From a virus, in the IMG/VR virus record IMGVR_UViG_3300030117_004232, positions 1-64,000 of that record: 64,000 nt of DNA, one strand, 5' to 3'. The position numbers were made by a program, and so were the translations under genes. Positions 1 through 64,000 of this stretch are shown one piece after another. How positions within the stretch are numbered: the stretch's first letter is position 1; the number at the start of each line of letters is the position of its first letter. Under the pieces are notes generated by a model. It had not been told where the DNA came from. It saw only the letters and a list, made by a program, of their open reading frames with translations, and did no database searches.

Positions 1-1248
1 ATGGTTTTCAGTCACAGTCTTGAGCAGACGCTTGAGCACATGCGATTCATCCGAAACAATATCGAAAACACTGACATCCTCAAAGACTTGAAGCCGCAGG
101 GCAAGCCTTGGGCAAAGTCCTACTTTGAGTTCTCCAATGGCTCTCGTATCATGGCCAAGTCGGTCGGTGGTGCTACTCGTGGTTTCCACCCTGATGTCGT
201 AGTCTGTGACGACATTCTGTGGGGTACAACTGCGAGTGAACTCCAGCGTGCTGCCGACTGGTTCTATACCGTTCTTCTCCCTGTCCTTCACCACACTGGT
301 CGCCTCATGATGGTGGGGACACCTTTCTCTTACAATGACCTGTACGCCGAATTAGAGCAGAAGGCTGACGTGTTTACTGTGGAAACCTATCCAGCCATTC
401 TAGAAAATGGAGAGCCTCTTTGGCCCGGTCGATGGCCACTTGAAGCACTCAAAGTTCGTGAATCATCCATGCCTGCAATCAAGTTTGCGCGTGAGTATCT
501 TTGTGAGCCTATTCATGATACTGCGAGTATGTTTCCCAATTCTTTGCTTGAGCAAGCCAGAGATGAGAACTTGGTTATTCTTGACAAGGCAGAAATGGAA
601 TATGACGAAGAAGGTGAATCAGCCGGTGTGTTCGGTCAACATTTCATTGGTTGGGACCCTGCGATTGCGTCTGATTCTAACGCTGACTACACTGCTATGG
701 TTACCATTCGTACACCGCCCGGCTCTGAAGAGAAACAGATTGTCAATGTGCTGAACGAAAAGGGGCTGGGCAGCACTGCTCAGAAAAGACACATTATCCT
801 TCTAAACAGTCGATTCCAACCTGATTTGATTGAACTTGAAGGCAACAACTTCCAGCGAATGTTTGAAGCAGAACTCAAAGAGATGCGAGAGGACATTCCA
901 ATCAAGACCTTTATGACAACTCGTCAGCGCAAAGAGTCGATGTTCATGTCATTGCTCATGGCATTTGAGCAAGGTAAAATCAAAACCCCTTGGGGCGATG
1001 AGCGAAGCAGAGAATTCACACGAACATTAGAGACCCAATTAACCCGATTTGGTATGCAAAAGAATGGGCGCTTAGAGTCTGTTGGTGTACACGATGACTT
1101 GGCCATGGCACTTGCTTTGGCCAACTGGGCAACCAAGGAGTTCAGAGGCTCTTTGGTATCGCTAGACGACTATCTAGGCGGATTCGACGAATGGTTTGGA
1201 GATGTGCCACAGAACCATGTGGCAGGAGCGAATTGGTTCGTCGCTTGA
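1..1248 (+). CDS. terL: Terminase large subunit (5'-truncated by window edge)
   Basis: Walker B-like DVVVCDD after RGFHPD, coupling motif MVGTPF, RNase H-like nuclease motifs IGWDPA, D..A and HDDLAMALALA; Walker A is not in the window. Confidence 0.93.
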   Translation: MVFSHSLEQTLEHMRFIRNNIENTDILKDLKPQGKPWAKSYFEFSNGSRIMAKSVGGATRGFHPDVVVCDDILWGTTASELQRAADWFYTVLLPVLHHTGRLMMVGTPFSYNDLYAELEQKADVFTVETYPAILENGEPLWPGRWPLEALKVRESSMPAIKFAREYLCEPIHDTASMFPNSLLEQARDENLVILDKAEMEYDEEGESAGVFGQHFIGWDPAIASDSNADYTAMVTIRTPPGSEEKQIVNVLNEKGLGSTAQKRHIILLNSRFQPDLIELEGNNFQRMFEAELKEMREDIPIKTFMTTRQRKESMFMSLLMAFEQGKIKTPWGDERSREFTRTLETQLTRFGMQKNGRLESVGVHDDLAMALALANWATKEFRGSLVSLDDYLGGFDEWFGDVPQNHVAGANWFVA

Positions 1249-1297
1249 CGTAATGCTCATTAGGGAGTTTATGACACCAAAATGTGAGGGGAGATGT

Positions 1298-2608
1298 ATG
1301 TGGCCATCATTAGCAGTCGGTCAATCGGCACACACCCTCGACATGGGTGATGAAACCTTGACTCAAATCGCAAATGCATTATCAGCACACCCACTTCTTA
1401 AATCTCAACCTTTGCTTGCAAAAGGCATTGCTTCTCAGACAATTTTACCATCGGTCGATGCCATTGTTACACCGTCAGTAGATTTTGCACCGACAGGTGA
1501 CAGTTGGTTCGATACTCATGTTGGTAAGAGCGCAAAAGAAGTTGTCAAGGATTTGCGCAAAATTCGTCGTAAGATGAAGGATTCTAAAGAAGACATTGAC
1601 GCGGCCATCAAACAAGTTCGTATGCTGAAACGAATGGAAGTAGATGCGACATTGGCCAAGTTGTCTTGGGCGCAACCGCACCACGATACCATTCGTCAAC
1701 TTGGGCTGACTGACAAAACACTCAAGGCATTACGTCTTTTTGGCAATCGAAGGGAAACCAGTCTACTGCGAGCATGTAACCTATGGGAAAATGCAGAATC
1801 TACTCTCAAGCAACTGGATGAGTTCCAAGATGTGTGGGGAGATGAAGAGCGATTGTCTTGGGTCAATGCGATGGAAAACAAGTCTGACGCCCGAAAGATG
1901 TGGAAGGCCGCCTTGCACCAAATCGATTCTTTGACTGAAGAGCAACAGAAATGGCTTAAGATGGCAAAGCAAGAGATTGAAACTCATGGGTCTATGAAAG
2001 CCCGTGCGATTACTGAAAATATGATTTCCAAGGGTGTACCCAGAATCAATGCTACAAGAATGTCAAAGTTGCTAAAGATGTATGGTGAAGAGTTGAATAT
2101 CATCAAAGGTCATCGTAAAGGAGAATACATGTGCATTAGTTCAGAAGGTTTGGTTATGAAAGACCCTTGGGCTTATGCAGCGGGTTTCCTTGATGCTGAT
2201 GGTTACATTACCATCACTGAACGCGGTGAGCCTCGTGCGGGCTTCTTAGCAACTGGGGAGCGCGGGCGCATGCATTGCGAGGAGTTGCACAAAAACATTG
2301 GTGCGGGCGTCTTGCAACTAGACCAAAAAATCTACTCGGACAGTCAAAAAAGCCAACACCGAGTTACATTCTATTCCAAAGACGATTTGACAAAGTTGTT
2401 GGATAAAATTACGCCTCACTTGAGAATGAAAGACATGCAGGCAAAGGCTGTTGTTGCGTTTATCAGCGAACAAGACCCGCTGAGAAAAACTCAACTCAAA
2501 CGCTTTGTACAGTTCTCTAACCGCGACGGAACGACCAAAGGTGAGGAGTCACTCCGCGAATGGGGAGTAGACAAAGATACAGTGCTAAGTTGGGCGGAGG
2601 GATTGTGA
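1298..2608 (+). CDS. LAGLIDADG-domain protein with N-terminal helical region and probable winged helix
   Basis: AYAAGFLDADGYI motif at 2171-2203 followed by typical LAGLIDADG spacing; ATG 1298 preceded by GTGAGGGGA; stop overlaps portal start (TGATG). Confidence 0.75.
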   Translation: MWPSLAVGQSAHTLDMGDETLTQIANALSAHPLLKSQPLLAKGIASQTILPSVDAIVTPSVDFAPTGDSWFDTHVGKSAKEVVKDLRKIRRKMKDSKEDIDAAIKQVRMLKRMEVDATLAKLSWAQPHHDTIRQLGLTDKTLKALRLFGNRRETSLLRACNLWENAESTLKQLDEFQDVWGDEERLSWVNAMENKSDARKMWKAALHQIDSLTEEQQKWLKMAKQEIETHGSMKARAITENMISKGVPRINATRMSKLLKMYGEELNIIKGHRKGEYMCISSEGLVMKDPWAYAAGFLDADGYITITERGEPRAGFLATGERGRMHCEELHKNIGAGVLQLDQKIYSDSQKSQHRVTFYSKDDLTKLLDKITPHLRMKDMQAKAVVAFISEQDPLRKTQLKRFVQFSNRDGTTKGEESLREWGVDKDTVLSWAEGL

Positions 2609-4383
2609 TGGCAGAGCAAAAAGGTAGAGTCAGAAGACTATTGGATTCAATCGGAAATCCATTTCGTAGAAGAAGCACACCAGAGCCCTCAATGCCTCTG
2701 TGGACTACAGGTATTCAAGAGCCGGTATTGGTTCAGGGTATTACAATTCCAGCACTGTATGCAGTGGCCAATGAAAATCTAATTCTAAGGACTGTGCTTA
2801 CCACTCTTCAACAAGAAATTTTCCGCCGTGGTTATTACTGGGAGAAGTCATTTCACAAGAAGTGTTTAGACTGTGATGAAGAGTATCAGCATGATACCGA
2901 AGAATGCAAACAGTGTAACAGTACAAACTTAGTTACCCCTGACGTAAATCAGTTGGTTTATCCAAAGTGGTTGATTGAACAGCGAAACAGCATGGAACAG
3001 ACGTTTATGGATGTGCTTCGTGAGATTGAGTATGACCTTAACGTCACTGATGATGCGTTTTTGGTTTTGGTTAAGGAGTATTATATCGACCCCGAAAGCA
3101 ATGAAGTTCAGTTTTATCGAATCAAAGAGATTCTCCGTGGTGACCCTATCTTTATGCGCATCATCGCTGACAAGCGTGGTGTTAGAGGTGGGCGTTTCAG
3201 AGTTTGTCCTGTGCACCGAAATGAAGTGCATGCCTACTCACAAGAAGAAAAGCATTGTCAAATCTGCGGCAACGAATTGCAAGATGTGCACCACGTCAAC
3301 ACGGCAGGTTCTGGTAAGACACAATACTACTTGGAAGGCGAAGTCATCCATGTAAGTAAGTACCAACCGAGCAAACTGTATGGTCGCTCTCCTGTTTCTA
3401 CACTGTGGCGCCAAGCCATGACATTGACTGCCATGGATAATTACATGTACACAGCATACTCAAAGCGACGTATTCCTCGTGGCATTCTATCTGTTACCAC
3501 TGACAACCTTGAGTCGATGAAGTCTTTCTTCAAGTCAACAGATGAGAAATTAGAACGTGACCCACACTACATCCCTAAGATTGGTATTGAATCAACTACT
3601 GGTCGTGGCGGAATCAATTGGATTAAACTGATGGATAGCCTTGAAGAGATGCAATACATTCCTGCGCGTGACGAAATGCGGCAGCGGATTGCTGCATTCT
3701 ACGGTGTATCGAATGTGTTTATGATGGACACAGGTAAGTCTGGTGGTCTGAACAACGAAGGTATGCAAATTCTTGTAACCAATCGTGCAGTTGAATTCGG
3801 GCACAAAGTGTACACAGAGCACCTGTTCCCTAGACTCATGGAAGAGATGGATGTGACTGATTGGAAACTTACCTTGTATCCGAATGAAGAGGAAGATGAA
3901 GTCACTCGCTTGCGACGTGATGAGATGGAAGTCAACATTGCACAGCGTATGATGATGCTCGGCTTTACCCCTCAGTTAGAAGAAGATGCGCAAAGAGACA
4001 TTCGATTCAGATATTCTCAGCCTGACCCTGCTGCGGGTCCACCGGGCGGAGGTATGCCACCCGGCGGAGGTATGCCAATGGGCGGAGTACCTATGCCCGG
4101 TATGCAAATGGGTGGCGGTATGGGCACACCCGGTGCTTTGCCCAGTCGTAACATCAGTCCACAAGGTGCAGCGCAAATGGCTAGACAAGCACAAGCAGGT
4201 ATGCCAAACCCCGGTGGAGAAGGCGCGGGTCTGAGAAATCGAGGCCCTGCCAGCCCACAAAATAGAACGTCTATGGGCGCAGGCTCACCCGTTTCTAGTG
4301 TCCAACAAAGAGGGCCACAACCAAGCCCTGCACAGCAGACATCTCAGGGTATATTGAACGCCCGTCAATTCAGGGGCGCTTGA
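2608..4383 (+). CDS. Portal protein with two Zn-ribbon insertions and a disordered P/G/M/Q-rich C-terminal tail
   Basis: Position after terminase; portal-like motifs YGRSP, PRGIL, IAAFYGVSNVFM; CxxC..CxxC and CxxH..CxxC insertions; GGAGG RBS. Confidence 0.85.
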   Translation: MAEQKGRVRRLLDSIGNPFRRRSTPEPSMPLWTTGIQEPVLVQGITIPALYAVANENLILRTVLTTLQQEIFRRGYYWEKSFHKKCLDCDEEYQHDTEECKQCNSTNLVTPDVNQLVYPKWLIEQRNSMEQTFMDVLREIEYDLNVTDDAFLVLVKEYYIDPESNEVQFYRIKEILRGDPIFMRIIADKRGVRGGRFRVCPVHRNEVHAYSQEEKHCQICGNELQDVHHVNTAGSGKTQYYLEGEVIHVSKYQPSKLYGRSPVSTLWRQAMTLTAMDNYMYTAYSKRRIPRGILSVTTDNLESMKSFFKSTDEKLERDPHYIPKIGIESTTGRGGINWIKLMDSLEEMQYIPARDEMRQRIAAFYGVSNVFMMDTGKSGGLNNEGMQILVTNRAVEFGHKVYTEHLFPRLMEEMDVTDWKLTLYPNEEEDEVTRLRRDEMEVNIAQRMMMLGFTPQLEEDAQRDIRFRYSQPDPAAGPPGGGMPPGGGMPMGGVPMPGMQMGGGMGTPGALPSRNISPQGAAQMARQAQAGMPNPGGEGAGLRNRGPASPQNRTSMGAGSPVSSVQQRGPQPSPAQQTSQGILNARQFRGA

Positions 4384-4419
4384 GCAACATTAAAGGTGAG
4401 GCACGGAGTGGGGATTCGC

Positions 4420-4761
4420 ATGGACCTACGCAAGTTAGACCCTATGGCTAGAAAAATGCGCAGTCACGTTGATGCCTTTTACAAAGCGCTAGAACAAAAT
4501 GACTCCCTAAGTGCAAGTACACACATCAATGAAATTGCAAAGTATGCAGACTATCTTGCAACCGATGTTGAAAAGGCAATCATGAAGGCAGATAACGCTG
4601 CACCAAGAGGTGTGAATGATATGTATGCAGGCGGTGTGCCTGTACGCAAGTTCAACCAAACAGAACGAGTGCACGCATCGTCAAACCAAGTATTGCCGGG
4701 AACCATCCGAACCAATCGAATTGGCTCGATTATGCGACCGCAAAGCAACCGAACACTTTGA
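4420..4761 (+). CDS. Head-module hypothetical protein
   Basis: ORF in operon; ATG 4420 after GGAGTGGG; contains IMKA site. Confidence 0.6.
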   Translation: MDLRKLDPMARKMRSHVDAFYKALEQNDSLSASTHINEIAKYADYLATDVEKAIMKADNAAPRGVNDMYAGGVPVRKFNQTERVHASSNQVLPGTIRTNRIGSIMRPQSNRTL

Positions 4762-4770
4762 GGTGATTGA

Positions 4771-5142
4771 ATGAGTGAAGAAGAGAGTAATGTCGCAGAG
4801 CGACTAATGGGTGCACTTATTTCAAAAATGGAAAATATGGATAGTGAGTTGCAAATACTCAAGTCAGAGAATGCTCAGTTTAGGGCTGCATTCAATGACC
4901 CTGCTGTGATGTTAAGGAAGGCTGGCTTTGTTCAGGCTCAAACTCGCCGACCAGCAGATGTCCTTGCTGACCCATTCCGAGGAGAAGGGGATGAATTTAT
5001 TTTGAAGGGCTTCGATGGAGAAGTCATTACCGCGCCTGAAACAAATGCAGATTTCCACGCAATGGATTGGGCAGATATTCACCAACTTGCTGAACAAGCC
5101 AAGAGTGTAGGTGCGATAGGCAATAATGTTGGTATGGAGTGA
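4771..5142 (+). CDS. Small scaffold-like head protein (coiled coil plus MDWxxxHQLA motif)
   Basis: GAGGTGA RBS; C-terminal PETNADFHAMDWADIHQLA resembles the protease/scaffold C-terminus PSTEELANMDWSQVHQLA. Confidence 0.6.
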   Translation: MSEEESNVAERLMGALISKMENMDSELQILKSENAQFRAAFNDPAVMLRKAGFVQAQTRRPADVLADPFRGEGDEFILKGFDGEVITAPETNADFHAMDWADIHQLAEQAKSVGAIGNNVGME

Positions 5143-5147
5143 TAGAT

Positions 5148-5579
5148 ATGAAACCACGATTTGAACCAAGAAGTGCAGACTTTGACGCATTGTTGAAAGA
5201 AGCGCTAGAGTTAGAAGAAAAATTAATTGAAAAGGCTCAGCCCGGATACAAGGAAAAGGAAGGCGCTACAGTAGGTCCTGAAGGATTTTACACTGTTGCT
5301 GGTGGAGGAAAGAAGAATGTACGAAACCAAGGCTATCAGACCAACAATACAACCATTGAGGTCGAGGATGTCAAGAACAAAGGGGCCATTTCAGAGAACA
5401 GTGATGTAGCAACACGCGAATCACCTTACTATCCTACTGCATTTAGCACCACTGGTGCACTAGAGAACTCAGCCGGTGGAGAAGGTCCAGTAATGAAATC
5501 TGTTGGCGGCTCAGTTGAGCGTATCCAAGTTCAAGACTTGAAGAAGTCTGTGGACCGCCTTGCCCGCCGTCTTGAGTGA
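5148..5579 (+). CDS. Head-module hypothetical protein
   Basis: ORF in operon with GGAGTGA RBS; several hydrophobic-K-[AS] sites. Confidence 0.6.
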   Translation: MKPRFEPRSADFDALLKEALELEEKLIEKAQPGYKEKEGATVGPEGFYTVAGGGKKNVRNQGYQTNNTTIEVEDVKNKGAISENSDVATRESPYYPTAFSTTGALENSAGGEGPVMKSVGGSVERIQVQDLKKSVDRLARRLE

Positions 5580-5595
5580 ACGGCGGGTGGTGTGG

Positions 5596-8500
5596 ATGCG
5601 AGATGGTCCGTTAGACAGTCTGGATAGGGCTAGGGCAACCTTTCTCGCTTCGATTGGTGACAGCGTCGGTAAGGCTGATGCTGGGGCCGACTTCTACTTC
5701 GCTGCACTGAATGCAAAGCGGCATGGCTATGTGCTCAAAGGCTCTGATGAAGGGCTGCTGAACATGTTCAATTCGATTATCAAAGAAGAGATGTATGATG
5801 AAGTTGGGGGCACAGAAGCCCCCGGCTTTGCTGACCCTTTGGCACCTGCTGGTCAAGAGGCCCAATATGCGGCTGGACTTCAACACGGTGGGCAAAGGAT
5901 ACCGGATACTGTTTGGAATCCAGATAGAGTCGTTCGGCCAGTGGCAGGTCAATCTCTTTCTGGTCGTGACTTTGAAATGACGGCTGGCAAGGCTGGGCTT
6001 GCTTATGCTGATACAGATGCGCTTCGCCATGGCCCACTATATGCACAGGGCAAAGACGCAGACTCAACGGCTATGATTGATGCAGTATCAACTTTCTACC
6101 TTCCAGATGACCGTTATGGTGAAAGACAAAGTGAAATTGATGCTAAGAAAGAATTGGCTTGGGACAAACATCACGAGACAGGAGAGAGTGACTTTGTATT
6201 GGGTCCTCGATTTTATGGACGTTTGCCTGAAAATATGACAAATCATGCTCAGTACGAAAGGCATTTTGACGGGTGGAAAAGAAATAACCCAGATGCTGTA
6301 AGAGAACTGACAGAAATACATGGGCCAGAGGGCGATGATGCAGTAGACCATGCAATTAGAACAGCCCACATGGATGAAGCAAGAAGAGGTTGGTCGAATG
6401 AGAATAAACTTGGGCTGTTCGATTATCTGTTTGGTTTAGAGTGGCACACTCCTGAACAGCGCGATAAGATTTACCAGCACATGAGAGAACATGGCGTATC
6501 GAACAAAAGTCGTGCAGATATTGACAATGGCTTAAGTCACACTTCTCGACTTGTACGTAACTTCCAACAGAGATTTGCACCGATGTATAACCATTGGATT
6601 CGGCATGCACATGCTGGTGGAGAAGTATTTGAGCACACCGGCATTGGTTTGGGTGGAGACAGTCCTTCTCTCCAAACAAATTTTCAGGCTATAAATTCAA
6701 TTAGCGGTGGTTATGAAAAGGCTGTCGAAAATTGGGAAAATATGACTGGAGAGAAGTTGGGAAGGTATCCTAGACTTAATGCAAAGGGAAAACCACACAA
6801 ACAAGCAGGTGAATTCAATGAACAATTAGTAGTCAATGCTAATGGTCAACTTGAGAGAAAAGAAGGATTTTCTTCAAAAATAAATCAAGCCACGTTGTTG
6901 GCTTTATTGAATGTAGACCCAAGAACTAATGAAATACATACACCCGGAAATCATCCACAATACAAAAACTGGCACCCTTCTCAATCAGCATTCACTCAAG
7001 ATGAAGTAGACCACATTTTGAAGGAAACAGACAGGATTCAAAAACAAAAACGTGCAGGTCGAATTGGCAGAAACGCAGGCGGAATGCATTACTATGCACA
7101 TATAGACCCAGATATGTATTCGCATGATGTAACACAAGGGGACCACCGAGGGCTGGCTTACCATTGGAATCAGCCGTTTAGAGGTGTAGGTGGTATGATG
7201 GGGCATCCGAATACATTGTTTAATCTCCTGCATGAACATGGCTTGTTTTTGCATGACACTAAGGTTGATGAAAATGGTAACCCCCTCCCTTTCCAAAATG
7301 ACTTTGGTGAAAGCGAAAGTTTGTTGTTTAATCGTTCTTCAACTGAGGACCAAATCCGACTTAGGGTAAGAGAAAATACAATGGAAGGGGGTACTGCATT
7401 TGCTGGTGGCGCGTCTAGAATTGCTGACGGTATGATGATGGCTGCTTTGGCTCCGTTTGGCCAAACAAGTCCTGAACTTACATCGTTTAAGCAACAAAAG
7501 CGTGGCAAATTAACAGCAGAAACAAGAGTGGACCAAGGTGATATTACTGATTCTGAAGATGCCCTACATGGTCACATTGGTTCCCTTAGTGGTAAGAGTG
7601 ACCGAAGGGAGCCAAAATTTAGAACGGCATATCATCCGAGCCCAAAGTATGCAAACCAAGCGCGTAAGCAGCATAAAAGGTCATTTGAAGAGAATGATGC
7701 TGCTGGAATGAAGGAGGTCAAAGATGCGTTCAATGGCGTTACCGCTGGAAGCATTCCACTGATTCATTCAAAGTCCGGGTCAAAAGGTGGCTTTGCTCAT
7801 GGTATGGAACACGTTCGTCGAAAGATTGCGCATGCGTTTCATCGAATCGGCACTGCACTTGGCTTTGCCAATCCACGACTACGTCCTTCTGCTCGTGTTG
7901 CTGATATGAACTTACCTAGACCTGAAGTTATTCCTACAGCAGCAAGTCACGATGTCATTTCTGCCTTGGGACATCGCCAATTTATCGATGACCCCATATT
8001 GGCTGAAGGTGCACACTCTGATGCTTTGAGTGAAAAGTTAGAGCAACAGAATGAAGCCTTTGATAGAATGATGTTGATAAATGATAAAATCAAATCTACT
8101 GATAATGAAGTAGAAAGGAAGAATCTTGAATTAGAGCGCGACCATCTTCAGGAGGAAATAGAGAAATTAGGTGCAGATATAGATTCTGCTGGTCCTACCC
8201 ATAACATTCAGCAGACAAGAACAGAGCAAGATGTTCTGCGCTCGCACACAAACGCAATTGCTGAAAGGGCCAAACAATACCTACCGATGATGAACCCTGC
8301 TCTATTCCACCCTAGCCTTCCGCTTGAGGTGCTAGAGGGTAACGTCATGCAATATGCCGCGATGATAAACCAAATGCTTGCGCGTGAGCCGCATGAAAAT
8401 CATGGTTTACCCGTTTTGGGCAATGCTGAAGCGGCCATGCAAGAACAAGAAGTACGCCCGCGCCCTTCAGATGTCAAAGAGTTCATTCATGGCAACAGTA

Positions 8501-11028
8501 AGTTCAAGGCTAAGGCCAGTCATTCTGCTGAACAATTAGCACAAGGGCTTGGATTAAATTATGAAGATGCGCATGTACAGGCTTCGATGCAACATTTGTC
8601 CAATCAGATTCGTGATATGGCAAAGGCTCGTGGTGACATGGAATTGGAATTTCCCATAATGACTGTGGCAGAATTGATGAGTCGAGGCGGTCATTATGGA
8701 GAGCACGGGACACCTGAAGAAATGCGAGAGTTGGCATTACAGGCTGCGAATATGGGTTACAGCGGAGATGCCAAGGCCAATCTTGATTTTATGAATATGA
8801 GAATGAATGCTTTAGGTTTAGATGGTGAACTTGTTCCTTACAACAAAGAATTTGGTGGAATGGGTAGAACTGCAAAAGAGGGTGTAGAAGAAATTATGGC
8901 CGAGTTAGGTCTTAGATTTATCAACTCTCATTCAACTGACCCTAACTTCCCTCCTGAAAGAACATATTTACGAAATGTCAAAGGAAAGGAATACTACAAA
9001 AAGCGAAATCAGGCTGATGAAAACCGAAGACTTGGTTACAGAGAATTGCAAAGATTGAATTCTGTATTGATTAGTGACCCAACAAAAGAACCTAAGCGTG
9101 TTAAGGCTGTTGATGCCAAGATGCAAGGTGGACTTGTACCCACAAAATTAGGACCTATGGATTCTCGCTCAGAATCGGTTATTCACTCTCTATACAACTC
9201 AACTGGATTCAACCATCACTTGGGAGATAAAGTCAAAACAACTTTTGATTTTCACATTGACCACAACGGCAAGCCTACAATTCACCCAACTCCACCCCGC
9301 GATATTCGTTTAAACGGACCATTAGAGAGTTTCTGGAGTACAGTTTTCCCTGACCTTGCTCACATTTTGCATCCTGATTATGTTCATCATACAGGAGAAA
9401 CTGCGCAAGGTTTGAACACACTAGATAGAATGAATCATCAAAGTAAGCCACACCCCGTTGACGGTTCTCGGCATCTGGAAGACCCCCTGAAGAAAGGTAT
9501 GAATCTAGCAGCCTTGACCAACCCTGATATTATCCGCAAGGAGTTGGGAGACAAGGTTCCACTATTGCAACCCATGCATCGCATCTTTGAATTAGATGAC
9601 CTTGAGCACCTTCGTGGATTCACAGGCGACTGGGTGGTTTCTCACATGCCTGAAGGTGAGCGTGGGTTTGTCATTAAGAAAGATGACAAGGTCACATCAT
9701 CTAACTTCGACTTGTCTGAAGAAACCAAAGACAACTTCAAGAAAGTGGCTGATGAAGACTTTAGAGTCGACGTTATTGAATTAGAGGATGGATACTACAT
9801 CTTTGATGTACTAGAGTTTGATGATAAAGAAGTCCATGATATGACAACTGGAGACCGCATCAAGATTATTCGTGGGGGAATGGAAGGTACTGGTAATGTA
9901 CATGTTCCATCTGCAAGTGATACGCGTCTTACAGATGATGCTGGTTTGGAATTGACAGTGACTGATTTGCAGAAAGAGCATGATAGAATATTACTCAGAG
10001 ATGCTAAGTCTACTTACATGGCTGGAGAACTTCGACAACCCAAGTGGGTATTGCTCAGTCCCGGCAATGATGTTGTACTCATGGTTCTTGAACGCAGAGG
10101 CAACGGCCCCTACACATATCGATTGGGTACTGGACCAATTACACAAGATGAATCACTTGGTAAGCGTGGTGTTGAGATTGATGGCAATACCTACATGGAT
10201 ATGGGTGCCGCCTTTGATAGTTCTGAAAAGTTCAATGTTGGCGACCATGTACGTGTCAACGTAGCCAACGTAGGTGAAATGGAAACCAATGGTCAGAAAC
10301 TGTACAATGTATCCGCTTCAGAAATTGTCAGTGAAGCAGAAGGTGAAGGACTGGTAAGTCAGGAAACACTTGCTTTGCTGGCCAAGTCGGAATCTGAGCA
10401 ATGGTTGTGTGAAGTTCAGCGTACAGCCAGTGGAGTGCGAATTACAATGCCACAGGGTGATGTTGTGTACAAGACCACACAATCTGGAAGCCTATGGACT
10501 ATGCATAGCCCGTTGGCCCCCAACCACTATCTCATCCGTTTGGCTGAAAGTCAAAGACCCTATTGGGCACCTGTAGCGGGTGCAATGCTCAAGGCTGATG
10601 TTGATATTGCTGAGAAAGAAGAAGTGCACGACAATGGGTATGAAGCCGGTGAGGCCAAGCCGTTCATCAAGCCAAAGAAAATCAAAGACACGAATTGGTG
10701 GGCAAAAAACGAGAAGCAGAAGGTTTTGGTCAAAGGCTTGAAACTTGTTGAACAGATGCTCAAGAGTGGTGTTGGTTCTGTTGGTACAACGACTACAGGT
10801 ACAATGGGCTTGGGCATTGGGTATGCAACTCCTATAGAATCGCCTACTGGTCCTACAAACCTACATGATGCAAAAACCATGCCTGACTATGACAACAAAA
10901 AGCGACCCGGAGAAGACTACTCTATAGAACCGGGTACGGAGGAAGAAGAGGGGGCTAAACACATGACTGTGCCCCTAAAGGAAGGTACACTTGAGGTATC
11001 TGACTCCACGGCTCGCTTCCATAGTTGA
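5596..11028 (+). CDS. ~1810-aa putative internal head protein with a degenerate ATP-dependent DNA ligase-like (NTase+OB) domain
   Basis: Long ORF between portal and protease; 9577-10380 shows ligase motif order: VVSHMPEGER, FRVDVIE, YYIFDVLEFD, DRIKII, ILLRDAKSTY..G..R...W, then OB-like strands. Confidence 0.7.
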   Translation: MRDGPLDSLDRARATFLASIGDSVGKADAGADFYFAALNAKRHGYVLKGSDEGLLNMFNSIIKEEMYDEVGGTEAPGFADPLAPAGQEAQYAAGLQHGGQRIPDTVWNPDRVVRPVAGQSLSGRDFEMTAGKAGLAYADTDALRHGPLYAQGKDADSTAMIDAVSTFYLPDDRYGERQSEIDAKKELAWDKHHETGESDFVLGPRFYGRLPENMTNHAQYERHFDGWKRNNPDAVRELTEIHGPEGDDAVDHAIRTAHMDEARRGWSNENKLGLFDYLFGLEWHTPEQRDKIYQHMREHGVSNKSRADIDNGLSHTSRLVRNFQQRFAPMYNHWIRHAHAGGEVFEHTGIGLGGDSPSLQTNFQAINSISGGYEKAVENWENMTGEKLGRYPRLNAKGKPHKQAGEFNEQLVVNANGQLERKEGFSSKINQATLLALLNVDPRTNEIHTPGNHPQYKNWHPSQSAFTQDEVDHILKETDRIQKQKRAGRIGRNAGGMHYYAHIDPDMYSHDVTQGDHRGLAYHWNQPFRGVGGMMGHPNTLFNLLHEHGLFLHDTKVDENGNPLPFQNDFGESESLLFNRSSTEDQIRLRVRENTMEGGTAFAGGASRIADGMMMAALAPFGQTSPELTSFKQQKRGKLTAETRVDQGDITDSEDALHGHIGSLSGKSDRREPKFRTAYHPSPKYANQARKQHKRSFEENDAAGMKEVKDAFNGVTAGSIPLIHSKSGSKGGFAHGMEHVRRKIAHAFHRIGTALGFANPRLRPSARVADMNLPRPEVIPTAASHDVISALGHRQFIDDPILAEGAHSDALSEKLEQQNEAFDRMMLINDKIKSTDNEVERKNLELERDHLQEEIEKLGADIDSAGPTHNIQQTRTEQDVLRSHTNAIAERAKQYLPMMNPALFHPSLPLEVLEGNVMQYAAMINQMLAREPHENHGLPVLGNAEAAMQEQEVRPRPSDVKEFIHGNSKFKAKASHSAEQLAQGLGLNYEDAHVQASMQHLSNQIRDMAKARGDMELEFPIMTVAELMSRGGHYGEHGTPEEMRELALQAANMGYSGDAKANLDFMNMRMNALGLDGELVPYNKEFGGMGRTAKEGVEEIMAELGLRFINSHSTDPNFPPERTYLRNVKGKEYYKKRNQADENRRLGYRELQRLNSVLISDPTKEPKRVKAVDAKMQGGLVPTKLGPMDSRSESVIHSLYNSTGFNHHLGDKVKTTFDFHIDHNGKPTIHPTPPRDIRLNGPLESFWSTVFPDLAHILHPDYVHHTGETAQGLNTLDRMNHQSKPHPVDGSRHLEDPLKKGMNLAALTNPDIIRKELGDKVPLLQPMHRIFELDDLEHLRGFTGDWVVSHMPEGERGFVIKKDDKVTSSNFDLSEETKDNFKKVADEDFRVDVIELEDGYYIFDVLEFDDKEVHDMTTGDRIKIIRGGMEGTGNVHVPSASDTRLTDDAGLELTVTDLQKEHDRILLRDAKSTYMAGELRQPKWVLLSPGNDVVLMVLERRGNGPYTYRLGTGPITQDESLGKRGVEIDGNTYMDMGAAFDSSEKFNVGDHVRVNVANVGEMETNGQKLYNVSASEIVSEAEGEGLVSQETLALLAKSESEQWLCEVQRTASGVRITMPQGDVVYKTTQSGSLWTMHSPLAPNHYLIRLAESQRPYWAPVAGAMLKADVDIAEKEEVHDNGYEAGEAKPFIKPKKIKDTNWWAKNEKQKVLVKGLKLVEQMLKSGVGSVGTTTTGTMGLGIGYATPIESPTGPTNLHDAKTMPDYDNKKRPGEDYSIEPGTEEEEGAKHMTVPLKEGTLEVSDSTARFHS

Positions 11029-11036
11029 TTAAATAG
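11029..11036 (+). promoter_or_regulatory. Archaeal TATA-box-like element upstream of the protease/capsid genes
   Basis: TTAAATAG about 24 nt before ATG 11060, which has no RBS; consistent with a leaderless archaeal transcript. Confidence 0.5.
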
Positions 11037-11059
11037 TATGACTAGGTCTATAGACAGCA

Positions 11060-12439
11060 ATGGTCCTGACCACTCAGATGCGCACTTCCCCTGTTGAACA
11101 CAGCGGAAGCATCAGTATTGTCAAGGCAGATAATGACCTTGTCATCGCAGGTTACGCATCTGTAGAGATGGTTGACAAGCAAGGTGACCTTATCACACGC
11201 GGAGCCCTAAAGGATGCCTTTGATGGATTCATGAAGGCTGATGGATTCCGCAATGTACAACTCGCACACTCCAACATTCAGGTTGGTAGTGTTATTCCTT
11301 CGTACACTGACTCTGACGGTCGTGTATGGAAATCCGGTGTCGATGACGCCGGTATGTTCGTTGTTATCCAACTAAGGGATGACATCGAAAAGGCTCGTGA
11401 AGTAGCCAATGAAATTCGCAAAGGGGCCCTTCGTGGCTTCAGTATTGGAGGGCAAGCGTTCAAGCGCATGCGTAAGAGTGACCAACAACACGGTGACTAC
11501 ACTGAAATCTCCAAACTGGAATTGCACGAGGTAACCATTTGCGAAAAGGGTATCAATCCCGAAGCGACCTTCCGCATATTGAAGGAGGACACAACAATGA
11601 GTGATGAAATGAATGCATTGGAAGAACTAGGCAGCGTCTTGGACCGCTTGAGCAAGCGGATGGACAACATGGAAAAGGGCGAAATTCCCGAGGGCTTGAA
11701 AGAGCACATGAAAGACGAGAAAGACGAAAAAGGCGATTCCGACGAAAAAGACAATGGAGATGACAAAGACATGGACAAAGAAGAAAAAGGCATGTACAAA
11801 GGTGATGACCAATACGCCGATGTTATCAGCAGCGAGTACCTAAACTGGATGGAAAACACACTGAAGTCTCAGGGTGTTGACACTGGTGCAGCCCGTGCTC
11901 ACTTTGATGACATCAACAAGGCCAACCTTGGTAGCACACCTGAGCAAATCGGCGACGGCGCTAACTACTTTGGCGGACAAGTTAAGGGACGTGCACAAGA
12001 AGGTGGAAGTCCATCAACTAACGCTATCAGCCGCATGAACAGTGGCGGCGGCGGAGAAGTTGCAAAGGGTTACCTCGCACCTGATAACGTATCAGCAAGC
12101 GACCTAGAGGCAGCATACGAAGTCTACAAGGCCGCAGCACTAGAACAACAATTCAAGGGTAACTTGAACACAGTGTTCTCTGACCGACTACAGAAGGAAC
12201 TCAGCGCAGAAGCAGAGGCACGCGAAGCCTCTTCCTTTGACGCTCGTGGACCTCTCGCAAGCATTGAGAAGGCAATCGCTGACCTCGGTGCTCGCATCGA
12301 TGGACTTACTTCAGAAGAAGGTGGAGCAACTCTCCGCAAGGCAGTTGACCAATCCGCTGTCGAAATCCCTTCCACTGAAGAACTAGCAAACATGGACTGG
12401 AGCCAAGTACACCAGTTGGCTGGGAGTGTTTGGAACTGA
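11060..12439 (+). CDS. HK97-type prohead protease fused to scaffolding domain
   Basis: IAGYAS...DKQGD, catalytic His (LAHS), GFSIGG Ser motif, LHEVTIC; acidic and coiled-coil C-terminal half; directly upstream of MCP. Confidence 0.9.
   Translation: MVLTTQMRTSPVEHSGSISIVKADNDLVIAGYASVEMVDKQGDLITRGALKDAFDGFMKADGFRNVQLAHSNIQVGSVIPSYTDSDGRVWKSGVDDAGMFVVIQLRDDIEKAREVANEIRKGALRGFSIGGQAFKRMRKSDQQHGDYTEISKLELHEVTICEKGINPEATFRILKEDTTMSDEMNALEELGSVLDRLSKRMDNMEKGEIPEGLKEHMKDEKDEKGDSDEKDNGDDKDMDKEEKGMYKGDDQYADVISSEYLNWMENTLKSQGVDTGAARAHFDDINKANLGSTPEQIGDGANYFGGQVKGRAQEGGSPSTNAISRMNSGGGGEVAKGYLAPDNVSASDLEAAYEVYKAAALEQQFKGNLNTVFSDRLQKELSAEAEAREASSFDARGPLASIEKAIADLGARIDGLTSEEGGATLRKAVDQSAVEIPSTEELANMDWSQVHQLAGSVWN
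11597..12439 (+). CDS. Nested in-frame scaffolding protein (internal start)
   Basis: GAAGGAGGAC RBS just before in-frame ATG 11597, immediately after the protease domain. Confidence 0.55.
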   Translation: MSDEMNALEELGSVLDRLSKRMDNMEKGEIPEGLKEHMKDEKDEKGDSDEKDNGDDKDMDKEEKGMYKGDDQYADVISSEYLNWMENTLKSQGVDTGAARAHFDDINKANLGSTPEQIGDGANYFGGQVKGRAQEGGSPSTNAISRMNSGGGGEVAKGYLAPDNVSASDLEAAYEVYKAAALEQQFKGNLNTVFSDRLQKELSAEAEAREASSFDARGPLASIEKAIADLGARIDGLTSEEGGATLRKAVDQSAVEIPSTEELANMDWSQVHQLAGSVWN

Positions 12440-12468
12440 GTTTCCACAAATAAAATGGAGGAATAAAA

Positions 12469-13632
12469 ATGGCACGAAATTATATGCGAACAGTAAATGA
12501 CATGGAGCGCTACTACTACGGCGCTGGCAGTTCAATGGGCTACTCCTACAGTGGCTCAGAGTTGCTCAAAGCGGATGCACCGCTCCTAAGCACAACTGCT
12601 GGTACCTACCAAGCAATCTACGGACGAAAGGTATGGTCACAGTTGAACCAAGAATTCAACGCTTTCAGCGTTCTACCCAAGAAGCCTTGGGACCGAAGCG
12701 GATGGCGCGTTGTCACCGCAAAGCCTTCCAAGACTGTCGGCGGCGGTATTGCTGAGAACGGTACACTACCAGAAACCACCAAGCCTACTTTCCAGCATGT
12801 GGCTGCAAAGCCCAAGACTGTGGCTCACTCATTCGATATGAGCGAAGTTGCAATCTTCCTTAACGACAAGGATGATGGTCTAGGTGACATCCGCTCAGTT
12901 CTCAAAGAAGAGATGGGCAAGCACCACGCAGAGCACATCAACGATATGCTACTTACTGATGTAGACACCCCAGCAGGCAACGACATCGAGTCGCTTGACC
13001 GTGTAACGGCAGCATTCAGTAACAACGCAACTACCACAACTGGTCTAGTCAATGGACACGACAACCTAAGCGCCGATGCAGACCTAGACATCTACAGCAT
13101 TGACCGAAGTGCAAACTCATGGTCAAACGCTGAGCACAGCAACAACGCTGTGTCCAACACATCAACCAACAGAACCCTCAGTCTTGACCTTCTTGACGAT
13201 ATGTTCCAGCGAATCTGGGTTCGTGGTGGTAACCCCAAGGTTATGTTGACTGGATATGATACACTAATGCGCATCCAGCAACTACTACAGAGCCAACAGC
13301 GATTCATGGAAGAAAAGCGTGTTGTCCCAACCTACAACGGCGTAAAGGGTGTTCCCGGCGTCGAGGCTGGTTTCATTGTGGCTACCTACAACGGTGTCCC
13401 AATCATTCCAACCAAGGAAATGACATCTGATGGCATCAGCCGTATCTACATGATGGACACAGATTACTTGTACTTCAGTACTGGTAAGCCCACACAATAC
13501 TTTGAGTCTGGCATTGAGACTGGTGACCCATTCGCCATCAACCGCCTTGGACAAGAGGGACTTTACCGAACAATGGGTGAAGTTTGGACTACTTTCTTTG
13601 GAGGTCAAGGTTCAATCCGCGACTTGCAGTGA
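12469..13632 (+). CDS. Major capsid protein (HK97 fold)
   Basis: 387 aa after protease; strong GGAGG RBS; E-loop-like GGIAENGTLP..KP.F, YNGVPIIP and IYMMD patterns. Confidence 0.9.
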   Translation: MARNYMRTVNDMERYYYGAGSSMGYSYSGSELLKADAPLLSTTAGTYQAIYGRKVWSQLNQEFNAFSVLPKKPWDRSGWRVVTAKPSKTVGGGIAENGTLPETTKPTFQHVAAKPKTVAHSFDMSEVAIFLNDKDDGLGDIRSVLKEEMGKHHAEHINDMLLTDVDTPAGNDIESLDRVTAAFSNNATTTTGLVNGHDNLSADADLDIYSIDRSANSWSNAEHSNNAVSNTSTNRTLSLDLLDDMFQRIWVRGGNPKVMLTGYDTLMRIQQLLQSQQRFMEEKRVVPTYNGVKGVPGVEAGFIVATYNGVPIIPTKEMTSDGISRIYMMDTDYLYFSTGKPTQYFESGIETGDPFAINRLGQEGLYRTMGEVWTTFFGGQGSIRDLQ

Positions 13633-13666
13633 GGATTATGGAGAATAAAACAGGAGATGATTAATT

Positions 13667-14071
13667 ATGGCACAACAATTGACAGTAACCGCAGCAGGTG
13701 GAAGCATGGCAGCAGTATTGCATGGCGCATGGGAACTACGAGCAGGCTCTCAAGATACAGCCGAGTGGCAAGACGGAGCAGCCGATGTAACTTATCCCGG
13801 CGGAGGCCCCGGAACCTTCCAAGCATCTAATTCAGATGGAGCAACTGGATATGACCCAGCCCCAAAAATGGCACTCATTGGACTTGCAGATGTAGCAGAT
13901 AGTAACACAGTAACACTAAGTGGTGGCGCTACTGCAATCATTAGCGCACTCGTGTCTAATGGTGACGCAAATGTAGCACAAGGAGTTGGATGTAACCACT
14001 CTGGCCTTGTCGTCACAATGGAGACAGACGGAGCCGTAGGGACTGCACAACTATTGGTGTTCTACAACTGA
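13667..14071 (+). CDS. Putative virion structural/decoration protein
   Basis: Directly after MCP; GGAGA RBS; A/G/T-rich beta-type composition. Confidence 0.6.
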   Translation: MAQQLTVTAAGGSMAAVLHGAWELRAGSQDTAEWQDGAADVTYPGGGPGTFQASNSDGATGYDPAPKMALIGLADVADSNTVTLSGGATAIISALVSNGDANVAQGVGCNHSGLVVTMETDGAVGTAQLLVFYN

Positions 14072-14082
14072 GTTGATTCAAC

Positions 14083-14502
14083 ATGCCTTTGGTAACCTAC
14101 CTTGGTCCTTTCTTTTTGCGTCGGCGTCCAGATAACGCTGGCCAATGGGAAAGGAACATTACTGAGGAGGTCAGTCAAGAGTGGCTCGATACATACCGTC
14201 GTGCTATCTGTGGCAACCCCACCGCTTTCCGAGTAGAAGGCGATGAGGGTGTCACGGTAGACGATGGTGACGGACTACCTGACAACGGATGGACCAAAAA
14301 GGACATCACAGCATGGTTAAAGGCACAGGGTGCTGAAGTGGGTGGATATGCAACGAAGAGCAAATTACTTGGACTTGTAGCACAAACACTAAACCCACCA
14401 GCCCCTGAGCCTGAACCAGTCGTTGAGGAAGTCCAAGAAGAAGTCCCGGCTGACGTTCCAGAGGAAGTTGAAGAACAACAAATTACAGGAGATGAAGAAT
14501 AA
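14083..14502 (+). CDS. Protein with HeH/LEM/SAP-like motif and acidic tail
   Basis: WTKKDITAWLKAQG...ATKSKLLGLV helix-extension-helix pattern; E/P-rich C-terminus. Confidence 0.55.
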   Translation: MPLVTYLGPFFLRRRPDNAGQWERNITEEVSQEWLDTYRRAICGNPTAFRVEGDEGVTVDDGDGLPDNGWTKKDITAWLKAQGAEVGGYATKSKLLGLVAQTLNPPAPEPEPVVEEVQEEVPADVPEEVEEQQITGDEE

Positions 14503-14744
14503 TGGCAATAACAATAGACAGCAGAACTCATATTATAGGCGACTTGATGCTAATATCAGGAACTTGGGCTAATGGCGACACATCAATTGATGTATCTTCA
14601 CACTTAAGTTCTGTAGTTATGGCATTCGTATGTCCTTCAACAACCACTGAACAAGCCAACCCAGTCAGTATCGTAGGTACCACAATTCACTTCACTGAAA
14701 GTGGTAGCGATGACGGTGTTTGGTCTGCAATTGGTAAGCGCTGA
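14502..14744 (+). CDS. Small putative virion protein
   Basis: Coupled TAATG start, GGAGA RBS, beta-rich. Confidence 0.55.
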   Translation: MAITIDSRTHIIGDLMLISGTWANGDTSIDVSSHLSSVVMAFVCPSTTTEQANPVSIVGTTIHFTESGSDDGVWSAIGKR

Positions 14745-14760
14745 TTGGAGGTAAGCCTCC

Positions 14761-14979
14761 ATGGCAGTACTGAGTGGTTATGGCACTAGGGTCATTGGGC
14801 CCTATTCGCCCCAGCAAATAGCAGATGGTACCGCAAATGCGGCTATCCAAGCAGACATCAGAGCCACAGGTGGCACTGGTGCACTTGGAGTAGCGGCTGC
14901 GAGTACGACTGCTTTGGTTGACATTAACCCATTCATGTCCCTAGGAAACCAATACTTTCTCTTAACCTACACAGTGTGA
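14761..14979 (+). CDS. Small putative virion protein
   Basis: GGAGGT RBS; in structural operon. Confidence 0.55.
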   Translation: MAVLSGYGTRVIGPYSPQQIADGTANAAIQADIRATGGTGALGVAAASTTALVDINPFMSLGNQYFLLTYTV

Positions 14980-14988
14980 GGTTAATTC

Positions 14989-15270
14989 ATGGAAGCCTTT
15001 GGCAACCTCGGACTTGAGGACATTGAACGCTTACAGAAGCGCGGTATTCGACTTAACGAGTCATACGGCGCTTCTGTACGCACCAATGAAGATAACCCCC
15101 TTGAGGGCGTTACACTCAAGCAACGTAATCGCAATAAACATGCTGGGGATGTCCTCAACATCGGTGCAGGAACGCGCTGTAAGCACTGTGGCATGCTCCA
15201 CTTTTGCTGGGTTGACAAGTGCCGTACTTGCGGTATTCAGATGGATTACAATTTGAGCACAAGAGAATAG
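14989..15270 (+). CDS. Zn-ribbon protein
   Basis: CKHC...CRTC; GTGAGG RBS. Confidence 0.6.
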   Translation: MEAFGNLGLEDIERLQKRGIRLNESYGASVRTNEDNPLEGVTLKQRNRNKHAGDVLNIGAGTRCKHCGMLHFCWVDKCRTCGIQMDYNLSTRE

Positions 15271-15314
15271 GTTATTGGGAAGGTACACTGTGGCTCAGGT
15301 GAGGGGAATGAACC

Positions 15315-16928
15315 ATGCCAGTAGTATTCAGTCCCGGTGAGCCTGAAACGCGACCCTTAGAACCTGACGCAATCGTCTATACGACTGCTCAGAAGGTCGC
15401 TGACCTGCTTGGTGTAGGTCGAGGAGAGGCTGTTCTTGCTAGTGCTAATTCTGTATCTGATGGTGTGTATGTTACTGGTGGAGACTTTCGGGACCATGGC
15501 TTTGCTGTAAATGATACTGTACTCATCTATAGTGATTTAGACCCGCTAGGAACTGAGTTGAACATTACTTCCATGGCAAATGGTGGGGCGAGTGGTGTTA
15601 AATTAGTCACAGATACTTCCTTTACTCATAGTAACTTTACTACTGCTGCCAATACGTATGTTCAGAACACAGCATCATTCACCAACGGCAAGACCCGTGG
15701 TGTGACCAAGGCTATTGTAGAGACACGTATCAAAGAGATTCAGGACCGCATTGACAACATCACCCACAATGCTTGGAGGCCCTATCTAGTGGCTGCTGAG
15801 TACATCAATTTCGATACCTACAAGCCCTATCGGCGTCGATACTACACAGACTATGTGGGTACCACGCCTCTTTTGTTCCGCAATGTTCAACAAATTCTAC
15901 GCCTAGAAGTCTGGCAGGGTGAGCACTACAGAGAATTGGGTTCTGCTGAAGTTCGCGTTGAATTGAAAGATACTTTGACAACTGCTGAAACTATCCACAT
16001 AGGACTTGAAGGTGGATTTAAAGCAGATATTGGAGCGGCCACAAGCAACACTACGGGTTCATTTGACATTAGATTTGACAAGGTCAACGCTGCACAGAGT
16101 TTAGCAGACTTAGTCAATAATGAGGACCGAGTCGGTAAGACTGCAATTAACTTTGTAGACAAAGATGGAGGTAACTTTACAATGGCAGGTAGTACATCTA
16201 ATGTGTCTTTGCACAATGAAATTCTCGCAACGGCTAACGCCGATTACGGAAATGGTAAGGTAAAACTCACAAGTATGCGTCAAACAAAAGGTGGTGAATC
16301 AGTAAGCATTGCGTCTACTAATTTAGATGACATTGCCTTTTCTCAAATGACATCTGTAAGTACCACTTCTACCAGTGTTTCTAGCACCACTGTACATGTA
16401 GCCAGTACTACTGGATTTGCTGATGGAGGAGTATTGATGGTTGGTGATGGGACTGGAACTAACGTAGAAACTTTGACCTACCAAAGTAAAACTGCTACTA
16501 GTTTTGTAGGCTGCGCCAATCTAAATGGAACACCACTAAGCACATTAAATACTGGAGGCACTACTGTATTCCAGTATTTGTTCCAATCAGATATTGGTGC
16601 ATTTTCTGATGCTGGTGGTGACCAAGCGCGTCTGAAAGACTGGTGGTTGGATTCGGAAATGGGTATCATTTACTTCAACAACTCTTATCCATTCTTTGAG
16701 TGGAATGCTGTCAAAGTATCCTATATCTATGGAGAACGCTATTTGGAGAAGGCCATTGAAGAAGCCGCAACCAAATTGACGGCTTCAGAACTTCTCATGG
16801 CGGATGACCGCTCAGTGCTTATCCCTGAAGGGACACAGAATGTTGACCTTGGTTCCAAGATTCAACTGTATCGCCAAGAAGCGATGGAGATTCTGAATCG
16901 ATACAAGGAGATAGTTGTGTTCGCTTGA
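15315..16928 (+). CDS. Putative head-tail adaptor/neck protein with inserted beta domains
   Basis: Adaptor-like N-terminus (YTTAQKVADLL) and C-terminus (VKVSYIYG...IEEAATKLTA...LNRYK); position between head and tail genes. Confidence 0.6.
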   Translation: MPVVFSPGEPETRPLEPDAIVYTTAQKVADLLGVGRGEAVLASANSVSDGVYVTGGDFRDHGFAVNDTVLIYSDLDPLGTELNITSMANGGASGVKLVTDTSFTHSNFTTAANTYVQNTASFTNGKTRGVTKAIVETRIKEIQDRIDNITHNAWRPYLVAAEYINFDTYKPYRRRYYTDYVGTTPLLFRNVQQILRLEVWQGEHYRELGSAEVRVELKDTLTTAETIHIGLEGGFKADIGAATSNTTGSFDIRFDKVNAAQSLADLVNNEDRVGKTAINFVDKDGGNFTMAGSTSNVSLHNEILATANADYGNGKVKLTSMRQTKGGESVSIASTNLDDIAFSQMTSVSTTSTSVSSTTVHVASTTGFADGGVLMVGDGTGTNVETLTYQSKTATSFVGCANLNGTPLSTLNTGGTTVFQYLFQSDIGAFSDAGGDQARLKDWWLDSEMGIIYFNNSYPFFEWNAVKVSYIYGERYLEKAIEEAATKLTASELLMADDRSVLIPEGTQNVDLGSKIQLYRQEAMEILNRYKEIVVFA

Positions 16929-16937
16929 GGTGATGGT

Positions 16938-17387
16938 ATGGTAGCAACATGGAAAGAGCCACTCAATACCGTCATTGATATTCTCAAAGACAATTGGAAT
17001 CGGGCGAACAGTGACAACATCAAGCCTGTCATTTTGGACATTGCTTCAGAGGGGCCAGAGCGAGGCAAGCGCTTAGATTTGCAACGTAGTGACTTTATCC
17101 TATGCTACGAAACAGCACTGAATGAAGAAGTGCCTGATTTACTGTACAACTTTGTCACAACTCGCGTCAATATCACTGTGGACATGCGCACTACGCGTGG
17201 TCGTTCCCGATTGCGCAAATTAGAGAATGAGATGCGTAGGGTCATCCATACTCAGCGAAAGGGCGACGGTGTCAATTTTGACCGCATGATTCTCAAGACT
17301 CGCACTGATTTAAGCGACAGAAGCAAGAAGTTGTATCGACACACCTTCCAAGTAGAGGTCGTTATACTGGCGGAGGCGATTCCATGA
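16938..17387 (+). CDS. Putative tail terminator/completion protein
   Basis: 149 aa directly before tail tube; GAGGTGA RBS. Confidence 0.5.
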   Translation: MVATWKEPLNTVIDILKDNWNRANSDNIKPVILDIASEGPERGKRLDLQRSDFILCYETALNEEVPDLLYNFVTTRVNITVDMRTTRGRSRLRKLENEMRRVIHTQRKGDGVNFDRMILKTRTDLSDRSKKLYRHTFQVEVVILAEAIP

Positions 17388-19387
17388 CCTTTGGTGCGCA
17401 TTACAAGGGAGATGTCTCAGAGGTTACCATGGGTCACGAGACTGGATTGTATCTGGAATGCAATGAACCTCTGACATTTTCTGCAAGCACCACTGCTGGC
17501 AATGATTACACAGAGATTACCTTCGCGGGCACTGGGGCTGCCAATACAGATGTGGGCGCATCTGGAATACTATCTGTTCCTCTAGGGATGCTTATTGGCT
17601 GTAGGATGACCTTTCACGGCTCCGCTGGTAACTTTTCACCTTATTACTACGAGTCTCTTAGTGGGCGCACTTACACGATTGTAGACCACACATTGGACAC
17701 TGTAACGAAAATCAAGATTGTGCCTGCCCTTGCTACAGGGAGCATTAGTGGCACTAACAACAATGATGTTATTTGCATTCATTCTCTTGGCTTACCTACA
17801 CTTGCAGCCAGTAGTGAGTTCACGATGAATTCCAGTGCTGCAACATCCAAGGAGTTCAGCCTCATTGACCAGTTTATCGGATTGGCTTCTTTCATGACGC
17901 TACCTGATACAACTGTGGACTTACACAAGTATCACATCGTGGGTCTAGGTAGACAAGCCGCAGTACAACAGACAGGTAAGGTTCATCACAAAGGTGGTTC
18001 GCTTGAAATGCCATTGCATGATGCTCGTTGGCTTTACTACAGTCTAGGTAAAGAGGTCGTTGATTGGCAAAACTGTGGTGCTGCGCCATCCAGTTCGTCT
18101 GTAAGGAGTAGTGTAGCGACTGGTATTTCGGCAGGGCAGACTTACATTGACATGCCAACCAATGCGAACTTTGGTAGTACAACTGCTGGAGTTGGAGATT
18201 ATATTCTTATCAAAGACACAACTTTGACGCCAACGACTACTTACAAGGCCCCTGATTTGGCTACCAATACCTATTGGCCAGTGGCTTCTGGAGCAGGATT
18301 GGCCGCTGAGGATGAACATTTTGAGTGGGCTGAAACCAGTGAGATTCGCCGAATTACTGCATTTACTGCATTGTCTAGTGGTGTACGCCTGTTTGTCGAT
18401 GACCCTTGGGCATTCTCTCATGGAACTTGTGACGTGTACTTGCGTGAGGCAGATGACAATGCACCCACGATTGCGACAGACAAGAGCATCACCAATCCTG
18501 TCAAGCACCTTCTTTTCTCTAGTGACACTATACCTTCGTTTTGCATGGAACACAGTATTCGTAATCGTGATATGGGTTCTTACAGTCAAGAGGCTGGCTC
18601 TGCTGCACCGGGAGCCTCTACAGATGCAAAGCAGTTGACAAGAGTATTCAGAGGATGCAAAGTTGTTGAGTGGGAACTATCATCAACAGTAGATGCTGAA
18701 CTCAAGTACAGATGTATCTTTGATGCCCTTTCCTGTTATACCGATACAGGTCGTTTAGAATCAGCAAACAAAGGTGACCGATATACTGCTCATCGCATGT
18801 TCCAAAACACAGCCACAGATGCTGCCAGTCGAGTTGCGTCTGGCATCGCTAGTGGTAGTGAGAAGCCATTTATGTTTTACAATGGTACGGTCAAAGCCTT
18901 CGGTGGTAGTATCGGATTCATAACTTCATTTGAATTACGTGGTAAGACAGGCGTAGAATTGTTTCACACCATCCAAGGCACCACTGTAGCAGAAAGTGTA
19001 GATTCTGATAATCTGTCAACCAAACAGGTACCTTATGGGGGCACACGCAATGCATCAATTATCAGAGAAGGGCGCGAAGAGTTTGAAATGGATATGGTAA
19101 TTGCACTTACAGATGCCAACATGTGGCACCAATTGCGTAGCCATGTAGAGCAGAGCGCTACGGTGGGAACTACAGGAGATGCAGCAGGCTTTATTGAACT
19201 ACATTTCACCAAGCCCGTAACTGCAAATGCAGACCGAGCACCTTCTATTCGCGTCATTGTGGACGATTATGTTATCACTGAGGCCCCTATTCCAGTACCA
19301 GACGACAAGGGGCTTCTCTTCTCTAAGATTCGGATTGAGCCGCGAAATATCAAAGTCATGTCCACTGATACAACTTTCCATTACTGA
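17384..19387 (+). CDS. Putative major tail (tube) protein with accessory domains
   Basis: Position; tube-like segments FRGCKVVEWELSS and ITEAPIPVPDDKG; ATGA coupling. Confidence 0.6.
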   Translation: MTFGAHYKGDVSEVTMGHETGLYLECNEPLTFSASTTAGNDYTEITFAGTGAANTDVGASGILSVPLGMLIGCRMTFHGSAGNFSPYYYESLSGRTYTIVDHTLDTVTKIKIVPALATGSISGTNNNDVICIHSLGLPTLAASSEFTMNSSAATSKEFSLIDQFIGLASFMTLPDTTVDLHKYHIVGLGRQAAVQQTGKVHHKGGSLEMPLHDARWLYYSLGKEVVDWQNCGAAPSSSSVRSSVATGISAGQTYIDMPTNANFGSTTAGVGDYILIKDTTLTPTTTYKAPDLATNTYWPVASGAGLAAEDEHFEWAETSEIRRITAFTALSSGVRLFVDDPWAFSHGTCDVYLREADDNAPTIATDKSITNPVKHLLFSSDTIPSFCMEHSIRNRDMGSYSQEAGSAAPGASTDAKQLTRVFRGCKVVEWELSSTVDAELKYRCIFDALSCYTDTGRLESANKGDRYTAHRMFQNTATDAASRVASGIASGSEKPFMFYNGTVKAFGGSIGFITSFELRGKTGVELFHTIQGTTVAESVDSDNLSTKQVPYGGTRNASIIREGREEFEMDMVIALTDANMWHQLRSHVEQSATVGTTGDAAGFIELHFTKPVTANADRAPSIRVIVDDYVITEAPIPVPDDKGLLFSKIRIEPRNIKVMSTDTTFHY

Positions 19388-19396
19388 GGTGAAAAT

Positions 19397-19750
19397 ATGC
19401 GCTGGTCTTCTCTACATCCTCGCATTAAACCCGAACCTGTTGTAGAAGAGCCTGTAGAAGAACCTGTGGTCACATTTGACCCAGAGGCTGGTAAAGCCAG
19501 CGACAACCCATTCCATGAATCTTTGAAGTATGGAGAAGATAGTACTGTCAAAGAATTGAAAGAACTACTGAGAGCAAAGGAATTGCCCGTCAGTGGAACC
19601 AAGGCTGAGTTAATTGCTCGCCTTGAAGCATCTGAAACAGAGGCCACCGAAGAGGTCACCGCTGAAGAAGATGAGGAGGTCCCCGCAGATGCGGCTACCT
19701 CCGATGAGGAAGTGAGTAAGTATGTCACAGGAGAAGAAACTGAAAATTAA
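19397..19750 (+). CDS. SAP-domain protein, highly acidic
   Basis: Clear SAP pattern TVKELKELLRAKELPVSGTKAELIARL; GAGGTGA RBS. Confidence 0.75.
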   Translation: MRWSSLHPRIKPEPVVEEPVEEPVVTFDPEAGKASDNPFHESLKYGEDSTVKELKELLRAKELPVSGTKAELIARLEASETEATEEVTAEEDEEVPADAATSDEEVSKYVTGEETEN

Positions 19751-20033
19751 CGACACCCCCACGCAAGTTACAGCCAAACGCCTGACATTCTTTGATATTC
19801 AGGCAACTGCGCCCTTGCTTATGAATGGGAATCTAGACTTTAGCGACTATTGGAATCATGCGTTTAGCCAGTGGCTAACGTGTGACCCACCTGTTGATTA
19901 CAACTCATTAAGCCCTGAAGATGGGGCTGAACTCGCCAAACTACTTCCTGACCCCAGCGAAGTCATGGGGTGGCTAGTTTTTCGGGAAGCGAAGCCGGAC
20001 GAATCAGACACTTTGTCCATGGGAGACCAGTGA
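19722..20033 (+). CDS. Putative tail assembly chaperone (G-like)
   Basis: Small ORF between tail tube and TMP-like gene, overlapped by a -1 frame ORF. Confidence 0.5.
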   Translation: MSQEKKLKINDTPTQVTAKRLTFFDIQATAPLLMNGNLDFSDYWNHAFSQWLTCDPPVDYNSLSPEDGAELAKLLPDPSEVMGWLVFREAKPDESDTLSMGDQ

Positions 20034-20245
20034 GTGACCGGCTTCGCCTACAACGAGAAGGAATGGAATATTTACTAATGACACACTACAAAATGGGGTT
20101 GGAAGAAGTGAGAAAATTAAGCGTCAAAGATGCCAAGCAATTGCTGCATTGGGCACAAGCAATGCAAGGTGAAGAAGAGGCTGCTCAAAACGCAGTGTAC
20201 TTGGGCTATGACTCTGTGCCACCACTGGAGGGGAGTTTGTGGTAG
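19970..20245 (+). CDS. Putative tail assembly chaperone extension (T-like; -1 frameshift product or own ATG at 20063)
   Basis: -1 frame relative to previous ORF, opening just before GTTTTTCGGG. Confidence 0.45.
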   Translation: MASFSGSEAGRIRHFVHGRPVSDRLRLQREGMEYLLMTHYKMGLEEVRKLSVKDAKQLLHWAQAMQGEEEAAQNAVYLGYDSVPPLEGSLW

Positions 20246-20664
20246 ATGGAGATATAGACCCGCGCACAGTAGAGGCGATGGACAAATTCAAGCAATACAG
20301 CCAAGAGGCCAGTCAAAATATGAGGACCTTGCAACAGCACATGGACAAGTTCACCAATTCCATGGCAATGACAAAATCACATACAACCGACTTGCGTGAA
20401 TCGTTGCGACAAATGGGAGCAACTCAGCCTTTCCAGCAGATTATGACACAGCAATCTGTAACTGAAAGGCGAGTTGCTGGTGGGGCGCAGTCACCCGAAG
20501 AGCAGGGTAATGTAACGGTCAATCTGCGAATTGATGTCAGCGGAGTTACTGATAAGACTGACAAGCGGCAACTGGCAAAGGAAATCAGCGCAATGGTCAT
20601 GAAAGAAGTACGGGCGAAAATGGGTGGCCCGCTCAATACAAGTGGGTTTAGTCGGAGTGGTTGA
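20239..20664 (+). CDS. Very short tape-measure-like protein
   Basis: TMP position; helical M/Q-rich N-half; TMP-like C-terminus NVTVNLRIDVSG...LAKEISAMV; GGAGGGG RBS before GTG. Confidence 0.5.
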   Translation: MVDGDIDPRTVEAMDKFKQYSQEASQNMRTLQQHMDKFTNSMAMTKSHTTDLRESLRQMGATQPFQQIMTQQSVTERRVAGGAQSPEEQGNVTVNLRIDVSGVTDKTDKRQLAKEISAMVMKEVRAKMGGPLNTSGFSRSG

Positions 20665-23180
20665 GTTTGGTCAAGAATTACGCTGATGGTGAGCGCGTTC
20701 CAATTCGCCTCGTTCAAGAGAACGGGGATGCTATTGAGTTGGATGCCACCAGCATCGACATGGTTGTCGAGCGCATTCAGAGTAATTTTGGCATTCCGTT
20801 TATGTCGGCCAAGAAGTTTGGTATCGATTTGAACCAAGCGGCTGTTATGTTTGAAGTACAGGGTGTGTTTACTGATGAGGCCGGGCAGGAGGCTACATCT
20901 GGTGCAGTAGCCCACATCGACTTTCACCAAACACAGTGGGCTAACCCTCCAAAGCCCGGAGGTAGACCAAGTGGTCAAAGTTCTAAAGGGGAGGAAAAGC
21001 AAGGGACCTATACTAGTTCTGAAGAGCAAGAGTATGAATCTGTAGGGGAAAGGAACTATGGCTTCATTATCAAAAGAGATACAACTACAAAGCAACTTTA
21101 CGACAACTGGCATAAGAAGAAACTCAAATTTCCTGTAGGATATTGGTTGGACCAAGCGACTGCCAATACACTCCCGTATACAACCAATCTACAGTTTTGG
21201 TTTGATGCAGGGCAGTCTGTAACAGGGGTTGCACACGGTGGCTCTATTTCTTCATTTACAGATAAGAGTTCCAATGCTTTCACTTTCACTGCTAGTAGCA
21301 ACCCAAAGTACAACAAGTATGGTGCAAATGGTCGACCTTATGTTTTCTTTGATGGAACAGATGATTATTTTAGCATCAGCAACAGTGACGCAATTGATAC
21401 TGCAATAAATGCTGCAACTGTAACAATTTTTACTGTTGCTCATACTGAAGTTGATAACGGTGATAAGCAGACTATTTTTTCAACCACTGATAATCCGAAC
21501 AAAGGTTACGAAGTTTACCATGATATGACAGGTTCTGAAAATCGAGCCGAAGCCACTGTATACAATAGTGGTGCAGACCAAACAATTACTGGTGATACGG
21601 ATTCAATTACAACAACTGACCCTGTAATAATCTGCGCACAAATGGCTGCCGGAACACTAGATATTTTCGTAAATGGTAAAAAGGCTACTCAGGTAACTGG
21701 CTCTAACATTTACGTGCCAGCCGATACCAATGATGTTTACCTTGGTGCGCTACATAATGGCTCAACAGAAGCCGATTTCTTTTCAGGTAGAATCTATGAA
21801 ACTATCATGTACAGTAGTGCGTTGAGCACAAATGACAGACAACTGATTGAAGGTTATCTAGCACATAAGTACAACATTGGGTTAGTAGGCGAAAGTGGAA
21901 GTGAAGAGACTCATCGGTACCATATCAACGGTCAACACACTTATCTTCCAGATGCTGGTTACGCCACGGTTATCTTTGATACTCAGCGAGCCCCATCTAA
22001 AAATGAGCCGTTTGGCTATCTTAATACTCACCGAAGCACGAGCCTAACCGTTGACGCTGGCGCTACTCCTACAACCACGAGTTGTAGATTATCTGGCAAC
22101 ATCAAAGAGTGGGTAGAAAGTGGTAACTCCAACAGACCATACAAAATTAGTTTCTTTAGAAGCGGTGCCCACATCCAAAATACAACCCTGCGTTCTGTAG
22201 ATTCGGGCGGGACTAATATCACATTTGACCCTATTACAGCCCCTCAAGTTGGTGATGTGCTTCATCTTGCTCCAGATAATGTCATACAATTTAGTGCTCA
22301 TTATGGTGAGCCAGCGCTTGTTTTACCACTGCTGAATGCAGGTGACGATTCAACTACAGGTGGCCCTACTTATCCAAACTATGCTGATGGAACCACTCGC
22401 TTTGCTGGGACTGCGCTTTCATCCCTTAGTACAACTATCACGCGCACGGATGAATACATTGCGCATACATTAGCACAACTACTAAGTCATTCTTCCATTA
22501 GTATCGGTGAAAGAGCCGTAAACGACAATGGTGATACTACTATGGACAAAGTATTCTCTACCAGTGTAAGCACGGCTGGTGATGGCTCTAAGACGCTACT
22601 GAAAATTACTCAGGTACACAAGTCAAATTTCGGTCGATTAGGACTAGGTGCGAACATCAGAAGCGGCTTACCATCAGACAAAACCCCTCTTATCAGAGGA
22701 TTCACAGGTGGTAAGAGTGGCAAGACTGTCAAGTCCGCAGGTGACAAGGTGCAAGACATTCTAGGTATCTTGGGCAACAGCCAGAACTTTGCGTCAAACC
22801 ATGGTGGGACCATTGGTGACTTTATTGAATCGTTTTCGGGTGCGTTGACCCAAGGTGTATACGATGAAGCACTTAGTGGAGATTATATCACCGCCATTCA
22901 AATTCCATACAATTCGTTAGTTACGTTAGGTCAAAGTTCACTTGACACAGAAGTAGCACAGCGTAACTTCTTCTTGACTGTAGGTAACGTCAATACTGCA
23001 CTCAAAACTTCAGTTTCTAATGTCACTCATGCATCCAAGCGATACGCGCCCTACGAAGGGCATACAAGCGCAAGAAATGGCATTCATGGCATTGTCACTG
23101 ACTTCAATGTCAAACGAGATGCTGCAATGAAAGCATACGAATTCAGCCTGCAATTTATCGCAGCAGACATCATCATCTGA
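20661..23180 (+). CDS. Tail tip/baseplate protein with LamG (ConA-like) domain
   Basis: LQFWFDA, NGRPYVFFDGTDDY and FFSGRIYETIMYSSALS...IEGYLAHKY LamG pattern; exact start uncertain. Confidence 0.65.
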   Translation: MSLVKNYADGERVPIRLVQENGDAIELDATSIDMVVERIQSNFGIPFMSAKKFGIDLNQAAVMFEVQGVFTDEAGQEATSGAVAHIDFHQTQWANPPKPGGRPSGQSSKGEEKQGTYTSSEEQEYESVGERNYGFIIKRDTTTKQLYDNWHKKKLKFPVGYWLDQATANTLPYTTNLQFWFDAGQSVTGVAHGGSISSFTDKSSNAFTFTASSNPKYNKYGANGRPYVFFDGTDDYFSISNSDAIDTAINAATVTIFTVAHTEVDNGDKQTIFSTTDNPNKGYEVYHDMTGSENRAEATVYNSGADQTITGDTDSITTTDPVIICAQMAAGTLDIFVNGKKATQVTGSNIYVPADTNDVYLGALHNGSTEADFFSGRIYETIMYSSALSTNDRQLIEGYLAHKYNIGLVGESGSEETHRYHINGQHTYLPDAGYATVIFDTQRAPSKNEPFGYLNTHRSTSLTVDAGATPTTTSCRLSGNIKEWVESGNSNRPYKISFFRSGAHIQNTTLRSVDSGGTNITFDPITAPQVGDVLHLAPDNVIQFSAHYGEPALVLPLLNAGDDSTTGGPTYPNYADGTTRFAGTALSSLSTTITRTDEYIAHTLAQLLSHSSISIGERAVNDNGDTTMDKVFSTSVSTAGDGSKTLLKITQVHKSNFGRLGLGANIRSGLPSDKTPLIRGFTGGKSGKTVKSAGDKVQDILGILGNSQNFASNHGGTIGDFIESFSGALTQGVYDEALSGDYITAIQIPYNSLVTLGQSSLDTEVAQRNFFLTVGNVNTALKTSVSNVTHASKRYAPYEGHTSARNGIHGIVTDFNVKRDAAMKAYEFSLQFIAADIII

Positions 23181-23189
23181 GGGAAAGTT

Positions 23190-24986
23190 ATGGGCATACC
23201 GATTCGACTCAACGTGGGGCCACGGGGGGATAGCACCATCAGCCTCGATGCAGTGAGCCTTGACGTTTCTGTTGACCGGAACGTGAGCGCTTTCCCTACC
23301 CCTAACAATATCCTCAACCGTATGGCGATTGACACAAACGTACCGTCTGTAGAGATTGAGATTGCTGGTATATTGCAAGACGATGAATATGCACCTGAAA
23401 CGACTGGCAGTTCCGCAGATTACGGTGACCAGATACTAATGAATTTTGCAGCCACAGCACCTACGACAAACAATCATTGGAATTACATGACGCATTTAGC
23501 ATCTGCAACTAGTCGTCATCACCAATTTTTAGAATTTCACATTAAATCAGGCGAAGGTTTTGGCATTAGTGCAAGTTCTAAAACAATTGATGTATTGGAT
23601 AGGTATGTAATAGGCGCTACTGAAGATGAGGCATTTGACAATATGGTAGGTAACAAGTTGTTTGACAAGTATGGTCGTACAATAGGCACGATTAGCGCAG
23701 TTACGTTTGCTGCCGACAATACCAGTGCTGTAACCAATCCAGATGGAACCGCTTTGACATTCCAAAATGGGCCGAATACCAATCGCGTAGATACCATTAC
23801 ACTCAGTAGTACTGCTATTGCACTTGATGAAGGGGAAATCATGTATTATGGTGTTGTAAGTGCGCTAGAGGACCAGTGGATTGACAGGTGCTTTGCACTG
23901 TATCCTAACTATTGGAAAGTACAAGGGCAAAACCCAGCATACACTCGGCCTGCTACGCCTACAGCAATTATCTTCAAATTTACAAGCACAGCCTCTCACT
24001 TATCCGGCGGCTCCGCCAGACCCACTATTGTCAACACTGCTAATTCGACACAGGTTCCGGGGACGCCAAGTAGTGGTCGACATGCTGTAATTGAAATACC
24101 AATCGGAGGGGTCATGTATGCTTCTACCAATAACAATCCTGCTAGTACACTGGCACTTTTGGTTAAGGAGGCCATTGACTTATCTTCAGGCACAAGATTG
24201 TCAGTAGAAAGTAAACCACTGATGCCCGGTTTAACCACATCTTATCCTGCCGACGCCTTTGATGCACAAGTATCGGGCGGAACTGTATTGATTACTCAAA
24301 AATATGATTTGGCCAGTAGTCAAAATGTGCAACTAAATGTGTCCCCTAGCATATATGATTCTCCTGCAAATACCTCCGAAATTTTACGAAATAGGCAATT
24401 TTTTGAGGCTCCAAACCAAGCGATTCAATGGGATGAGATAGCACTGTCCGCCTCGACTGTAAGTGCAGATGGGAAACAAAAATCTGCGGGTGACAAGGTG
24501 CAAGATTTACTTGGCATTATCTCAAACGCAACCAAGGGTCGAGATTTGATTCGGGGCATTCAAATTCCTTATGATAGTTTGATTACCAGTTCTGGTGTCA
24601 CTGGCACTGCCCGTAACTTCTTCCTAACCTTTGGCGAACAGAATCTAGATGATAAGGGGTCATTGAATAATAATCGAGAGGCATCGTTACCCTTTGTTCC
24701 CGGCATTGCGGCTAACGACATTGGTGGAGAGCCTAGTCCTGTTGGCGAATCAAACTGGCTTAGTCAATTCGGGTTGGGTGGGGTGGCCAATGCAACAGAG
24801 TCCTTACTGTCTTTTACAGGCAATCTCATCAAAGATAGTTTCGTTTCTTTGGCTACTGCACCACACGGTAACGATGGTGGAATACGAATCCTCCCAGAGA
24901 AACTTCATGTGCGATATGATGCTGGGCATAACTACTACGCCTTCAACCTCAAGTTGTTGGCCTCAGACTTTGTGATAGGTGTTTGA
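23190..24986 (+). CDS. Tail tip/baseplate protein, paralog of the preceding gene
   Basis: Shares PIRL, LDA.S.D..V.R, KSAGDKVQD.LGI, IQIPY.SL.T and RNFFLT.G with 20661-23180. Confidence 0.65.
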   Translation: MGIPIRLNVGPRGDSTISLDAVSLDVSVDRNVSAFPTPNNILNRMAIDTNVPSVEIEIAGILQDDEYAPETTGSSADYGDQILMNFAATAPTTNNHWNYMTHLASATSRHHQFLEFHIKSGEGFGISASSKTIDVLDRYVIGATEDEAFDNMVGNKLFDKYGRTIGTISAVTFAADNTSAVTNPDGTALTFQNGPNTNRVDTITLSSTAIALDEGEIMYYGVVSALEDQWIDRCFALYPNYWKVQGQNPAYTRPATPTAIIFKFTSTASHLSGGSARPTIVNTANSTQVPGTPSSGRHAVIEIPIGGVMYASTNNNPASTLALLVKEAIDLSSGTRLSVESKPLMPGLTTSYPADAFDAQVSGGTVLITQKYDLASSQNVQLNVSPSIYDSPANTSEILRNRQFFEAPNQAIQWDEIALSASTVSADGKQKSAGDKVQDLLGIISNATKGRDLIRGIQIPYDSLITSSGVTGTARNFFLTFGEQNLDDKGSLNNNREASLPFVPGIAANDIGGEPSPVGESNWLSQFGLGGVANATESLLSFTGNLIKDSFVSLATAPHGNDGGIRILPEKLHVRYDAGHNYYAFNLKLLASDFVIGV

Positions 24987-24987
24987 T

Positions 24988-27900
24988 ATGACGATAATGA
25001 TTGACCCCGGATACGCGTTGAAATTCAACGGTATCACAGATGGTGTCTTGATTCCAGCGTCGCAGCACACATTGCATGGAACTGATACCCAAGATGATAA
25101 GCAGTTGCCCAGTGCATTGAGTTCATTTACGCTAGAAACATGGTTTATCCCTGACTCTGGTGGCTCAGTGTTTGAGTATGAAAATATCATGCGCTTGACT
25201 GTCGGTACACCTTCAAGTCCAGCGCCAGCGCAGTTTGAAATCAATCTGAAGAATATAGCAGCGGGGACTATTGAAAGTCACGTTTTGACTAGTGCAAAGC
25301 CCGTGTACGGCATTGATGGGTCATTTACACACTGGGATGGAACATTGTTTCCACATCCTGCTCTTGAAGAGCATAATTCATTCTTGGCCACAGATGCAGG
25401 GTCTAATGACCTTACAGCCTTGAATGAAGGTCATAGAGAACTACTGAATGTCACTGTAGTGTTCAATCGAAAATACATCGTAATGTATGTCAATGGGGAC
25501 ATCGTGGCTGCCAAAGAGTTTGATGAGGACCATGAGGTTGTATTGACGCCTTCTCGGATGTTCCTTGGCGGGCGTGGTGGCGAGTTCCGAGGAACCATCG
25601 AAGCCGTTCATTTGTCTCGTGGAAGTAAGGATTCAGGAAAGGCTGACTTCGCCCCAATTAAAAGTGATGATACGATTGGATTGTGGCGATTTGAAGAGCC
25701 TATTGAGCCTATTTCTCTGATTACGACTACACCTTCTATCTCTGCATCAACAGGTGCTTCATCATCAATTAACATTGGTGCAACCGCAGCACAAGCATTG
25801 ATTGATGAACTTAGTGGGCAAAGTGGACTCACAGCCATCAATTTCACTACGACCAGCCCTTGGACGGATATGGGGCAGTATAGCGTTAAGGTTCATACCG
25901 CGACCAGTTTTGCTACACGCACCATACCCAAAGTGCCGTATAACATTCTTGTCAATCCCTTGGGCTATACTTCAACCACTGGAAAAGCAACCAACAAGGC
26001 TCCTGAAAGATTGCGACTCATGGCCATCGATGCTTCTGCTGGTACGATTACAGTCGAGTCTATTCACCTAGACTTTGCATCTAACTCTACAGATGGTCGA
26101 CGTGGAGCCTTACAAGCGCACGATGCAGGTAGATTTGTGGTGATTACGGGCGATTGCATTGTAGATGGTGGGAATGGTAACGAGTATCAGCCACAGGGTA
26201 GTGGGACGCAGTTTTCACACCGTCAAGGGCAAGTCGTGATTGATGAGAGTCGTTTTGAGAATCACGGTCTAATGTTCTCTATGACAATGGCCAACCGAGA
26301 TGTTCCCGAAAACAAATTTTCAGCATACACCACAAACCCCGGCAGCGGATTCCTGATGGGCCACTCTGGTCGACATACCCTCAATCATGTCAAGAGTCAC
26401 CCGTTCATGGGTATATTGCCGGTCCCTAGTGATTACATTGTTGACAAGAAAATCGATGCGACTGCTGATGTCATTTCTGCAACCTTTGAATCGCAGTACT
26501 CAGACATCAAAGACACCGTCCCACCAAACTCAATTGTATCTGCGTTTAGTACTCATGGGCCTGTAAACATCAAACCAACTATACACACGTCATTTGTTAC
26601 CAGAGTATGTGAAAATGGTATGTCTGATATTAGTGATTCCAGTCGTGGATTGTTGGCTGTTGGCGGACCGGGGTTCAATCCTATTCCTTTTGCACTAAAG
26701 GCTCTGAACAGCCCAGATGCATTAAATCCAACTGGTAGTGTAGCAGAGCATTTGATTCCTTCTTCTGAAAGTCGTATTGCTATTCTTAATGTTCCGAGTT
26801 TATCAACATACAACTACGCACCGTTTGTTCAAATTCATTACAATGCCATTGACCACACAGGTGCAGCGTTTACAACTTGCGCAGCATCAAGGATTACTGG
26901 AACTTCAAATGCAACAACTGTGACCGTACAGAGCATCAAGTCATTTGGTAAAGATGGAGAAACATTCCCTGCAAATGAATTGTACATTGGTACTACTCCA
27001 GCAAGCACGGCGCAAAAGGCGACGAACACAGTAACACTACATCATGGAACCAAGCAACTTCGGTTTAGTGCATCAACTGATAGTGCATTCCAATCTGCTG
27101 ACGTGGCCGATGCAGTTGTAAGAAGATTGATTGGCGGCCCTTCACTCATGGTGACAAAAACTGTCCCTGATGTAAGTACAATTGTAACAGGTTCAACCAG
27201 CATTTTGGATTTAATTCATACTGACTTAGGAACAAATCCACTGGCCGTTTACGCTCCGGGCGGCATAATTGAATTTGACATTCCAGATAACTTTCCATTC
27301 AATGACGGAGATTTAGAAGGAGATAGTTCTGAAGGAGTAGTAGCAGAAGAGGTGTTGGATTTCTCTTTGACTCCCGCTGCCTACTTACCATTGCATTCTT
27401 CAGATTCCCCGCAGACTACACCTCGATTGATTTCAACAGCGAAGACTGAACTTACGGGTCAAAATTCTGTATTCAATCGAATAATAGTCAAACAAAATTT
27501 CAACCCACTTGGTTTGTCTGAAAATGGAGATTTACTAACTGCAAATACAAGTACAGGGCGGAGTCGCTCAACTGGTGTATTCATCAATAATGGCGGTGGC
27601 TATTCTTCCAGCACCACTGGGGCCATGACTGTCGATGGAAATAATGCCACACATCACATCAAAACAGGTGACATATTGTACAAATTGGATGGTACTGTTG
27701 TTGGTACGGTCACAGGAGTTACATCCACTAGTGTCACTGCAAGTGCTGGGACTTCTTCTGCCGTAGTGGATAATGAAGAGTTGTTTACTTCACCCCCCTC
27801 TCCGACAAGAGGCAATACCAACCAATCAACTGCGGTACACGAAATCTTTGACATTATTGAGCACACCTCTCACAACGGTAAGGCTCGTCTTATTGTTCAG

Positions 27901-30900
27901 CCAAGTGACAGAACTCGTTTTAGTCAAGGGTCTAGGTTAGAAGACGTGGCATTTGGTGGTAACTCAGCAACTATCGAACATTTACTCAGTCGAGGGCGAG
28001 TGTTATCATTTGGCGAAGACAACTATGGGAACTCTACACTGAGGGCGCACGGTTTGATTTCTGACATCTCCGCAGCCAGTGTAAACGTCAAGGGTGATGC
28101 AGCCCCTGATTCTCACATTGTCAAGGAAATTATGCCGGGTGCGCCGGTTGTTGCAGTGACATTGGGTGGCCCCGGACAAGGTGCCATCAACACCAAAGAA
28201 ACGTGGCAACCAAGCCCTACTGCAAGATTGGCATGGAATACGCGTCGAGACTGCACGACCCTCATTACTGCCTACAATACCAGTACGATTACAGTCAAGG
28301 CTCTCAATAACAGAGCAGACGATTTGGCTTCTTGGGGAACCTATTGCTTCCCAAAGATTGGTAGAGTGTACATCGGATTGAAAGATGATGTTACGGGTAG
28401 GATGCGTTACGCTTCGGCGGAATATGCAAGCAAGAATGCAACTACATTCACATTCGATACAGGGGCTGCCGCTGGAAGAGGAACGGGCCTGTTCCTCGAT
28501 TTTGACGGAAATGAAGAAGCGCGATTTACAGATTGGTACGCCACAATCATTGCTGAAGCGGATACTTCTAGCACTGGTTTGGTCGGACTAATGTTATCGA
28601 TTGACGATAAATTCTCAGAGGAATCAATGTGCAGCGATGGTACCACCATCAATGACCGTTTGTTCCAGACACTAGACACTGTCAGTCACGATTACCAATT
28701 GGGTAGTCAATATGCGAGTACACGCGCATTGGTCGAAATCCCACTGTTTGAAGAATTTTTCTTTGAGAATCACGACAAGGGTGTTTTCCCCGGACCTGAC
28801 AACAGTATGAAAATTCACATTGATTGTACACATACTGCACACACTTGGGCACCAAACCCAGTTGGGCGTAGATTTGAAGCCGTATCGCCCAAAGACCCAG
28901 AGGTATTTGCTGCGTTTTCATATACGATTGGCAACCAAACGCATCAGCCGGGAACAAAGGTTTCTCAGCCCTATGATGTGAGTAATCATAGAGTTCACGT
29001 AGAAGATTCAGATATATTTCCAATTGCTTCTGCTGCGCCTATTGCAGTGGCTGGAATCAACGGTAGCGCTCGTTATCGACGTGCCTTCTTGAGTTCAGGA
29101 GAGTGGTGCATTTATGTTGCAAAAGACCAGTCTTCTACTGTTTCTTTGGAATTAGCGGGCTCAGCAGGTGATACTTGGTCAATGTCCAAGAATTTCCTTA
29201 GAGACTTGACTGTAGGCGCATTGCTTACTCCTGCACCCGGCTACCAAGACATGAATTATCGGTCGATTGCGGACAACCCTGAGTTAATTAGTGCGGGTTA
29301 CGAAGGGCGGCGGTCTTTCTACTATGACCGCTCAAACGCAATGACTCAAGGTGGAAATGTTGACTATGGACTTCGTCAGTACGTATCGGCTGTAGAATTT
29401 AGAGCAGGACCTAAGACAAATCCACATTTAGATAGAATACAAAACAAGCGAGCCCGTTCTAAGGTAGTCGCCACTACGTCTGGTGGAGGTGGTGTCGTTG
29501 CAACCATTACTGTGGAAGATGCGTCACTGTTCCCTACAGATACTCCAAATGCGTTGTATGGTTATCGATTGGCTTGGAGAGATACAGGTGGTACGATTCG
29601 ATATGGTACCTACACTACTCGTAAGCCAAATGCCAACCTCATGACAGTAACTTCTACAGAGACAACTCACCCTGCTGTCGGGGATGAAGTATACATTGAG
29701 AGCCTATACGCACTGTCTGCATCGACTTGGCCCCGCACAATTGATGGTTTCCTCAGCCGAGCATGGGCATATCCCTACGCACCCGGTGGACTACGTGATG
29801 GAGATACTGTATGGATGAATATGCACTACACCAATCCACACGCCATGGAAGGCTTGTTCTGTAAAAGTAGAGGTACTCTGGACGAAGGTAAGGTGTGGAC
29901 AGGATTTAATGGGGGCATGGGTGCGTTACATGCAACCAATCCGAGAGATAGTATCCCACTGGAAAATTTCTTGATTGGCAATACTTGTGTCGAAACGGCT
30001 CAGAACTTTGTTCAACACGTCAACAAATCAGTTGAACTTCATCATACTGCAATGGGCGTCGCTTCACCAGCGGATAAAAGCCCGATGGTTGCATATATCG
30101 ACCCATACCAAAGTACAGACGAATTTACCCGAGTTTTACTGTATGATGTGGCCCACGACCGGGAGTTCATCGCCTTCCAAGACCTTTGGATGCAAGTACA
30201 ATCGAGTGCAGATGCAACCAAGATTGGGGCAGCACCAAGTCACACTGGTGGTGTAATTCTCAACACCGATGCTAATTCTGGCTCGTGGTTGGATGTTCCT
30301 GCTGGGTTTGCCAGCCAAAGTCCATATCTGAACAGTACAACCCAATCCGATTTCATCGAAACGGCTTACTGCCACGCTAGTACTTGGAACGCTTCTAACA
30401 CAAGCGCTGGAGGTGTCAAAGGTCTGGGTATACATCGACCACAAATCCAAACTTCTTCCTTTGGTGTCTATGCTCCTAGAACAAATCCAGCAGTAGTTGA
30501 TTCAGCATCTGCTGCGACTAAACACGATGAGGTTGTCAAGGACCAACGAGAGCAATCTACATTCTTTGATACGCCTGATGGTACTCGTTGCATACCTGCT
30601 TTCCTTGCACTAAAAGGTATTCGGGCTACTACGTTGGATTTAACCAACCACAAAGAAAATCATTCTTCACACGGGCGAGGACTCAATAGTCACCCACACT
30701 GGACACAAATGGATTTCACTCGTAGACTGACGATTGATTTTGGTGAAGTTTCACTTAGAGATGGAGTAACGGATATTGAGTCTGCTGCTAGAGAAGTTGT
30801 ACGCATGATTAACCAAGCGGGTGCGAAGAATGGGCGGACGCACGCTCGCCTTCATTCCGACTTTTCGGCTACTGCATCGACACATGACCCTGCTCCTTTT

Positions 30901-33900
30901 TGGGCCCCTGAACAAGCGTTTGCTAGTCTTGATAGAGGAACACACATGGGGTATGTTCGTGCGCATCTCGGTCGTGTATCTATCGATTCATCAGACCCAG
31001 AAAACAAAGGGTTCAGTATTGTTATTCACAGTACTGTCCCCGGTGCATCCGGTCGAAACTTCTGTACTTGGCTTGATAACTCCAAGGCTCAGAGCCCATA
31101 TCGTCCAGAATACATGATTGGGCACGGCGGGCGCTTCCGTAATTACTGGTGCCAACCAGATGAGGTAACTGGGGAAAACATGCACCCAGCACCCATGCCA
31201 ATCAACAGGCATGGTCGCCCATTTGCTCCAATTACAACTCTCAAGGAGTTCTTGCCACCTGAAGAGTTGAATGACCAAATGATGAACAATTTAGACCTCG
31301 GGCCAGAAACACAGGCAACTGCATTGTTTGCATCTACCAACGAAGAGTCCAGCACAGGGCGTAATTACAATTCTGTTGCAAACGAATCCTTTGAGACAAA
31401 GAGTCCGGCTGGTACTCTGATTGACGGACTACGCGTTGGTACGAAGGCCAAGGCTCGCATCAACTTTGGCGGCATGACCATGGCCGGTATTCCCGGCTGG
31501 GCACCAGATGCTGGTAAGTGGGGCTTTGGTAGAGATGGAGAGAATCCAAGATTCGATGCAATTTATGGTGTAGGTGTCAATAATGCTACAATCAAGGCTA
31601 CTTCTTTGAATTTAGACAATAGTGCTGACAGATATATTCCATTAGATGATATGCAGAGTCAAAACATTGGGGATGGAAATTTATACGGTATTCGCTTTGT
31701 TGACCATCGTGGTGATTCCCACACCATCCGTATGGTGTATCGTCAGTATGGAGAAAGATTCGCTAATGATTTAACTACTCTACCGCCATCAATCGATGAT
31801 GAACTTATCATTCATTTCGATGACAGAGATGTAGCACAAGGTGGGTTCACCATTGGGCAACACATGGCTGGAACAGGTGAGGTTACGGGCAACATGACCA
31901 ATGGTACGGCCTCTTCTTGGAAAGGTAACTTGTGGAACAATTACCCAGCGCGTAATGTCGGGATTAGAGTTTCAACATCGATAACTGGAAGCGGTAGTGC
32001 AAGACAACTCACTCTAACACTGCAAGACCCGTATCAGAGTGGCGGAAATTTCAGCCATCCAGATGTGCTTGGTTATTTGGGCTTCCCAAAGAAAGACGGC
32101 ATGATTCAACTGTCAGATGATGGCGGGCATCTTGGTCTGACTTTCTCCTATAGTAGTCGGACAACTGGGGGTGTCGGTAGCACTGTTCGATTCTATGGCG
32201 TTGTAGGTGGGTTTGCTGGATATGACGAAACTGATGCTAACGAAGATTGGATTCTCAGTCCACGCATCAATTTCACAAGTGTACTGACCGATGAAGTGAT
32301 TGCTGCTGCTGTAGAGTATGCGATGAAGTTAGACAACGTCAACAGTGATGACTTGAATGTTACTAGTTTCGATTGCACCTCTATGTTTGCACCTGATGGT
32401 CGCACATTGAAAGAGTGGGGTGTAAGCCCAACTGCTATTCGTATCAGAACCAAGTCAGATGCATCTATTCCCCTTAACAAATTGTTTGAGGTTAGCAGAG
32501 AGAAAGACTGGGGCTTGGTTGAAGGTGCCAGTAGCGACACTGCTGTTGGTAGTCATCACACAGGCGGTCTGTCAAACTCTGAGCGCGATGCCGGAACTCG
32601 ACTGGATGTAGGTTACATCCCTGAAACTGTATTGCACATTACAACGAAGTATAGAGGGTCCAATGCTAATACTGCAACTCCTGTACTTGTAGACAATCAG
32701 AACAATGTGGTCGATACAGGACTTTGGCGAAGAAATCTTCGTGGTGAAAATTACACAGATGTCGCTGGGGACCACATTATTCCGCGAGTAGACAGCCCGA
32801 TGGTTAAGATTGACTCTGATACATCGACTACTCTCGTATTGGCAAGCAATGAGTATGTATTCTTAGCAGGTGCACCTTCGACGACGGCTGGTACAGGTCG
32901 ATGGGGTGAGCGATTTACACTTTGGTTCGGGTCTGAGGAGTATGGTACTGTCGCAGGTACAGATGAGGATACGCTCACCTTTGCAGCAAATGATGGTACT
33001 TCATCGGGCTTTACCAATGGAAACATTGACCAAAATGACATCTTGATTAAGAATGGCGGCCCTGTTCACAAAGCCAAGCAAATAGATGGTATTCGTAGAG
33101 CCGGTAGTAAACTGTCAAGTCCATTTCTTTACTTCCGTGGTGGAAGAGATAGTGCTGACCACTGGGTTCCATTGTTCTTCGGAGGTGGTTTCTCTGGTGT
33201 TGTTATGGACATCAATGATGGCACGGAAAATGATTACTCGGACTTCTATACCCATCCTTACGCTGCTGGACCCACTGGTGCATGTGGATTGCAAAATGCA
33301 GGCGAAATGTCAACCGCGTTTTCTCTACTAGACACGAATGCAATGCTGGCCATGTTCCCCGGAACACCATACCTTGACCAGCACAAAGGTCAGAATAATC
33401 CACCTTTCTTCAACCAAGATGCCATCTTACCGTTTGATATGACCAAGGGTGGTAATGCTAAGGTAACTGGGGTAGATTATACAGATGGGACCAACACTGT
33501 AACTGTAACTGTACCCAGCCCAATTGTCATCAAATTTGCTAGTGCAAATGCTAGATACTCCGCAGCACCAAGCGCAGAACATACAACTTACATGATTTTC
33601 GGCCCCGGCCAATCATTCCCTCACAACTACATGTCTCAAGAGCCACAAGGTTCTGCGATGGTGACCGCAGGCAACGGGTATAGTGCTGTACCTATTGCTC
33701 GCACAGCAGGTGGACTTGCGTTTTTACCAAATGAGTTGGCTAATGGTTCACCAACTCATGCAGGTTTCAATACAGGTGGTGCAGAAGCGCACCTACCTAT
33801 GAGTACTTTCTATCAGAAAAATAACGTGAGTGGCTTCAATTATGTCATGAATTGGGAACCAGCGAAAGGCTTTCCAAATCATCGTTCTTTGAGTGGTGCT

Positions 33901-36900
33901 AGTTCCGTAGGATATTCCAATGTGTTTAGTGACTCTCGATTCTTTACAGGCAAGGCGCCCGGTACGTCTAACTTACCAGTTCATGCACATCCGATGAATC
34001 AACCAATCAGTCTTTACAATTCAGGTACACCAAGAGAAGTCGGGACATCAAATTGGTCGACTACACGGTTTTCTTCAGTGATTTGGCACATGGATGGAGG
34101 CTATCACCCCGGTGGACATTTCTTTGATAATGCGGTGCGCAAAAATCCAATGAATGTTGTGGCAAACGCTGTTTTGTCTGGAAATACAACTAACCAGCAT
34201 AACCCTGCCGCATTTAGGGTAGCAGGACTGTTGGCAACGGCTTACAACGCGGCATTCACCTCACCTCACGAAGAACAACTGTGTGATGATAACATTGTTT
34301 TGGTCGATGCCACTAGAGTGCAGAATGCAGAAGAACTAGGTACAATCCTATCAGCAGCAATCAATACATTCCCCGGTTCTTATGGACTCAAAGCGATTGG
34401 TGGTACATTTATGCCATCGTTCCAAACCGGCACAAATCAAGACCGATATGGTTGGCACAAACTGATTATCGACCACAGTAGTGGATATGTTCCTCACAAC
34501 TCTACCACACCTGCATCTATTACAGTGAAAACTACGATTCCTTCGACTTTACCACAGTATGGTTGGATTCGGATGTCAAGTGGAACTAAGGCTGCCGTGG
34601 CTGCCTATTCGTCATATACGGGTAAGACATTCACTCTGGCTGTAAATTCAGTTATGTCTTCTTCTTCAGGTAATGAGACAAATGCCTACGAGCCAAATAC
34701 TGCCGCAGCAATTACAGATACTGATTTCAATGTGGAAGATGGAGAAGTGTATGTATGGACAAAGGCAGGTACACGAAGACACAACAACGTGTCTGGTACT
34801 ACTTCGCGCGACCACTTATGTCAAGTTCACTTCAATGGACTGATTGATGCTGTAGATAGAACAAAGCCCATAGGCGCAGTTGGTTGGCACGGCGAAGCAT
34901 ATTCTTACTTCAATTCTTACCTAGTTGATTCAGCCTATCCTGCCGGACTTGGTGCTTGGCATCCCTTCCTCGGATTCAGTCCTTATGGTGCTGCTGAAAC
35001 ATGCTTGGGTAGTTCAACACCAGTAGGGGTTGCAGACACTCCAACAGCACTTGCCTCAGAGTTTTGTGTAAATGGCCTATCTTCTCGACACTTGGTAGCG
35101 GTTAGTCGAGAATGTGCTTTGTCCTTGGTAGCATTTTCTGACAGAGATGGTATATTTATGCGAGGAGACAGATTATCAGCAAAATTGGGGTCTGACATTT
35201 CCTACGCCGGTACGGTAATGAATTTGAGTGGGTTTAGCAATTCAAGATTTGAAGCGCCCGCGACAGGTGGACCTCATATTGAAGCACATTTCCACACTGG
35301 ATTTGCTCGACCTACACTAGCAGCAGATTATCCTGCTACTAGTGCTGTTCCAACTGACGCACAACTTCACCGCGCCATGCAATCAGGTGATATGGTACAC
35401 GGAACCACTTGCCAATATCCAACAGGAGACTTGTTTTGGGATGAAAGCGTCGTCAAGTCAAACAACTTCCATGAAGATTTTTCAGATTACGGCGTCGAGT
35501 GTATGGGGGCCACAGCCCACACAGATTACTTGAATACCGCAGTGACTGCTGCTCAGCCTCACCCCGGTTTATACGGTTACTACTCAAAGCGCTCTGCTGC
35601 ACGTAATTTCCTACCAGAACATATTGTATGGAAGCGTATGGATGGTGGAAATCTAACGATGCCTGCTCTTAATGCTCGTGGTTTAGGACAAATGCCACTT
35701 TTCTACGCAAAGGATAGTGGGGCATGGAAGTTAAATGGAGAAAAAATTCTTGGCAACGTAAGGTTTTCATTTGAGACAACAAATGCTTCTATGTTCCCGA
35801 TTATACAAGCACAAGAACTAGCACATCCGCAGTTAGCAGAGCAGTACCCAAGAGAAATTCAACAGGCTTTACTAATTCCAAATGAACAAGAGCAATTCAA
35901 GAGTGTACAAGTCATTGATGATACAGGTCAAGAACATCGCCTTGAAGGTGGTTCTCCACTCGGTACAGTCATACTTGATTTCCGCCATGTTAGTGATAGA
36001 GAAATAGAAGGATTGGCGCCTGCTTTGGCTGGAAGCGGCGTATCTCCCAATATGAAGATTGGATTACCAAACCCAGATGAAATACCGGGCAATGTCATTG
36101 TCCGTTCTGGGTTTGACCGAATCCAAGGCTATCAGAATGAAACAATGGGGTCTGGTGGGCTTCAGCATCCTTCACAGCCAAACCAACAAATTATTGATTT
36201 GTTCAAAAACACGAATGCAGGCCCCCGGTTGTGGCCTTTTTGGGAAAATAACGGATGGGAACACATTAGTCAAGATAGTGTAGATGTTTCCCAACTCAAG
36301 AATATACACCGATTGGATTATCCAGCATCTACAAGTAACGGGTGGGAGGATTCCACTGGAAATGCACCTTTGCAAACTGCCTATGAGCCCCATGACCGAA
36401 GTTTGTATTTCCATGTAACAAGAATGGGCATATCCTCTACCCATCGATATTCTAATGACGAGTTGACTTTCAGTAGTTACAGTGGTACAACAATTACGGT
36501 GGGTTCAGCCCCGGAAGCCACGACTTGGAAAATCGAAAGTGAAAAAAGTGGTGGGCGATGGTTCCTACGAGTCTATGACCCTACGACCAACAAAGGTGTA
36601 ATTGCCAGTTACACAAATACGTCTAGTAGTACCTTTACTGGTGTGGTTTATTCTCCTGATTTTGCTGAGTTTGTCGAAGGTAAGACTGGTTTGAAAGTCG
36701 TGCCTTCTTATTACATGCCTGCTGGTACTACTCGATTCTTTGCATCTCGTCGTTTGCGAGACCACTGCGAGGTTAGCGGCGCCAGTCCAGATGCAGCGCA
36801 AATTGATTGGTTTGCTTTCCATAGTACTTTGCCTGCGGACACAGCCGCTACAGAAAATGTCAGTGACAATCCGTGGTATACTCACTTTACAGAGAGGGGA

Positions 36901-39900
36901 TTAACTCCTATGCCTATCCCGCGTATGGGCCATCATTACGTAACGCCTACAATGGCTATTTTGCCCGGTCACTACGCGCATCCTGCATACCAACGAGTGT
37001 ACGATTTGCACCATGCATGTAGAAGTTCCAATCACAAGCCTATGGTTGATGAATTATTGGGCCTAAAGGCTGCAACAAGGGCTGCCAATGAAACAAGCGG
37101 CGTGCTGGTCAATCATCCTAGTGCTGGGACTTACGCTGTGGGAACAACTGCTATTGCAGTGGATACAGTAGATGCTACGACTAAATTCTCAATTGGTGAC
37201 CGAGTCTATGACAGTGTAGGGACTGAACTAGGATTTGTAGAAGCAGTCGGGGCTAACCTCGTTACCTTGGCCTCTCCGGGTATACCTGTCACCATTGCCA
37301 ACAACGCTGCTCTGTTTATGAGTACGGCGACAACACTTACCCGAGGTATTGGATGGAATCCAGCAGCGTGGTTCTCAACACCTACAGCCACCTATGGTCC
37401 GTCAGATATTCATGGCGGTGCGTTTACTCTGATGACTGAAACCAAGGTCAAGTATGATGGATATGGAATCGCAGCGTCTGCGGGAACTCCCGGTAATACA
37501 AATGCAGCCGGTGGGCACAGTCTTGTTTTGGAAGCAGGCTCGACATATACCCTCAATCATCATTTCCCTGACCCATTGGAAGTGGGCGCGTATCAAATTA
37601 TCATTCAGCCCAATGTATTCGCACAGCAATTTAGTGGATTTCATGTAAATCATGCAACCGAAAATAAAGCCCCGTCTGAAAGTGGAACTAAAGTTACAGA
37701 ATTGACTGGTCAGCAAGTAAACACGGTGATTGCAGTTGAGCAAGATACAGCCACAAATGGTGCTTACACGCTGATTTTAGCAGAAGCGATGATGGCAGAT
37801 GTGCGTGGCTGTGAGGTCATTGTAAACGAAGTAATGTTGGATATTGACCCTGATGTCGGTAGTCAGTTTACGTGCTTACCGCCCATGGCTCTGTATAATC
37901 CTCTAGGTGTTCAAGAAACAGCATCTGCACCATTTACACGACGGAGTTTACCTTACCGACCGGGTATGTTCATTAGTTCTACGCCGGGTAGAACTTTGAC
38001 GATTCCTTGGTGGGGTATGCTGCACAAAGACGGATTGACAGAGGGGCTTATCCAAGGGGATGGACTGAGTGTGACCGCAGGTGGTAGTGGTTACACAGGT
38101 GCCACCAACGTAGCAGTGGGCGGAGGAAGTGGCACTGGTCTTACAGTCAATACCACTGTGAGCACAGGTGCAGTTACCGCAGTTGCTATCCATACGGCTG
38201 GAACAGGCTATCGACTTGGAGATACACTTACCATTAGCGGAGGTGGGAGTGATGCTACACTTAGTGTAGATAGAATCAGTTCAACGGGGTGGAGGCACCT
38301 AGAATGGCACAAGCCAGACAATTACTACGAATTCTGTCGAGCATCTTATGGGTGCGTCGGTGCACAATTGACCTTGGCTGGCTACCCCACCTCTTACATG
38401 GACATCTATGCCAAGTATCGGAACAACCGCTCAGCCAACCCAACTTGTGTTGTACTTTCATTGAGTTCTGGCGGCAAGACGATTACGGTGGACAACAATG
38501 ACTTATTCCCTTCCAGACCACACTATGGAGAGCAGTTAGAATACACCAAGAATGGTATTCGCTTTACTGCAACTTACAACAATCGCACAGGTACGCTTGA
38601 TTATGCTACACTGGGTGTATCGACTATTTTCCAAGGGGTTGAAGGAAGTGCTGATTTCTGGGCAAACTTGGCCGCTAATCAGGTACTCAAACTTACGCGC
38701 CCATACGATACACACCCCTCTGACAGTATCTATCTGGAATCCGATAGTAGCATTGTTACCAGACTTATGGAGAAGCCTTTAGAGATACACAAAGGGAGTC
38801 GTGATACGAACAGTTTGCATCTACCTGATGCATATTTGTGTATGTGGCATCCCAACCTTGGTCGCCCATTCACATGGTATAGTGATACTGCTACTGGTGG
38901 TAGTCGCAACTTCTACACAGCGGCTGGTGCAGCAGACACTCCGGTTGACCAAAAGCCATACAATCACATTCCTGAGCACTTTGAAACCATCCACTATCAC
39001 GATTTCAATTATGCAGCGTCGAAGGGGCCATTTGGATTGGCTATGCGATGGATTGTACCACCTGCTGCTGGCACAGCGCCAACCAACTCAAATGATGGCA
39101 TGACATATACTGCGGCTTTGATTGATGCGGATGCAAACCTTGAGCATCAAGGTGGCACGTCTGGTTCGGACAAGTACAACTTTGCTGGCTTTTGGCCTAG
39201 TGGTAGTCGTGGTGGGCCCGGTGTCAGTCGGCTGGAAATGTACGCAGAAGCCTTGGCAGGCTGGGGTGGCGAAAGTTATGGCATGACTGTTACGACTTAC
39301 ACAGATAGCACAGGCATTGCATCTGCATCAAAGCCAAACAACTTGAACGATGGATTCGGCTATCGGTTTGGTGTAGGCCAAGCCCGAAACCGACCGCGTT
39401 GGGCACCTTATATTCGCGGTTGGTTGGAAGTTGCAAATAGCAATGCTCTACTGGGTTACTATCACGGTCCACTTATCCAACAAGATAACAAGACAAACGG
39501 ATGGGATTATGTTGGTGCAGACGGATTGGCTGATGTGAGCCTAACCGCACTCTACGTGGGTATTTTGGAAAGAATCACACAAGTAAGTTCACTGATGAAT
39601 CAAGACCAGTATGGTCGAAAGGTGCGCTATAGTGATGGTAGGCGGCATACTGCCCCATTCGGCTGTCCTGTCCGCACATTGCGCAATGCCTCAACTGTAC
39701 GTCGGTTGTATCCGGGCGATGATACAGGAAAGGGTGTGACAGAACTCGCCAATGCACATCGTTACTACATTGTTGACTGGTGGGGCAATACCCGTGGTGA
39801 AGATGTCAGACGTTTCCCTGTACGTGGATTCGGTATTCGGCCATCTTGGGACCCCGAAGATGCTTATGCAGACACCAACGTCACTCATCGACCCAAGGAT

Positions 39901-41238
39901 GGTAGTGCGGCGGGCTCAGGGCTTCTGTTCAATGGTGATTATTCAGACAAGTATAGCGGTAACAACAATTACGTCAGTAACACCGCATCTGGTAATATCA
40001 ATGGTGGTGTTGATTGGTTTAACCCAGCCAGTTCACTGCGTGTGGGTGACCGTGGTGATGGACGTGGTTGCCGATGGCCGACTGTGTTTAACGAAAGTCT
40101 ACTTATGGCCGTCAGTGAAACCCACGATGCCTCTGGACTTGTGTTGTCTCACAGCACAGCAGAGCCTGCCTTTGGACAAGGACTCATCCGACCCAGTAAC
40201 TTGGTTTTGCAAGATGGAGAAGTTGAAAGAGGTATCAGTGACCGAGTCGATTTGAATTCCGATGATGGATTGCTGCGACCAAGTGCATCCGTAGGCGAAG
40301 GCTTTGAGACAGTGACTGCGGATACTCGTGGTGCTGAGCCGGTTTCCAGAGATGACTTCAGATTAGGATTAGATGTAGATACGTTGGCTGAACTGAATGA
40401 TGGGACTTCAAGAGAGTACGTGGTTATGTCCACAGAGGCTGCGAGTTTACACACAGACCGTGAAGTCGGTCAACGGACCAATATCAGAGGAGCATACAAT
40501 GTCGCATCTCGCACTCTTACCGATTTGGATATGACTGCGCTTACCTTTGCAGCACAGCCTGTGGCTGGAATCATAAAGCACTCTAATGCACACGCTATGT
40601 GGTCATTGGGCGGAACATACGTCATAGATTGGAGCGTATATTCTGGCGTACTCAACGACAAGGGTTGGGGTAAGGCCGGTGCTTCTTCGTCATCCAATCC
40701 ATATCAGGATTCAAACCACGACCCTACTGTTCAGGCTACGAACACAACTGATTCGACAATACAATTCTTGTATCGCCCACAACAAGTGTTAGATTACAAG
40801 CATTCGCAGATGTTTAGACCCTACATCACACTCAACGGTCCACAGGCTGGGGCCAATTTTTACAAGGCGACAGCAGGAGGGAAATACGGCTTGTTTACCA
40901 GTGATGTACCCAGTGCTCGTACAGGGACGCCCAGTTCGCCTCCATACGCGCCCGTGTACACCATGGTGCCAACCTCTAGTACCACCGTGCCCGATAGCAT
41001 GGGACCAAAGATTCAGGGTGTGGATGTTACGGGATACAACAAGGCCGACATCCGCAGCCCTGTAGCACGCATGCTAATGAGTGAGAACACACTAGAACAT
41101 TTCAGGTCTGACGCGAGCAGAACAGATGGTACTGGTGAAGGTGATTACACTGTTCAGCCAAGGCACAGTCAAACTTTGCACCCGAAGGGTAGCGATGGCG
41201 ATGCATCTTATAACACAGGAGACCATAGCGGGGAGTGA
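24988..41238 (+). CDS. Giant (~5400 aa) virion/tail protein with N-terminal LamG-like domain and repeated beta modules
   Basis: Uninterrupted 16.2-kb ORF; YALKFNG, FTLETWF, MYVNG, FRGTIEAV, GLWRFEE LamG-like motifs; repeated TV(E/D)xxxxFP modules; T/S/G-rich. Confidence 0.75.
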   Translation: MTIMIDPGYALKFNGITDGVLIPASQHTLHGTDTQDDKQLPSALSSFTLETWFIPDSGGSVFEYENIMRLTVGTPSSPAPAQFEINLKNIAAGTIESHVLTSAKPVYGIDGSFTHWDGTLFPHPALEEHNSFLATDAGSNDLTALNEGHRELLNVTVVFNRKYIVMYVNGDIVAAKEFDEDHEVVLTPSRMFLGGRGGEFRGTIEAVHLSRGSKDSGKADFAPIKSDDTIGLWRFEEPIEPISLITTTPSISASTGASSSINIGATAAQALIDELSGQSGLTAINFTTTSPWTDMGQYSVKVHTATSFATRTIPKVPYNILVNPLGYTSTTGKATNKAPERLRLMAIDASAGTITVESIHLDFASNSTDGRRGALQAHDAGRFVVITGDCIVDGGNGNEYQPQGSGTQFSHRQGQVVIDESRFENHGLMFSMTMANRDVPENKFSAYTTNPGSGFLMGHSGRHTLNHVKSHPFMGILPVPSDYIVDKKIDATADVISATFESQYSDIKDTVPPNSIVSAFSTHGPVNIKPTIHTSFVTRVCENGMSDISDSSRGLLAVGGPGFNPIPFALKALNSPDALNPTGSVAEHLIPSSESRIAILNVPSLSTYNYAPFVQIHYNAIDHTGAAFTTCAASRITGTSNATTVTVQSIKSFGKDGETFPANELYIGTTPASTAQKATNTVTLHHGTKQLRFSASTDSAFQSADVADAVVRRLIGGPSLMVTKTVPDVSTIVTGSTSILDLIHTDLGTNPLAVYAPGGIIEFDIPDNFPFNDGDLEGDSSEGVVAEEVLDFSLTPAAYLPLHSSDSPQTTPRLISTAKTELTGQNSVFNRIIVKQNFNPLGLSENGDLLTANTSTGRSRSTGVFINNGGGYSSSTTGAMTVDGNNATHHIKTGDILYKLDGTVVGTVTGVTSTSVTASAGTSSAVVDNEELFTSPPSPTRGNTNQSTAVHEIFDIIEHTSHNGKARLIVQPSDRTRFSQGSRLEDVAFGGNSATIEHLLSRGRVLSFGEDNYGNSTLRAHGLISDISAASVNVKGDAAPDSHIVKEIMPGAPVVAVTLGGPGQGAINTKETWQPSPTARLAWNTRRDCTTLITAYNTSTITVKALNNRADDLASWGTYCFPKIGRVYIGLKDDVTGRMRYASAEYASKNATTFTFDTGAAAGRGTGLFLDFDGNEEARFTDWYATIIAEADTSSTGLVGLMLSIDDKFSEESMCSDGTTINDRLFQTLDTVSHDYQLGSQYASTRALVEIPLFEEFFFENHDKGVFPGPDNSMKIHIDCTHTAHTWAPNPVGRRFEAVSPKDPEVFAAFSYTIGNQTHQPGTKVSQPYDVSNHRVHVEDSDIFPIASAAPIAVAGINGSARYRRAFLSSGEWCIYVAKDQSSTVSLELAGSAGDTWSMSKNFLRDLTVGALLTPAPGYQDMNYRSIADNPELISAGYEGRRSFYYDRSNAMTQGGNVDYGLRQYVSAVEFRAGPKTNPHLDRIQNKRARSKVVATTSGGGGVVATITVEDASLFPTDTPNALYGYRLAWRDTGGTIRYGTYTTRKPNANLMTVTSTETTHPAVGDEVYIESLYALSASTWPRTIDGFLSRAWAYPYAPGGLRDGDTVWMNMHYTNPHAMEGLFCKSRGTLDEGKVWTGFNGGMGALHATNPRDSIPLENFLIGNTCVETAQNFVQHVNKSVELHHTAMGVASPADKSPMVAYIDPYQSTDEFTRVLLYDVAHDREFIAFQDLWMQVQSSADATKIGAAPSHTGGVILNTDANSGSWLDVPAGFASQSPYLNSTTQSDFIETAYCHASTWNASNTSAGGVKGLGIHRPQIQTSSFGVYAPRTNPAVVDSASAATKHDEVVKDQREQSTFFDTPDGTRCIPAFLALKGIRATTLDLTNHKENHSSHGRGLNSHPHWTQMDFTRRLTIDFGEVSLRDGVTDIESAAREVVRMINQAGAKNGRTHARLHSDFSATASTHDPAPFWAPEQAFASLDRGTHMGYVRAHLGRVSIDSSDPENKGFSIVIHSTVPGASGRNFCTWLDNSKAQSPYRPEYMIGHGGRFRNYWCQPDEVTGENMHPAPMPINRHGRPFAPITTLKEFLPPEELNDQMMNNLDLGPETQATALFASTNEESSTGRNYNSVANESFETKSPAGTLIDGLRVGTKAKARINFGGMTMAGIPGWAPDAGKWGFGRDGENPRFDAIYGVGVNNATIKATSLNLDNSADRYIPLDDMQSQNIGDGNLYGIRFVDHRGDSHTIRMVYRQYGERFANDLTTLPPSIDDELIIHFDDRDVAQGGFTIGQHMAGTGEVTGNMTNGTASSWKGNLWNNYPARNVGIRVSTSITGSGSARQLTLTLQDPYQSGGNFSHPDVLGYLGFPKKDGMIQLSDDGGHLGLTFSYSSRTTGGVGSTVRFYGVVGGFAGYDETDANEDWILSPRINFTSVLTDEVIAAAVEYAMKLDNVNSDDLNVTSFDCTSMFAPDGRTLKEWGVSPTAIRIRTKSDASIPLNKLFEVSREKDWGLVEGASSDTAVGSHHTGGLSNSERDAGTRLDVGYIPETVLHITTKYRGSNANTATPVLVDNQNNVVDTGLWRRNLRGENYTDVAGDHIIPRVDSPMVKIDSDTSTTLVLASNEYVFLAGAPSTTAGTGRWGERFTLWFGSEEYGTVAGTDEDTLTFAANDGTSSGFTNGNIDQNDILIKNGGPVHKAKQIDGIRRAGSKLSSPFLYFRGGRDSADHWVPLFFGGGFSGVVMDINDGTENDYSDFYTHPYAAGPTGACGLQNAGEMSTAFSLLDTNAMLAMFPGTPYLDQHKGQNNPPFFNQDAILPFDMTKGGNAKVTGVDYTDGTNTVTVTVPSPIVIKFASANARYSAAPSAEHTTYMIFGPGQSFPHNYMSQEPQGSAMVTAGNGYSAVPIARTAGGLAFLPNELANGSPTHAGFNTGGAEAHLPMSTFYQKNNVSGFNYVMNWEPAKGFPNHRSLSGASSVGYSNVFSDSRFFTGKAPGTSNLPVHAHPMNQPISLYNSGTPREVGTSNWSTTRFSSVIWHMDGGYHPGGHFFDNAVRKNPMNVVANAVLSGNTTNQHNPAAFRVAGLLATAYNAAFTSPHEEQLCDDNIVLVDATRVQNAEELGTILSAAINTFPGSYGLKAIGGTFMPSFQTGTNQDRYGWHKLIIDHSSGYVPHNSTTPASITVKTTIPSTLPQYGWIRMSSGTKAAVAAYSSYTGKTFTLAVNSVMSSSSGNETNAYEPNTAAAITDTDFNVEDGEVYVWTKAGTRRHNNVSGTTSRDHLCQVHFNGLIDAVDRTKPIGAVGWHGEAYSYFNSYLVDSAYPAGLGAWHPFLGFSPYGAAETCLGSSTPVGVADTPTALASEFCVNGLSSRHLVAVSRECALSLVAFSDRDGIFMRGDRLSAKLGSDISYAGTVMNLSGFSNSRFEAPATGGPHIEAHFHTGFARPTLAADYPATSAVPTDAQLHRAMQSGDMVHGTTCQYPTGDLFWDESVVKSNNFHEDFSDYGVECMGATAHTDYLNTAVTAAQPHPGLYGYYSKRSAARNFLPEHIVWKRMDGGNLTMPALNARGLGQMPLFYAKDSGAWKLNGEKILGNVRFSFETTNASMFPIIQAQELAHPQLAEQYPREIQQALLIPNEQEQFKSVQVIDDTGQEHRLEGGSPLGTVILDFRHVSDREIEGLAPALAGSGVSPNMKIGLPNPDEIPGNVIVRSGFDRIQGYQNETMGSGGLQHPSQPNQQIIDLFKNTNAGPRLWPFWENNGWEHISQDSVDVSQLKNIHRLDYPASTSNGWEDSTGNAPLQTAYEPHDRSLYFHVTRMGISSTHRYSNDELTFSSYSGTTITVGSAPEATTWKIESEKSGGRWFLRVYDPTTNKGVIASYTNTSSSTFTGVVYSPDFAEFVEGKTGLKVVPSYYMPAGTTRFFASRRLRDHCEVSGASPDAAQIDWFAFHSTLPADTAATENVSDNPWYTHFTERGLTPMPIPRMGHHYVTPTMAILPGHYAHPAYQRVYDLHHACRSSNHKPMVDELLGLKAATRAANETSGVLVNHPSAGTYAVGTTAIAVDTVDATTKFSIGDRVYDSVGTELGFVEAVGANLVTLASPGIPVTIANNAALFMSTATTLTRGIGWNPAAWFSTPTATYGPSDIHGGAFTLMTETKVKYDGYGIAASAGTPGNTNAAGGHSLVLEAGSTYTLNHHFPDPLEVGAYQIIIQPNVFAQQFSGFHVNHATENKAPSESGTKVTELTGQQVNTVIAVEQDTATNGAYTLILAEAMMADVRGCEVIVNEVMLDIDPDVGSQFTCLPPMALYNPLGVQETASAPFTRRSLPYRPGMFISSTPGRTLTIPWWGMLHKDGLTEGLIQGDGLSVTAGGSGYTGATNVAVGGGSGTGLTVNTTVSTGAVTAVAIHTAGTGYRLGDTLTISGGGSDATLSVDRISSTGWRHLEWHKPDNYYEFCRASYGCVGAQLTLAGYPTSYMDIYAKYRNNRSANPTCVVLSLSSGGKTITVDNNDLFPSRPHYGEQLEYTKNGIRFTATYNNRTGTLDYATLGVSTIFQGVEGSADFWANLAANQVLKLTRPYDTHPSDSIYLESDSSIVTRLMEKPLEIHKGSRDTNSLHLPDAYLCMWHPNLGRPFTWYSDTATGGSRNFYTAAGAADTPVDQKPYNHIPEHFETIHYHDFNYAASKGPFGLAMRWIVPPAAGTAPTNSNDGMTYTAALIDADANLEHQGGTSGSDKYNFAGFWPSGSRGGPGVSRLEMYAEALAGWGGESYGMTVTTYTDSTGIASASKPNNLNDGFGYRFGVGQARNRPRWAPYIRGWLEVANSNALLGYYHGPLIQQDNKTNGWDYVGADGLADVSLTALYVGILERITQVSSLMNQDQYGRKVRYSDGRRHTAPFGCPVRTLRNASTVRRLYPGDDTGKGVTELANAHRYYIVDWWGNTRGEDVRRFPVRGFGIRPSWDPEDAYADTNVTHRPKDGSAAGSGLLFNGDYSDKYSGNNNYVSNTASGNINGGVDWFNPASSLRVGDRGDGRGCRWPTVFNESLLMAVSETHDASGLVLSHSTAEPAFGQGLIRPSNLVLQDGEVERGISDRVDLNSDDGLLRPSASVGEGFETVTADTRGAEPVSRDDFRLGLDVDTLAELNDGTSREYVVMSTEAASLHTDREVGQRTNIRGAYNVASRTLTDLDMTALTFAAQPVAGIIKHSNAHAMWSLGGTYVIDWSVYSGVLNDKGWGKAGASSSSNPYQDSNHDPTVQATNTTDSTIQFLYRPQQVLDYKHSQMFRPYITLNGPQAGANFYKATAGGKYGLFTSDVPSARTGTPSSPPYAPVYTMVPTSSTTVPDSMGPKIQGVDVTGYNKADIRSPVARMLMSENTLEHFRSDASRTDGTGEGDYTVQPRHSQTLHPKGSDGDASYNTGDHSGE

Positions 41239-41243
41239 GTAGT

Positions 41244-41693
41244 ATGACACCGATGGATAAGGCTTGGTTGATTTTAAAGCGCCAGACTACACTTGGCGAG
41301 TTTCATCCTGACTTTCCTAGTCCTTATGGTGACCATATTATGTATTATCACGGTACCACTGCGCCTCGTGCTCAACAAATGCTTTCCGATAAACTCCATG
41401 CTAATCGTGGAGTTCACGGCACTGGTGCGTATGTAACCAGTGACTACGATAAAGCGAAGAAATATGCTGATAGGCGTGCATACTCGGACAAAAAACCTCA
41501 TCTGTGGAATGAGGGAATGCAAGAGTTAGATGAGTCGGCACCAATGGTATTAGGAATACGAGAAAGGGCGTTCGATGATTTAGGCAAGCCGACCACTGTT
41601 ATGGGAACAGATGATTGGATGGAGGAGGGTTATTTTCCACAGGGGATTCCTCCTCAGTATTTAACACGCCTCCCTGAAAATTACAATTGGTGA
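41244..41693 (+). CDS. Putative ADP-ribosyltransferase (H-Y-E/PARP-like fold) with N-terminal leader and PIP-like motif
   Basis: YYHGT, HGTGAYVTSDYDKAKKYA and distal acidic EEGY match the NAD-binding ART pattern; alternative GTG start at 41235. Confidence 0.65.
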   Translation: MTPMDKAWLILKRQTTLGEFHPDFPSPYGDHIMYYHGTTAPRAQQMLSDKLHANRGVHGTGAYVTSDYDKAKKYADRRAYSDKKPHLWNEGMQELDESAPMVLGIRERAFDDLGKPTTVMGTDDWMEEGYFPQGIPPQYLTRLPENYNW

Positions 41694-41702
41694 GGTTTTG
41701 AA

Positions 41703-43346
41703 ATGGCACTAGGTAAGAACCTCTCAACTGGTCGCTTCAATGCGGCTCAAACTCCAGTTATGAAGCGCGTGCGCAAGCCTCGATTCGTGGATAATGCTGT
41801 GCGGCATGGAGAGTATACCAAAGTGCAGGCTGGGTTCAATGTGGCTGCCCCTACATCAAGTGACTTCCTTCCTACACATGACCGCAAGTATCTTTTGGCA
41901 GAAGAAGACGATACCATCCGTATCCTTCACAATCCTTCTGACGGGCATCAATACACAGGTGCAGTTTACACGGACTCGGATAAAGTGACGACATCCAGTA
42001 CATTGCCGCCTCTATTCGTGGGCGGTGAAGATTCCAAACAATCATTGGTTCCTTCCTCTATTGAAACGAGTACTAAAGGGACTCGTTACAGAATTGAAAA
42101 CCTCAAAGGAAGGGACTTGTCTCAAATTGGATTTACTGACAAAACAGTTCACATTGCACAGAAAGTGGGTGTTGGCCTCCGTACATCAGACCTTGCAATT
42201 CGGGTTGCCAAAGGAACAAACAGCGGACTCAATGGGGTGATTGTACCGAATCCTAGCGCTACCTTTGTCGCCCAAGATTTCTATGGAACTGATGCCGTTA
42301 CTGCACTACGATACTTGACTCGGCATGACAACTACAATGTGCGAGCAGATTCTTTCGGGAACATCTACTATGTCCATCAGAAAAAGCACGGTCGAGAGCA
42401 CATCATATCGCAAAATATGGTGTCCGATGGTTCTGTCAAAGAAGATAGTGAAAGCGTACCAAATCGAGTTATCGTGCACGGCAGGTCAAGGGCAAATAAC
42501 GATGAAAATTCTATCCAAATAGATGACAGAGGAGCGCAAGCCAGTGGTATCAATGAGATACCGGGTGGCATTCATGCGCCTACCGCAATCACAAAGTCAA
42601 GTGCAAGGGCAATAGGGAGGAAATTCCTCTCCATGGCCAAGCAAGCAACTGGGGGAGAAACTCTCCGTGGTGTCTTTCATGCCTCTACGATTCAACCGGG
42701 AGATGTATTGTCTTACAAGGAAATTACAGGTAGCCAAAGGAAAATTGTGTTGTCAACCACACACAATATCACAGAGCGAAAATCTGATGTAAGAATCAAC
42801 AGCGTAGAATCTTCCTTAGAGGACATTATCCAGCGGTTTCAAGAGGGAGATATTGCATCCACGCTCAATCAAAATTCAGAGCGAAATAGACAGTTTTCCA
42901 CGGAGGAGTTTTCGACTGGATTTGGGTTTGATGTCAGAGTCACTTGGCAACTTGATGTAAGAGAAGTCAAGAATCGACAACAAGGTATGGTCGTTGGTAA
43001 AGAGAGGGCCGTAATTCACGGTCGGAAGGAATTGAAATCTACAGGTACACTCATCAACAATGGTAGTGGTTATGCGATAGGTACAACTTCATACACAGTT
43101 GATGGGACAGCAGCCACCAGTTCTTTTGCTGTTGGTGATTGGGTATACAGAGGTAACGGTAACAAACTGGGGAAGGTCGCTAGTCGGACCACAACCAACG
43201 TCACTATCGCTATCGGTGCGCCAGATTTAGTCGGTGACAATGAGGAGTTGTTCCTGTTCCCGAATAACAGTATGAAAGAATCCTTAAACAGCCATTTGAA
43301 GATTGGAATGAGCAAGGGTAATTACGACAGTAGGAGGCGAGGATGA
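41703..43346 (+). CDS. Putative baseplate hub/tail protein
   Basis: Hub-like segments (ADSFGNIYY, PNRVIVHG, IQPGDVL); carries the shared ~72-aa beta module near the C-terminus. Confidence 0.55.
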   Translation: MALGKNLSTGRFNAAQTPVMKRVRKPRFVDNAVRHGEYTKVQAGFNVAAPTSSDFLPTHDRKYLLAEEDDTIRILHNPSDGHQYTGAVYTDSDKVTTSSTLPPLFVGGEDSKQSLVPSSIETSTKGTRYRIENLKGRDLSQIGFTDKTVHIAQKVGVGLRTSDLAIRVAKGTNSGLNGVIVPNPSATFVAQDFYGTDAVTALRYLTRHDNYNVRADSFGNIYYVHQKKHGREHIISQNMVSDGSVKEDSESVPNRVIVHGRSRANNDENSIQIDDRGAQASGINEIPGGIHAPTAITKSSARAIGRKFLSMAKQATGGETLRGVFHASTIQPGDVLSYKEITGSQRKIVLSTTHNITERKSDVRINSVESSLEDIIQRFQEGDIASTLNQNSERNRQFSTEEFSTGFGFDVRVTWQLDVREVKNRQQGMVVGKERAVIHGRKELKSTGTLINNGSGYAIGTTSYTVDGTAATSSFAVGDWVYRGNGNKLGKVASRTTTNVTIAIGAPDLVGDNEELFLFPNNSMKESLNSHLKIGMSKGNYDSRRRG

Positions 43347-43702
43347 TGCCATTATTGAATGAAGCAAGTAGATACATGATTGACACACTAAAGGGGCGAA
43401 TCAACCAAGTTGTATTCGGATTCGGGGGCAACCTCGCCAGCCAAGATGATGTAGGGGCATCTCAGCCAGCGGTTACCGTAACTCCAACCGTGCGTGTGAT
43501 TGACGACCACACACTTTCGGTCGAGGCGAAACTAGCATTGGATTCCTCATTTACACGCCCACTCCGAGAGGTGGTGGTGCAGTACAAGAATCCCGATAAT
43601 GCTTCAGATACCACTGCTTTACTCCGCTACACTTATGACGCTGTGACCAAGACGAATGACAACGAGATTCGATTCTCCGCCATCATTGAGGTGAACCCAT
43701 GA
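43343..43702 (+). CDS. Putative tail/baseplate protein
   Basis: Coupled ORF in the tail operon. Confidence 0.5.
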   Translation: MMPLLNEASRYMIDTLKGRINQVVFGFGGNLASQDDVGASQPAVTVTPTVRVIDDHTLSVEAKLALDSSFTRPLREVVVQYKNPDNASDTTALLRYTYDAVTKTNDNEIRFSAIIEVNP

Positions 43703-44880
43703 GCAATCCAAAGGCCGGTCACACAAGTGCGACGGGTATGGGTACGAGTTCAGAAGGGCTGCGTGATGGGGATGGATTGTCTTCACCTAGTTTGACTGGT
43801 CCGATTGAGGCTGCACATGGTAATGGTATTCTCAGATTGGAGGATACGGCAGTTGGCGCGTCTGCTCGCAACAGTATTGCTACGTCTACGCCGGGGTACA
43901 TCGTTACGGCTGCCAGTGGTGTCGTAACCATACACGGTGGTTGGTGTGTCATTGATGGCGTACTCTACAAGTTCGCAGGTGGCCCCGGCTCAACTCAACA
44001 AATCACTATCGGTGCTACTGGGACTGCGAATTTCAATGGTGAATTGCCCGCAGTTCCTTCGGCTAACAGTGAAGTTTACGTCGTAGTGTATATTTCGTCG
44101 GATTCGACCACTACGGCCCGTATTCGTTACGAAATGGGCTCACCTGCGGCTCCCAGCACAGGAACGCCTCTGATTCCATCCACTTTCCTTTCTGACCCAT
44201 TGCTGGGACTTACCCGCAAGAATCACCAACATATCGTACTAGGTGTACTCAAATACACCATGTCAGCAGGAGCAGGAAGCGTTACTGCATCGCTTGGTGC
44301 TACACCTGTATTGCACGACAGGCGAGTTTACGTGAGAACCAGCCCGATGTACTTACAGCACATGTCCAAGGGTGGTACAACAGTTGGCACGAATCTGGTC
44401 ACTGTTGCGAACGCAGTCGATTCACACACGGATTTGGCTGCACTGTATGCTTCTCCTGAGAGTGGTGATTTCACCAACAGTTTCTTCGGTGCGCTATGGC
44501 AGAGTCATACGCCTGACGCTCACGGCATGCTGTACTATGCAGCCCCTCACACCATGGGTGGCTCAATCGCAACCTACACTCATCGATTGGGACCAAGTGA
44601 AGTCAAGGTAGCGACCATCTCAACTACCCAGACTTGCACCTTTGATGGACCCAATATGTGGATTGCAACGACTAGCGGTACAACCACATTTACTCCAAGT
44701 GGTACATTCCCACCGGGTCATGTCATTGAGATATACCATACGGCAGGTGCTCACGCACTGAACTTCATTAACGCCCCTGCTGGGTCAAGTACACTGCTAA
44801 ATGTAGCAGCAGACCAATATGCCAAGTTTGTATTCGATGGCACCAATTGGCATGTACTGGACCATCACGCGGTGATTTGA
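43699..44880 (+). CDS. Putative tail fibre/receptor-binding protein
   Basis: G/T/S/A-rich; VTIHGGWCVIDG and C-terminal FVFDGTNW patterns typical of fibre proteins. Confidence 0.55.
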   Translation: MSNPKAGHTSATGMGTSSEGLRDGDGLSSPSLTGPIEAAHGNGILRLEDTAVGASARNSIATSTPGYIVTAASGVVTIHGGWCVIDGVLYKFAGGPGSTQQITIGATGTANFNGELPAVPSANSEVYVVVYISSDSTTTARIRYEMGSPAAPSTGTPLIPSTFLSDPLLGLTRKNHQHIVLGVLKYTMSAGAGSVTASLGATPVLHDRRVYVRTSPMYLQHMSKGGTTVGTNLVTVANAVDSHTDLAALYASPESGDFTNSFFGALWQSHTPDAHGMLYYAAPHTMGGSIATYTHRLGPSEVKVATISTTQTCTFDGPNMWIATTSGTTTFTPSGTFPPGHVIEIYHTAGAHALNFINAPAGSSTLLNVAADQYAKFVFDGTNWHVLDHHAVI

Positions 44881-45128
44881 TGGGACGACTCGTCAAGCAG
44901 TTCAAGTGTACTTGCGAGAACTGTCAGAAGGCATCTATTCCCCTGTCAATTTCGGGGCGGTATGTATCTGGCGAGCCAGTGGTTTTGCACCAATGCCCTC
45001 ATTGTAGTTACGTGAGGCCGCATGGGGGACTGGGCCCTGTCGGCCTACGCAAGCGTAAGAAATCGCCTGTCAGTAGGCGGGCAAATGGTCGACTTTCCTT
45101 GTTTCTCAGGGAAATGGCTAAGAAATGA
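44880..45128 (+). CDS. Zn-ribbon protein with basic C-terminus
   Basis: CENC...CPHC; RKRKK; TGATG coupling; GGTGA RBS. Confidence 0.55.
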   Translation: MGRLVKQFKCTCENCQKASIPLSISGRYVSGEPVVLHQCPHCSYVRPHGGLGPVGLRKRKKSPVSRRANGRLSLFLREMAKK

Positions 45129-46619
45129 TTACTCTGCTCTCATACCGATGATGTCATCGATGCGCAGAATGCTCATGGTGACCTCGCTCGCTGATTGAAC
45201 TGCTTGGCGTACAAGTGCCAGTGGTTCCCAGACATTCGCCTCTGCCATATCGCAGGTTCCACCGTTCTCAATATCAGGACCAGTGAGTTTACCCGCAGAG
45301 TGGTCGTTACGTAGTGAAAGGACAGTGTCTAGTGGGTCATGCCCTGCGTTCTCTGCAATGGCCGCAGGAATGGACTCTAGGGCGTCTGCGAAGGCGTCAA
45401 TGGCCATCTGCTCACGACCACCTGCCTCTGCTGCTCTAGCGCGTAGGTGTAGGGCTGCATTGAGGTATGCTGCGCCCCCGCCGGGCACGACATTGCCACT
45501 GTTGTAAGCAAGGCAAACGACACCAAGCGCATCTTCAAACCCACGCTCAGTTTCATCAAGCGTCTGCTTGGTTGCGCCTCGTAGGATGAGTGTAGTAACT
45601 TCACCTTCGCCCTTGACGACAACGTACTTCATGTCACCAATGGTCTTGCACTCTGCATCACAAGGGACAGCCTCATGCAAATCTTCAGGCGTGTGCGCAC
45701 TAGTGGTGTTCAGGAGTTTACCTAGTGCAATCATATCACTTTCTGGAATCCGGTGAACGACGCTGATATTCTTCCGGGCTAGTGCAGCAGACATGACTTC
45801 ATTTGCTGAATCTCGGACAAATACAACACCGCCATCTGGCAACTTAGAGGCAATTAGTTCTGCTTTTTCCAGCCAGTTGTCTCTGTTTGTCTGCCGCTTG
45901 TACTGCTGCATTTCACTCGCTGAACCAAGTTGAAGTTGGATATTATCATCGCCCTTGTCCGCAGACATTCCAGTATTGATGAGTAGGGCTTGACCGTGCG
46001 GGTTGGTTGGCATTGCAGGGAGGATGAACTCCTTGTGCAATACGACACCCGAGAAGCACGTTGAGTCATCAAGTGCCCCTCCGGGCTGACAAAGCACACG
46101 GATGCGCTCAAACTCACCATCTGCGTTCTCTACTGCATCCACACATAACTGACTCACATGGTCCATGGAGGATTCTAGCGATTTGCCTGTAATTGAAGTC
46201 TGAGCGACATGCTTCAGGTGCTTCTTTGCTGATACTTTCATACTGTCAATATGTTCTGTAGCCCACCGAGATGCTCGGCGGTACCCACGACATACGACGT
46301 TCGCATGCAGACCTTTGTTGAACAGAAGTTCGCTATTTCCTAGCAATTCCCCTGCCAATACGACGGTGCTGGTCGTGCCATCGTAGCACATGTTTTCTTG
46401 CGTGTTCGCTGCCTCTACTACCATCTTGGCAGCAGGGTGCGCGACATCGATTTCCTGCATGATGGTGGCACCATCGTTGGTGACAATCACATTGCCTCCG
46501 GCGTCTACCATCATCTTGTCCATGCCCATCGGACCTAATGTGGTCTTGACGGTATTGACAATTTTCTTTGCTGCTCTAATGTTGTGCACTTGTGCACTAA
46601 TTGCTTCATTATCTGACAT
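45129..46619 (-). CDS. Group II chaperonin (thermosome subunit)
   Basis: [49 protein letters not shown]. Confidence 0.95.
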
Positions 46620-46655
46620 TTAACTCCCTCTCTGTTGGCCGTAGGCCAGCCGACA

Positions 46656-47264
46656 TTACCAATCGACTTCGTACTCTTTTATGACACCATCGGTCCTCGA
46701 CCGCGCCCTGACGAATCCTTCTTCCACACCATGTTTCCACAGTTCGTACACCAATTCAGCATCTTTGAGACAATACTCAGCCACTTTGCTGTAGTTGCCC
46801 TTTCGCCATTCGACTGGTGCATCGTGGCTATTCATCAGTTTACCTTTGCTGAGTGTGTGGTAGCATGCGTCTGACAAGGGTACTGCGTGACCGACAATGG
46901 ACTTGAGTAGGAATGAAGTATCGAATATCTGTTCCTCTGATTTGGATAGCACATCACTGGCTGTCCAGCAATCTAGTCCATCACGAAGCACAGGTAAATC
47001 GAATCCCTTGAGATTGTGACCAAGTATCATCCCACCTTTGGCCACATGCTTGGCCATGTCCTCACCCAATGCTCTAGGGTGCAAAGGCTTGATGATAGTT
47101 CCCTCGGGCAAGAACTTCTCTACATTTTCATTGGAGTAAACTGTCCCTTGGTTGCCATCCCATGTGGCGACCACTGATGGCTCAAACAGATGGGTGTTAC
47201 CCCACCCCCCAATCTCGTGGGAGAAGTTGGTGGTCTCAATATCAAGTGCGAGCATATCAGTCAT
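46656..47264 (-). CDS. DEDD-family 3'-5' exonuclease (RNase H-like)
   Basis: LDIET, GHNLKGFDLP, YCLKD motifs (DEDDy). Confidence 0.85.
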   Translation of the reverse strand: MTDMLALDIETTNFSHEIGGWGNTHLFEPSVVATWDGNQGTVYSNENVEKFLPEGTIIKPLHPRALGEDMAKHVAKGGMILGHNLKGFDLPVLRDGLDCWTASDVLSKSEEQIFDTSFLLKSIVGHAVPLSDACYHTLSKGKLMNSHDAPVEWRKGNYSKVAEYCLKDAELVYELWKHGVEEGFVRARSRTDGVIKEYEVDW

Positions 47265-47392
47265 TTTTTCTTGGCCTCCTTAAGTTCCTTTACAAGTAGT
47301 GGTCTGTAGCAACTGATGCATCGCATGTAGTGGCTCGACGCCGTCTTCTGCTTACAGCCGGGGCATGTGTAGTATCTGTTACTTGCCATCAT
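47261..47392 (-). CDS. Small Zn-finger protein
   Basis: CPGC...CISC; ATG adjacent to the upstream stop. Confidence 0.5.
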   Translation of the reverse strand: MMASNRYYTCPGCKQKTASSHYMRCISCYRPLLVKELKEAKKK

Positions 47393-47393
47393 A

Positions 47394-48818
47394 TCACTTC
47401 TTTTGGTGTTCCTTTCTGAGTCTGAGGTACACACGGATACCTTCTCTTGTGTCTTTGAACATCTTAGCACCATACTCATTGAATTTGTTGTTGATTGTAC
47501 TTGGACTACTGAAATTAGAGATTTGAGAGAAAGCCTTCAGTAACTCTGACTTCTTTACCCACCCTTGTCCTCTTCTATCATCAAAGTCGAACCGTTCACA
47601 GCGATTAAAGGCATCCTTCCAGAACGCTTCCATCTGACCTTTCTCCTTGTTACCTGCACCCACCTTGACTTCCGATTCAAGCCAGTGGATAAGATTCTGA
47701 TACAGGTCGTAGAGAATCTCCTTGGCCATATCAATGTGGTCGCCTCTGAGTTCCCACGTACCCTCAATCATCGCCATGTGGTGGGCAAGTACAGCCGTAT
47801 AGTTCTGAAGACCCATGATGAACGATGCACAGACACCCTGCTTATCGGCTGACATGTTCTCGACCAGTGTGTAGTATTCGTCGATGGCCTGAATCAATGC
47901 AGGTACATAACCGGAATCGGGTCTGAACAGACGCTTCTCTTCACAGCAGATGCGCATGACTACCGCTTCTTGGTCATCTTCTGACATCTCATTCCACTCT
48001 AAGTCTGAGAGTCCGCTCAATTCGATGATGCGTGCTTCAAGTCGCTGTTGCAAGTTCGTGAAGTAAGTGGTGACTTCATCGAATGAGATTTCAAAGTCAG
48101 GCTGATTGTATTGTGCCTCAGCCAACTCGTGGTTGATTGCACGTCGCATCTCCAATGTCCAGTCACGCCAGTATGTCAGTACGCGCTGGAAGATACCTTT
48201 CTCCAAAACGTGTTCCTTCACACCCTTGGGTGGATAGGTCGTAATCCAAAGGGAGACCTCTGACTTGATGGTGAACGTATCTCTGGCCATGTGCTTGGTC
48301 AGATAGTTTCTACCTGTACCAGCAGAGTTTAGTGCAGATTGGAGGAATAGAGTTGTATTCTCATTGTGCTGTCCACCCTTGAGTAATACTGACCCTTCGT
48401 CGAAGTTCAGTCCCTTCCGCCCTGCGAGTAGACCGGGGCGTGTTATCATCTGTGGGTTCTGCCTGTCCTCATCGTCAGGGTCAGGTACGAGGGTGCCCAC
48501 TAGAGCAGCATCGTTACCGGAGTTGTAATCGACACTCTCTAAGTTTGCACCGTCGCATACTTTCTCAATCACTTGGAAGGCGGCTGACTTGCCTGTTCGT
48601 GTAGGCTGAATCCAGAACGTACTCACACGCGGGTCAAGGTTACTCCCACCCACTGGAATACGAACAAAAGGAATGGCCGCTTGTCCTTGAATGAAGAAGA
48701 ATGACAGCAGGCCCGGAATTTCGTTGTTCCGACTGACCTCATTGAAGTGGTCTAGATACCCTTTCAGGATGGGGTATTTCTGCACGCATTCGTACTTATC
48801 TGCGCGGTGCTCCATCAT
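47394..48818 (-). CDS. MCM-like AAA+ helicase (lacking the usual N-terminal domain)
   Basis: Walker A-like PTRTGKS, ALVGT, PGLL, Walker B LNFDE, Arg-finger-like GIFQR, C-terminal winged-helix-like region. Confidence 0.7.
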   Translation of the reverse strand: MMEHRADKYECVQKYPILKGYLDHFNEVSRNNEIPGLLSFFFIQGQAAIPFVRIPVGGSNLDPRVSTFWIQPTRTGKSAAFQVIEKVCDGANLESVDYNSGNDAALVGTLVPDPDDEDRQNPQMITRPGLLAGRKGLNFDEGSVLLKGGQHNENTTLFLQSALNSAGTGRNYLTKHMARDTFTIKSEVSLWITTYPPKGVKEHVLEKGIFQRVLTYWRDWTLEMRRAINHELAEAQYNQPDFEISFDEVTTYFTNLQQRLEARIIELSGLSDLEWNEMSEDDQEAVVMRICCEEKRLFRPDSGYVPALIQAIDEYYTLVENMSADKQGVCASFIMGLQNYTAVLAHHMAMIEGTWELRGDHIDMAKEILYDLYQNLIHWLESEVKVGAGNKEKGQMEAFWKDAFNRCERFDFDDRRGQGWVKKSELLKAFSQISNFSSPSTINNKFNEYGAKMFKDTREGIRVYLRLRKEHQKK

Positions 48819-48973
48819 GCCGATTCCTCCTCCTCTTCTAGTCGCTTGAGTAGTGCGAAGATTCCATTCATGGCTTCTACGTATTCCTTATCGTTTTGTT
48901 GCATGGCATACAGTAGATACTGCTGGTGAATACCCTCTAGTGCCTTTCTTGCTTTCTTAATTTCTGATTTCAT
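48815..48973 (-). CDS. 52-aa hypothetical protein (not in ORF track)
   Basis: MKSEIKKARKALEG...EEEESA exactly fills the gap, with coupled start/stop. Confidence 0.55.
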   Translation of the reverse strand: MKSEIKKARKALEGIHQQYLLYAMQQNDKEYVEAMNGIFALLKRLEEEEESA

Positions 48974-49684
48974 CTAATTCCCTCTCTTGTACTTCTTTTC
49001 CATTCGCACTGGTTCTTCCGAAGTCAGCACGTCAAGTAGGCGTTTACGTAGGGTTGGCCCCATGCCTTTGACTTGCTTCAGTGATTCTTGGAATAGCATC
49101 TCTTCGATAGAGCCGCACTTCTCTAGGGTACGGTCTACGAGGTCGGGACCAAATCCCGGTATAGCGAGTAGCATATCTGCTCTCACATCATTTGTACTTA
49201 CACGCGTAACGGCCTTGGCCCCATGACGGGATGCAGGCTTGTGCATTTTACTGTGTAATTTGGTGATGAACATGGCCGCTTCTGAGTGGTCCTTGGCTCT
49301 GTAAATGTGGCAGTCAAAGTCTGCCGTGATGCGTGCAAACGTACCGATGAGTTCGTTCATTACGCGTGAATAGGATAGGTTGCGACCCTGCTTCTTGTGG
49401 ATGGCGACGTGCTTGGCAATGTCACCGTGTACGACAAGGAACACCCTGTCGCAGTTGGCATCTAGGTTGTCTAGTTGGCGCATGAGGTGGCCACTATGAC
49501 TGGATTGGAACAAATCGGATAGGCTCTTGCACTCAACGTGTCCATAGCCACCGACCTTGTAATCGCCCATACCCTGCATGTGTACACGCTTGGTAGGGAA
49601 TCCTTGTTTCTCAGCCAAACGGATGACAGAATCGCAAAGGGGGCCGCGTTCATTTGTGTCGATAATGAGTGGTGGTGTCGGCAT
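48974..49684 (-). CDS. ERCC4/XPF (Hef/Mus81-like) structure-specific nuclease with HhH motifs
   Basis: IIDTNE, GDY, VECKSLSDL; HhH motifs IPGFGP and VKGMGP. Confidence 0.88.
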   Translation of the reverse strand: MPTPPLIIDTNERGPLCDSVIRLAEKQGFPTKRVHMQGMGDYKVGGYGHVECKSLSDLFQSSHSGHLMRQLDNLDANCDRVFLVVHGDIAKHVAIHKKQGRNLSYSRVMNELIGTFARITADFDCHIYRAKDHSEAAMFITKLHSKMHKPASRHGAKAVTRVSTNDVRADMLLAIPGFGPDLVDRTLEKCGSIEEMLFQESLKQVKGMGPTLRKRLLDVLTSEEPVRMEKKYKRGN

Positions 49685-49824
49685 TATTCATCCCCCTGTT
49701 TCTTGTGATGGCGGCAGTATTGTGACCCTTCTGCCTTCCATTGTTGACATGGTTTTCCCTCTGCGGTAGTTCCTTTACACAGCCCTCTGCTACTGGGCCT
49801 TGGTTTGGATATAGTGTGCTTCAC
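49684..49824 (-). CDS. Small C3H Zn-finger protein
   Basis: CKGTTAEGKPC...YCRHH; GTG start overlapping primase stop. Confidence 0.5.
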   Translation of the reverse strand: MKHTISKPRPSSRGLCKGTTAEGKPCQQWKAEGSQYCRHHKKQGDE

Positions 49825-50930
49825 TGTGGTTCCCCCTTGAGTGCGCCCGTCTTGTCCCAGTACCGACATTTGCCCAAGCACATTCCTTTCTTCCATAGCA
49901 TGGAACAGGTCTGTGGGTAATCTGTGTTCATGAGTGTGGATACTTGGTAGCGCGTGATGCCCTCGTCAAAGTCCGCCCACTCAAGCCCTCTGATAAAGTT
50001 TACAATGGTCTCAGTGTGCTTGTCGATGTCCTCTTGCTTGGCTCGTTCTAACGGTACGAAATTACGCATCCGCTTGGCCAAATACTTGACCAATTGAACC
50101 CGCGCATCGTGGCTGGGATTGCCACCCTTTTGGCAAGCCGCAGCATTCAGGCAGGGTAGGATAATGACGCCTTCCATGGACACGGTAGGCAAATCGATAG
50201 GAGTAGAATTAGGATTGAAAATTTGTGCCCGCTCTTCGGGCTTTTTGACAGGTAATGTGATGCCTGTCGAACCATAGGAAACCATGCCACTGCGAGGCTG
50301 CGCTGCCTTGTTCCAAATATGCTCAAGACCACGTTCAAGGTCGGTAGATGTCAGGGGAATAGACCAGAACCCACGCTTGGCATTATACGAGTTTGGAATG
50401 CGAATCATCCCACTGGTATCAAATGGTACTGCGGGGTCTGAGCAAAACAAATCTAAGTCACGGACCCAGTCGTTCACTATCTGCATACCTGCTTCCTTGA
50501 TAGCGGATAGGTGGGCACCACTTCCGGGGATGTATGCCTTGTCTAGTTCCACCCATACGTGAAAGCCACCGCCACTGTACCAGATGGCATGTGATGTATC
50601 GTTTGACAGTAGGAACTGGTGGAGTTTACGCGCTTGCTCTAGTGCGACCTCCACCTCTACATCCGGCCTGTTCTGAGCGCGGAAGTTCTTCGGGTCAAAG
50701 TCCAATACGAAATGGCGCACGATAGGAGTCATCAAATCGACTCTACGATTGTGTGGTTGCTGAGTAGCACGGTATCCATACACGGTTGTGAATGCATTGG
50801 ATACTCCATTCTTACCTTGCCAGTATCGCTCAAAGTCCTCAGTGTCTGCCACCAACTTACGGAACCCCTTACCCTTCTCAGTAGAGAGTTCCATAACTTC
50901 GCGTGGGAAATCAAACACCATCTTCATCAT
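49821..50930 (-). CDS. Archaeo-eukaryotic primase, PriS catalytic domain fused to PriL-like Fe-S domain
   Basis: LDFD, SGGGFH, D...IRIPNS; then LPC, HDAR..L and C...C..C; GAGGTGA RBS. Confidence 0.85.
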   Translation of the reverse strand: MMKMVFDFPREVMELSTEKGKGFRKLVADTEDFERYWQGKNGVSNAFTTVYGYRATQQPHNRRVDLMTPIVRHFVLDFDPKNFRAQNRPDVEVEVALEQARKLHQFLLSNDTSHAIWYSGGGFHVWVELDKAYIPGSGAHLSAIKEAGMQIVNDWVRDLDLFCSDPAVPFDTSGMIRIPNSYNAKRGFWSIPLTSTDLERGLEHIWNKAAQPRSGMVSYGSTGITLPVKKPEERAQIFNPNSTPIDLPTVSMEGVIILPCLNAAACQKGGNPSHDARVQLVKYLAKRMRNFVPLERAKQEDIDKHTETIVNFIRGLEWADFDEGITRYQVSTLMNTDYPQTCSMLWKKGMCLGKCRYWDKTGALKGEPQ

Positions 50931-50937
50931 AATCACC

Positions 50938-51216
50938 TCAATTTCGGTATTTCTCGACAATTTCGTTCAGAACTCTCAGCAATTCCTCTGTGTCTTGGAA
51001 AAGGCGGCGGTTCAGTGTGATGTACATGGGGCCTTCTTCGCCTGATTCCATGTCAGGGGCATATTCGTACAGGCTCTTCTGTATGGCTACTGAGTAGTCC
51101 TTGCTCTGCCCAAGGTGGTCAAAGGATACGATAGTAGGACGACCAACGATGTGCTTTAGCAGTGTGTCACATATCATCGACACCGTGCGCGTTGTCAGTT
51201 CTTTTCTCGGCGTCAT
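50938..51216 (-). CDS. Hypothetical protein
   Basis: Coupled ORF with GGAGG RBS. Confidence 0.5.
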   Translation of the reverse strand: MTPRKELTTRTVSMICDTLLKHIVGRPTIVSFDHLGQSKDYSVAIQKSLYEYAPDMESGEEGPMYITLNRRLFQDTEELLRVLNEIVEKYRN

Positions 51217-52211
51217 GCTTCGGCCTCCCATGCTTTGCGATATTCTTCGGGGTCATCGCTTCCATCCCATGCAGGGCAGATACCCTTGAATGAACAGTAT
51301 GAACATCTACCTTGACTTGGGTTAGTCTCAAAGTTGTTTGTCAAGTAAGCCATGAGCAGAGCATCGACCATGCGTCGAACTTTCTTGGCATAGTCGTTAT
51401 GGCGACGACCTGTGCATGGTTCGTACCAAATACGATTGGTGGACTTCTGCTCATATCCCCACTTGTTCATTGAAGGGACTTCGACATGGTCACCTGACGG
51501 ATAGACCCAGCCCCAGTGCGTCACATCTTGGTATTCGTGGTCGCACAGTTCAAGCAGTTTCTTGTAGAACATCATCTCAGTGCGCATCGACTTGACCTTG
51601 AAGTCTGAATCAATCCAGTTGCCATCCTTCAGAGTTTTTATCCATTTACCTGTCTTCAATTCCATGAGGGCTACTGAACCTTCAGGTGTGCGGAATCCTC
51701 GGTCAATCATACCCGCATAGTGTACAGGAATGGTGATGGTTTCACCATTGAACTCAATGGTTTCATCAGTGAATCCGTGTAGTTCCAATTCGTTGATGAT
51801 GGGTAGGAATCGTGTGACTCCATCCCCAAGTAATCGGTCGAGGTCTATCTCTAATCGTGAATCAATCGCTGCCTGCTCGCCCAACACATAGGACTCTTCA
51901 GGTACAGGGAGGGCCTTCTGAAAGAGTTCCATGGCCTCATCCCTTTTGTTGGCTTGCAGCAAGTCATACGCCTTTTGGACATACGGAACGACGTTGACAT
52001 AGAAGCCTTCGATTGCATCGTGGACATTCGTACCCTTTGTCATCGCATCAGAGCCGGGTTCCGGTAACTTGTGTATGCGCTTGTATTCATACTGCTTAGG
52101 GCAGTAATCGAAATCACTCGTCAGGCTCGACTTGGTGATGCGTAGGTACTTCTCGTGCCCCGGCTTCCATTGGTATGTGGATTTGGCGTATTGCTTGAAG
52201 TCCCTAGCCAT
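51213..52211 (-). CDS. Cas4-like PD-(D/E)XK exonuclease with Fe-S cysteines
   Basis: CPKQY, GTNVH, GMIDR, ELKTG, CSYCSFKGIC. Confidence 0.85.
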   Translation of the reverse strand: MARDFKQYAKSTYQWKPGHEKYLRITKSSLTSDFDYCPKQYEYKRIHKLPEPGSDAMTKGTNVHDAIEGFYVNVVPYVQKAYDLLQANKRDEAMELFQKALPVPEESYVLGEQAAIDSRLEIDLDRLLGDGVTRFLPIINELELHGFTDETIEFNGETITIPVHYAGMIDRGFRTPEGSVALMELKTGKWIKTLKDGNWIDSDFKVKSMRTEMMFYKKLLELCDHEYQDVTHWGWVYPSGDHVEVPSMNKWGYEQKSTNRIWYEPCTGRRHNDYAKKVRRMVDALLMAYLTNNFETNPSQGRCSYCSFKGICPAWDGSDDPEEYRKAWEAEA

Positions 52212-52444
52212 CAGATGTTCCCCCTGTATTTTCGCTTCTCACTCTTCATGCCCACACGCTCAGTCGTGTTGACTGGTATCATGTCTGGGTCGAAGTCGGT
52301 GAGTTTGCTCTGAGTCTCCGGTACAAAGATGTTCGGGTCGAATTCATCCAGTGTGGTCTGCCTTGTTGTAATGCCACCGCATTGGCAGTATTGCTTACGC
52401 TCAGATATTTCTGGCTTCTTTCTGAATCTGTCAAACCACTTCAT
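52211..52444 (-). CDS. 77-aa protein with two PIP-box-like repeats
   Basis: QTTLDEFDPNI and QSKLTDFDPDM; GGAGGG RBS; coupled on both sides. Confidence 0.55.
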   Translation of the reverse strand: MKWFDRFRKKPEISERKQYCQCGGITTRQTTLDEFDPNIFVPETQSKLTDFDPDMIPVNTTERVGMKSEKRKYRGNI

Positions 52445-52629
52445 TCATTCCCCTCCATCTCAATCAGTTTCTGTAGATAGACTGCTAGGTCCATCGCTTC
52501 CTCTTGCGCGTGGATAAGCCACTCTAATCGTGTGAGTGGGGCTGTCTCCATTGTGACGCCATACTTCTGTTTACCAACGTCTGAGCGTTGTTGTATCTTC
52601 TTGCATACTTCATCTTCTACTCTACTCAT
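52441..52629 (-). CDS. Small helical phage protein, possibly MazG-like NTP pyrophosphatase
   Basis: G..KYG.T...W..HAQEEAMDLAVY pattern (EExxD). Confidence 0.45.
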   Translation of the reverse strand: MSRVEDEVCKKIQQRSDVGKQKYGVTMETAPLTRLEWLIHAQEEAMDLAVYLQKLIEMEGNE

Positions 52630-52633
52630 ATTA

Positions 52634-55027
52634 TCACCCATACCTCTTCGGTCGTGCTGCACCTGCTGCGAAATCTAGATTCCAATTCAGTGCGTTGAAT
52701 ATACTCTTAACCTTGGACTTGACCAACTTGTCCACCATCGTGTCATAGTCAAGTGTGTAACCCGCCAAGTCTGCCTCCTCACGATATGCGACGATGTCTG
52801 TCTTTGGCAAGCCATCCGGTACGCCACTGACATACACCCAGTTTACGCTATTTCCCTCACCCATGCGCTCGGACTTACCTTTCGCAATGTGTTCGTTGTA
52901 GTAACGTGCGCCCTTAACGCCCGGTACGCCCGCACTAGGGGCATACTGATTGAGTTTCTTTTGGATGCGGGTGGTGCCTGTGATTTCTGATATATCGACA
53001 TCGCCTCTAGCAATTCGCTTGGATAGTGGGCGCACCATATCAATGACCTCATCCTCATCTGCACCTGTGCAAACGGCTGTCAGTACATCGTTCTCCAAAT
53101 TCTTGGAGATGGGAGCGAGCGTGCTGATTTTACCAAACCGAGCAGACTTGACTTTGCCCTCATCTTCGGGTGGCCAAGAGCAGATGCCATAGTACAGGTT
53201 CTTCCCTGCAACCAACCAGTAGGGCATGTATGCCTCAAACTCTACGATGAGTGCGTGCTCTTGGTAGCGTCGTTGAATCTCTTCAGTCAGATGCTTAGCG
53301 AGTGCAGGTGCCTCGTCGAATGGCACTTTGACAAAGGCAGAGTCCGTGTGCCCGTATAGGGCCTCGTAGCCCTGTGCCTGCGACTCTTCCATGAGGAACT
53401 TGATAGCGCGACGACCGCAGGCTGTGATTGCACTGGCGATGTCAAAGTCTGACCAACCCCAGTGTGCAGATGCAGTCATCCCGTAGAAAGAGGCCATGAC
53501 ACGCTTCACTGCAAGTTGCATGGTGTTCCATCCCTTTCTCTCAGTTTCTGTCGCAGACTCTTTCATTTTCTTCTTGTACATATCACGGAGGTCAAACATC
53601 TCAGTCACAATACGTGGAAGCAGGCCCGGTTCACCCTGTTGCCAACAAGTACCATCAGGTAACTCATGTACATCATCGTCGTTGGCTCTACCTTTGGGCA
53701 CGCGTGTCTCCCATGAGAAGTTGTGACTAAGGATAAGGCTCGGGTACAGACCCTTGTAATCTAAACACGCTACGCCTTCATAGCGCCCCGGTGTGGGTGG
53801 TGGAATGTATGCACCTTCGTACTCTTGCTTCTCTTGTTGAGAGCGAGTCGGTGCTTTCCAATGTGTGCGCCTCGACAGGAGGCCCCGCGCAAACCGAGTC
53901 ACGTTGTGACAAGATGTGAACGAAACGCCTGTGATTCGTTGGAGTGATAAGTAAAAGTTCAGAACGTGATTTTCCTCATCTATTTTTTTGAGGAGGAGGA
54001 CATCCTGCATACAGTATGCGACGTAATCATCGAAGCGGTCATACCATCCCGTATGTACGTCCATCTCAAACTTTCCACCATAGCCAAGAGTCTCAGCAAT
54101 GGTGTTCAATTTGAGGTTCTTGAGTTGGGGTTGGCCACTGTCTTTCCATACCCGCTCAAAGCCAGTCCCACTTCTCAGCGGGGCCGCTGTGTCGAAGCAA
54201 AGTCGACCGCAAATCGGCTGTGCTGTGTAGTCATATCCTCGGTTCCCTTGAGGTGGTCTGAGCACTCTTCCGAGTGGACTTAGTCTCCTAAACTCAGGGA
54301 AACGCCTGACAATGTGGGGAAGGTCGGCCCACATTATCGCATGTGCAACGAAGATGTCAGGGTTGCATTCTTCCAGATATTCAAAGAATGCTTGGTACAT
54401 AGATTCCTCATCCATGTACAGATGTTGTTCGTATGTGAAGTGGTGGCGAATCCCATCTTCGTCAGTGTTATCGACTTCGACATTTTCTATAGAAACCAAA
54501 CCATTCTCATCTACTTCTCCCAAATCTTTGGCTCGATAATTGGATGATTCTGACCAACAGAAAACTACATTCCTTTCGTTGTAACTATCTGTGACGGCCA
54601 TGACGGTCGTGAAATCCTTCTTTGGGTCCCACTCAAGGTCAAAGTGCCAAACGCGGGGCTTCCACTCAGGCATTTCATCTATAGAATCAATGAGGTATCT
54701 GTCTGTCAAACTGAGGTCACCCTCCCACGTTTGGCCGAATTCCTTGGTCATCTCCCTGATGTCCGTCGTTCTATAGGCGTAGACCTTGACCAACTCTTCA
54801 TTTGTCCGCAACGCCTGAGCACGGTCATACCAGTCGATAGACGAGCCCGGATACCGAGCAAGCGCACGGTCTATAATTCTCTGAGGGGTGCTGGCCTTAA
54901 TCCAGAAGTAAGGTTGGAAGTCTTCGACCACCTCTTCGATGAGGTTTCCATCAGCGTCACGCCACCGTTTGTAGATGTGGTCGGGACCTTCTGGGTCTGG
55001 TCTGAAGACATCGATAATCATGTTCAA
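52634..55027 (-). CDS. polB: Family B DNA polymerase with proofreading domain
   Basis: ExoI FDLE, ExoIII YCMQD; motif A DYKGLYPS, B KRVMASFYG, C YGHTDS; KNLYYG. Confidence 0.95.
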   Translation of the reverse strand: MNMIIDVFRPDPEGPDHIYKRWRDADGNLIEEVVEDFQPYFWIKASTPQRIIDRALARYPGSSIDWYDRAQALRTNEELVKVYAYRTTDIREMTKEFGQTWEGDLSLTDRYLIDSIDEMPEWKPRVWHFDLEWDPKKDFTTVMAVTDSYNERNVVFCWSESSNYRAKDLGEVDENGLVSIENVEVDNTDEDGIRHHFTYEQHLYMDEESMYQAFFEYLEECNPDIFVAHAIMWADLPHIVRRFPEFRRLSPLGRVLRPPQGNRGYDYTAQPICGRLCFDTAAPLRSGTGFERVWKDSGQPQLKNLKLNTIAETLGYGGKFEMDVHTGWYDRFDDYVAYCMQDVLLLKKIDEENHVLNFYLSLQRITGVSFTSCHNVTRFARGLLSRRTHWKAPTRSQQEKQEYEGAYIPPPTPGRYEGVACLDYKGLYPSLILSHNFSWETRVPKGRANDDDVHELPDGTCWQQGEPGLLPRIVTEMFDLRDMYKKKMKESATETERKGWNTMQLAVKRVMASFYGMTASAHWGWSDFDIASAITACGRRAIKFLMEESQAQGYEALYGHTDSAFVKVPFDEAPALAKHLTEEIQRRYQEHALIVEFEAYMPYWLVAGKNLYYGICSWPPEDEGKVKSARFGKISTLAPISKNLENDVLTAVCTGADEDEVIDMVRPLSKRIARGDVDISEITGTTRIQKKLNQYAPSAGVPGVKGARYYNEHIAKGKSERMGEGNSVNWVYVSGVPDGLPKTDIVAYREEADLAGYTLDYDTMVDKLVKSKVKSIFNALNWNLDFAAGAARPKRYG

Positions 55028-55785
55028 TCCTCCTCATACTCTTGGTCGATGACCACCATTAGGAAGTCAGTACTTACTTGCTTGAGCACTATCACGCACT
55101 CGTCACTTGTGTGAATGTCGAGTTCCCCACTGGGGAGATTCTCCAATAGTTCAGGCAACCAATAGTCGAATGCTGAGCGTGCAGAAATGTCAGGCGATTC
55201 GATGTCAATGAGCGGGGCTCGTACAAACATCTTGCCCTTGTTGGATGAGCCACCACGAATCACCAACTCTGCACCTTGGGGGTCGAACTCAGTCTTGCAT
55301 GAGAACTTACTACCCACGACCTTGCTAAACTTACTTGCAGGTTTCAGCGATTCGGCTGTAACTTTCGCATGGTATTTGAGTGGGAATCCTGCCCACTTCT
55401 GCCACATGCTTTCCTCAGCCTCACGGATTAGGCGACTCATCAATCCAACCTTGTCCTGTGATTGAATGTAGGATGATGTCGGTAACTGTAGGCTTGACGA
55501 TGGACCTACGATATGCAGGGTGCTCGCCTTGCCTGATTGAGTAATCTTGAGGTCGCCACTCTTCATGGTGCCCATGAACGCTTTGACCTTGGCCAAGTCA
55601 CTGATGTTCACCTTGCCCGGTTGGCTGACATCACACTCCACCTTTCTGCGGATGAAGTGTGTGTCCTTACCAACTGAGGCGTGGATGCCATCGCTCTTGG
55701 CTTCGATGACCAAGTCTGCTAGGTCCTTACCGAAACTGCTCAAGAAGTCCTTGAGGCCACTGTGTGAGATTGTAAATTCTGTCAT
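55024..55785 (-). CDS. Putative sliding clamp (PCNA-like)
   Basis: 253 aa, directly upstream of polB, two-domain alternating beta/alpha pattern; RFC encoded nearby; sequence is divergent. Confidence 0.55.
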   Translation of the reverse strand: MTEFTISHSGLKDFLSSFGKDLADLVIEAKSDGIHASVGKDTHFIRRKVECDVSQPGKVNISDLAKVKAFMGTMKSGDLKITQSGKASTLHIVGPSSSLQLPTSSYIQSQDKVGLMSRLIREAEESMWQKWAGFPLKYHAKVTAESLKPASKFSKVVGSKFSCKTEFDPQGAELVIRGGSSNKGKMFVRAPLIDIESPDISARSAFDYWLPELLENLPSGELDIHTSDECVIVLKQVSTDFLMVVIDQEYEED

Positions 55786-55806
55786 AGTATCATATCCTGT
55801 AAAGGG

Positions 55807-55943
55807 TTGGGGGGAAGAGGTGGGCGGAGTTGAAGCGCCCAGTGCCGTTGCACTCCTGCTGGTATCCTCTTATTACTGCACAAACCCCCAAGCGTCGGCT
55901 AACTGTGGATATATTGCGATGGTCCACCCTGCCGTGCCGACGC
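55807..55943 (-). ncRNA. Structured intergenic RNA candidate with tRNA-like domain
   Basis: Nested stems UUGGGGG/CCCCCAA, AAGAGG/CCUCUU, GUGC/GCAC, UGGGCG/CGCCCA (loop contains UUCAACU) plus hairpin GCGUCGGC/GCCGACGC with inner GUGGA/UCCAC; strand inferred from context and T-loop. Confidence 0.55.
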
Positions 55944-55951
55944 AGATGTAA

Positions 55952-56938
55952 TCATAGCATGTTGTCCCTCATCTCAGCGAGTCCGTACCATGTGGCCTCC
56001 TCGCCCTTCTTCGTCACGAAGTACACTCGCTCCTGACCCTTGAGGTTGGAGTTGGTCTTCTGCTTGAAGAAATCAACATAGTGTCGCACTTCCCCTGTGG
56101 TTGAACCATCAGAGTTGCGCATCACCTGTGTCTTACACCATAGGATTTGGAACAGGTCGTTGGTCGCACTCTTCTCCCATGCGAACTTCCAACCATCGAA
56201 TCCAATCTTGCCCTCTCGGTCCTCTTTGAGATGTGTCTCCCAAAAGACATCGACTCCAAGGCTGTTGAGTTGACGGCAGATTGCAGTCAGTTGTCGGAAT
56301 CGTGTGGAACGAATGCCCCAGTTCCAACCAATCTCTTGATTGAGTTTGGATTGAGATGCTTCGATAGCATCCTTCGCATTCATATCCAAGTCGTAGATTT
56401 TCATGATGTCCATGCACATGCCGTCGAACTGGTCAACCGCCGTGACAAGGAATGTCTTGAGCAGAGGGCCTTCAAAGCCTTCTTCGTACTGCTTACTCGC
56501 ATACTCTACGGCTGCCTTACCGATGTCCATGACACGCTGATAGGTTGCGATGTAATCGTAGGCCGTGCGGTCCTCCATCTGCATTACCCATGGTGAGAAG
56601 GTACGGAAGCGTGCATCGTCCCGATAGTGCGCCTGCTTGCAAGCCATTGCACCATTGTCGAAATCGAGTGCCCAGAGCATCTCTCCCTCCTTGAATCGGT
56701 GGGCGTGGGCATCCAGTACTAGACCGGACTTACCCACACCCTCATGCCCTACCATACCACAGAAGACGTGTGATACCTTGGATGGTTCACCGAGTCCTTC
56801 CATCTCTTTGATGATGTCAGGAAAACTGCTGACAAATGCCTCTGAGGTTACAGGTGCCTGTGCTGCGATGGGTGCGTCTTCAGGGACTACTTCCTTCTCC
56901 GCTTCGCTGGTCTGCGCTAGTGCTCCCCATCCACTCAT
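55952..56938 (-). CDS. RecA-superfamily ATPase (Sak4/AAA_24-like recombination protein)
   Basis: Walker A GHEGVGKS, LDFDNG, VFWETH. Confidence 0.7.
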   Translation of the reverse strand: MSGWGALAQTSEAEKEVVPEDAPIAAQAPVTSEAFVSSFPDIIKEMEGLGEPSKVSHVFCGMVGHEGVGKSGLVLDAHAHRFKEGEMLWALDFDNGAMACKQAHYRDDARFRTFSPWVMQMEDRTAYDYIATYQRVMDIGKAAVEYASKQYEEGFEGPLLKTFLVTAVDQFDGMCMDIMKIYDLDMNAKDAIEASQSKLNQEIGWNWGIRSTRFRQLTAICRQLNSLGVDVFWETHLKEDREGKIGFDGWKFAWEKSATNDLFQILWCKTQVMRNSDGSTTGEVRHYVDFFKQKTNSNLKGQERVYFVTKKGEEATWYGLAEMRDNML

Positions 56939-57285
56939 TCTTTCAACTCCTCATCTGTTTCTGGTCTGTAAATTTCAACCATTAAATCAATCCCTTCCTC
57001 ATCAATTTCCCAACCAAACTCCGCAGGGTCGTAGTTCACTTCTTCGACCTCTTCGTTGATAGCCAGCATCAGGTGATGAGGCCAATCCTCGTTCTTGGGT
57101 GTGTCTGAAAAGGCGATGGCTTGTGTCATAGTTCCGACACCCCACTCAACGGATTGGATATTCTCTCCGTCGTCATCCAAGTGTGCTTCAATGTGAATCA
57201 CCTTGTCTGTCCCACGGACATCAAATGTCCACGGCTCACCTGTCATGAGTCTGTCAAAGATTCCCTGTTCAAACGGATGCATCAC
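56935..57285 (-). CDS. Acidic hypothetical protein
   Basis: Coupled ORF, GGAGGTGA RBS. Confidence 0.55.
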   Translation of the reverse strand: MMHPFEQGIFDRLMTGEPWTFDVRGTDKVIHIEAHLDDDGENIQSVEWGVGTMTQAIAFSDTPKNEDWPHHLMLAINEEVEEVNYDPAEFGWEIDEEGIDLMVEIYRPETDEELKE

Positions 57286-58580
57286 TGGTCACCTCCGAAT
57301 TGATTGAGGGATGTGTTGCCACCAGTGGCCGCAGGGCGAGCCGTGCGTGGTGGTACAAACACACCCAGTGCAGTAACACTTGGTAGGGTGTCGTTGTTGT
57401 AAGGGCGCAACTTAAGGCGACCGATGACGATAACCTGTGTGCGCTCTGCGTATGGTACCCATTCACCCGGACTCTTCTCGTAGTCGAATGGATGTTGGTC
57501 GTCGTACAATGCGCCCGGAATCCAGACAGTGACCTCTGAGTGAGGACTGTCACGACCGTTGCGTGATTGCAATGCTAGACTGGTGACGCTCATACGGAAT
57601 GAGCGGCCTGTCGAATCGTACTCAGAGTCCATTGGCTCTTTGTTCAATCGACTCACGTATCCCTTGGTGATGACAATTGGATTCATTGTGTTACCATTGG
57701 GCAACTGAATCTTGCGGTCACCGTGTGCTTCGACAAGTTCGCTGAGGTCCACGTATTCCTTGTGCATCTGGTCGTTGGACAAGAGGCGCTCGGGTCGTAG
57801 TTCAGCACGTAGTTCATCAGGCACAAACGAATCTGTGTACTCCACGGTCTCGTGGAAGTTGCGGTTCGTGTACAGTGTGTCTCTACCCTCTTGGGTAGGT
57901 GGAACCACCTGAATCTTACACGGTGTGTAGTACTGGTAGTCCGCGTTCATTGCGTTGTTGGTCAAAGCCACGCGCCACATTTTGATGTCGCTTGAGCGCT
58001 CATCAGAGCCAAGGAAATACATGTTGCGCACCATGCTGGTCGGTGCCATTGGTTTTCCTACGTTTGCGCTGCCTTGGTTGGTGTTCAGCAAGCACAGGAT
58101 GAGGTCATCGTGCTCAAATGCGAACCAAGGTAGTTCACTGCCGTCTACGCGCTCACCTGTTGGCTCACCGTTGATACACCAGTTCCCTTCTCTTGCTGTC
58201 ACAATGCCGATAACTCGGTCACTGATTGCTCGGTCTTGGTTACTCTTGAACAGATTGAGAGCGGATTGTCTCGCATTCTCTCTCTGGTCTCTTGCACTCG
58301 ATTCGATGGCTACCATCATACCGACGTATGTGCTTGTCTCTCGCTGACTTCCACCAGATGCTCCGAGGTTGCGTGTTTCGATAACGAACATCTCTGTCCA
58401 TTCCGTCACGAGGAAAGAGTCTTCTGAGTGGATGTCATCCACCTCAAACTCAGCCTTCAGCCAGTCTTTCAACTGAGTGAGGGCTTCCCCTGTGCTGATA
58501 CCCAGCCTCTCGGCATAGGCACCTAGCCTCTCCTGTACACCTGTGGGAAGCGTGTCCCATTCATTTCCTTCATTTTCCAT
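57282..58580 (-). CDS. Putative ssDNA-binding (RPA/OB-fold-like) protein
   Basis: Beta-rich segments (ITKGYVSRL, VIVIGRLK); close to the recombinase; flexible C-terminus. Confidence 0.45.
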   Translation of the reverse strand: MENEGNEWDTLPTGVQERLGAYAERLGISTGEALTQLKDWLKAEFEVDDIHSEDSFLVTEWTEMFVIETRNLGASGGSQRETSTYVGMMVAIESSARDQRENARQSALNLFKSNQDRAISDRVIGIVTAREGNWCINGEPTGERVDGSELPWFAFEHDDLILCLLNTNQGSANVGKPMAPTSMVRNMYFLGSDERSSDIKMWRVALTNNAMNADYQYYTPCKIQVVPPTQEGRDTLYTNRNFHETVEYTDSFVPDELRAELRPERLLSNDQMHKEYVDLSELVEAHGDRKIQLPNGNTMNPIVITKGYVSRLNKEPMDSEYDSTGRSFRMSVTSLALQSRNGRDSPHSEVTVWIPGALYDDQHPFDYEKSPGEWVPYAERTQVIVIGRLKLRPYNNDTLPSVTALGVFVPPRTARPAATGGNTSLNQFGGDQ

Positions 58581-58587
58581 ACTTATC

Positions 58588-58612
58588 TCTCCTTTTGTTT
58601 CTCCTTTTGTTT
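58588..58612. repeat. 12-bp tandem duplication containing the RBS (AAACAAAAGGAG x2 on the minus strand)
   Basis: tctccttttgttt occurs twice, overlapping by one base. Confidence 0.7.
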
Positions 58613-58871
58613 ACCACCTTACTACTTCGTGGAATCTCTCCATTTGCTTTCGTGTGACTTTGATAAATGACTCAAGGTCTTCTAGGTCTGCTGTGATGTC
58701 ATAATGTGTCCCTAGAACTTTGTGCCTTTCGTGATGGTACGCCTTGCATTCTTCTACGCTTCCTAACCAATCATAGAGATTGTTACGTAAGATGTTAAGG
58801 CAGTCCCACAGGCTTTGCTGTTCGGGTGTCATATCATTGACGTTCGTTCCTTTCGGTATTGTCGTTTCCAT
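58611..58871 (-). CDS. Hypothetical protein
   Basis: ORF with GGAGG RBS in operon. Confidence 0.5.
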   Translation of the reverse strand: METTIPKGTNVNDMTPEQQSLWDCLNILRNNLYDWLGSVEECKAYHHERHKVLGTHYDITADLEDLESFIKVTRKQMERFHEVVRW

Positions 58872-58874
58872 TTT

Positions 58875-59813
58875 TCATTCCTCCTTCATATTTTTCTTCA
58901 GTTTTGCTACAAAGTACTCAACAAATGCCAAGTCGTCGTCGGGCCACTGTGTGGCCAACATGACGAACTCGCCATAAGTGAGCATGAACTTGTGCCAATC
59001 ATCTTCACTCTCCATGAGAGGTTTGGCTCGGAAGCGGAGTCCTTTAAGCACTCCGATTCTGCTGTTGCCTGACTCCAACGCTTGGGTCAGCAAGGCAGTG
59101 ACCTGTGGGAAAGCACTACCCATCAAGTTGATGGCGGCTTTGTTGAGGGCGTTTGTATCTCGCTTGAGATATTCTAGTAGTGCACCATCTTCTTTGGGCA
59201 ATGCCTGAAGGGTGTCTATGCTTCTTCGTAGGCTACCACCATGTAATCGATTGAGGGAACCGAAATGGTCTGCCCAAGTAGTAGGTATTGTTGTCTTTTC
59301 GTGGAATTGGATATGATGGAGGCGTTCACAAGCCTCATCGTCGGAGAGCGGCTTGAACACGTATGTCATGCATCTGTCTCGGATGGCACTGTTTATCCGC
59401 CCAATATCATTGGCTGCCAAGATGAAGATGGTAGTCTTGTGACTGTCCTCCATAATTTGCTTGAGGGCTTTCTCTCCTTGAGGGGTGAACTCATCCGCCT
59501 CGTCTAAGAAGATGATGCGGCGACTGACACCAAGTCCCTTCTGCTTACTGATGCTCTTGAGTTCTCTCACAGCATCAATGCCTCTGTCATCACTGGCGTT
59601 GGTAACAATGAAATTCATCGGGTCAAAGTATTCACCAAGCAAGTCTCTTGCCAATGCCTTAGCAGCACTACTCTTTCCTGTCCCCGATGGACCAACGAAC
59701 AACAGGTTAGGTGGGCACGAGTCAAGGTCCCACTGCATCGCAGCGTTCTTGTACTCTTGGCAACCTACGAGTTCACTCGTGGTAGTGGGTCTGTATTTCT
59801 CTCTCCAATCCAT
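58875..59813 (-). CDS. rfcS: Replication factor C small subunit (clamp loader)
   Basis: WREKYRP, GPSGTGKS, NASDDRGID.VR, LDEAD, SRC-like AIRDRC. Confidence 0.93.
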   Translation of the reverse strand: MDWREKYRPTTTSELVGCQEYKNAAMQWDLDSCPPNLLFVGPSGTGKSSAAKALARDLLGEYFDPMNFIVTNASDDRGIDAVRELKSISKQKGLGVSRRIIFLDEADEFTPQGEKALKQIMEDSHKTTIFILAANDIGRINSAIRDRCMTYVFKPLSDDEACERLHHIQFHEKTTIPTTWADHFGSLNRLHGGSLRRSIDTLQALPKEDGALLEYLKRDTNALNKAAINLMGSAFPQVTALLTQALESGNSRIGVLKGLRFRAKPLMESEDDWHKFMLTYGEFVMLATQWPDDDLAFVEYFVAKLKKNMKEE

Positions 59814-59843
59814 TTTGGCTCACAACCATATCTTTCTTGTTTC

Positions 59844-59851
59844 TATTTAAA
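59844..59851 (-). promoter_or_regulatory. Archaeal TATA box upstream of the rfc/replication genes
   Basis: TTTAAATA on the minus strand about 31 nt upstream of the rfc ATG, in a 46-nt intergenic gap. Confidence 0.55.
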
Positions 59852-59859
59852 GGACCAGT

Positions 59860-61314
59860 CTAATTTGCCATTTCTATGAGGTCTGTCAATTGTGCTACGT
59901 CACTGTATCCTAAGTTGTCATCTACATAGTCTAAGTTCGCACCTGCGAGTGACAACGTATCGAGTTTGAAATCAGTTACCTCCACGGTCACGACGACCGC
60001 GTATTCATCTACAGGCAACCAGTTGAGACCTGCGAGCATACCTTGCTGTGCAAGGCGCTGACGCATGTGCTGCGCGGGGCCTACAGGTACCTCCAGTTCG
60101 CCCACCTCGTACATCTCGTAGCCGTCCATCGCAGCCACGCGCACGAATGTATTGAACTCCTCATCCTTACGGATGGAAGCAATGAGGAGATTGATGTGGA
60201 ACGCGTCCTTGAGAATCATCCACCCACCTTCGCCGCCTACCTGAAATGGTCCCGGTAGTGTCAGGCGAATGCGTTCCTTGTCAGACGATTCGATGAGGTG
60301 GCCCAGTTCAGAATCTGCCTCCATGAGCCTTCCCTCTTTAATTGGTAATTTGCTATCTGTTTTGTTGAGAAACGAAAGCCGGTCGGCGTAAGGCAACTTG
60401 TGAATATCCCAGTCATCACCCAGTGCGAATACATCTGTCAGGCATTTGACGTTACAGCCGTCTGCCTCTACTTCAAACACACCTTCCTTATCGATGGGAA
60501 CCTGTGTGACCTTGCCGATGACCTGCCGGTCCCGCCCGTAGAGTACACCCTTGAATGTCCCCTGTGGGAACTCAGTGATGTGGAGGTATCTACGTGGGTG
60601 CTCAATGGTTTCGACGTACACTTTCGTAGGCGTACTCATCTTCGCCCACGCTCTATAGACCGGGCCCCTGAACGCCTGACCGGGTTGCATTGTTCGCACA
60701 TCCATGTCAATGATTTCCTCCTTGAGCAAGCGATTGATTATCTCTGTAGGTGACATCGTATCGAGCATCTGACGAATGGCCATCATGCTCTGCGCACCTG
60801 CGTCTGTGATGTAGGATACCATCTGTAGGAAGCGGTCGATGGGCATGATAGGTGGCTCATCTGTGGCTCGTGACCAGAAGAGCATTGCTTCTTTCTCATT
60901 CATTTTGCTGGCAATGTGGAGAAAGCCGAGGTCTTGAATCCGACCCATGAGCATGAGTGCTTGCTTGACTGTCATGCCCTCGCCTCCATACTCAGGTGAT
61001 TCAACTGCAAGAAGTGGTACCATCGGTTTGCCTGCAAGTGACTCATCCCATATCAGAGGGGAGATGGATAACTTGCTGCACACATCATCACGTATCCAAC
61101 GAATCGAAATGAACTGTCGTTCAAATCGTGAGTGCGCAGGATAGAAGATGTCAATGAGTTCCTCCAGTTCAGCACCCGTATCACGTATCGATTGCTCAAT
61201 CAGATTGAGGCACTGTTGGAAATACTTCCAACGGTTCTCTTTGTCCGTTAGGATTTTCCTATTTAGTCGCCTGAGATTTTCAGCGATGTCTGCCGCCTCT
61301 GCTAACAACATCAT
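59860..61314 (-). CDS. Degenerate ATP-dependent DNA ligase-like protein
   Basis: Archaeal-ligase-like layout: helical N-domain, PGQAFRGP, motif I position VETIEHPRRYLH, LYGRD, TDVFALG, LPYADR, GWMILK, OB-like C-terminus; no KxDG. Confidence 0.5.
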   Translation of the reverse strand: MMLLAEAADIAENLRRLNRKILTDKENRWKYFQQCLNLIEQSIRDTGAELEELIDIFYPAHSRFERQFISIRWIRDDVCSKLSISPLIWDESLAGKPMVPLLAVESPEYGGEGMTVKQALMLMGRIQDLGFLHIASKMNEKEAMLFWSRATDEPPIMPIDRFLQMVSYITDAGAQSMMAIRQMLDTMSPTEIINRLLKEEIIDMDVRTMQPGQAFRGPVYRAWAKMSTPTKVYVETIEHPRRYLHITEFPQGTFKGVLYGRDRQVIGKVTQVPIDKEGVFEVEADGCNVKCLTDVFALGDDWDIHKLPYADRLSFLNKTDSKLPIKEGRLMEADSELGHLIESSDKERIRLTLPGPFQVGGEGGWMILKDAFHINLLIASIRKDEEFNTFVRVAAMDGYEMYEVGELEVPVGPAQHMRQRLAQQGMLAGLNWLPVDEYAVVVTVEVTDFKLDTLSLAGANLDYVDDNLGYSDVAQLTDLIEMAN

Positions 61315-61760
61315 TCTTCCTCTCCTTTCTTCCGACGGCGGTAATTTCTGTGGTATTCAATCATCTTCTCTCGATTCTTCTTGTAGTATTCACGATGGTA
61401 TTTACGAACCTTCTCTGGATTCTCCTTGTAGCGTTCCCTTGCTCGTTTACGCCGACGTTCCTTCACTTCAGGTCGCTTTTCATATTCACGCTTACGTTCC
61501 TTCACTTCAGGGCGTTGGTAGTATTCACGATTGCGTACAAGTATATTTTCTCGATTCTTCTTGTTGTATTTACGCTGGCTGATTTTATTACGTTCCTTCA
61601 CTTCAGGGCGTTGGTTATACTCCTTTAGTCGCTTAGCCTTACAAGTGTCGCAGAATCTTTTCTGCGGGATGTATTTGAAAAAGGTATCACAGGTTTCGCA
61701 TAGAGTTATTTGTTTTCTGAAAATCAAATCCATGAGGTCATCATCATCATAAGTTGTCAT
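61311..61760 (-). CDS. Zn-finger plus basic repeat protein (RPEVKER repeats)
   Basis: CETC...CDTC then three RPEVKER repeats; very K/R/E-rich. Confidence 0.6.
   Translation of the reverse strand: MTTYDDDDLMDLIFRKQITLCETCDTFFKYIPQKRFCDTCKAKRLKEYNQRPEVKERNKISQRKYNKKNRENILVRNREYYQRPEVKERKREYEKRPEVKERRRKRARERYKENPEKVRKYHREYYKKNREKMIEYHRNYRRRKKGEEE
61455..61607. repeat. Three 18-bp coding direct repeats
   Basis: acgttccttcacttcagg at 61455, 61494 and 61590. Confidence 0.85.
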
Positions 61761-62019
61761 CTAATTCCCTCAGTTCTTGGAGGGCGTGTTCGATTGCTTT
61801 CACTAAAGATGCCGCTTCCTCTTGGCTCAGCCTCACGCCCTCTCTCGTGAAGCCCTTACCACTAGGATGCTCTTCTGTTCGTCTGACTCGGATGTCTATG
61901 GATGCAGGTGCATCACCTATGGGGTCGGCTACGCTCATGACAGTCTCGGCCTTGCCTTTCCACTTCTTGGAAGTGTTGGGCACACGCCACTTGATTGTCT
62001 GAACGAAGCCTCTGCTCAT
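61747..62019 (-). CDS. PC4/YdbC-like ssDNA-binding protein
   Basis: IDIRV...GKGFTREGVRLSQEEA resembles the PC4 fold pattern. Confidence 0.6.
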   Translation of the reverse strand: MSRGFVQTIKWRVPNTSKKWKGKAETVMSVADPIGDAPASIDIRVRRTEEHPSGKGFTREGVRLSQEEAASLVKAIEHALQELRELDDNL

Positions 62020-62372
62020 GCTTTCAACTCCTTGTATGCCGCTATCCATTCACGTTTGTGTCTTCGCATCTGACTCAACTTGTCACGACGACTTTCTGCT
62101 TGTCGTGAAGCCCAACCTTTGTCCCAATGTGGTCCTGCTCTTGGAGTGATGGCAGCAAGTTCTTCAATCATCTTTTCTAGATGTCCCATCGTCTTGTATT
62201 TCTCCAAGAATCTATCGTGTTGGAGTCTACCGGCTGGCGCACACTGTAGACAATGAGTTACACCACATTTGTGTTGTAAATTAGCATCGAGTATGGATGC
62301 CCACTTACCTTCTTCTACACCACGTTGTCTGTCGTCTAGGCACTTTTCTGTTGCTTCCCAATCAACTGTCAT
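62016..62372 (-). CDS. Hypothetical protein, possible Zn site
   Basis: HKCGVTHCLQC; coupled ORF. Confidence 0.5.
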   Translation of the reverse strand: MTVDWEATEKCLDDRQRGVEEGKWASILDANLQHKCGVTHCLQCAPAGRLQHDRFLEKYKTMGHLEKMIEELAAITPRAGPHWDKGWASRQAESRRDKLSQMRRHKREWIAAYKELKA

Positions 62373-62617
62373 AGTGCTTTCACCTTTCTGAATATCTTAC
62401 GTCGATTGTTTGGACAAGTATTATCCGTTTCCATGACATATCTACCATAGCCTGACTTTCGCTTGAGCCAGTATGCAATGGATGATGCTGTGAACTTGTT
62501 GTCGTAACCCATGTACTTTGCAATTTCACGGCAGTTGCGCCATGCACCGTCGTCCATGAGTTCTTCAATAACGGCTTTCTGCTGCATTGAAATCTTATAC
62601 TTCCCCTTACTCATCAC
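62369..62617 (-). CDS. Putative winged-HTH DNA-binding protein
   Basis: VIEELM..G.W.NCREIAKY...TASSIAYWLK pattern. Confidence 0.5.
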   Translation of the reverse strand: MMSKGKYKISMQQKAVIEELMDDGAWRNCREIAKYMGYDNKFTASSIAYWLKRKSGYGRYVMETDNTCPNNRRKIFRKVKAL

Positions 62618-63342
62618 TCTTCCTCCTCTGAACGTGGGTAGTAGATGACCACTGAGCCACGTACATGGGGTGGTAATAGTTCACCGCTGAATGGACAGAA
62701 TGTACCGAGTACCTTGATACTCTCAGCCAGTTTGTTGTCGACCATGTTGATAATCTCAGGGCGGGACAACGCGACATAGGTGGCAGCCTTCGCATCAAAC
62801 TTGAGCATCAGGTCATCACCAGCCAACAGGCCATAGTCGTATGGTTCCATGGGAACAGATGTGTCACACACAGGGCAGGTAATCACGACTGACCACTGTT
62901 CGACCAACTCTGTGGTCTGGCCATCTTCACCCTCTACTCCTTCCGGCAAAGCCATCTCGGCCTGACCGTCAAATGTCCATACTCCTTCCTCCAAGGGGAA
63001 AGACGACAAAGGCACTGAACAATCAGGGCAAGGCCACTGTTGTGCAATCTCTTGTCGCTTCATCATCTCTTGCATGTGTCGCTCTTGTGGCGTGAGATGT
63101 TGTACATCAATCAGTTGAACCTCAGATTCATCTACAGTCCAACCAATCCCTTCTACGAGAATCTTCATACGAATTCTCGCTTGGGCGGCACTAGGATGAT
63201 TCTCCTGCTGCACCAATTTGATGCTGCGGTCACCATCTCTCAGGTAAGATAGGCCCAAGCCTGCGGGTTCCCACAAGCCATTCAGGCGCAACCTACTCAA
63301 TATCTCTTTCACATTATCTTCAGGCGTCGTTTCTTCCATCAT
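62614..63342 (-). CDS. Hypothetical Zn-ribbon protein
   Basis: CPDC and CPVC pairs; GGAGAGG RBS. Confidence 0.55.
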   Translation of the reverse strand: MMEETTPEDNVKEILSRLRLNGLWEPAGLGLSYLRDGDRSIKLVQQENHPSAAQARIRMKILVEGIGWTVDESEVQLIDVQHLTPQERHMQEMMKRQEIAQQWPCPDCSVPLSSFPLEEGVWTFDGQAEMALPEGVEGEDGQTTELVEQWSVVITCPVCDTSVPMEPYDYGLLAGDDLMLKFDAKAATYVALSRPEIINMVDNKLAESIKVLGTFCPFSGELLPPHVRGSVVIYYPRSEEEE

Positions 63343-63661
63343 ATTCCTCTCCTATTTTTTCTGTTATCCAAAGGAAGGTGTCACAGCATCTTGCTGGTAT
63401 CATTCTTGCGCCATACTCCGTAACAAAGCACGGGTATGTCTCATCAAAGTGCTCATTACAAGACAAGCAGTTGTCATATTTCACCAACGCAGTTGTCATG
63501 TATAGCACCTCTTGTTGTTCAGGCTCACCTCTCAGCCTCGCAGTGTCGGGGACTGGGATGGTTGAACCCACGAGGGGGATTTTCTCCCCCTCATGAATCC
63601 AGTTCCCATCTTCGTCAATCTCTGCGGCTTTCATCATCGTTCCTTCATAACTCTCCTTCAA
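63320..63661 (-). CDS. Hypothetical Cys-containing protein
   Basis: CLSC...CC; coupled ORF. Confidence 0.5.
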   Translation of the reverse strand: MKESYEGTMMKAAEIDEDGNWIHEGEKIPLVGSTIPVPDTARLRGEPEQQEVLYMTTALVKYDNCLSCNEHFDETYPCFVTEYGARMIPARCCDTFLWITEKIGEEYDGRNDA

Positions 63662-63987
63662 TGCAGCACCTCTGAAAACATCGGGACACTCTTGAGTTGG
63701 TCCTCAATGTCCTGACCGGATACTACGCGAGTCGTGATGTCCCCAAGAACCTTGTGGACCTTCTGTAGTCGGTCGTGGAAGGTGTTGAAGTTCAGCGTAC
63801 TACCCTTGAGCACCTTGCCATCCTCGTCTTGCCACTCTGGCTTGTGCGTGATTGCACCTGTCAGAATGTTGTAGACGTGGTACAGTGTCCCTTGGTCTTC
63901 GTTACTGACTGCAACCCACGGCTCAGAAGGCTTTGTCCACCCTTGGCCCATGAGTCTCCACATGTGTCCACGACTGATGCTTTCCAC
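63658..63987 (-). CDS. Hypothetical protein (start may lie beyond the window)
   Basis: ORF at window edge, coupled to the next gene. Confidence 0.45.
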   Translation of the reverse strand: MESISRGHMWRLMGQGWTKPSEPWVAVSNEDQGTLYHVYNILTGAITHKPEWQDEDGKVLKGSTLNFNTFHDRLQKVHKVLGDITTRVVSGQDIEDQLKSVPMFSEVLH

Positions 63988-64000
63988 CTTGCCGTGGTCA

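Follow-up and report, generated by a model that had tools for sequence, protein, structure and literature searches.

Phage ADP-ribosyltransferases (ARTs) are often packaged in the head and encoded beside morphogenesis genes (PMC9503650; PMC5512222). In phage T4 the route consists of loading into the prohead, optional trimming by the prohead protease and injection together with the DNA (PMC3012670; PMC9503650), and a likeness to this route is proposed here for a 149-aa ART-fold protein of a magrovirus-like virus. The features shared with T4 Alt and with the internal proteins IPI-III and their capsid targeting sequence (CTS) are an ART gene placed among head and late genes and a short N-terminal peptide common to unrelated proteins. 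However, the two ARTs have no sequence relation, Alt belonging to the R-S-E (VIP2-like) branch whereas the protein described here is nearest to the KptA, PARP and exotoxin-A types. In contrast to the CTS, the magrovirus peptide, termed the tag in the following, also occurs at internal and C-terminal positions and belongs to a virus of an archaeal host. Cargo-loading peptides of encapsulins are likewise short and conserved, are found at either terminus of unrelated cargo and dock inside an HK97-fold shell, but they have no sequence relation to the tag and the shell in the present case is a true viral capsid, which makes the comparison a mechanistic analogy only.

A further group is formed by the ART-PolyVal domains, which belong to polyvalent proteins of phages and of conjugative elements (PF18760; Iyer et al. 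2017, PMC5512222). The present ART matches this Pfam profile weakly over the half from HGT to G-x-Y-x-T (profile positions 4-47 of 140, E 0.0037), and its relatives sit in multi-domain proteins of the virion module together with a CCA/poly(A)-polymerase domain and a sub-threshold GNAT-like match. Contrary to ART-PolyVal it is a stand-alone protein of 149 aa, the 18.5 bits of the match lie below the curated gathering threshold of 31.2 bits, and the domains of the polyprotein relatives are split by a repeated tag that is not described for polyvalent proteins.

By structure, the closest match is the C-terminal NAD+ lobe of KptA/Tpt1, with which the HGT strand is common (Z 10.1, rmsd 2.8 Å over 88 residues for KptA, 9ld3_A). 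Only residues 92-180 of that chain align, and the two-lobe architecture is not found: residues 1-30 of the ART form a helix and coil, and the N-terminal nucleic-acid-binding lobe bearing most of the R-H-R-R tetrad is missing. PARP16 is the best match of the family profile (E 0.0056), but its helical and membrane parts have no counterpart in the ART. Finally, the stretch behind the tag resembles the motif of PIP-box partners, among them the archaeal mobile-element protein TIP (PDB 5da7), in having a Q-x-x-L-x-x-F core within a disordered stretch, and a 77-aa protein with two such copies is encoded in the replication module. Unlike in these partners, the viral motif is without the second aromatic residue (as are the host tails described below), is N-proximal or internal and is followed by a conserved x-P-D/N-hydrophobic extension.

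The locus can thus be read as encoding one enzyme with two separable address peptides, in which residues 2-12 would be the tag and residues 13-30 the PIP-like motif. That an ART enzyme with a capsid-loading tag and a clamp-docking motif is encoded here is a tentative reading, for which packaging, cleavage, binding, activity and target are inferred and to which we give slightly less than an even chance. The original prediction of a virion-module ART with a cleavable leader and a clamp-binding motif is in this respect supported in part, and clamp targeting appears plausible. New with respect to the literature is the combination in an uncultured archaeal virus group of a virion-module ART with an undescribed common tag and a clamp-like docking peptide; virion-module viral ARTs as such are already known.

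The locus and its ART fold

The analysed window of 64,000 nt is part of a 73,968-bp viral contig. Magroviruses infect archaea of Marine Group II (Poseidoniales). All magroviruses possess genes for a polymerase, a clamp and a clamp loader, and in group A a thermosome is encoded as well (PMC5434244). The gene content of the contig is the same as that described for magroviruses, and on this basis the virus is a magrovirus-like tailed virus of Poseidoniales archaea. The Poseidoniales hosts are abundant ocean archaea.

A caudoviral morphogenesis operon on the + strand encodes the large terminase, the portal, a product of 1822 aa, an S78 prohead protease with a long acidic region fused to its C-terminus, an HK97-type capsid protein, a product with a weak tube-like match and a LamG-domain protein, followed by ORFs of 5419, 149 (the ART), 547, 119 and 393 aa. 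From 45 kb onwards the - strand carries the genes of a thermosome subunit, an ERCC4 nuclease, a primase subunit, a PD-(D/E)XK nuclease, PolB and an RFC-like ATPase, and the ART gene lies at the late-operon side, just ahead of this oppositely oriented replication module. Of its proposed placement between tail genes, the position in the morphogenesis operon is shown, while a tail identity of the flanking genes would be positional only: in Pfam and PHROGs, neither the 5419- and 547-aa products nor those of 119 and 393 aa have a match. Genomic contexts and tag counts given in the following refer to 65 related IMG/VR loci recovered with the ART family, the capsid proteins of the related contigs being 79-99% identical to that of the window. 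In most of these loci the tagged ART directly precedes the 547-aa gene, with the 393-aa gene and then the thermosome coming next, as is the case here. A tblastn search of 50,697 GenBank phage records gave no relatives of the ART.

The 149-aa ORF is real. It begins with the ATG at 41244 and ends with the stop codon at 41691-41693; a GTG at 41235 could serve as alternative start, but the ATG is preferred because all homologues begin with M-x-P. The leader (residues 1-12) and the heptapeptide QTTLGEF (residues 14-20) were found exactly where the original prediction had placed them. The ART motifs quoted there are present as well, namely YHGT (residues 35-38), GTGAYVT (59-65), AKKYA (71-75) and EE (127-128), although the spacer given behind Thr65 was one residue short.

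Coordinates of the features discussed, numbered within the window
Feature	Position	Strand	Basis
149-aa ORF (P0001), tagged ART-fold protein	41244..41693	+	ORF reading, homologues
Shine-Dalgarno-like GGGGAG, 8 nt before the ATG	41230..41235	+	direct reading
Residues 1-12, MTPMDKAWLILK, modular tag, modelled as helix (residues 3-14)	41244..41279	+	AF2 model, tag survey
Residues 13-30, RQTTLGEFHPDFPSPYGD, linear motif that hardly varies, with the PIP-like core Q14-F20 (41283-41303)	41280..41333	+	
ART-fold core, residues 31-149	41334..41690	+	structure matches, profile, alignments
His36; Tyr63; invariant Arg106; Gln138	41349-41351; 41430-41432; 41559-41561; 41655-41657	+	alignments
NPEATFRILK, closing the S78 protease domain, putative site of processing or docking	11555..11584	+	weak likeness to the tag
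77-aa ORF with two motif copies (RQTTLDEFDPNI, core 52340-52360; QSKLTDFDPDM, core 52292-52312)	52211..52444	-	
Viral sliding clamp (PCNA fold), 253 aa, adjoining PolB	55024..55785	-	AF2 and Foldseek
432-aa replication-module protein, C-terminal tail ...GGNTSLNQFGGDQ	57282..58580	-	tail conserved in relatives of 55% identity

The AlphaFold (AF2) model of the 149-aa protein has a pLDDT of 76. When it was aligned by VIA-align to 48,161 representative chains, the best 50 matches all belonged to the ART superfamily, with KptA at the top followed by Tpt1 (7kw9_A, Z 8.4), and thereafter by exotoxin A, cholix toxin, Arr, heat-labile enterotoxin (LT) and DarT. The first Foldseek match was likewise Tpt1 (E 4e-3, prob 1.00), and a profile of 28 homologues, which share 27-61% identity and also constitute the conservation set, matched exotoxin A and Tpt1 next after PARP16. 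Exhaustive HMMER searches gave 79 relatives, tandem-domain proteins among them, and one such homologue (P0048) matches the PARP catalytic domain of Pfam with an E-value of 4.7e-36. Searches with the single ART sequence stayed below threshold throughout, for Pfam ART-PolyVal and DUF3990 as well as for phrog_4700 and the PDB. Structure search, Foldseek and family profile all agree with the fold that had been predicted, and at the level of sequence profile and predicted structure the ART fold is confirmed for residues ~30-149. The gene, part of a magrovirus late operon, would accordingly encode a small NAD+-dependent ADP-ribosyltransferase that consists of a single domain and belongs to the H-Y-E/KptA-like branch.

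The N-terminal tag

The tag has the consensus x-P-M/F-D/E-x-A-W-x-L/I-L-K (residues 2-12). A search for this leader on other cargo was positive: in the 65 related loci it is found on 137 distinct ORFs that fall into ~74 sequence clusters, with 107 copies at the N-terminus (residues 2-3) of unrelated ORFs, 36 internal copies and seven at the C-terminus (last 25 residues), some of the latter with just two residues after the tag. The densest 20-kb locus contains 14 copies, and in four loci four tagged genes follow one another directly. The 73,968-bp contig itself contains a single copy, that of the ART gene, and a cargo set is not visible in this genome, which counts against the proposed reading. 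Most of the cargo belongs to no Pfam family: in a scan of 66 tagged cargo proteins the only families named were HD_4 (3), DUF6321 (2) and DUF5872 (2), together with a zinc ribbon and one match that is probably due to chance. In larger homologues the tag occurs up to five times per protein, each time after [ST]-G/S-E-P and before a different domain, among them the ART, a CCA/poly(A)-polymerase domain and a lysine-rich domain with K-H-K-L-E-Y-D-K. The tag at polyprotein junctions recalls the virion-embedded polyvalent proteins.

The tag would therewith be an amphipathic helix set on dozens of unrelated accessory proteins and on polyprotein junctions, binding to one common partner being its most likely function. 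Copies at the C-terminus that are followed by just two residues are more easily explained by a tag for binding than by a mere cleavage signal, and binding is for this reason taken as the core function. The partner proposed here is the inside of the procapsid, the tagged proteins presumably riding in the virion in the manner of the internal proteins of phage T4, trimmed or not. Since many unrelated late-operon proteins and polyprotein junctions bear the tag and the packaging of phage ARTs is published, a capsid address resembling the T4 CTS is regarded, by analogy, as its best reading.

Alternatively, the tag may address another common partner, such as the thermosome of the virus or a host factor, or may just cut polyproteins, the ART then acting late in the infected cell and not being injected. 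The thermosome gene lies 3.4 kb downstream of the ART gene in conserved synteny, and the internal copies at polyprotein junctions suggest processing. In addition, the tag bears only a weak resemblance to sites in the protease and the capsid protein. The leader had been thought to end like hydrophobic-K protease sites in the head proteins, and a likeness of that kind is present where the S78 protease domain ends, N-P-E-A-T/S-F-R/S-I-L-K being invariant there in the related loci examined and directly followed by variable sequence, and in the capsid protein, where G-S-E-L-L-K is invariant at residues 29-34. In a matrix built from the 107 variants of the tag the protease boundary NPEATFRILK ranks 8 of 23,883 positions, but with a score of 0.6 compared to 31.1 for the real tag, and the E-L-L-K of the capsid protein is outside the top 20 positions. 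The notion that the tag itself is a protease site was dropped, as the protease boundary scores near zero and the capsid-protein E-L-L-K falls outside the top 20. On the other hand, the tagged genes are located in the late operon, on the same strand as the morphogenesis genes, packaging in the head is common among phage ARTs of such contexts (PMC9503650), and mere cutting is at odds with the C-terminal copies described above. On balance this alternative is considered unlikely.

In the magrovirus literature searched, including the first magrovirus description for the N-terminal tag, a shared tag is not mentioned. If the capsid-address reading is true, the tag would correspond, in a virus of archaea, to the T4 capsid targeting sequence and would offer a ready means of finding the set of injected effectors of an uncultured virus group.

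The stretch behind the tag and sliding clamps

Residues 13-30 (R-Q-T-T-L-G-E-F-H-P-D-F-P-S-P-Y-G-D) are the best-conserved part of the ART protein. As the original prediction implied, the PIP-like stretch is conserved in homologues, its mean column identity being 0.91 compared to 0.37 for the core (residues 31-149) and 0.73 for residues 1-12; the invariant columns of the 28 homologues include P3, W8, L11, K12, R13, Q14, L17, G18, E19, F20, S26, G29 and R106. In the model the stretch is a coil (pLDDT 53-67) that joins the tag helix to strand 1, thus the PIP-like motif is located in a flexible, exposed segment. With respect to the consensus Q-x-x-[LIM]-x-x-[FY]-[FY], residues Q14, L17 and F20 fit, and position 8 is a His. 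Phe20 is replaced by His in several relatives, and in distant ART homologues, where similarity begins at about residue 29, the motif is missing. The distance from the tag to the motif, and thereby to the ART, is variable (0, 6, 7, 15 or ~60 residues), while that from the motif to the HGT strand is fixed at ~14 residues in all ART homologues, internal ones included.

The motif is not confined to the ART. Tagged cargo of other types also carries it after the tag, as RQSTLWGYDPKM (R-Q-S-T-L-W-G-Y-D-P-K-M) and AQTTLDQWG, and a copy T-R-Q-T-T-L-D-E-F-S-D is found in another ORF, within a disordered stretch rich in proline. Apart from the ART, strict matches in real ORFs of the contig occur only in the 77-aa ORF situated between the PolB and PD-(D/E)XK nuclease genes, which carries R-Q-T-T-L-D-E-F-D-P-N-I as well as Q-S-K-L-T-D-F-D-P-D-M. 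Compared to the ART gene, the codons differ at most synonymous sites, from which we conclude that the motif peptide itself is under selection. Both copies are kept in three close relatives, with Phe replaced by Trp in one of them, close relatives being the only ones in which this can be checked; the ORF is missing in a relative whose neighbouring nuclease is 60% identical. Furthermore, the 432-aa protein of the replication module ends in D/N-T-S/T-L-x-Q-F after a glycine-rich linker. Canonical PIP boxes were sought in the viral PolB, RFC, nucleases and primase, and none were found.

For comparison, C-termini of proteins of the host order were taken from four Poseidoniales/Thalassarchaeaceae genomes, which were reached via the thermosome. 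FEN1 ends in G-G-Q-T-S-L-F-D-F, PolB in N-R-Q-A-T-L-F-S-F or Q-A-N-L-F-S-F, the DP2 subunit of PolD in V-Y-T-L-D-D-F-L/S and RNase HII in N-L-L-D-Y. These four tails are presumably PIP boxes, in view of established work on other archaea. Their consensus R/G-Q-x-T/S-L-x-x-F with a single aromatic residue is that of the viral peptide as well, the tails of PolB, FEN1 and PolD also stopping at the first aromatic. The host PIP boxes are situated at extreme C-termini; the motif of the ART is N-proximal and followed by the conserved HPDFPSP.

The virus possesses a sliding clamp of its own. The 253-aa product suggested as such has no match in Pfam or PHROGs, but its PCNA fold is evident from an AF2 model with a pLDDT of 92.5 and from Foldseek matches to archaeal PCNAs (E 8e-13, TM ~0.65, 13-15% identity). 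PDB entries 1rxm, 3a2f and 6t7y are among these matches. A complex prediction with three viral clamps and residues 1-40 of the ART, run without controls, scored 0.03 (mark 0.32) and speaks neither for nor against binding.

As part of the proposed mechanism, residues 13-30 would dock the ART on a sliding clamp, where it would modify a replisome-bound protein or a nucleic-acid end. A putative cleavage after Lys12 might, in line with the original prediction, expose the motif. The portability of the linear motif and its mimicry of the clamp-docking tails of the host raise this idea from a guess to a reasonable hypothesis, although one that could well be wrong. If the motif does bind a clamp, host PCNA is a likelier target than the divergent viral clamp, since the viral PolB and RFC are without the motif. 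Against a PIP box stand the fixed spacing to the ART, the conservation beyond the core, the internal position, the replacement of Phe20 by His in several relatives, the non-aromatic position 8 and the missing motif in the viral PolB and RFC.

The first two of these features would favour a different explanation, according to which residues 13-30 extend the ART fold at its N-terminus as an integral part of this subfamily, for instance as a lid that covers the site of NAD+ or substrate or as a strap that becomes ordered on the core, and the likeness to a PIP box is coincidental: the spacing to the HGT strand remains constant even in the polyprotein domains while the distance to the tag varies, and conservation reaches well past the PIP core (FHPDFPSP-x-G). 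The stretch is also similar to a helix-cap turn, L-G-x-x-H-P-D, found in TPR_12 repeats (P0072), a match which was judged to be a repeat-inflated chance similarity. Several observations are difficult to reconcile with an integral extension, namely the two copies of the same extended peptide, with different codons, in the 77-aa ORF without an ART domain, the occurrence in non-ART cargo, the missing stretch in distant ART homologues, the low-confidence coil of the AF2 model and the match to four host PIP tails. An integral extension is consequently viewed as improbable, though a serious competitor of the clamp-docking motif.

Taken further, the clamp-docking hypothesis leads to a two-address code on magrovirus accessory proteins, in which the capsid helix brings the protein into the virion and the host-mimicking PIP peptide, once the protein is injected, parks the ART on host PCNA; the ART would then ADP-ribosylate the clamp, its partners or 5'-phosphorylated DNA ends and thereby shut down host replication, while the virus uses its own divergent clamp and motif-less PolB and the 77-aa protein acts as a second clamp blocker. 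In its entirety this scheme is speculative and rather improbable. The magrovirus literature searched holds no mention of ADP-ribosylation, nor of PCNA targeting where this was sought. If true, a virion-module ART with a host-like clamp peptide would be the first concrete hypothesis for the takeover of host replication by magroviruses, and peptides and recombinant proteins alone suffice for testing it; if the alternative explanations hold, the protein is one more fast-evolving viral ART with an unassigned target.

Residues of the NAD+ site

In the alignment of the family profile to PARP16, Y-H-G-T is placed on the His strand (His36 corresponding to His152) and G-A-Y-V-T on the Tyr strand (Tyr63 corresponding to Tyr182). 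His36 is conserved in 27 of the 28 relatives, a Tyr or Phe at position 63 in 25 and Arg106 in all of them. The distal EE (residues 127-128), which had been proposed as a further ART motif, is kept in just five of the 28, and the third catalytic position is likely residue 138: a PARP-like homologue (…G-Y-D-T-A-W-C-P-P…L-E-E-D-C-V) and PARP16 (I-P-P-K-Y-F-V) place it at or next to this residue in I-P-P-Q-Y-L, in a register that derives from weak alignments. Of the 28 relatives, 15 have Glu at residue 138 and 12 have Gln, which is also the residue of the present protein. The key residues of the proposed enzyme would thus be His36, Tyr63, the invariant Arg106 and Gln138, the latter being Glu in about half of the relatives. 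On models and alignments the fold and the residues of the NAD+ site are established, and catalytic activity is predicted.

The replacement of the usual catalytic Glu by Gln138 in this protein argues against the overall reading of an active enzyme with two address peptides. That this copy is a catalytically weakened or inactive ART fold, which binds NAD+, ADP-ribose or a partner without transfer, is nevertheless very doubtful, because the Gln at this position here and in the 12 relatives, and the alignment of residue 138 with the Glu of the L-E-E-D-C-V strand of the PARP-like homologue and next to the third-triad Tyr of PARP16, are set against an intact His36, Tyr63 and Arg106, against an alternation of Glu and Gln inside a single close clade, comparable to ART families in which only the acceptor changes, and against KptA/Tpt1, the best structural relatives, which function without Glu at the third position of the triad. 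The C-terminal ending I-P-P-x-Y/F-L is taken by us to be Tpt1-like.

Variation among the tagged ADP-ribosyltransferase-like proteins

In related viral loci, a second family of ORFs carrying the modular N-terminal helix (the tag) of the 149-aa ADP-ribosyltransferase-fold protein (ART) is characterized by the pattern …K-A-V-E-F-D…R-P-F-K-A-Y-R-x-I-P…, and variants with P-V-T-M-R-R-x-H-P and G-Y-R-A-I-P occur among the tagged ORFs as well. Both the family and the two variants appear to be ART-derived paralogues with an altered H-G-T histidine strand, which suggests that the tagged ART cargo is diversifying rapidly.

The R-Q-T-T-L-G-E-F-H-P-D stretch containing the PIP-like motif of ART resembles the L-G-E-x-H-P-D-T turn of the TPR_12 repeats in an 835-aa protein (P0072) matched by HMMER. 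Since the E-value of this match is inflated by five repeats, the likeness is probably due to chance; it nevertheless hints at L-G-E-x-H-P-D as a possible helix cap.

Candidate docking peptides of the replication module

The 432-aa replication-module protein has no Pfam match. Its C-terminal end looks like a putative docking tail for the clamp or a partner, because D-T-S/T-L-x-Q-F is kept at the same place in relatives of 55% identity. The 77-aa ORF, a candidate gene for a small protein that binds or blocks the clamp, comprises two tandem PIP-like peptides and a basic tail, with little else. Only close relatives have this ORF, and it is missing from the relative L154, whose nuclease is 60% identical.

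Features of the replication module, the morphogenesis operon and related loci
Feature	Position	Strand	Remark
432-aa replication-module protein	57282-58580	-	C-terminal end: Gly-rich linker and N-T-S-L-N-Q-F-G-G-D-Q
77-aa ORF	52211-52444	-	between PolB and PD-(D/E)XK nuclease gene
S78 prohead protease	11060-12439	+	fused to acidic, coiled region of ~280 aa
117-aa protein with SAP DNA-binding domain	19397-19750	+	clear Pfam match, E 2.3e-10
5419-aa ORF	24979-41238	+	single ORF directly upstream of ART
Tagged ORFs, related loci	L004:234-965; L032:7077; L035:814		second tagged family and variants

Morphogenesis-operon neighbours and the thermosome gene

The 5419-aa ORF, among the largest genes expected in an archaeal virus, gave no Pfam match when both halves were searched; from gene position only, its product would be a fibre or adhesin. 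The acidic, coiled region of the S78 protease ORF may be a scaffold. In the related loci examined the protease junction N-P-E-A-T/S-F-R/S-I-L-K-E-D is invariant, whereas the sequence just after it is freely variable. The gene for the SAP-domain protein lies within the operon's tail region, unexpectedly amid structural genes.

The viral thermosome is 77% identical to that encoded on a 9.6-kb contig (L156, NZQM01000180.1) of a 'Parvibaculum sp.' MAG, compared with 40% to any Poseidoniales genome. The contig's gene is far closer to the viral one than those of Poseidoniales are, and the contig is probably of magrovirus origin, mis-binned into the bacterial MAG.

Follow-up and report, generated by a model that had tools for sequence, protein, structure and literature searches.

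The stretch of DNA analysed here, referred to as the window, covers the initial 64 kb of an IMG/VR virus record with a total length of 73,968 bp. Its gene set identifies the virus as a magrovirus, i.e. a tailed virus of the marine group II archaea, which are abundant in the ocean. The structural arm contained in the window encodes a terminase, a portal protein, a prohead protease and an HK97-type capsid protein; the replication arm, located on the opposite strand, comprises genes for an RFC-like clamp loader, a family B polymerase (PolB), a primase, an ERCC4 nuclease, a Cas4-like nuclease, a DnaQ-like exonuclease and a thermosome-type chaperonin. The same gene set has been published for magroviruses, described as viruses of marine group II archaea (PMC5434244, PMC10768690), all of which encode a polymerase, a sliding clamp and its loader (PMC5434244; PMC10768690) and which possess a near-complete replisome (PMC5434244). 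Because the closest cellular thermosomes, at 40% identity, are found in MAGs of the Poseidoniales and Thalassarchaeaceae, we take these archaea as the presumed host. The stretch is present in DNA runs from 10 marine, seawater and estuary studies; no RNA runs holding it were listed, which has no bearing on expression. To our knowledge, neither magroviruses nor their hosts have been cultured.

The replication arm also includes a gene for a protein of 77 aa (P0002; Table 1), hereafter called the micro-protein, which a previous reading of the sequence alone (the sequence-only reading) had singled out for its two PIP-like motifs. Both motifs, QTTLDEF (continuing as DPNI; 52340-52360) and QSKLTDF (continuing as DPDM; 52292-52312), lie exactly where that reading had placed them, and the gene, which follows g73, is indeed the second one downstream of polB. 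The sequence GGAGGGG, which provides a Shine-Dalgarno-like GGAGG ribosome-binding site, is located 7 nt 5' of the ATG; overlaps of 4 nt and 1 nt link its start to the stop of g73 and its stop to the start of the nuclease gene, respectively. We identified 24 close homologs in marine metagenomes, and pN/pS values of 0.06-0.20 among close relatives show that purifying selection acts on the gene. Relatives retrieved in an exhaustive profile search covering 1.84 billion proteins are 45-91 aa long and form 32 clusters at 50% identity. The micro-protein ORF is a real, conserved gene, and its conservation and pN/pS values rule out that it is a spurious reading frame with a chance motif.

Table 1. Features of the micro-protein locus and of related genes, in window coordinates.
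Feature	Positions	Strand	Evidence or remarks
ART-like invariant peptide RQTTLGEFHPDFPSPYG, at the N-terminus of gene 41235-41693	41280..41330	+	Alignment of 29 homologs
QKSLYEY, PIP-like, inside the 97-aa gene g97 (50938-51231)	51061..51081	-	g97-family alignment
Cas4-like PD-(D/E)XK nuclease, downstream neighbor, translationally coupled	51213..52211	-	Pfam PDDEXK_1 1.9e-13; synteny
Micro-protein gene (P0002), 77 aa	52211..52444	-	ORF, homologs, pN/pS, ribosome-binding site
Conserved basic C-terminal tail TERVGMKSEKRKYRGNI	52214..52264	-	R63, G65, M66, R71 and R74 invariant in alignment A1
Motif 2, QSKLTDF, residues 45-51, second, weaker PIP-like motif	52292..52312	-	Q45 invariant; L/I and aromatic mostly kept
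Motif 1, RQTTLDEF, residues 28-35, PIP-box-like, main conserved element of the family	52340..52363	-	R28, Q29, T31, L32 and E34 invariant
C-x-C-G-G knuckle, residues 20-24	52373..52387	-	C20 and C22 nearly invariant; CPTCG in distant relatives
N-terminal basic/aromatic stretch MKWFDRFRKK	52415..52444	-	W3 nearly invariant; KWxFWKK in distant relatives
g73, conserved 73-aa upstream neighbor, phrog_11184	52441..52662	-	PHROG match 3e-16
Family B DNA polymerase (PolB), no PIP box, tail RPKRYG	52634..55027	-	Pfam and PHROG matches
Virus-encoded sliding clamp, PCNA fold, 253 aa, just upstream of polB	55024..55785	-	AF2 pLDDT 89; Foldseek
Tail NTSLNQF of the 432-aa replication-module protein (57282-58580)	57297..57317	-	Tail conserved in orthologs
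Clamp-loader ATPase, RFC small-subunit-like	58875..59813	-	Pfam AAA, DNA_pol3_delta2; PHROG clamp loader 4e-37

Across 25-26 homologs, the invariant residues of the micro-protein are R28, Q29, T31, L32 and E34 in motif 1 and Q45 in motif 2. The part that stays constant throughout the family can be written as [RK]Q[TSA][TKQ]Lx[DE][FWY], and in L007 and L009-L019 motif 1 takes the form QTTLDEFF, which is a canonical PIP box of the full type Q-x-x-[LIMV]-x-x-[FYW]-[FYW]. The motifs of the window protein, QTTLDEF-D and QSKLTDF-D, fit the seven-residue archaeal form of the PIP box, which has one terminal aromatic residue; the eighth position is occupied by D, without an aromatic. The two-motif layout recurs across very divergent relatives and is thus real: most distant relatives contain a second Qxx[LI]xx[FYW] 11-16 residues after motif 1, and relatives mostly carry two motifs, with three in one case. 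Motif 2 has no aromatic residue in L016, L019, L020 and L021, and in a subfamily characterized by MSKWxFWKK...CPTCGR it is located at the extreme C-terminus (QSKLEEYA, QRTLEAYK, QMKLEDYQ). What stays constant across the divergent small proteins is the motifs and, in most of them, the N-terminal KWxFWKK stretch and the CxC or CPTCG knuckle.

The micro-protein is predicted to be disordered, without a confident fold, and its AF2 model (pLDDT 55, pTM 0.16) contains a short helical turn at LDEF. Its motifs combine invariant residues with a position in such a low-confidence region, in keeping with the rule that a PIP box should be conserved and lie in a disordered region or at a terminus. Pfam and PHROGs contain no family for the micro-protein, a PDB profile search with the micro-protein family returned no chain at E-values up to 10, and the ESM Atlas provided no usable look-alike; these four sources also revealed no homology to known PCNA inhibitors of the p21 or TIP type. 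Among the 1.84 billion proteins of any length that were searched, none had the micro-protein fused to PolB or to any enzyme. We therefore reject the idea that it is a split-off or fused C-terminal tail of PolB, given that this search yielded, apart from three unrelated proteins, only stand-alone forms of 45-91 aa and that the PolB tails listed all read PKxYW. Three long proteins matching the micro-protein profile were judged to be unrelated repeat proteins: one contains tandem RQFTLD[SA]FFEEI repeats (nine stretches matched), another is helicase-like and has RQLTLDEL repeats, and the third is a TPR protein. A description of such a micro-protein was not found in the literature.

Real support for the motifs comes, at the sequence level, from their conservation rather than from motif counts in the window. 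The strict 10-residue consensus was observed three times, compared to 0 in 500 shuffles of the window proteins, with the qualification that it had been defined post hoc from the same three sites, and the generic pattern Qxx[LIMV]xx[FWY] occurs in the window proteins at chance level (18 observed vs 12.8 +/- 3.3). What sets the motif of the micro-protein apart from chance is that it is the main conserved element of its family, reads QTTLDEFF in many relatives and matches the FEN1 and ligase tails of the host.

The distribution of the gene was analyzed in two sets of loci. The micro-protein led to 20 related viral loci, which share one gene order (RFC, g432, g328, clamp, PolB, (g73/micro), nuclease, primase, ERCC4, g474, exonuclease, thermosome), except for L007, in which the micro gene directly precedes the clamp gene. 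A second, less biased set was anchored on the RadA-like gene g328 and comprised 80 loci, 78 of which contain PolB. A small motif-bearing ORF (38-111 aa as called) is present between PolB and the nuclease in 25 of these 78 loci; in 3 of the 78 (L170, L173 and L208), g73 itself ends in (R/K)QTTLDEF and a separate micro gene is absent, and about 45 of the 78 have neither the micro gene nor the g73 fusion at this position. A further sample anchored on the clamp yielded only contigs that were already included. The micro gene is hence widespread but patchy, being found in about a third of the sampled relatives, and, because it is missing at this position in most of them, it is an accessory gene and not a core part of the replisome. 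Since the relatives without it keep a PolB with the same tail, PolB does not appear to need the micro-protein and is unlikely to use it as a clamp tail in trans. The sequence QEYLDNY in the nuclease of micro-less lineages, considered as a candidate PIP box, is probably the conserved EYLD helix of this family.

To compare the viral motifs with host clamp clients, C-terminal tails were collected from four Poseidoniales MAGs and then from a wider sample of 41 genomes of the order. FEN1 ends in GGQTSLFDF in three of the four MAGs and was not found in the fourth; the other MAG tails read YTLDDFL (PolD DP2), QKTLF (RFC-L) and NLLDY (RNase HII). A pattern scan of two of the four MAGs gave one further in-frame terminal match, the GQTSLSDF end of a BRCT-containing NAD-dependent ligase. 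In the wider sample, FEN1 is present in 38 of the 41 genomes, and its tail conforms to Q[TSP][ST]L[FL][DSE]F in 26 of 28 further readable cases; in two of these 26, the protein continues for another two residues. Compared position by position, Q-T-T-L-D-E-F of viral motif 1 agrees with this FEN1/ligase code of the host.

The viral replisome itself is marked differently. PolB lacks a C-terminal PIP box, as already stated in the sequence-only reading, and ends in ...ARPKRYG; its PKxYW tail (RPKRYG in the window) is conserved in every locus with a tail listed. The 432-aa protein, the putative SSB of that reading, indeed carries the tail NTSLNQF ascribed to it, ending in ...GGNTSLNQFGGDQ, and GG[ND]T[SG][LVR]xQF is found at the C-terminus of all orthologs seen. 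The proteins present in every sampled locus thus bear tails unlike the host code, and the host-like code is found on accessory proteins, namely the micro-protein, the g97 family, g73 (in three lineages) and the ART family of the late arm. The top Foldseek matches of the viral clamp are archaeal PCNAs (TM about 0.67), and PDB entry 5DA7, the TIP entry, is among its fold matches. At the sequence level, the viral clamp has no match to anything solved, the clamp of the window shows no detectable similarity to host PCNA, and viral clamps are 24-30% identical to one another. Co-folding of the viral clamp (A2) with the micro-protein (A4) gave a score of 0.02 (mark 0.32) and counts for neither side.

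Among the other carriers of the peptide, g73 has no relative in Pfam or the PDB. The g97 family, encoded between the nuclease and the primase, has Q51, L54 and E56 as its only invariant columns, and relatives of g97 read RQTTLDE[FY][FY]. On the opposite strand, the third motif reported in the sequence-only reading, RQTTLGEFHPDF, is present at 41280-41312 (+), at the N-terminus of a 152-aa ORF; the assignment of this ORF as an ART is weak, its match to the Pfam family ART-PolyVal being sub-threshold (E 0.0039, 18.4 bits vs a cut-off of 31.2). The consensus that had been derived from the three sites holds in its core, which is found family-wide, but not in its extension F-[DH]-P-[DN]-hydrophobic, which fails outside the window's own clade. 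In the ART-like family, 14 residues within KRQTTLGEFHPDFPSPxG are invariant, in an alignment of 29 homologs that otherwise averages 23% column identity. Synonymous sites vary freely among the 30 distinct gene copies, which rules out a constraint at the nucleotide level and places it on the peptide itself. The peptide is preceded by a leader, PMDKAWLILK in the window and PMDxAWxLLK in the ART-like family. In the relative G005, the leader is found again in large late proteins, where it lies between domains and is in one case followed by RQMSLGDFD, ahead of a domain without a Pfam match. That RQTTL-EF is identical in the micro-protein and the ART-like protein is far more than chance would give and suggests that they share a partner. 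However, the ART peptide may not be a simple PIP box, because it exceeds any PIP box in length and has H in place of F at the key aromatic position in 5 of the 30 distinct gene sequences. A mutual dependence of the micro-protein and the ART is unsupported, as a comparison of contig names placed ART genes on contigs with and without the micro gene.

These findings partly support the earlier interpretation of the micro-protein as a bivalent clamp binder acting as an inhibitor or adaptor. We infer clamp binding, the choice of clamp and competition, and these differ in likelihood. The micro-protein probably docks on a PCNA-type clamp via its motifs. It would then be a disordered chain whose working parts are two PIP-box-type peptides, RQTTLDEF and QSKLTDF, each of which would plug into the peptide pocket of the clamp. 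The favored target would be host PCNA, whose pocket, used by FEN1, the NAD-ligase and PolD, would be occupied, whereas the viral replisome would be spared because its PolB has a different tail (PKxYW) and its clamp is unrecognizably divergent. That the micro-protein actually competes for host PCNA is a tentative proposal, conceivable but open to considerable doubt. We lean towards the host clamp because the motif copies the tails of host clients, because the core viral proteins rely on different tails and on a clamp that has diverged strongly, and because the viral replisome of many relatives does without the micro gene. As to bivalency, an estimate based on PCNA geometry indicates that motifs 11-16 residues apart cannot reach two pockets of one ring, and their simultaneous binding to two such pockets is unlikely on these grounds. 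The duplication may instead allow rebinding, provide a longer footprint on one subunit or serve two different partners.

Several observations argue against a competitor for host PCNA. The gene sits in a replication operon (before the clamp gene in L007), a position better suited to a replisome part than to a host-shut-off factor, and the presence of the same peptide on g97 and the g73 fusions gives these proteins the appearance of clients of whichever clamp works on the viral DNA. Moreover, the eighth position of motif 1 is D in the window, and motif 2 has lost its aromatic residue in the four loci named above. The micro-protein could alternatively be a client, adaptor or regulator of the viral clamp, with its KWxFWKK/CxC part or its basic C-terminal tail holding DNA or a neighboring enzyme (g73, the Cas4-like nuclease or PolB), so that a partner would be tethered to the viral replisome or the exchange of clients would be tuned. 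Such a role would suit a virus that has its own clamp and clamp loader, as well as a gene that overlaps its neighbors and is consistently located beside PolB or the clamp in the 20 loci found through it; g73, in turn, carries the motif as a C-terminal tail in three relatives, the classic layout of a client, and the only invariant residues of the g97 family belong to the same motif. We still consider this role rather unlikely, given that the gene is absent at its position in about 45 of 78 relatives, all of which have the same PolB tail, that the tails of PolB and the 432-aa protein differ from the motif, and that the motif is invariant even though the viral clamps share so little identity. An obligatory subunit of PolB, comparable to PBP1/PBP2, is likewise disfavored by the patchy distribution of the gene.

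PIP-like peptides are known to bind partners besides PCNA, which counts against the competitor reading, and the shared peptide might dock on a common partner other than a clamp, such as a chaperonin, a RadA-like ATPase, a helicase or a virion assembly component, i.e. a viral or host hub, with its resemblance to PIP boxes being superficial. We keep such a partner in play mainly because the ART peptide, 18 residues in length, contains invariant residues (H24, D26, P28, S29, P30 and G32) that no PIP box needs; its tolerance of H at the key aromatic position and the recurrence of the PMDxAWxLLK leader between domains of large late proteins are also in its favor. The micro-protein family, on the other hand, requires nothing more than the PIP-like core, which matches the host FEN1 and ligase tails at each position, one subfamily has motif 2 at the C-terminus as in archaeal clients, and the genes are part of the replication module, so that we regard a non-clamp partner as improbable, albeit worth retaining. 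A different division of labor, in which the CxC/CxxCG element and the basic ends would do the work of a small nucleic-acid-binding or zinc-mediated dimerizing regulator and the Q motifs would be structural, appears very unlikely. In its favor, conservation extends to the cysteine pair, W3 and the basic tails, and the AF2 model shows a hairpin at the cysteines, albeit at low confidence. However, there are only two cysteines per chain, too few for a plausible zinc site within one chain, and a zinc ribbon or finger can be rejected, because four ligands are needed in one chain and the family conserves only two cysteines, or three in some relatives, and not a single histidine. In addition, the cysteines are missing in P0020, P0024, P0025 and the 38-61-aa relatives that keep the Q motifs, the basic C-terminal tail is absent in L016, L017, L019 and the short subfamilies, and no fold is predicted.

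Returning to the favored docking on host PCNA, a small protein with two peptides that copy the FEN1 and ligase tails of the host offers a concrete, testable handle on the takeover of the cell by magroviruses. It raises the questions of whether host PCNA is blocked or borrowed, whether viral and host clamps read different docking codes, and how two replication systems are kept separate by a virus with its own replisome. The peptide also occurs on an enzyme family of the late arm, which hints at addressing on a larger scale. In a broad version of this idea, mimicry of host PIP boxes would serve as a general address label, such that micro-proteins jam host PCNA, the ART, g97 and g73 fusions are steered to the host replisome, and the private code of the viral clamp confers immunity; we consider this scenario unlikely as a whole. 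Should the predicted binding prove wrong, what is left is a short motif that is conserved.

Among known systems, the closest parallel in sequence is provided by the archaeal PCNA clients (FEN1, the RFC large subunit, PolB/PolD and DNA ligase), which share the core Q-x-[ST]-L-x-[DE]-F and the C-terminal position that motif 2 occupies in one micro-protein subfamily. In contrast to these clients, the micro-protein does not carry its motif at the end of an enzyme; it consists of little more than its two motifs, both of which are internal in the window. The eukaryotic proteins p21 (CDKN1A) and p15PAF/PCLAF are small, disordered PCNA binders with a PIP box flanked by basic residues, and p21 occupies the PCNA pocket and excludes clients. 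The micro-protein resembles them in being short and disordered and in combining a PIP box with basic flanks, and the pocket occupation by p21 serves as our working model; the differences are that the PDB profile search revealed no homology and that the micro-protein has two motifs and belongs to a virus in an archaeal setting. Another small protein of archaea, TIP (Thermococcales inhibitor of PCNA), binds to PCNA and prevents it from functioning. It has no canonical PIP box, its target is the trimer, and the PDB profile search showed no sequence similarity between it and the micro-protein. PBP1 and PBP2, small accessory subunits of Sulfolobus PolB1, bind the polymerase and not the clamp; they are similar in that small proteins accompany an archaeal-type family B polymerase. 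Finally, the gp45 clamp of phages T4 and RB69 acts as a 'tool-belt' for gp43, gp33 and gp55, which possess C-terminal clamp-binding tails. Magroviruses similarly combine a clamp of their own with several unrelated viral proteins that share a putative docking peptide, here the micro-protein, g97 and the g73 fusions. However, the T4 polymerase carries the shared tail, whereas the magrovirus PolB ends in PKxYW and the shared peptide copies the code of the host. Short PIP-bearing clamp binders are thus a kind already known, and what would be new is that a virus has them as a free-standing tandem version modeled on the code of the host.

The 73-aa protein g73, encoded directly upstream of the micro gene, is functionally linked to the PIP-like motif. 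In three related viruses (L170, L173 and L208), the g73 homologue itself terminates in (R/K)QTTLDEF, and a separate micro gene is missing from these loci, which establishes this link. Searches of Pfam and PDB retrieved no relative of g73. A comparable motif marks a second small-protein family, g97, encoded between the nuclease and primase genes, whose invariant residues are confined to the motif, reading QKSLYEY in the window versus RQTTLDE[FY][FY] in relatives; this family is not among the sites named in the earlier note.

Coordinates of the motif-bearing features and tails (window positions unless a locus is named)
Feature	Position	Strand	Remark
Motif-tailed g73 homologues	L170:13698-13961; L173:13969-14202; L208:8939-9172		
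g97	50938-51231	(-)	PIP-like motif at 51061-51081
ERCC4 nuclease tail	48974-49000		EKKYKRGN
Micro-protein tail	52214-52240		EKRKYRGNI
PolB C-terminus	52634-52660		tail PKxYW, RPKRYG in window
432-aa protein C-terminus	57282-57320		tail: basic stretch-GG-[ND]T[SG][LVR]xQF
Leader PMDKAWLILK and peptide at start of ART-like gene	41244-41330	(+)	
NAD-dependent DNA ligase of Poseidoniales MAGs	L125:1-1521 (G004); L122 (G003)		

In the PolB of this virus group (L002-L021 and L169-L247), the PKxYW sequence is kept at the extreme C-terminus and may represent the polymerase's own, non-PIP tail, putatively docking it to the clamp. The tail of a 432-aa protein, for which neither Pfam nor PHROG gave a match, is conserved in all orthologues and is PIP-like, with N or D replacing the Q and a Q at position 6. 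The ends of the ERCC4 nuclease and the micro-protein closely resemble each other, and basic tails are kept in the orthologues of both proteins, with the tyrosine not always retained. In lineages that lack the micro gene (L171-L207), the Cas4-like nuclease ends in QEY[LI][DEA]NY, which looks PIP-like; its likeness to a PIP box may be incidental, however, because this segment aligns with an EYLD helix found throughout the family (TDEYLDKI in other members).

In the ART-like gene, the 18-residue stretch that follows the leader contains 14 residues that are invariant among 29 homologues, a constancy seen at the peptide rather than the nucleotide level. In a related genome (G005; L058 and L061), the leader recurs, in the form EPMDLAWxLLK, at the junctions between domains in large late proteins, and some loci (L081, L084 and L094) contain the ART-like genes as two tandem paralogues. 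A 9.6-kb contig assigned to a 'Parvibaculum sp.' MAG (L022, NZQM01000180.1) encodes a thermosome 76% identical to that of the virus and is probably a magrovirus contig wrongly binned with a bacterium.

A metagenomic protein of 383 aa (P0083) consists in part of tandem RQFTLD[SA]FFEEI(L/M)QKRLQEE repeats, each enclosing a canonical PIP box, and nine of its stretches were matched by profile. In the presumed host, the NAD-dependent, bacterial-type DNA ligase combines a BRCT domain and an acidic linker with a PIP-like C-terminal tail, GQTSLSDF.

Follow-up and report, generated by a model that had tools for sequence, protein, structure and literature searches.

The window analysed here is a stretch of 64,000 nt that forms the start of the 73,968 bp IMG/VR record IMGVR_UViG_3300030117_004232. 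It encodes a PolB with its best matches in haloarchaeal tailed viruses, a clamp loader, a Cpn60_TCP1 thermosome-type chaperonin (4e-128), an ERCC4 nuclease, a portal protein and an HK97-like capsid protein. The nearest cellular relatives of the chaperonin are in Poseidoniales/Thalassarchaeaceae (40% identity); cultured phages share no DNA similarity with the window, and GTDB genomes contain no relatives of its clamp. Magroviruses, which are viruses of marine group II archaea, are defined by a tailed-virus head module, an archaeal-type replication set and a viral chaperonin (Philosof 2017, PMC5434244), and by its match to this gene set the window virus is a magrovirus. The genes at the locus of interest are as follows:

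52634..55027, minus strand: PolB gene (Pfam DNA_pol_B, 4.8e-35), the start of which is overlapped by the end of the clamp gene
55024..55785, minus strand: gene for a 253 aa PCNA-type sliding clamp, identified by its predicted fold, with its ATG at 55783-55785
55952..56938, minus strand: upstream gene for a 328 aa P-loop (Walker A/B) ATPase, whose stop codon lies 8 nt ahead of the 5′ hairpin listed below

The 253 aa clamp has neither a Pfam match nor a meaningful PDB sequence match, and its AlphaFold2 model (pLDDT 76) has archaeal PCNAs as the top Foldseek matches (E ~1e-9, TM 0.62), so that by its modelled structure the protein is a putative PCNA-fold clamp. In the 328 aa ATPase the Walker motifs (G..G.GK.G and D) are invariant in alignment A5; a PDB sequence search found nothing meaningful and its profile gave chance-level matches (E 0.5-0.8). 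Homologues of this ATPase in other viruses are encoded either upstream or downstream of the RNA motif described below, and in locus L354 a 269 aa protein in the same operon position matches AAA_24, the link between the two being one of position.

A gap of 166 nt (55786-55951) lies between the ATPase and clamp genes, on the minus strand as are all of its neighbours. The sequence-only reading had called it the largest non-coding gap of the window; it is indeed large, but is not clearly the largest, as the intervals 44881-45128 (248 nt between convergent genes) and ~20034-20238 are equal or larger unless the small ORFs present in both are real. The same reading described the gap as an anticodon-less tRNA-like RNA composed of a series of stems, and RNAfold of 55786-55951 on the minus strand recovers every one of these. 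The minimum free energy (MFE) structure contains a 5′ hairpin (GCGUCGGC/GCCGACGC, with an inner GUGGA/UCCAC pairing), UUGGGGG/CCCCCAA, AAGAGG/CCUCUU, GUGC-AACG-GCAC and GGGCG-9 nt-CGCCC. The minus strand, to which the element had been assigned, is the gene strand, and the element stands directly before the RBS of the clamp-PolB genes. Its parts, in the order in which they occur in the RNA, are as follows:

55892..55943, minus strand: 5′ hairpin in the MFE structure, with outer pairing of 55936-55943 to 55892-55899 and inner pairing of 55923-55927 to 55905-55909
55885..55891, minus strand: P2 5′ strand, UUGGGGG, pairing with 55807-55813; the GGGGG core is present family-wide
55871..55884, minus strand: J2/3, with an invariant UU, the pseudoknot 5′ strand GUGC (55878-55881) and loop L1, AGUAAUA (55871-55877)
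55866..55871, minus strand: P3 5′ strand, AAGAGG, pairing with 55815-55820 (previously the 'acceptor-like stem')
55854..55865, minus strand: variable linker AUACCAGCAGGA, unconserved (previously the 'D-like loop')
55842..55853, minus strand: local hairpin GUGC-AACG-GCAC, the 3′ half of which (GCAC, 55842-55845) is the predicted pseudoknot 3′ strand
55822..55840, minus strand: P5 hairpin GGGCG-CUUCAACUC-CGCCC, with a conserved and covarying stem and a variable loop (previously the 'T-arm')
55815..55820, minus strand: P3 3′ strand, CCUCUU, from the MFE structure, the match to covariance model R1 and alignment A3
55807..55813, minus strand: P2 3′ strand, CCCCCAA, from the MFE structure, the R1 match and alignment A3
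55783..55806, minus strand: tail with an SD-like AGGA (55795-55798) and the PCNA ATG (55783-55785), from the sequence; the R1 match reaches the ATG

Folding energy does not distinguish this gap from chance, the z-score being -1.0 over the full 166 nt, -0.9 on the complementary strand and -0.3 when the core alone is folded. Because these single-sequence scores are non-significant, folding energy is not counted as support, and judged on the lone sequence the observation would be unconvincing. A search for repeats within the window reveals no second copy of the element. Among public sequencing runs, none of RNA is listed as containing the stretch. A 98% identical strain, represented by contigs from four DNA studies, has four differences within the gap (55849, 55914, 55916 and 55917), all of which are in loops, the last three in the loop of the 5′ hairpin.

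Clamp homologues of 44-98% identity were gathered, 11 and then 51 viral and 80 metagenome loci, yielding 74 distinct gaps upstream of the clamp, about 65 of which are 74-207 nt long and have a clear common architecture. There are fundamentally three forms. In type A the order is P1, GGGG, UUU, a short strand (e.g. AUCC), AGUAAUAA, P3, an A-rich linker, GGAGAUAGU and P5, the loop of which is variable and often U-rich; following P5 are GAA, P3′, UU, CCCC, often R-C-C, then P1′, AGGUGAU and the ATG. Type B keeps the common shell; its J2/3 carries a small hairpin, and its interior is a different, three-way one. Type C, composed of the window and its relatives L012, L064, L065 and L066, also has the common shell, together with another interior and an extra 5′ hairpin. 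The family consensus for the 5′ part is GGGG-UUU-nUCC-aG-UAAUAA, and within loop L1 the UAA is invariant across the family.

The window copy has the P2 GGGG/CCCC pairing, the UU, a UAAUAA-type loop, P3, the return strands in order and a start codon directly after; its alignment to R1 shows GGGGGUUUGUGCAGUAAUAAGAGG ... CCUCUUCCCCCC. The type A interior (GGAGAUAGU before P5 and GAA after it) is absent from the window, which is therefore a divergent member and not a canonical one. On these comparisons the window core (55807-55891, minus strand) is best described as a divergent 'type C' copy of a ~100 nt pseudoknotted magrovirus RNA motif. The 5′ hairpin (55892-55943), between the ATPase stop codon and the conserved motif, does not belong to the motif as shared by the family; the window, L012, L064, L065 and L066 keep it, differing by one G-C to A-U replacement and by G.U changes, and types A and B lack it. 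The linker at 55854-55865 has a 16 nt insertion in L012 and is of other sequence in L065 and L066. The loop of GUGC-AACG-GCAC is GAUG in L064 and differs at 55849 in the 98% strain, with the stems untouched, and the P5 loop of 9 nt in the window is different in L064 and 22 nt long in L012.

Several lines of comparison bear on whether this architecture is real. For the covariance model R1 we used 35 type A sequences and helices P2, P3 and P5 only, leaving out the window and all of types B and C. Its sole real match in the 64 kb window is at 55783-55899 on the minus strand (39.8 bits, E 6.5e-8, model positions 1-118 of 118), and it matches 69 of 76 related loci, each time directly ahead of the clamp ATG. 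There is not a single R1 match in 712 kb of unrelated viral loci, and a loose DNA pattern scan, which doubled as a negative control for R1, produced chance matches only. In the alignment of 69 sequences (A3), which is fitted to R1 and hence biased toward it, 94.3% of the cells of P2, P3 and P5 are paired, compared with 47-58% when the partners are slid within the identical alignment. Double changes occur at 14 of the 15 pairs, and the covariation score is 0.46 against 0.06-0.11, a value reached by none of 500 shuffles.

The individual helices conform to this pattern. Double changes are present at all five P2 pairs on A3 and at three of the five on A4, with GGGG/CCCC and GAGG/CCUC as variants in relatives; pairing in the P3 columns is 95-99% on both alignments, with compensatory changes of many types; and among unique sequences on A4, P5 opens with a G.U pair in 36 and with G-C in 20. 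The outer helix P1 was evaluated free of any alignment, and the flanks pair with their own partners at -4.56 kcal/mol as opposed to -2.71 kcal/mol when permuted (0 of 1000 permutations), though members of the window clade have a weak P1 or none.

A further interaction is a predicted pseudoknot, in which a strand 4-8 nt after P2 pairs with a strand just 5′ of P5, crossing P3; its 3′ strand lies 0-4 nt 5′ of P5 in all types. In the window the predicted partners are GUGC (55878-55881) and GCAC (55842-55845), the latter 1 nt before P5. The variants include TCC/GGA, TCA(G)/(C)TGA, TGCCA/TGGCA, TGTCA/TGACA, GCTC/GAGC and GTCC/GGAC, as well as CCC/GGG in close relatives of TCC/GGA copies, and in type B the pairings are GGUA/UACU as compared with GGCA/UGCU. 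Within the window clade the two partners change together (GUGC/GCAC in the window, UGUGCA/UGCACA in L065 and UUGCG/CGCAA in L066). Alignment A4 was built from a model without the pseudoknot and is thus not fitted to its pairs, and in it the three core pairs are ~93%, 98% and 88% paired, with double changes in each. The local hairpin GUGC-AACG-GCAC and the pseudoknot are mutually exclusive, as both use GCAC. What had been described as an anticodon-like arm is therefore a local hairpin with the pseudoknot strand as its 3′ half; its loop is not conserved among near relatives, and the label applies to shape only. Across some 70 relatives, then, P2, P3, the P5 stem and the pseudoknot covary, and this comparison shows the gap element to be a real conserved structured RNA.

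The element also appears to have gone undescribed, as the sequence-only reading had suggested. Searches of Rfam 15 with the window gap at E up to 10 give chance-level matches only (E 4.6-9.5, 14.6-17.3 bits), and with 17 relatives at E up to 1 there is nothing at the element; it is a member of a viral RNA family absent from Rfam 15. The magrovirus papers searched make no mention of RNA motifs. More than 10,000 candidate structured RNAs have been catalogued from IMG/VR (Fremin & Kyrpides 2023, PMC10690425), and these share with our motif their source and their kind, as they include candidate cis-regulators that precede replication genes of phages, GP32 for instance. The text of that article names no clamp, PolB or archaeal-virus motif, and the more than 10,000 candidates are unnamed.

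Searching whole virus records with R1 shows that many genomes contain two or three copies of the motif, and two exact-pattern scans yielded extra copies. They are found in the following contexts:

ahead of PCNA-PolB, as in the window
ahead of an ATPase homologue, PCNA and PolB (L171/L211)
ahead of ORFs of 70 aa and 77 aa, an AAA_24 ATPase, PCNA and PolB (L354, L336)
ahead of a UvrD-like SF1 helicase, often as two complete back-to-back copies (L168, L342, L346)
ahead of a Cys-containing small protein of 66-104 aa
ahead of small ORFs followed by an N6/N4 DNA methylase and a SNF2 helicase

In L175 the second tandem copy is decayed, and in one relative the operon behind the motif includes an IMPDH/GMP-reductase-like gene. 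The motif is about 15-45 nt from the start codon of the next gene and in the same orientation throughout, although its position shifts within one conserved operon in different viruses, and some copies are near record ends. The small proteins encoded behind other copies have no homologue within the window. Because the downstream genes are varied, we conclude that the motif marks the heads of DNA-metabolism units. Under strict filters it was not found in 151 sampled host-order genomes or in three marine group II MAGs, and the lack of matches in the 151 host-order genomes points to a virus-specific system. A match in a 'Parvibaculum' MAG comes from a MAG that also contains a contig resembling mis-binned magrovirus DNA.

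Of the four options offered by the sequence-only reading, a cis-regulator fits best by virtue of the position before the clamp-PolB RBS. Since it heads several DNA-metabolism units in related viruses, we read the motif as a cis-acting leader that would serve as operator for a viral replication regulon; we estimate the chances of this as about even, a protein effector being likelier than a small ligand. A trans factor would bind the folded leader RNA and thereby set the translation and/or the stability of the PCNA-PolB message. A protein operator is slightly favored because the motif looks virus-specific, and because types B and C retain the shell but have exchanged the interior. As the interiors differ among types A, B and C, such a binder would have to recognize mainly the shell (P2, UU, UAAUAA, P3 and the pseudoknot). 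Competition between GUGC-AACG-GCAC and the pseudoknot for the GCAC strand could make the fold switchable. Outside of the window clade, clamp-context copies have the upstream stop codon immediately next to P1, and ribosomes ending the ATPase gene would be expected to melt P1 and P2; the extra 5′ hairpin of the window clade may insulate the motif from terminating ribosomes. It is a point against the operator reading that conserved junctions and tandem copies would fit a riboswitch too.

Three more specific possibilities were considered and set aside. A CRCC/GGUG hairpin that masks the SD occurs in some 35 of the 86 copies, with a weak version in the window, but SD sequestration is not a general mechanism, as the probability of the SD being paired (0.69 versus 0.67 when shuffled) is not above that expected from composition. 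A bulge-helix-bulge site, sought by eye, has its larger bulges on the wrong sides of P2. An archaeal promoter in the U/A-rich J2/3 is discounted, since covariation extends to the 5′ strands of P1, P2, P3 and the pseudoknot, which must accordingly belong to the RNA.

The operator reading has precedents in phage T4, in which the gene 32 leader pseudoknot, the gene 43 operator hairpin and the RegA regulon are bound by phage proteins that repress downstream translation. As in T4, a structured RNA or pseudoknot directly precedes the RBS of replication genes of a tailed dsDNA virus, clamp and polymerase among them, and is shared between genes in a regulon-like manner. In contrast to T4, there is no homology of sequence or structure, the magrovirus fold is much larger and more conserved, and the host is archaeal; the position and multi-gene spread fit a T4-type operator. 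The fold, its conservation, strand and position and its spread over several genes are demonstrated, and a regulatory role, a binder and a mode of action are inferred. T4 translational operators of replication genes are among the subjects reviewed by Uzan & Miller (2010, PMC3014915).

The alternatives differ in which features of the motif they explain. A riboswitch, in which a pseudoknotted aptamer for a ligand or ion linked to DNA synthesis (e.g. nucleotide-related) sets translation of the replication genes, is a serious rival, as the motif has invariant junction nucleotides and occurs in tandem copies. Like aptamers with H-type pseudoknots, the motif is a multi-helix pseudoknot with covarying helices, near-invariant junction and loop nucleotides (UU, UAA, AU and GAA) and a 5′-leader position ahead of functionally related genes; tandem full copies, as seen before the helicase gene, are an arrangement familiar from some riboswitch classes, and the IMPDH/GMP-reductase-like gene of one relative is also in keeping with it. 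Virus-borne riboswitch classes usually occur in cells too, however, whereas this motif was not found in the 151 host-order genomes and is virus-only in the genomes searched. Moreover, types B and C, the window included, have a wholly different interior where the pocket would lie, there is no clear or consistent expression platform, and no riboswitch class in Rfam 15 is matched, such that we regard a riboswitch as unlikely. A self-cleaving ribozyme that cuts polycistronic transcripts would share with HDV-like ribozymes a nested double pseudoknot with two hairpins in loops, the strand order read from the alignments being pseudoknot 5′, P3 5′, hairpin, pseudoknot 3′, P5 and P3 3′, and the conservation of junction nucleotides, Y-GAA ahead of the last strand among them, and the several and tandem copies per genome would accord with such a role. 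Nonetheless it is highly improbable. HDV-like ribozymes have a P1 of 6-7 bp starting from a G.U pair at the cleavage site and an invariant catalytic C in J4/2, but the equivalent of P1 here is too short, at 3-5 bp without a starting G.U pair, the position of the catalytic C is more often U than C (36 versus 20 unique sequences), types B and C have another core interior, and no Rfam ribozyme family is matched at E up to 10 (window) or up to 1 (17 relatives).

The remaining alternatives include those closest to the original description of the element. As an anticodon-less tRNA-like RNA, in the style of the tmRNA TLD or Y RNAs, the window copy on its own can be drawn with an acceptor-like stem, a GG loop and a hairpin loop containing UUCAACU. 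ARAGORN, however, reports no tRNA or tmRNA in the 64 kb window and none at the element in 14 related loci (two of which have ordinary tRNA-Leu and tRNA-Arg genes elsewhere, in agreement with group B magroviruses; PMC5434244), and Rfam tRNA and tmRNA families are negative at the element. The T-like and D-like loops are not conserved even in relatives of 95-98% identity: the former has 9 nt and not 7 nt and is replaced in L012 (98% clamp identity), in L064 (95%) and in type A, which in its canonical form has no T-loop, and the latter is variable, as the L012 insertion illustrates. The tRNA-like reading is thus largely refuted and most improbable. Comparators for this reading include the tmRNA TLD, viral TLS, RNase P minihelix substrates and the precursor of the phage P1/P7 C4 RNA. 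A processing or stability element, either an endonuclease site (an RNase P/Z-like minihelix or other) or a 5′-protective fold, could separate or stabilize the PCNA-PolB message, and draws on the G/C-rich terminal helix, on the possible stacking of P2 and P3 to ~10-11 bp, on the R-C-C that follows P2 in many clamp-context copies and resembles a discriminator base plus CC, on the location of the motif at cistron boundaries, and on a tRNA-Leu gene about 90 nt upstream in L166. We consider it quite unlikely, as the R-C-C is missing in the contexts of L171, L155, L163 and L337 and is AACC in the window, and there is no T-loop, the P5 loop being variable. Finally, a stand-alone gene for a trans-acting small RNA, or a DNA element (an origin or ssDNA structure), might merely lie beside the replication genes, which it adjoins, with several copies per genome and some near record ends. 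Against this, the orientation is always with a start codon 15-45 nt further on, and clamp-context copies have no room for their own promoter and terminator between the stop codon and the SD. The abundant G.U pairs of the gene strand would be A.C on the other strand, and together with the pseudoknot they favor an RNA in the mRNA sense, which makes the DNA origin that had been offered as an option unlikely and this alternative as a whole very unlikely.

Magroviruses rank with the most abundant viruses in the surface ocean, and both the viruses and their hosts are uncultured. To our knowledge almost nothing has been learned of how magrovirus gene expression is controlled, and a recurrent covarying fold before clamp-polymerase, helicase and other DNA-metabolism operons provides a synthesizable handle on it. 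The window copy alone looks like a tRNA, which is misleading without the relatives. It is rather unlikely that the motif is a new riboswitch-class aptamer or a new self-cleaving ribozyme, restricted to archaeal viruses and governing a replication regulon; if it were, viruses of archaea would gain their first reported RNA device of this kind. Structured regulatory leaders are rare in archaea, and if the motif is a virus-specific regulon element, it would widen the known extent of RNA-based regulation in archaea.

The conserved pseudoknotted RNA motif lies on the minus strand between the ATPase and clamp genes, in a gap (window 55786-55951) that the sequence-only reading took to be the largest non-coding one in the window. 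That ranking stands only if small ORFs in two other intergenic stretches are real; otherwise both are as long or longer. These stretches, and two further features of the window, are:

window about 20034-20238, intergenic stretch
window 44881-45128, intergenic stretch between convergent genes, adjoining the chaperonin gene
window 24979-41238, one uninterrupted open frame, 5,419 aa long, within the virion module
window 61338-61622, imperfect direct repeats of two interleaved families in a gene-dense minus-strand region (47-nt and 35-nt units, three copies of each)

The window's chaperonin is 76% identical to one on a contig (L365, NZQM01000180.1) of a MAG labelled Parvibaculum, and a different contig of the same MAG holds a motif match (G038:C157:25377-25502, 37.6 bits). 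Both contigs probably derive from a magrovirus and were mis-binned into this bacterial MAG.

The interval between the motif and the clamp start varies among relatives. In L064, a locus with 95% clamp identity, it contains a small ORF (L064:1233-1503) predicted to be zinc-ribbon-like from its two Cys pairs (CPECG ... CFDCE). The final 9 nt ahead of the start in this locus, GATACTATG, are duplicated and flank the small ORF on either side, a pattern that suggests the gene was inserted into the leader recently. Three other relatives (L015, L068 and L073) have an A/T-rich insertion with an internal palindrome (GAAAACUUUCUGAAAAGUUC...) at this position, and the distance from motif to Shine-Dalgarno sequence is about 65 nt. 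In one virus, a gene of the IMP dehydrogenase/GMP reductase family (L210:3209-4267, G024; PF00478, 1e-99) separates PolB from the PCNA-like gene downstream of a motif copy.

Motif copies are also found in back-to-back pairs, at four loci before a UvrD-like helicase gene; in the first three listed, both copies are complete:

L168:9164-9373, back-to-back pair
L346:3553-3740, back-to-back pair
L342:2120-2310, back-to-back pair
L175:1150-1409, pair with the second copy decayed, its interior gone and only a short GAGAU-UUA-AUCUC stem remaining

Two motif-bearing loci contain tRNA genes, which together match the pair described in group B magroviruses (PMC5434244):

L166:1771-1855, tRNA-Leu(taa)
L168:4009-4083, tRNA-Arg(tct)

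A hairpin occupies part of the roughly 90 nt that separate the tRNA-Leu gene from a motif copy downstream of it. In L165, L166, L168 and L174, a conserved box, GGAGGUUUAAA(A)GGUAAAAAU, followed by a variable hairpin, is positioned about 55 nt upstream of motif copies that precede a 66-aa gene. This box could be an archaeal BRE/TATA promoter, in which case the leader would start about 30 nt before the motif.
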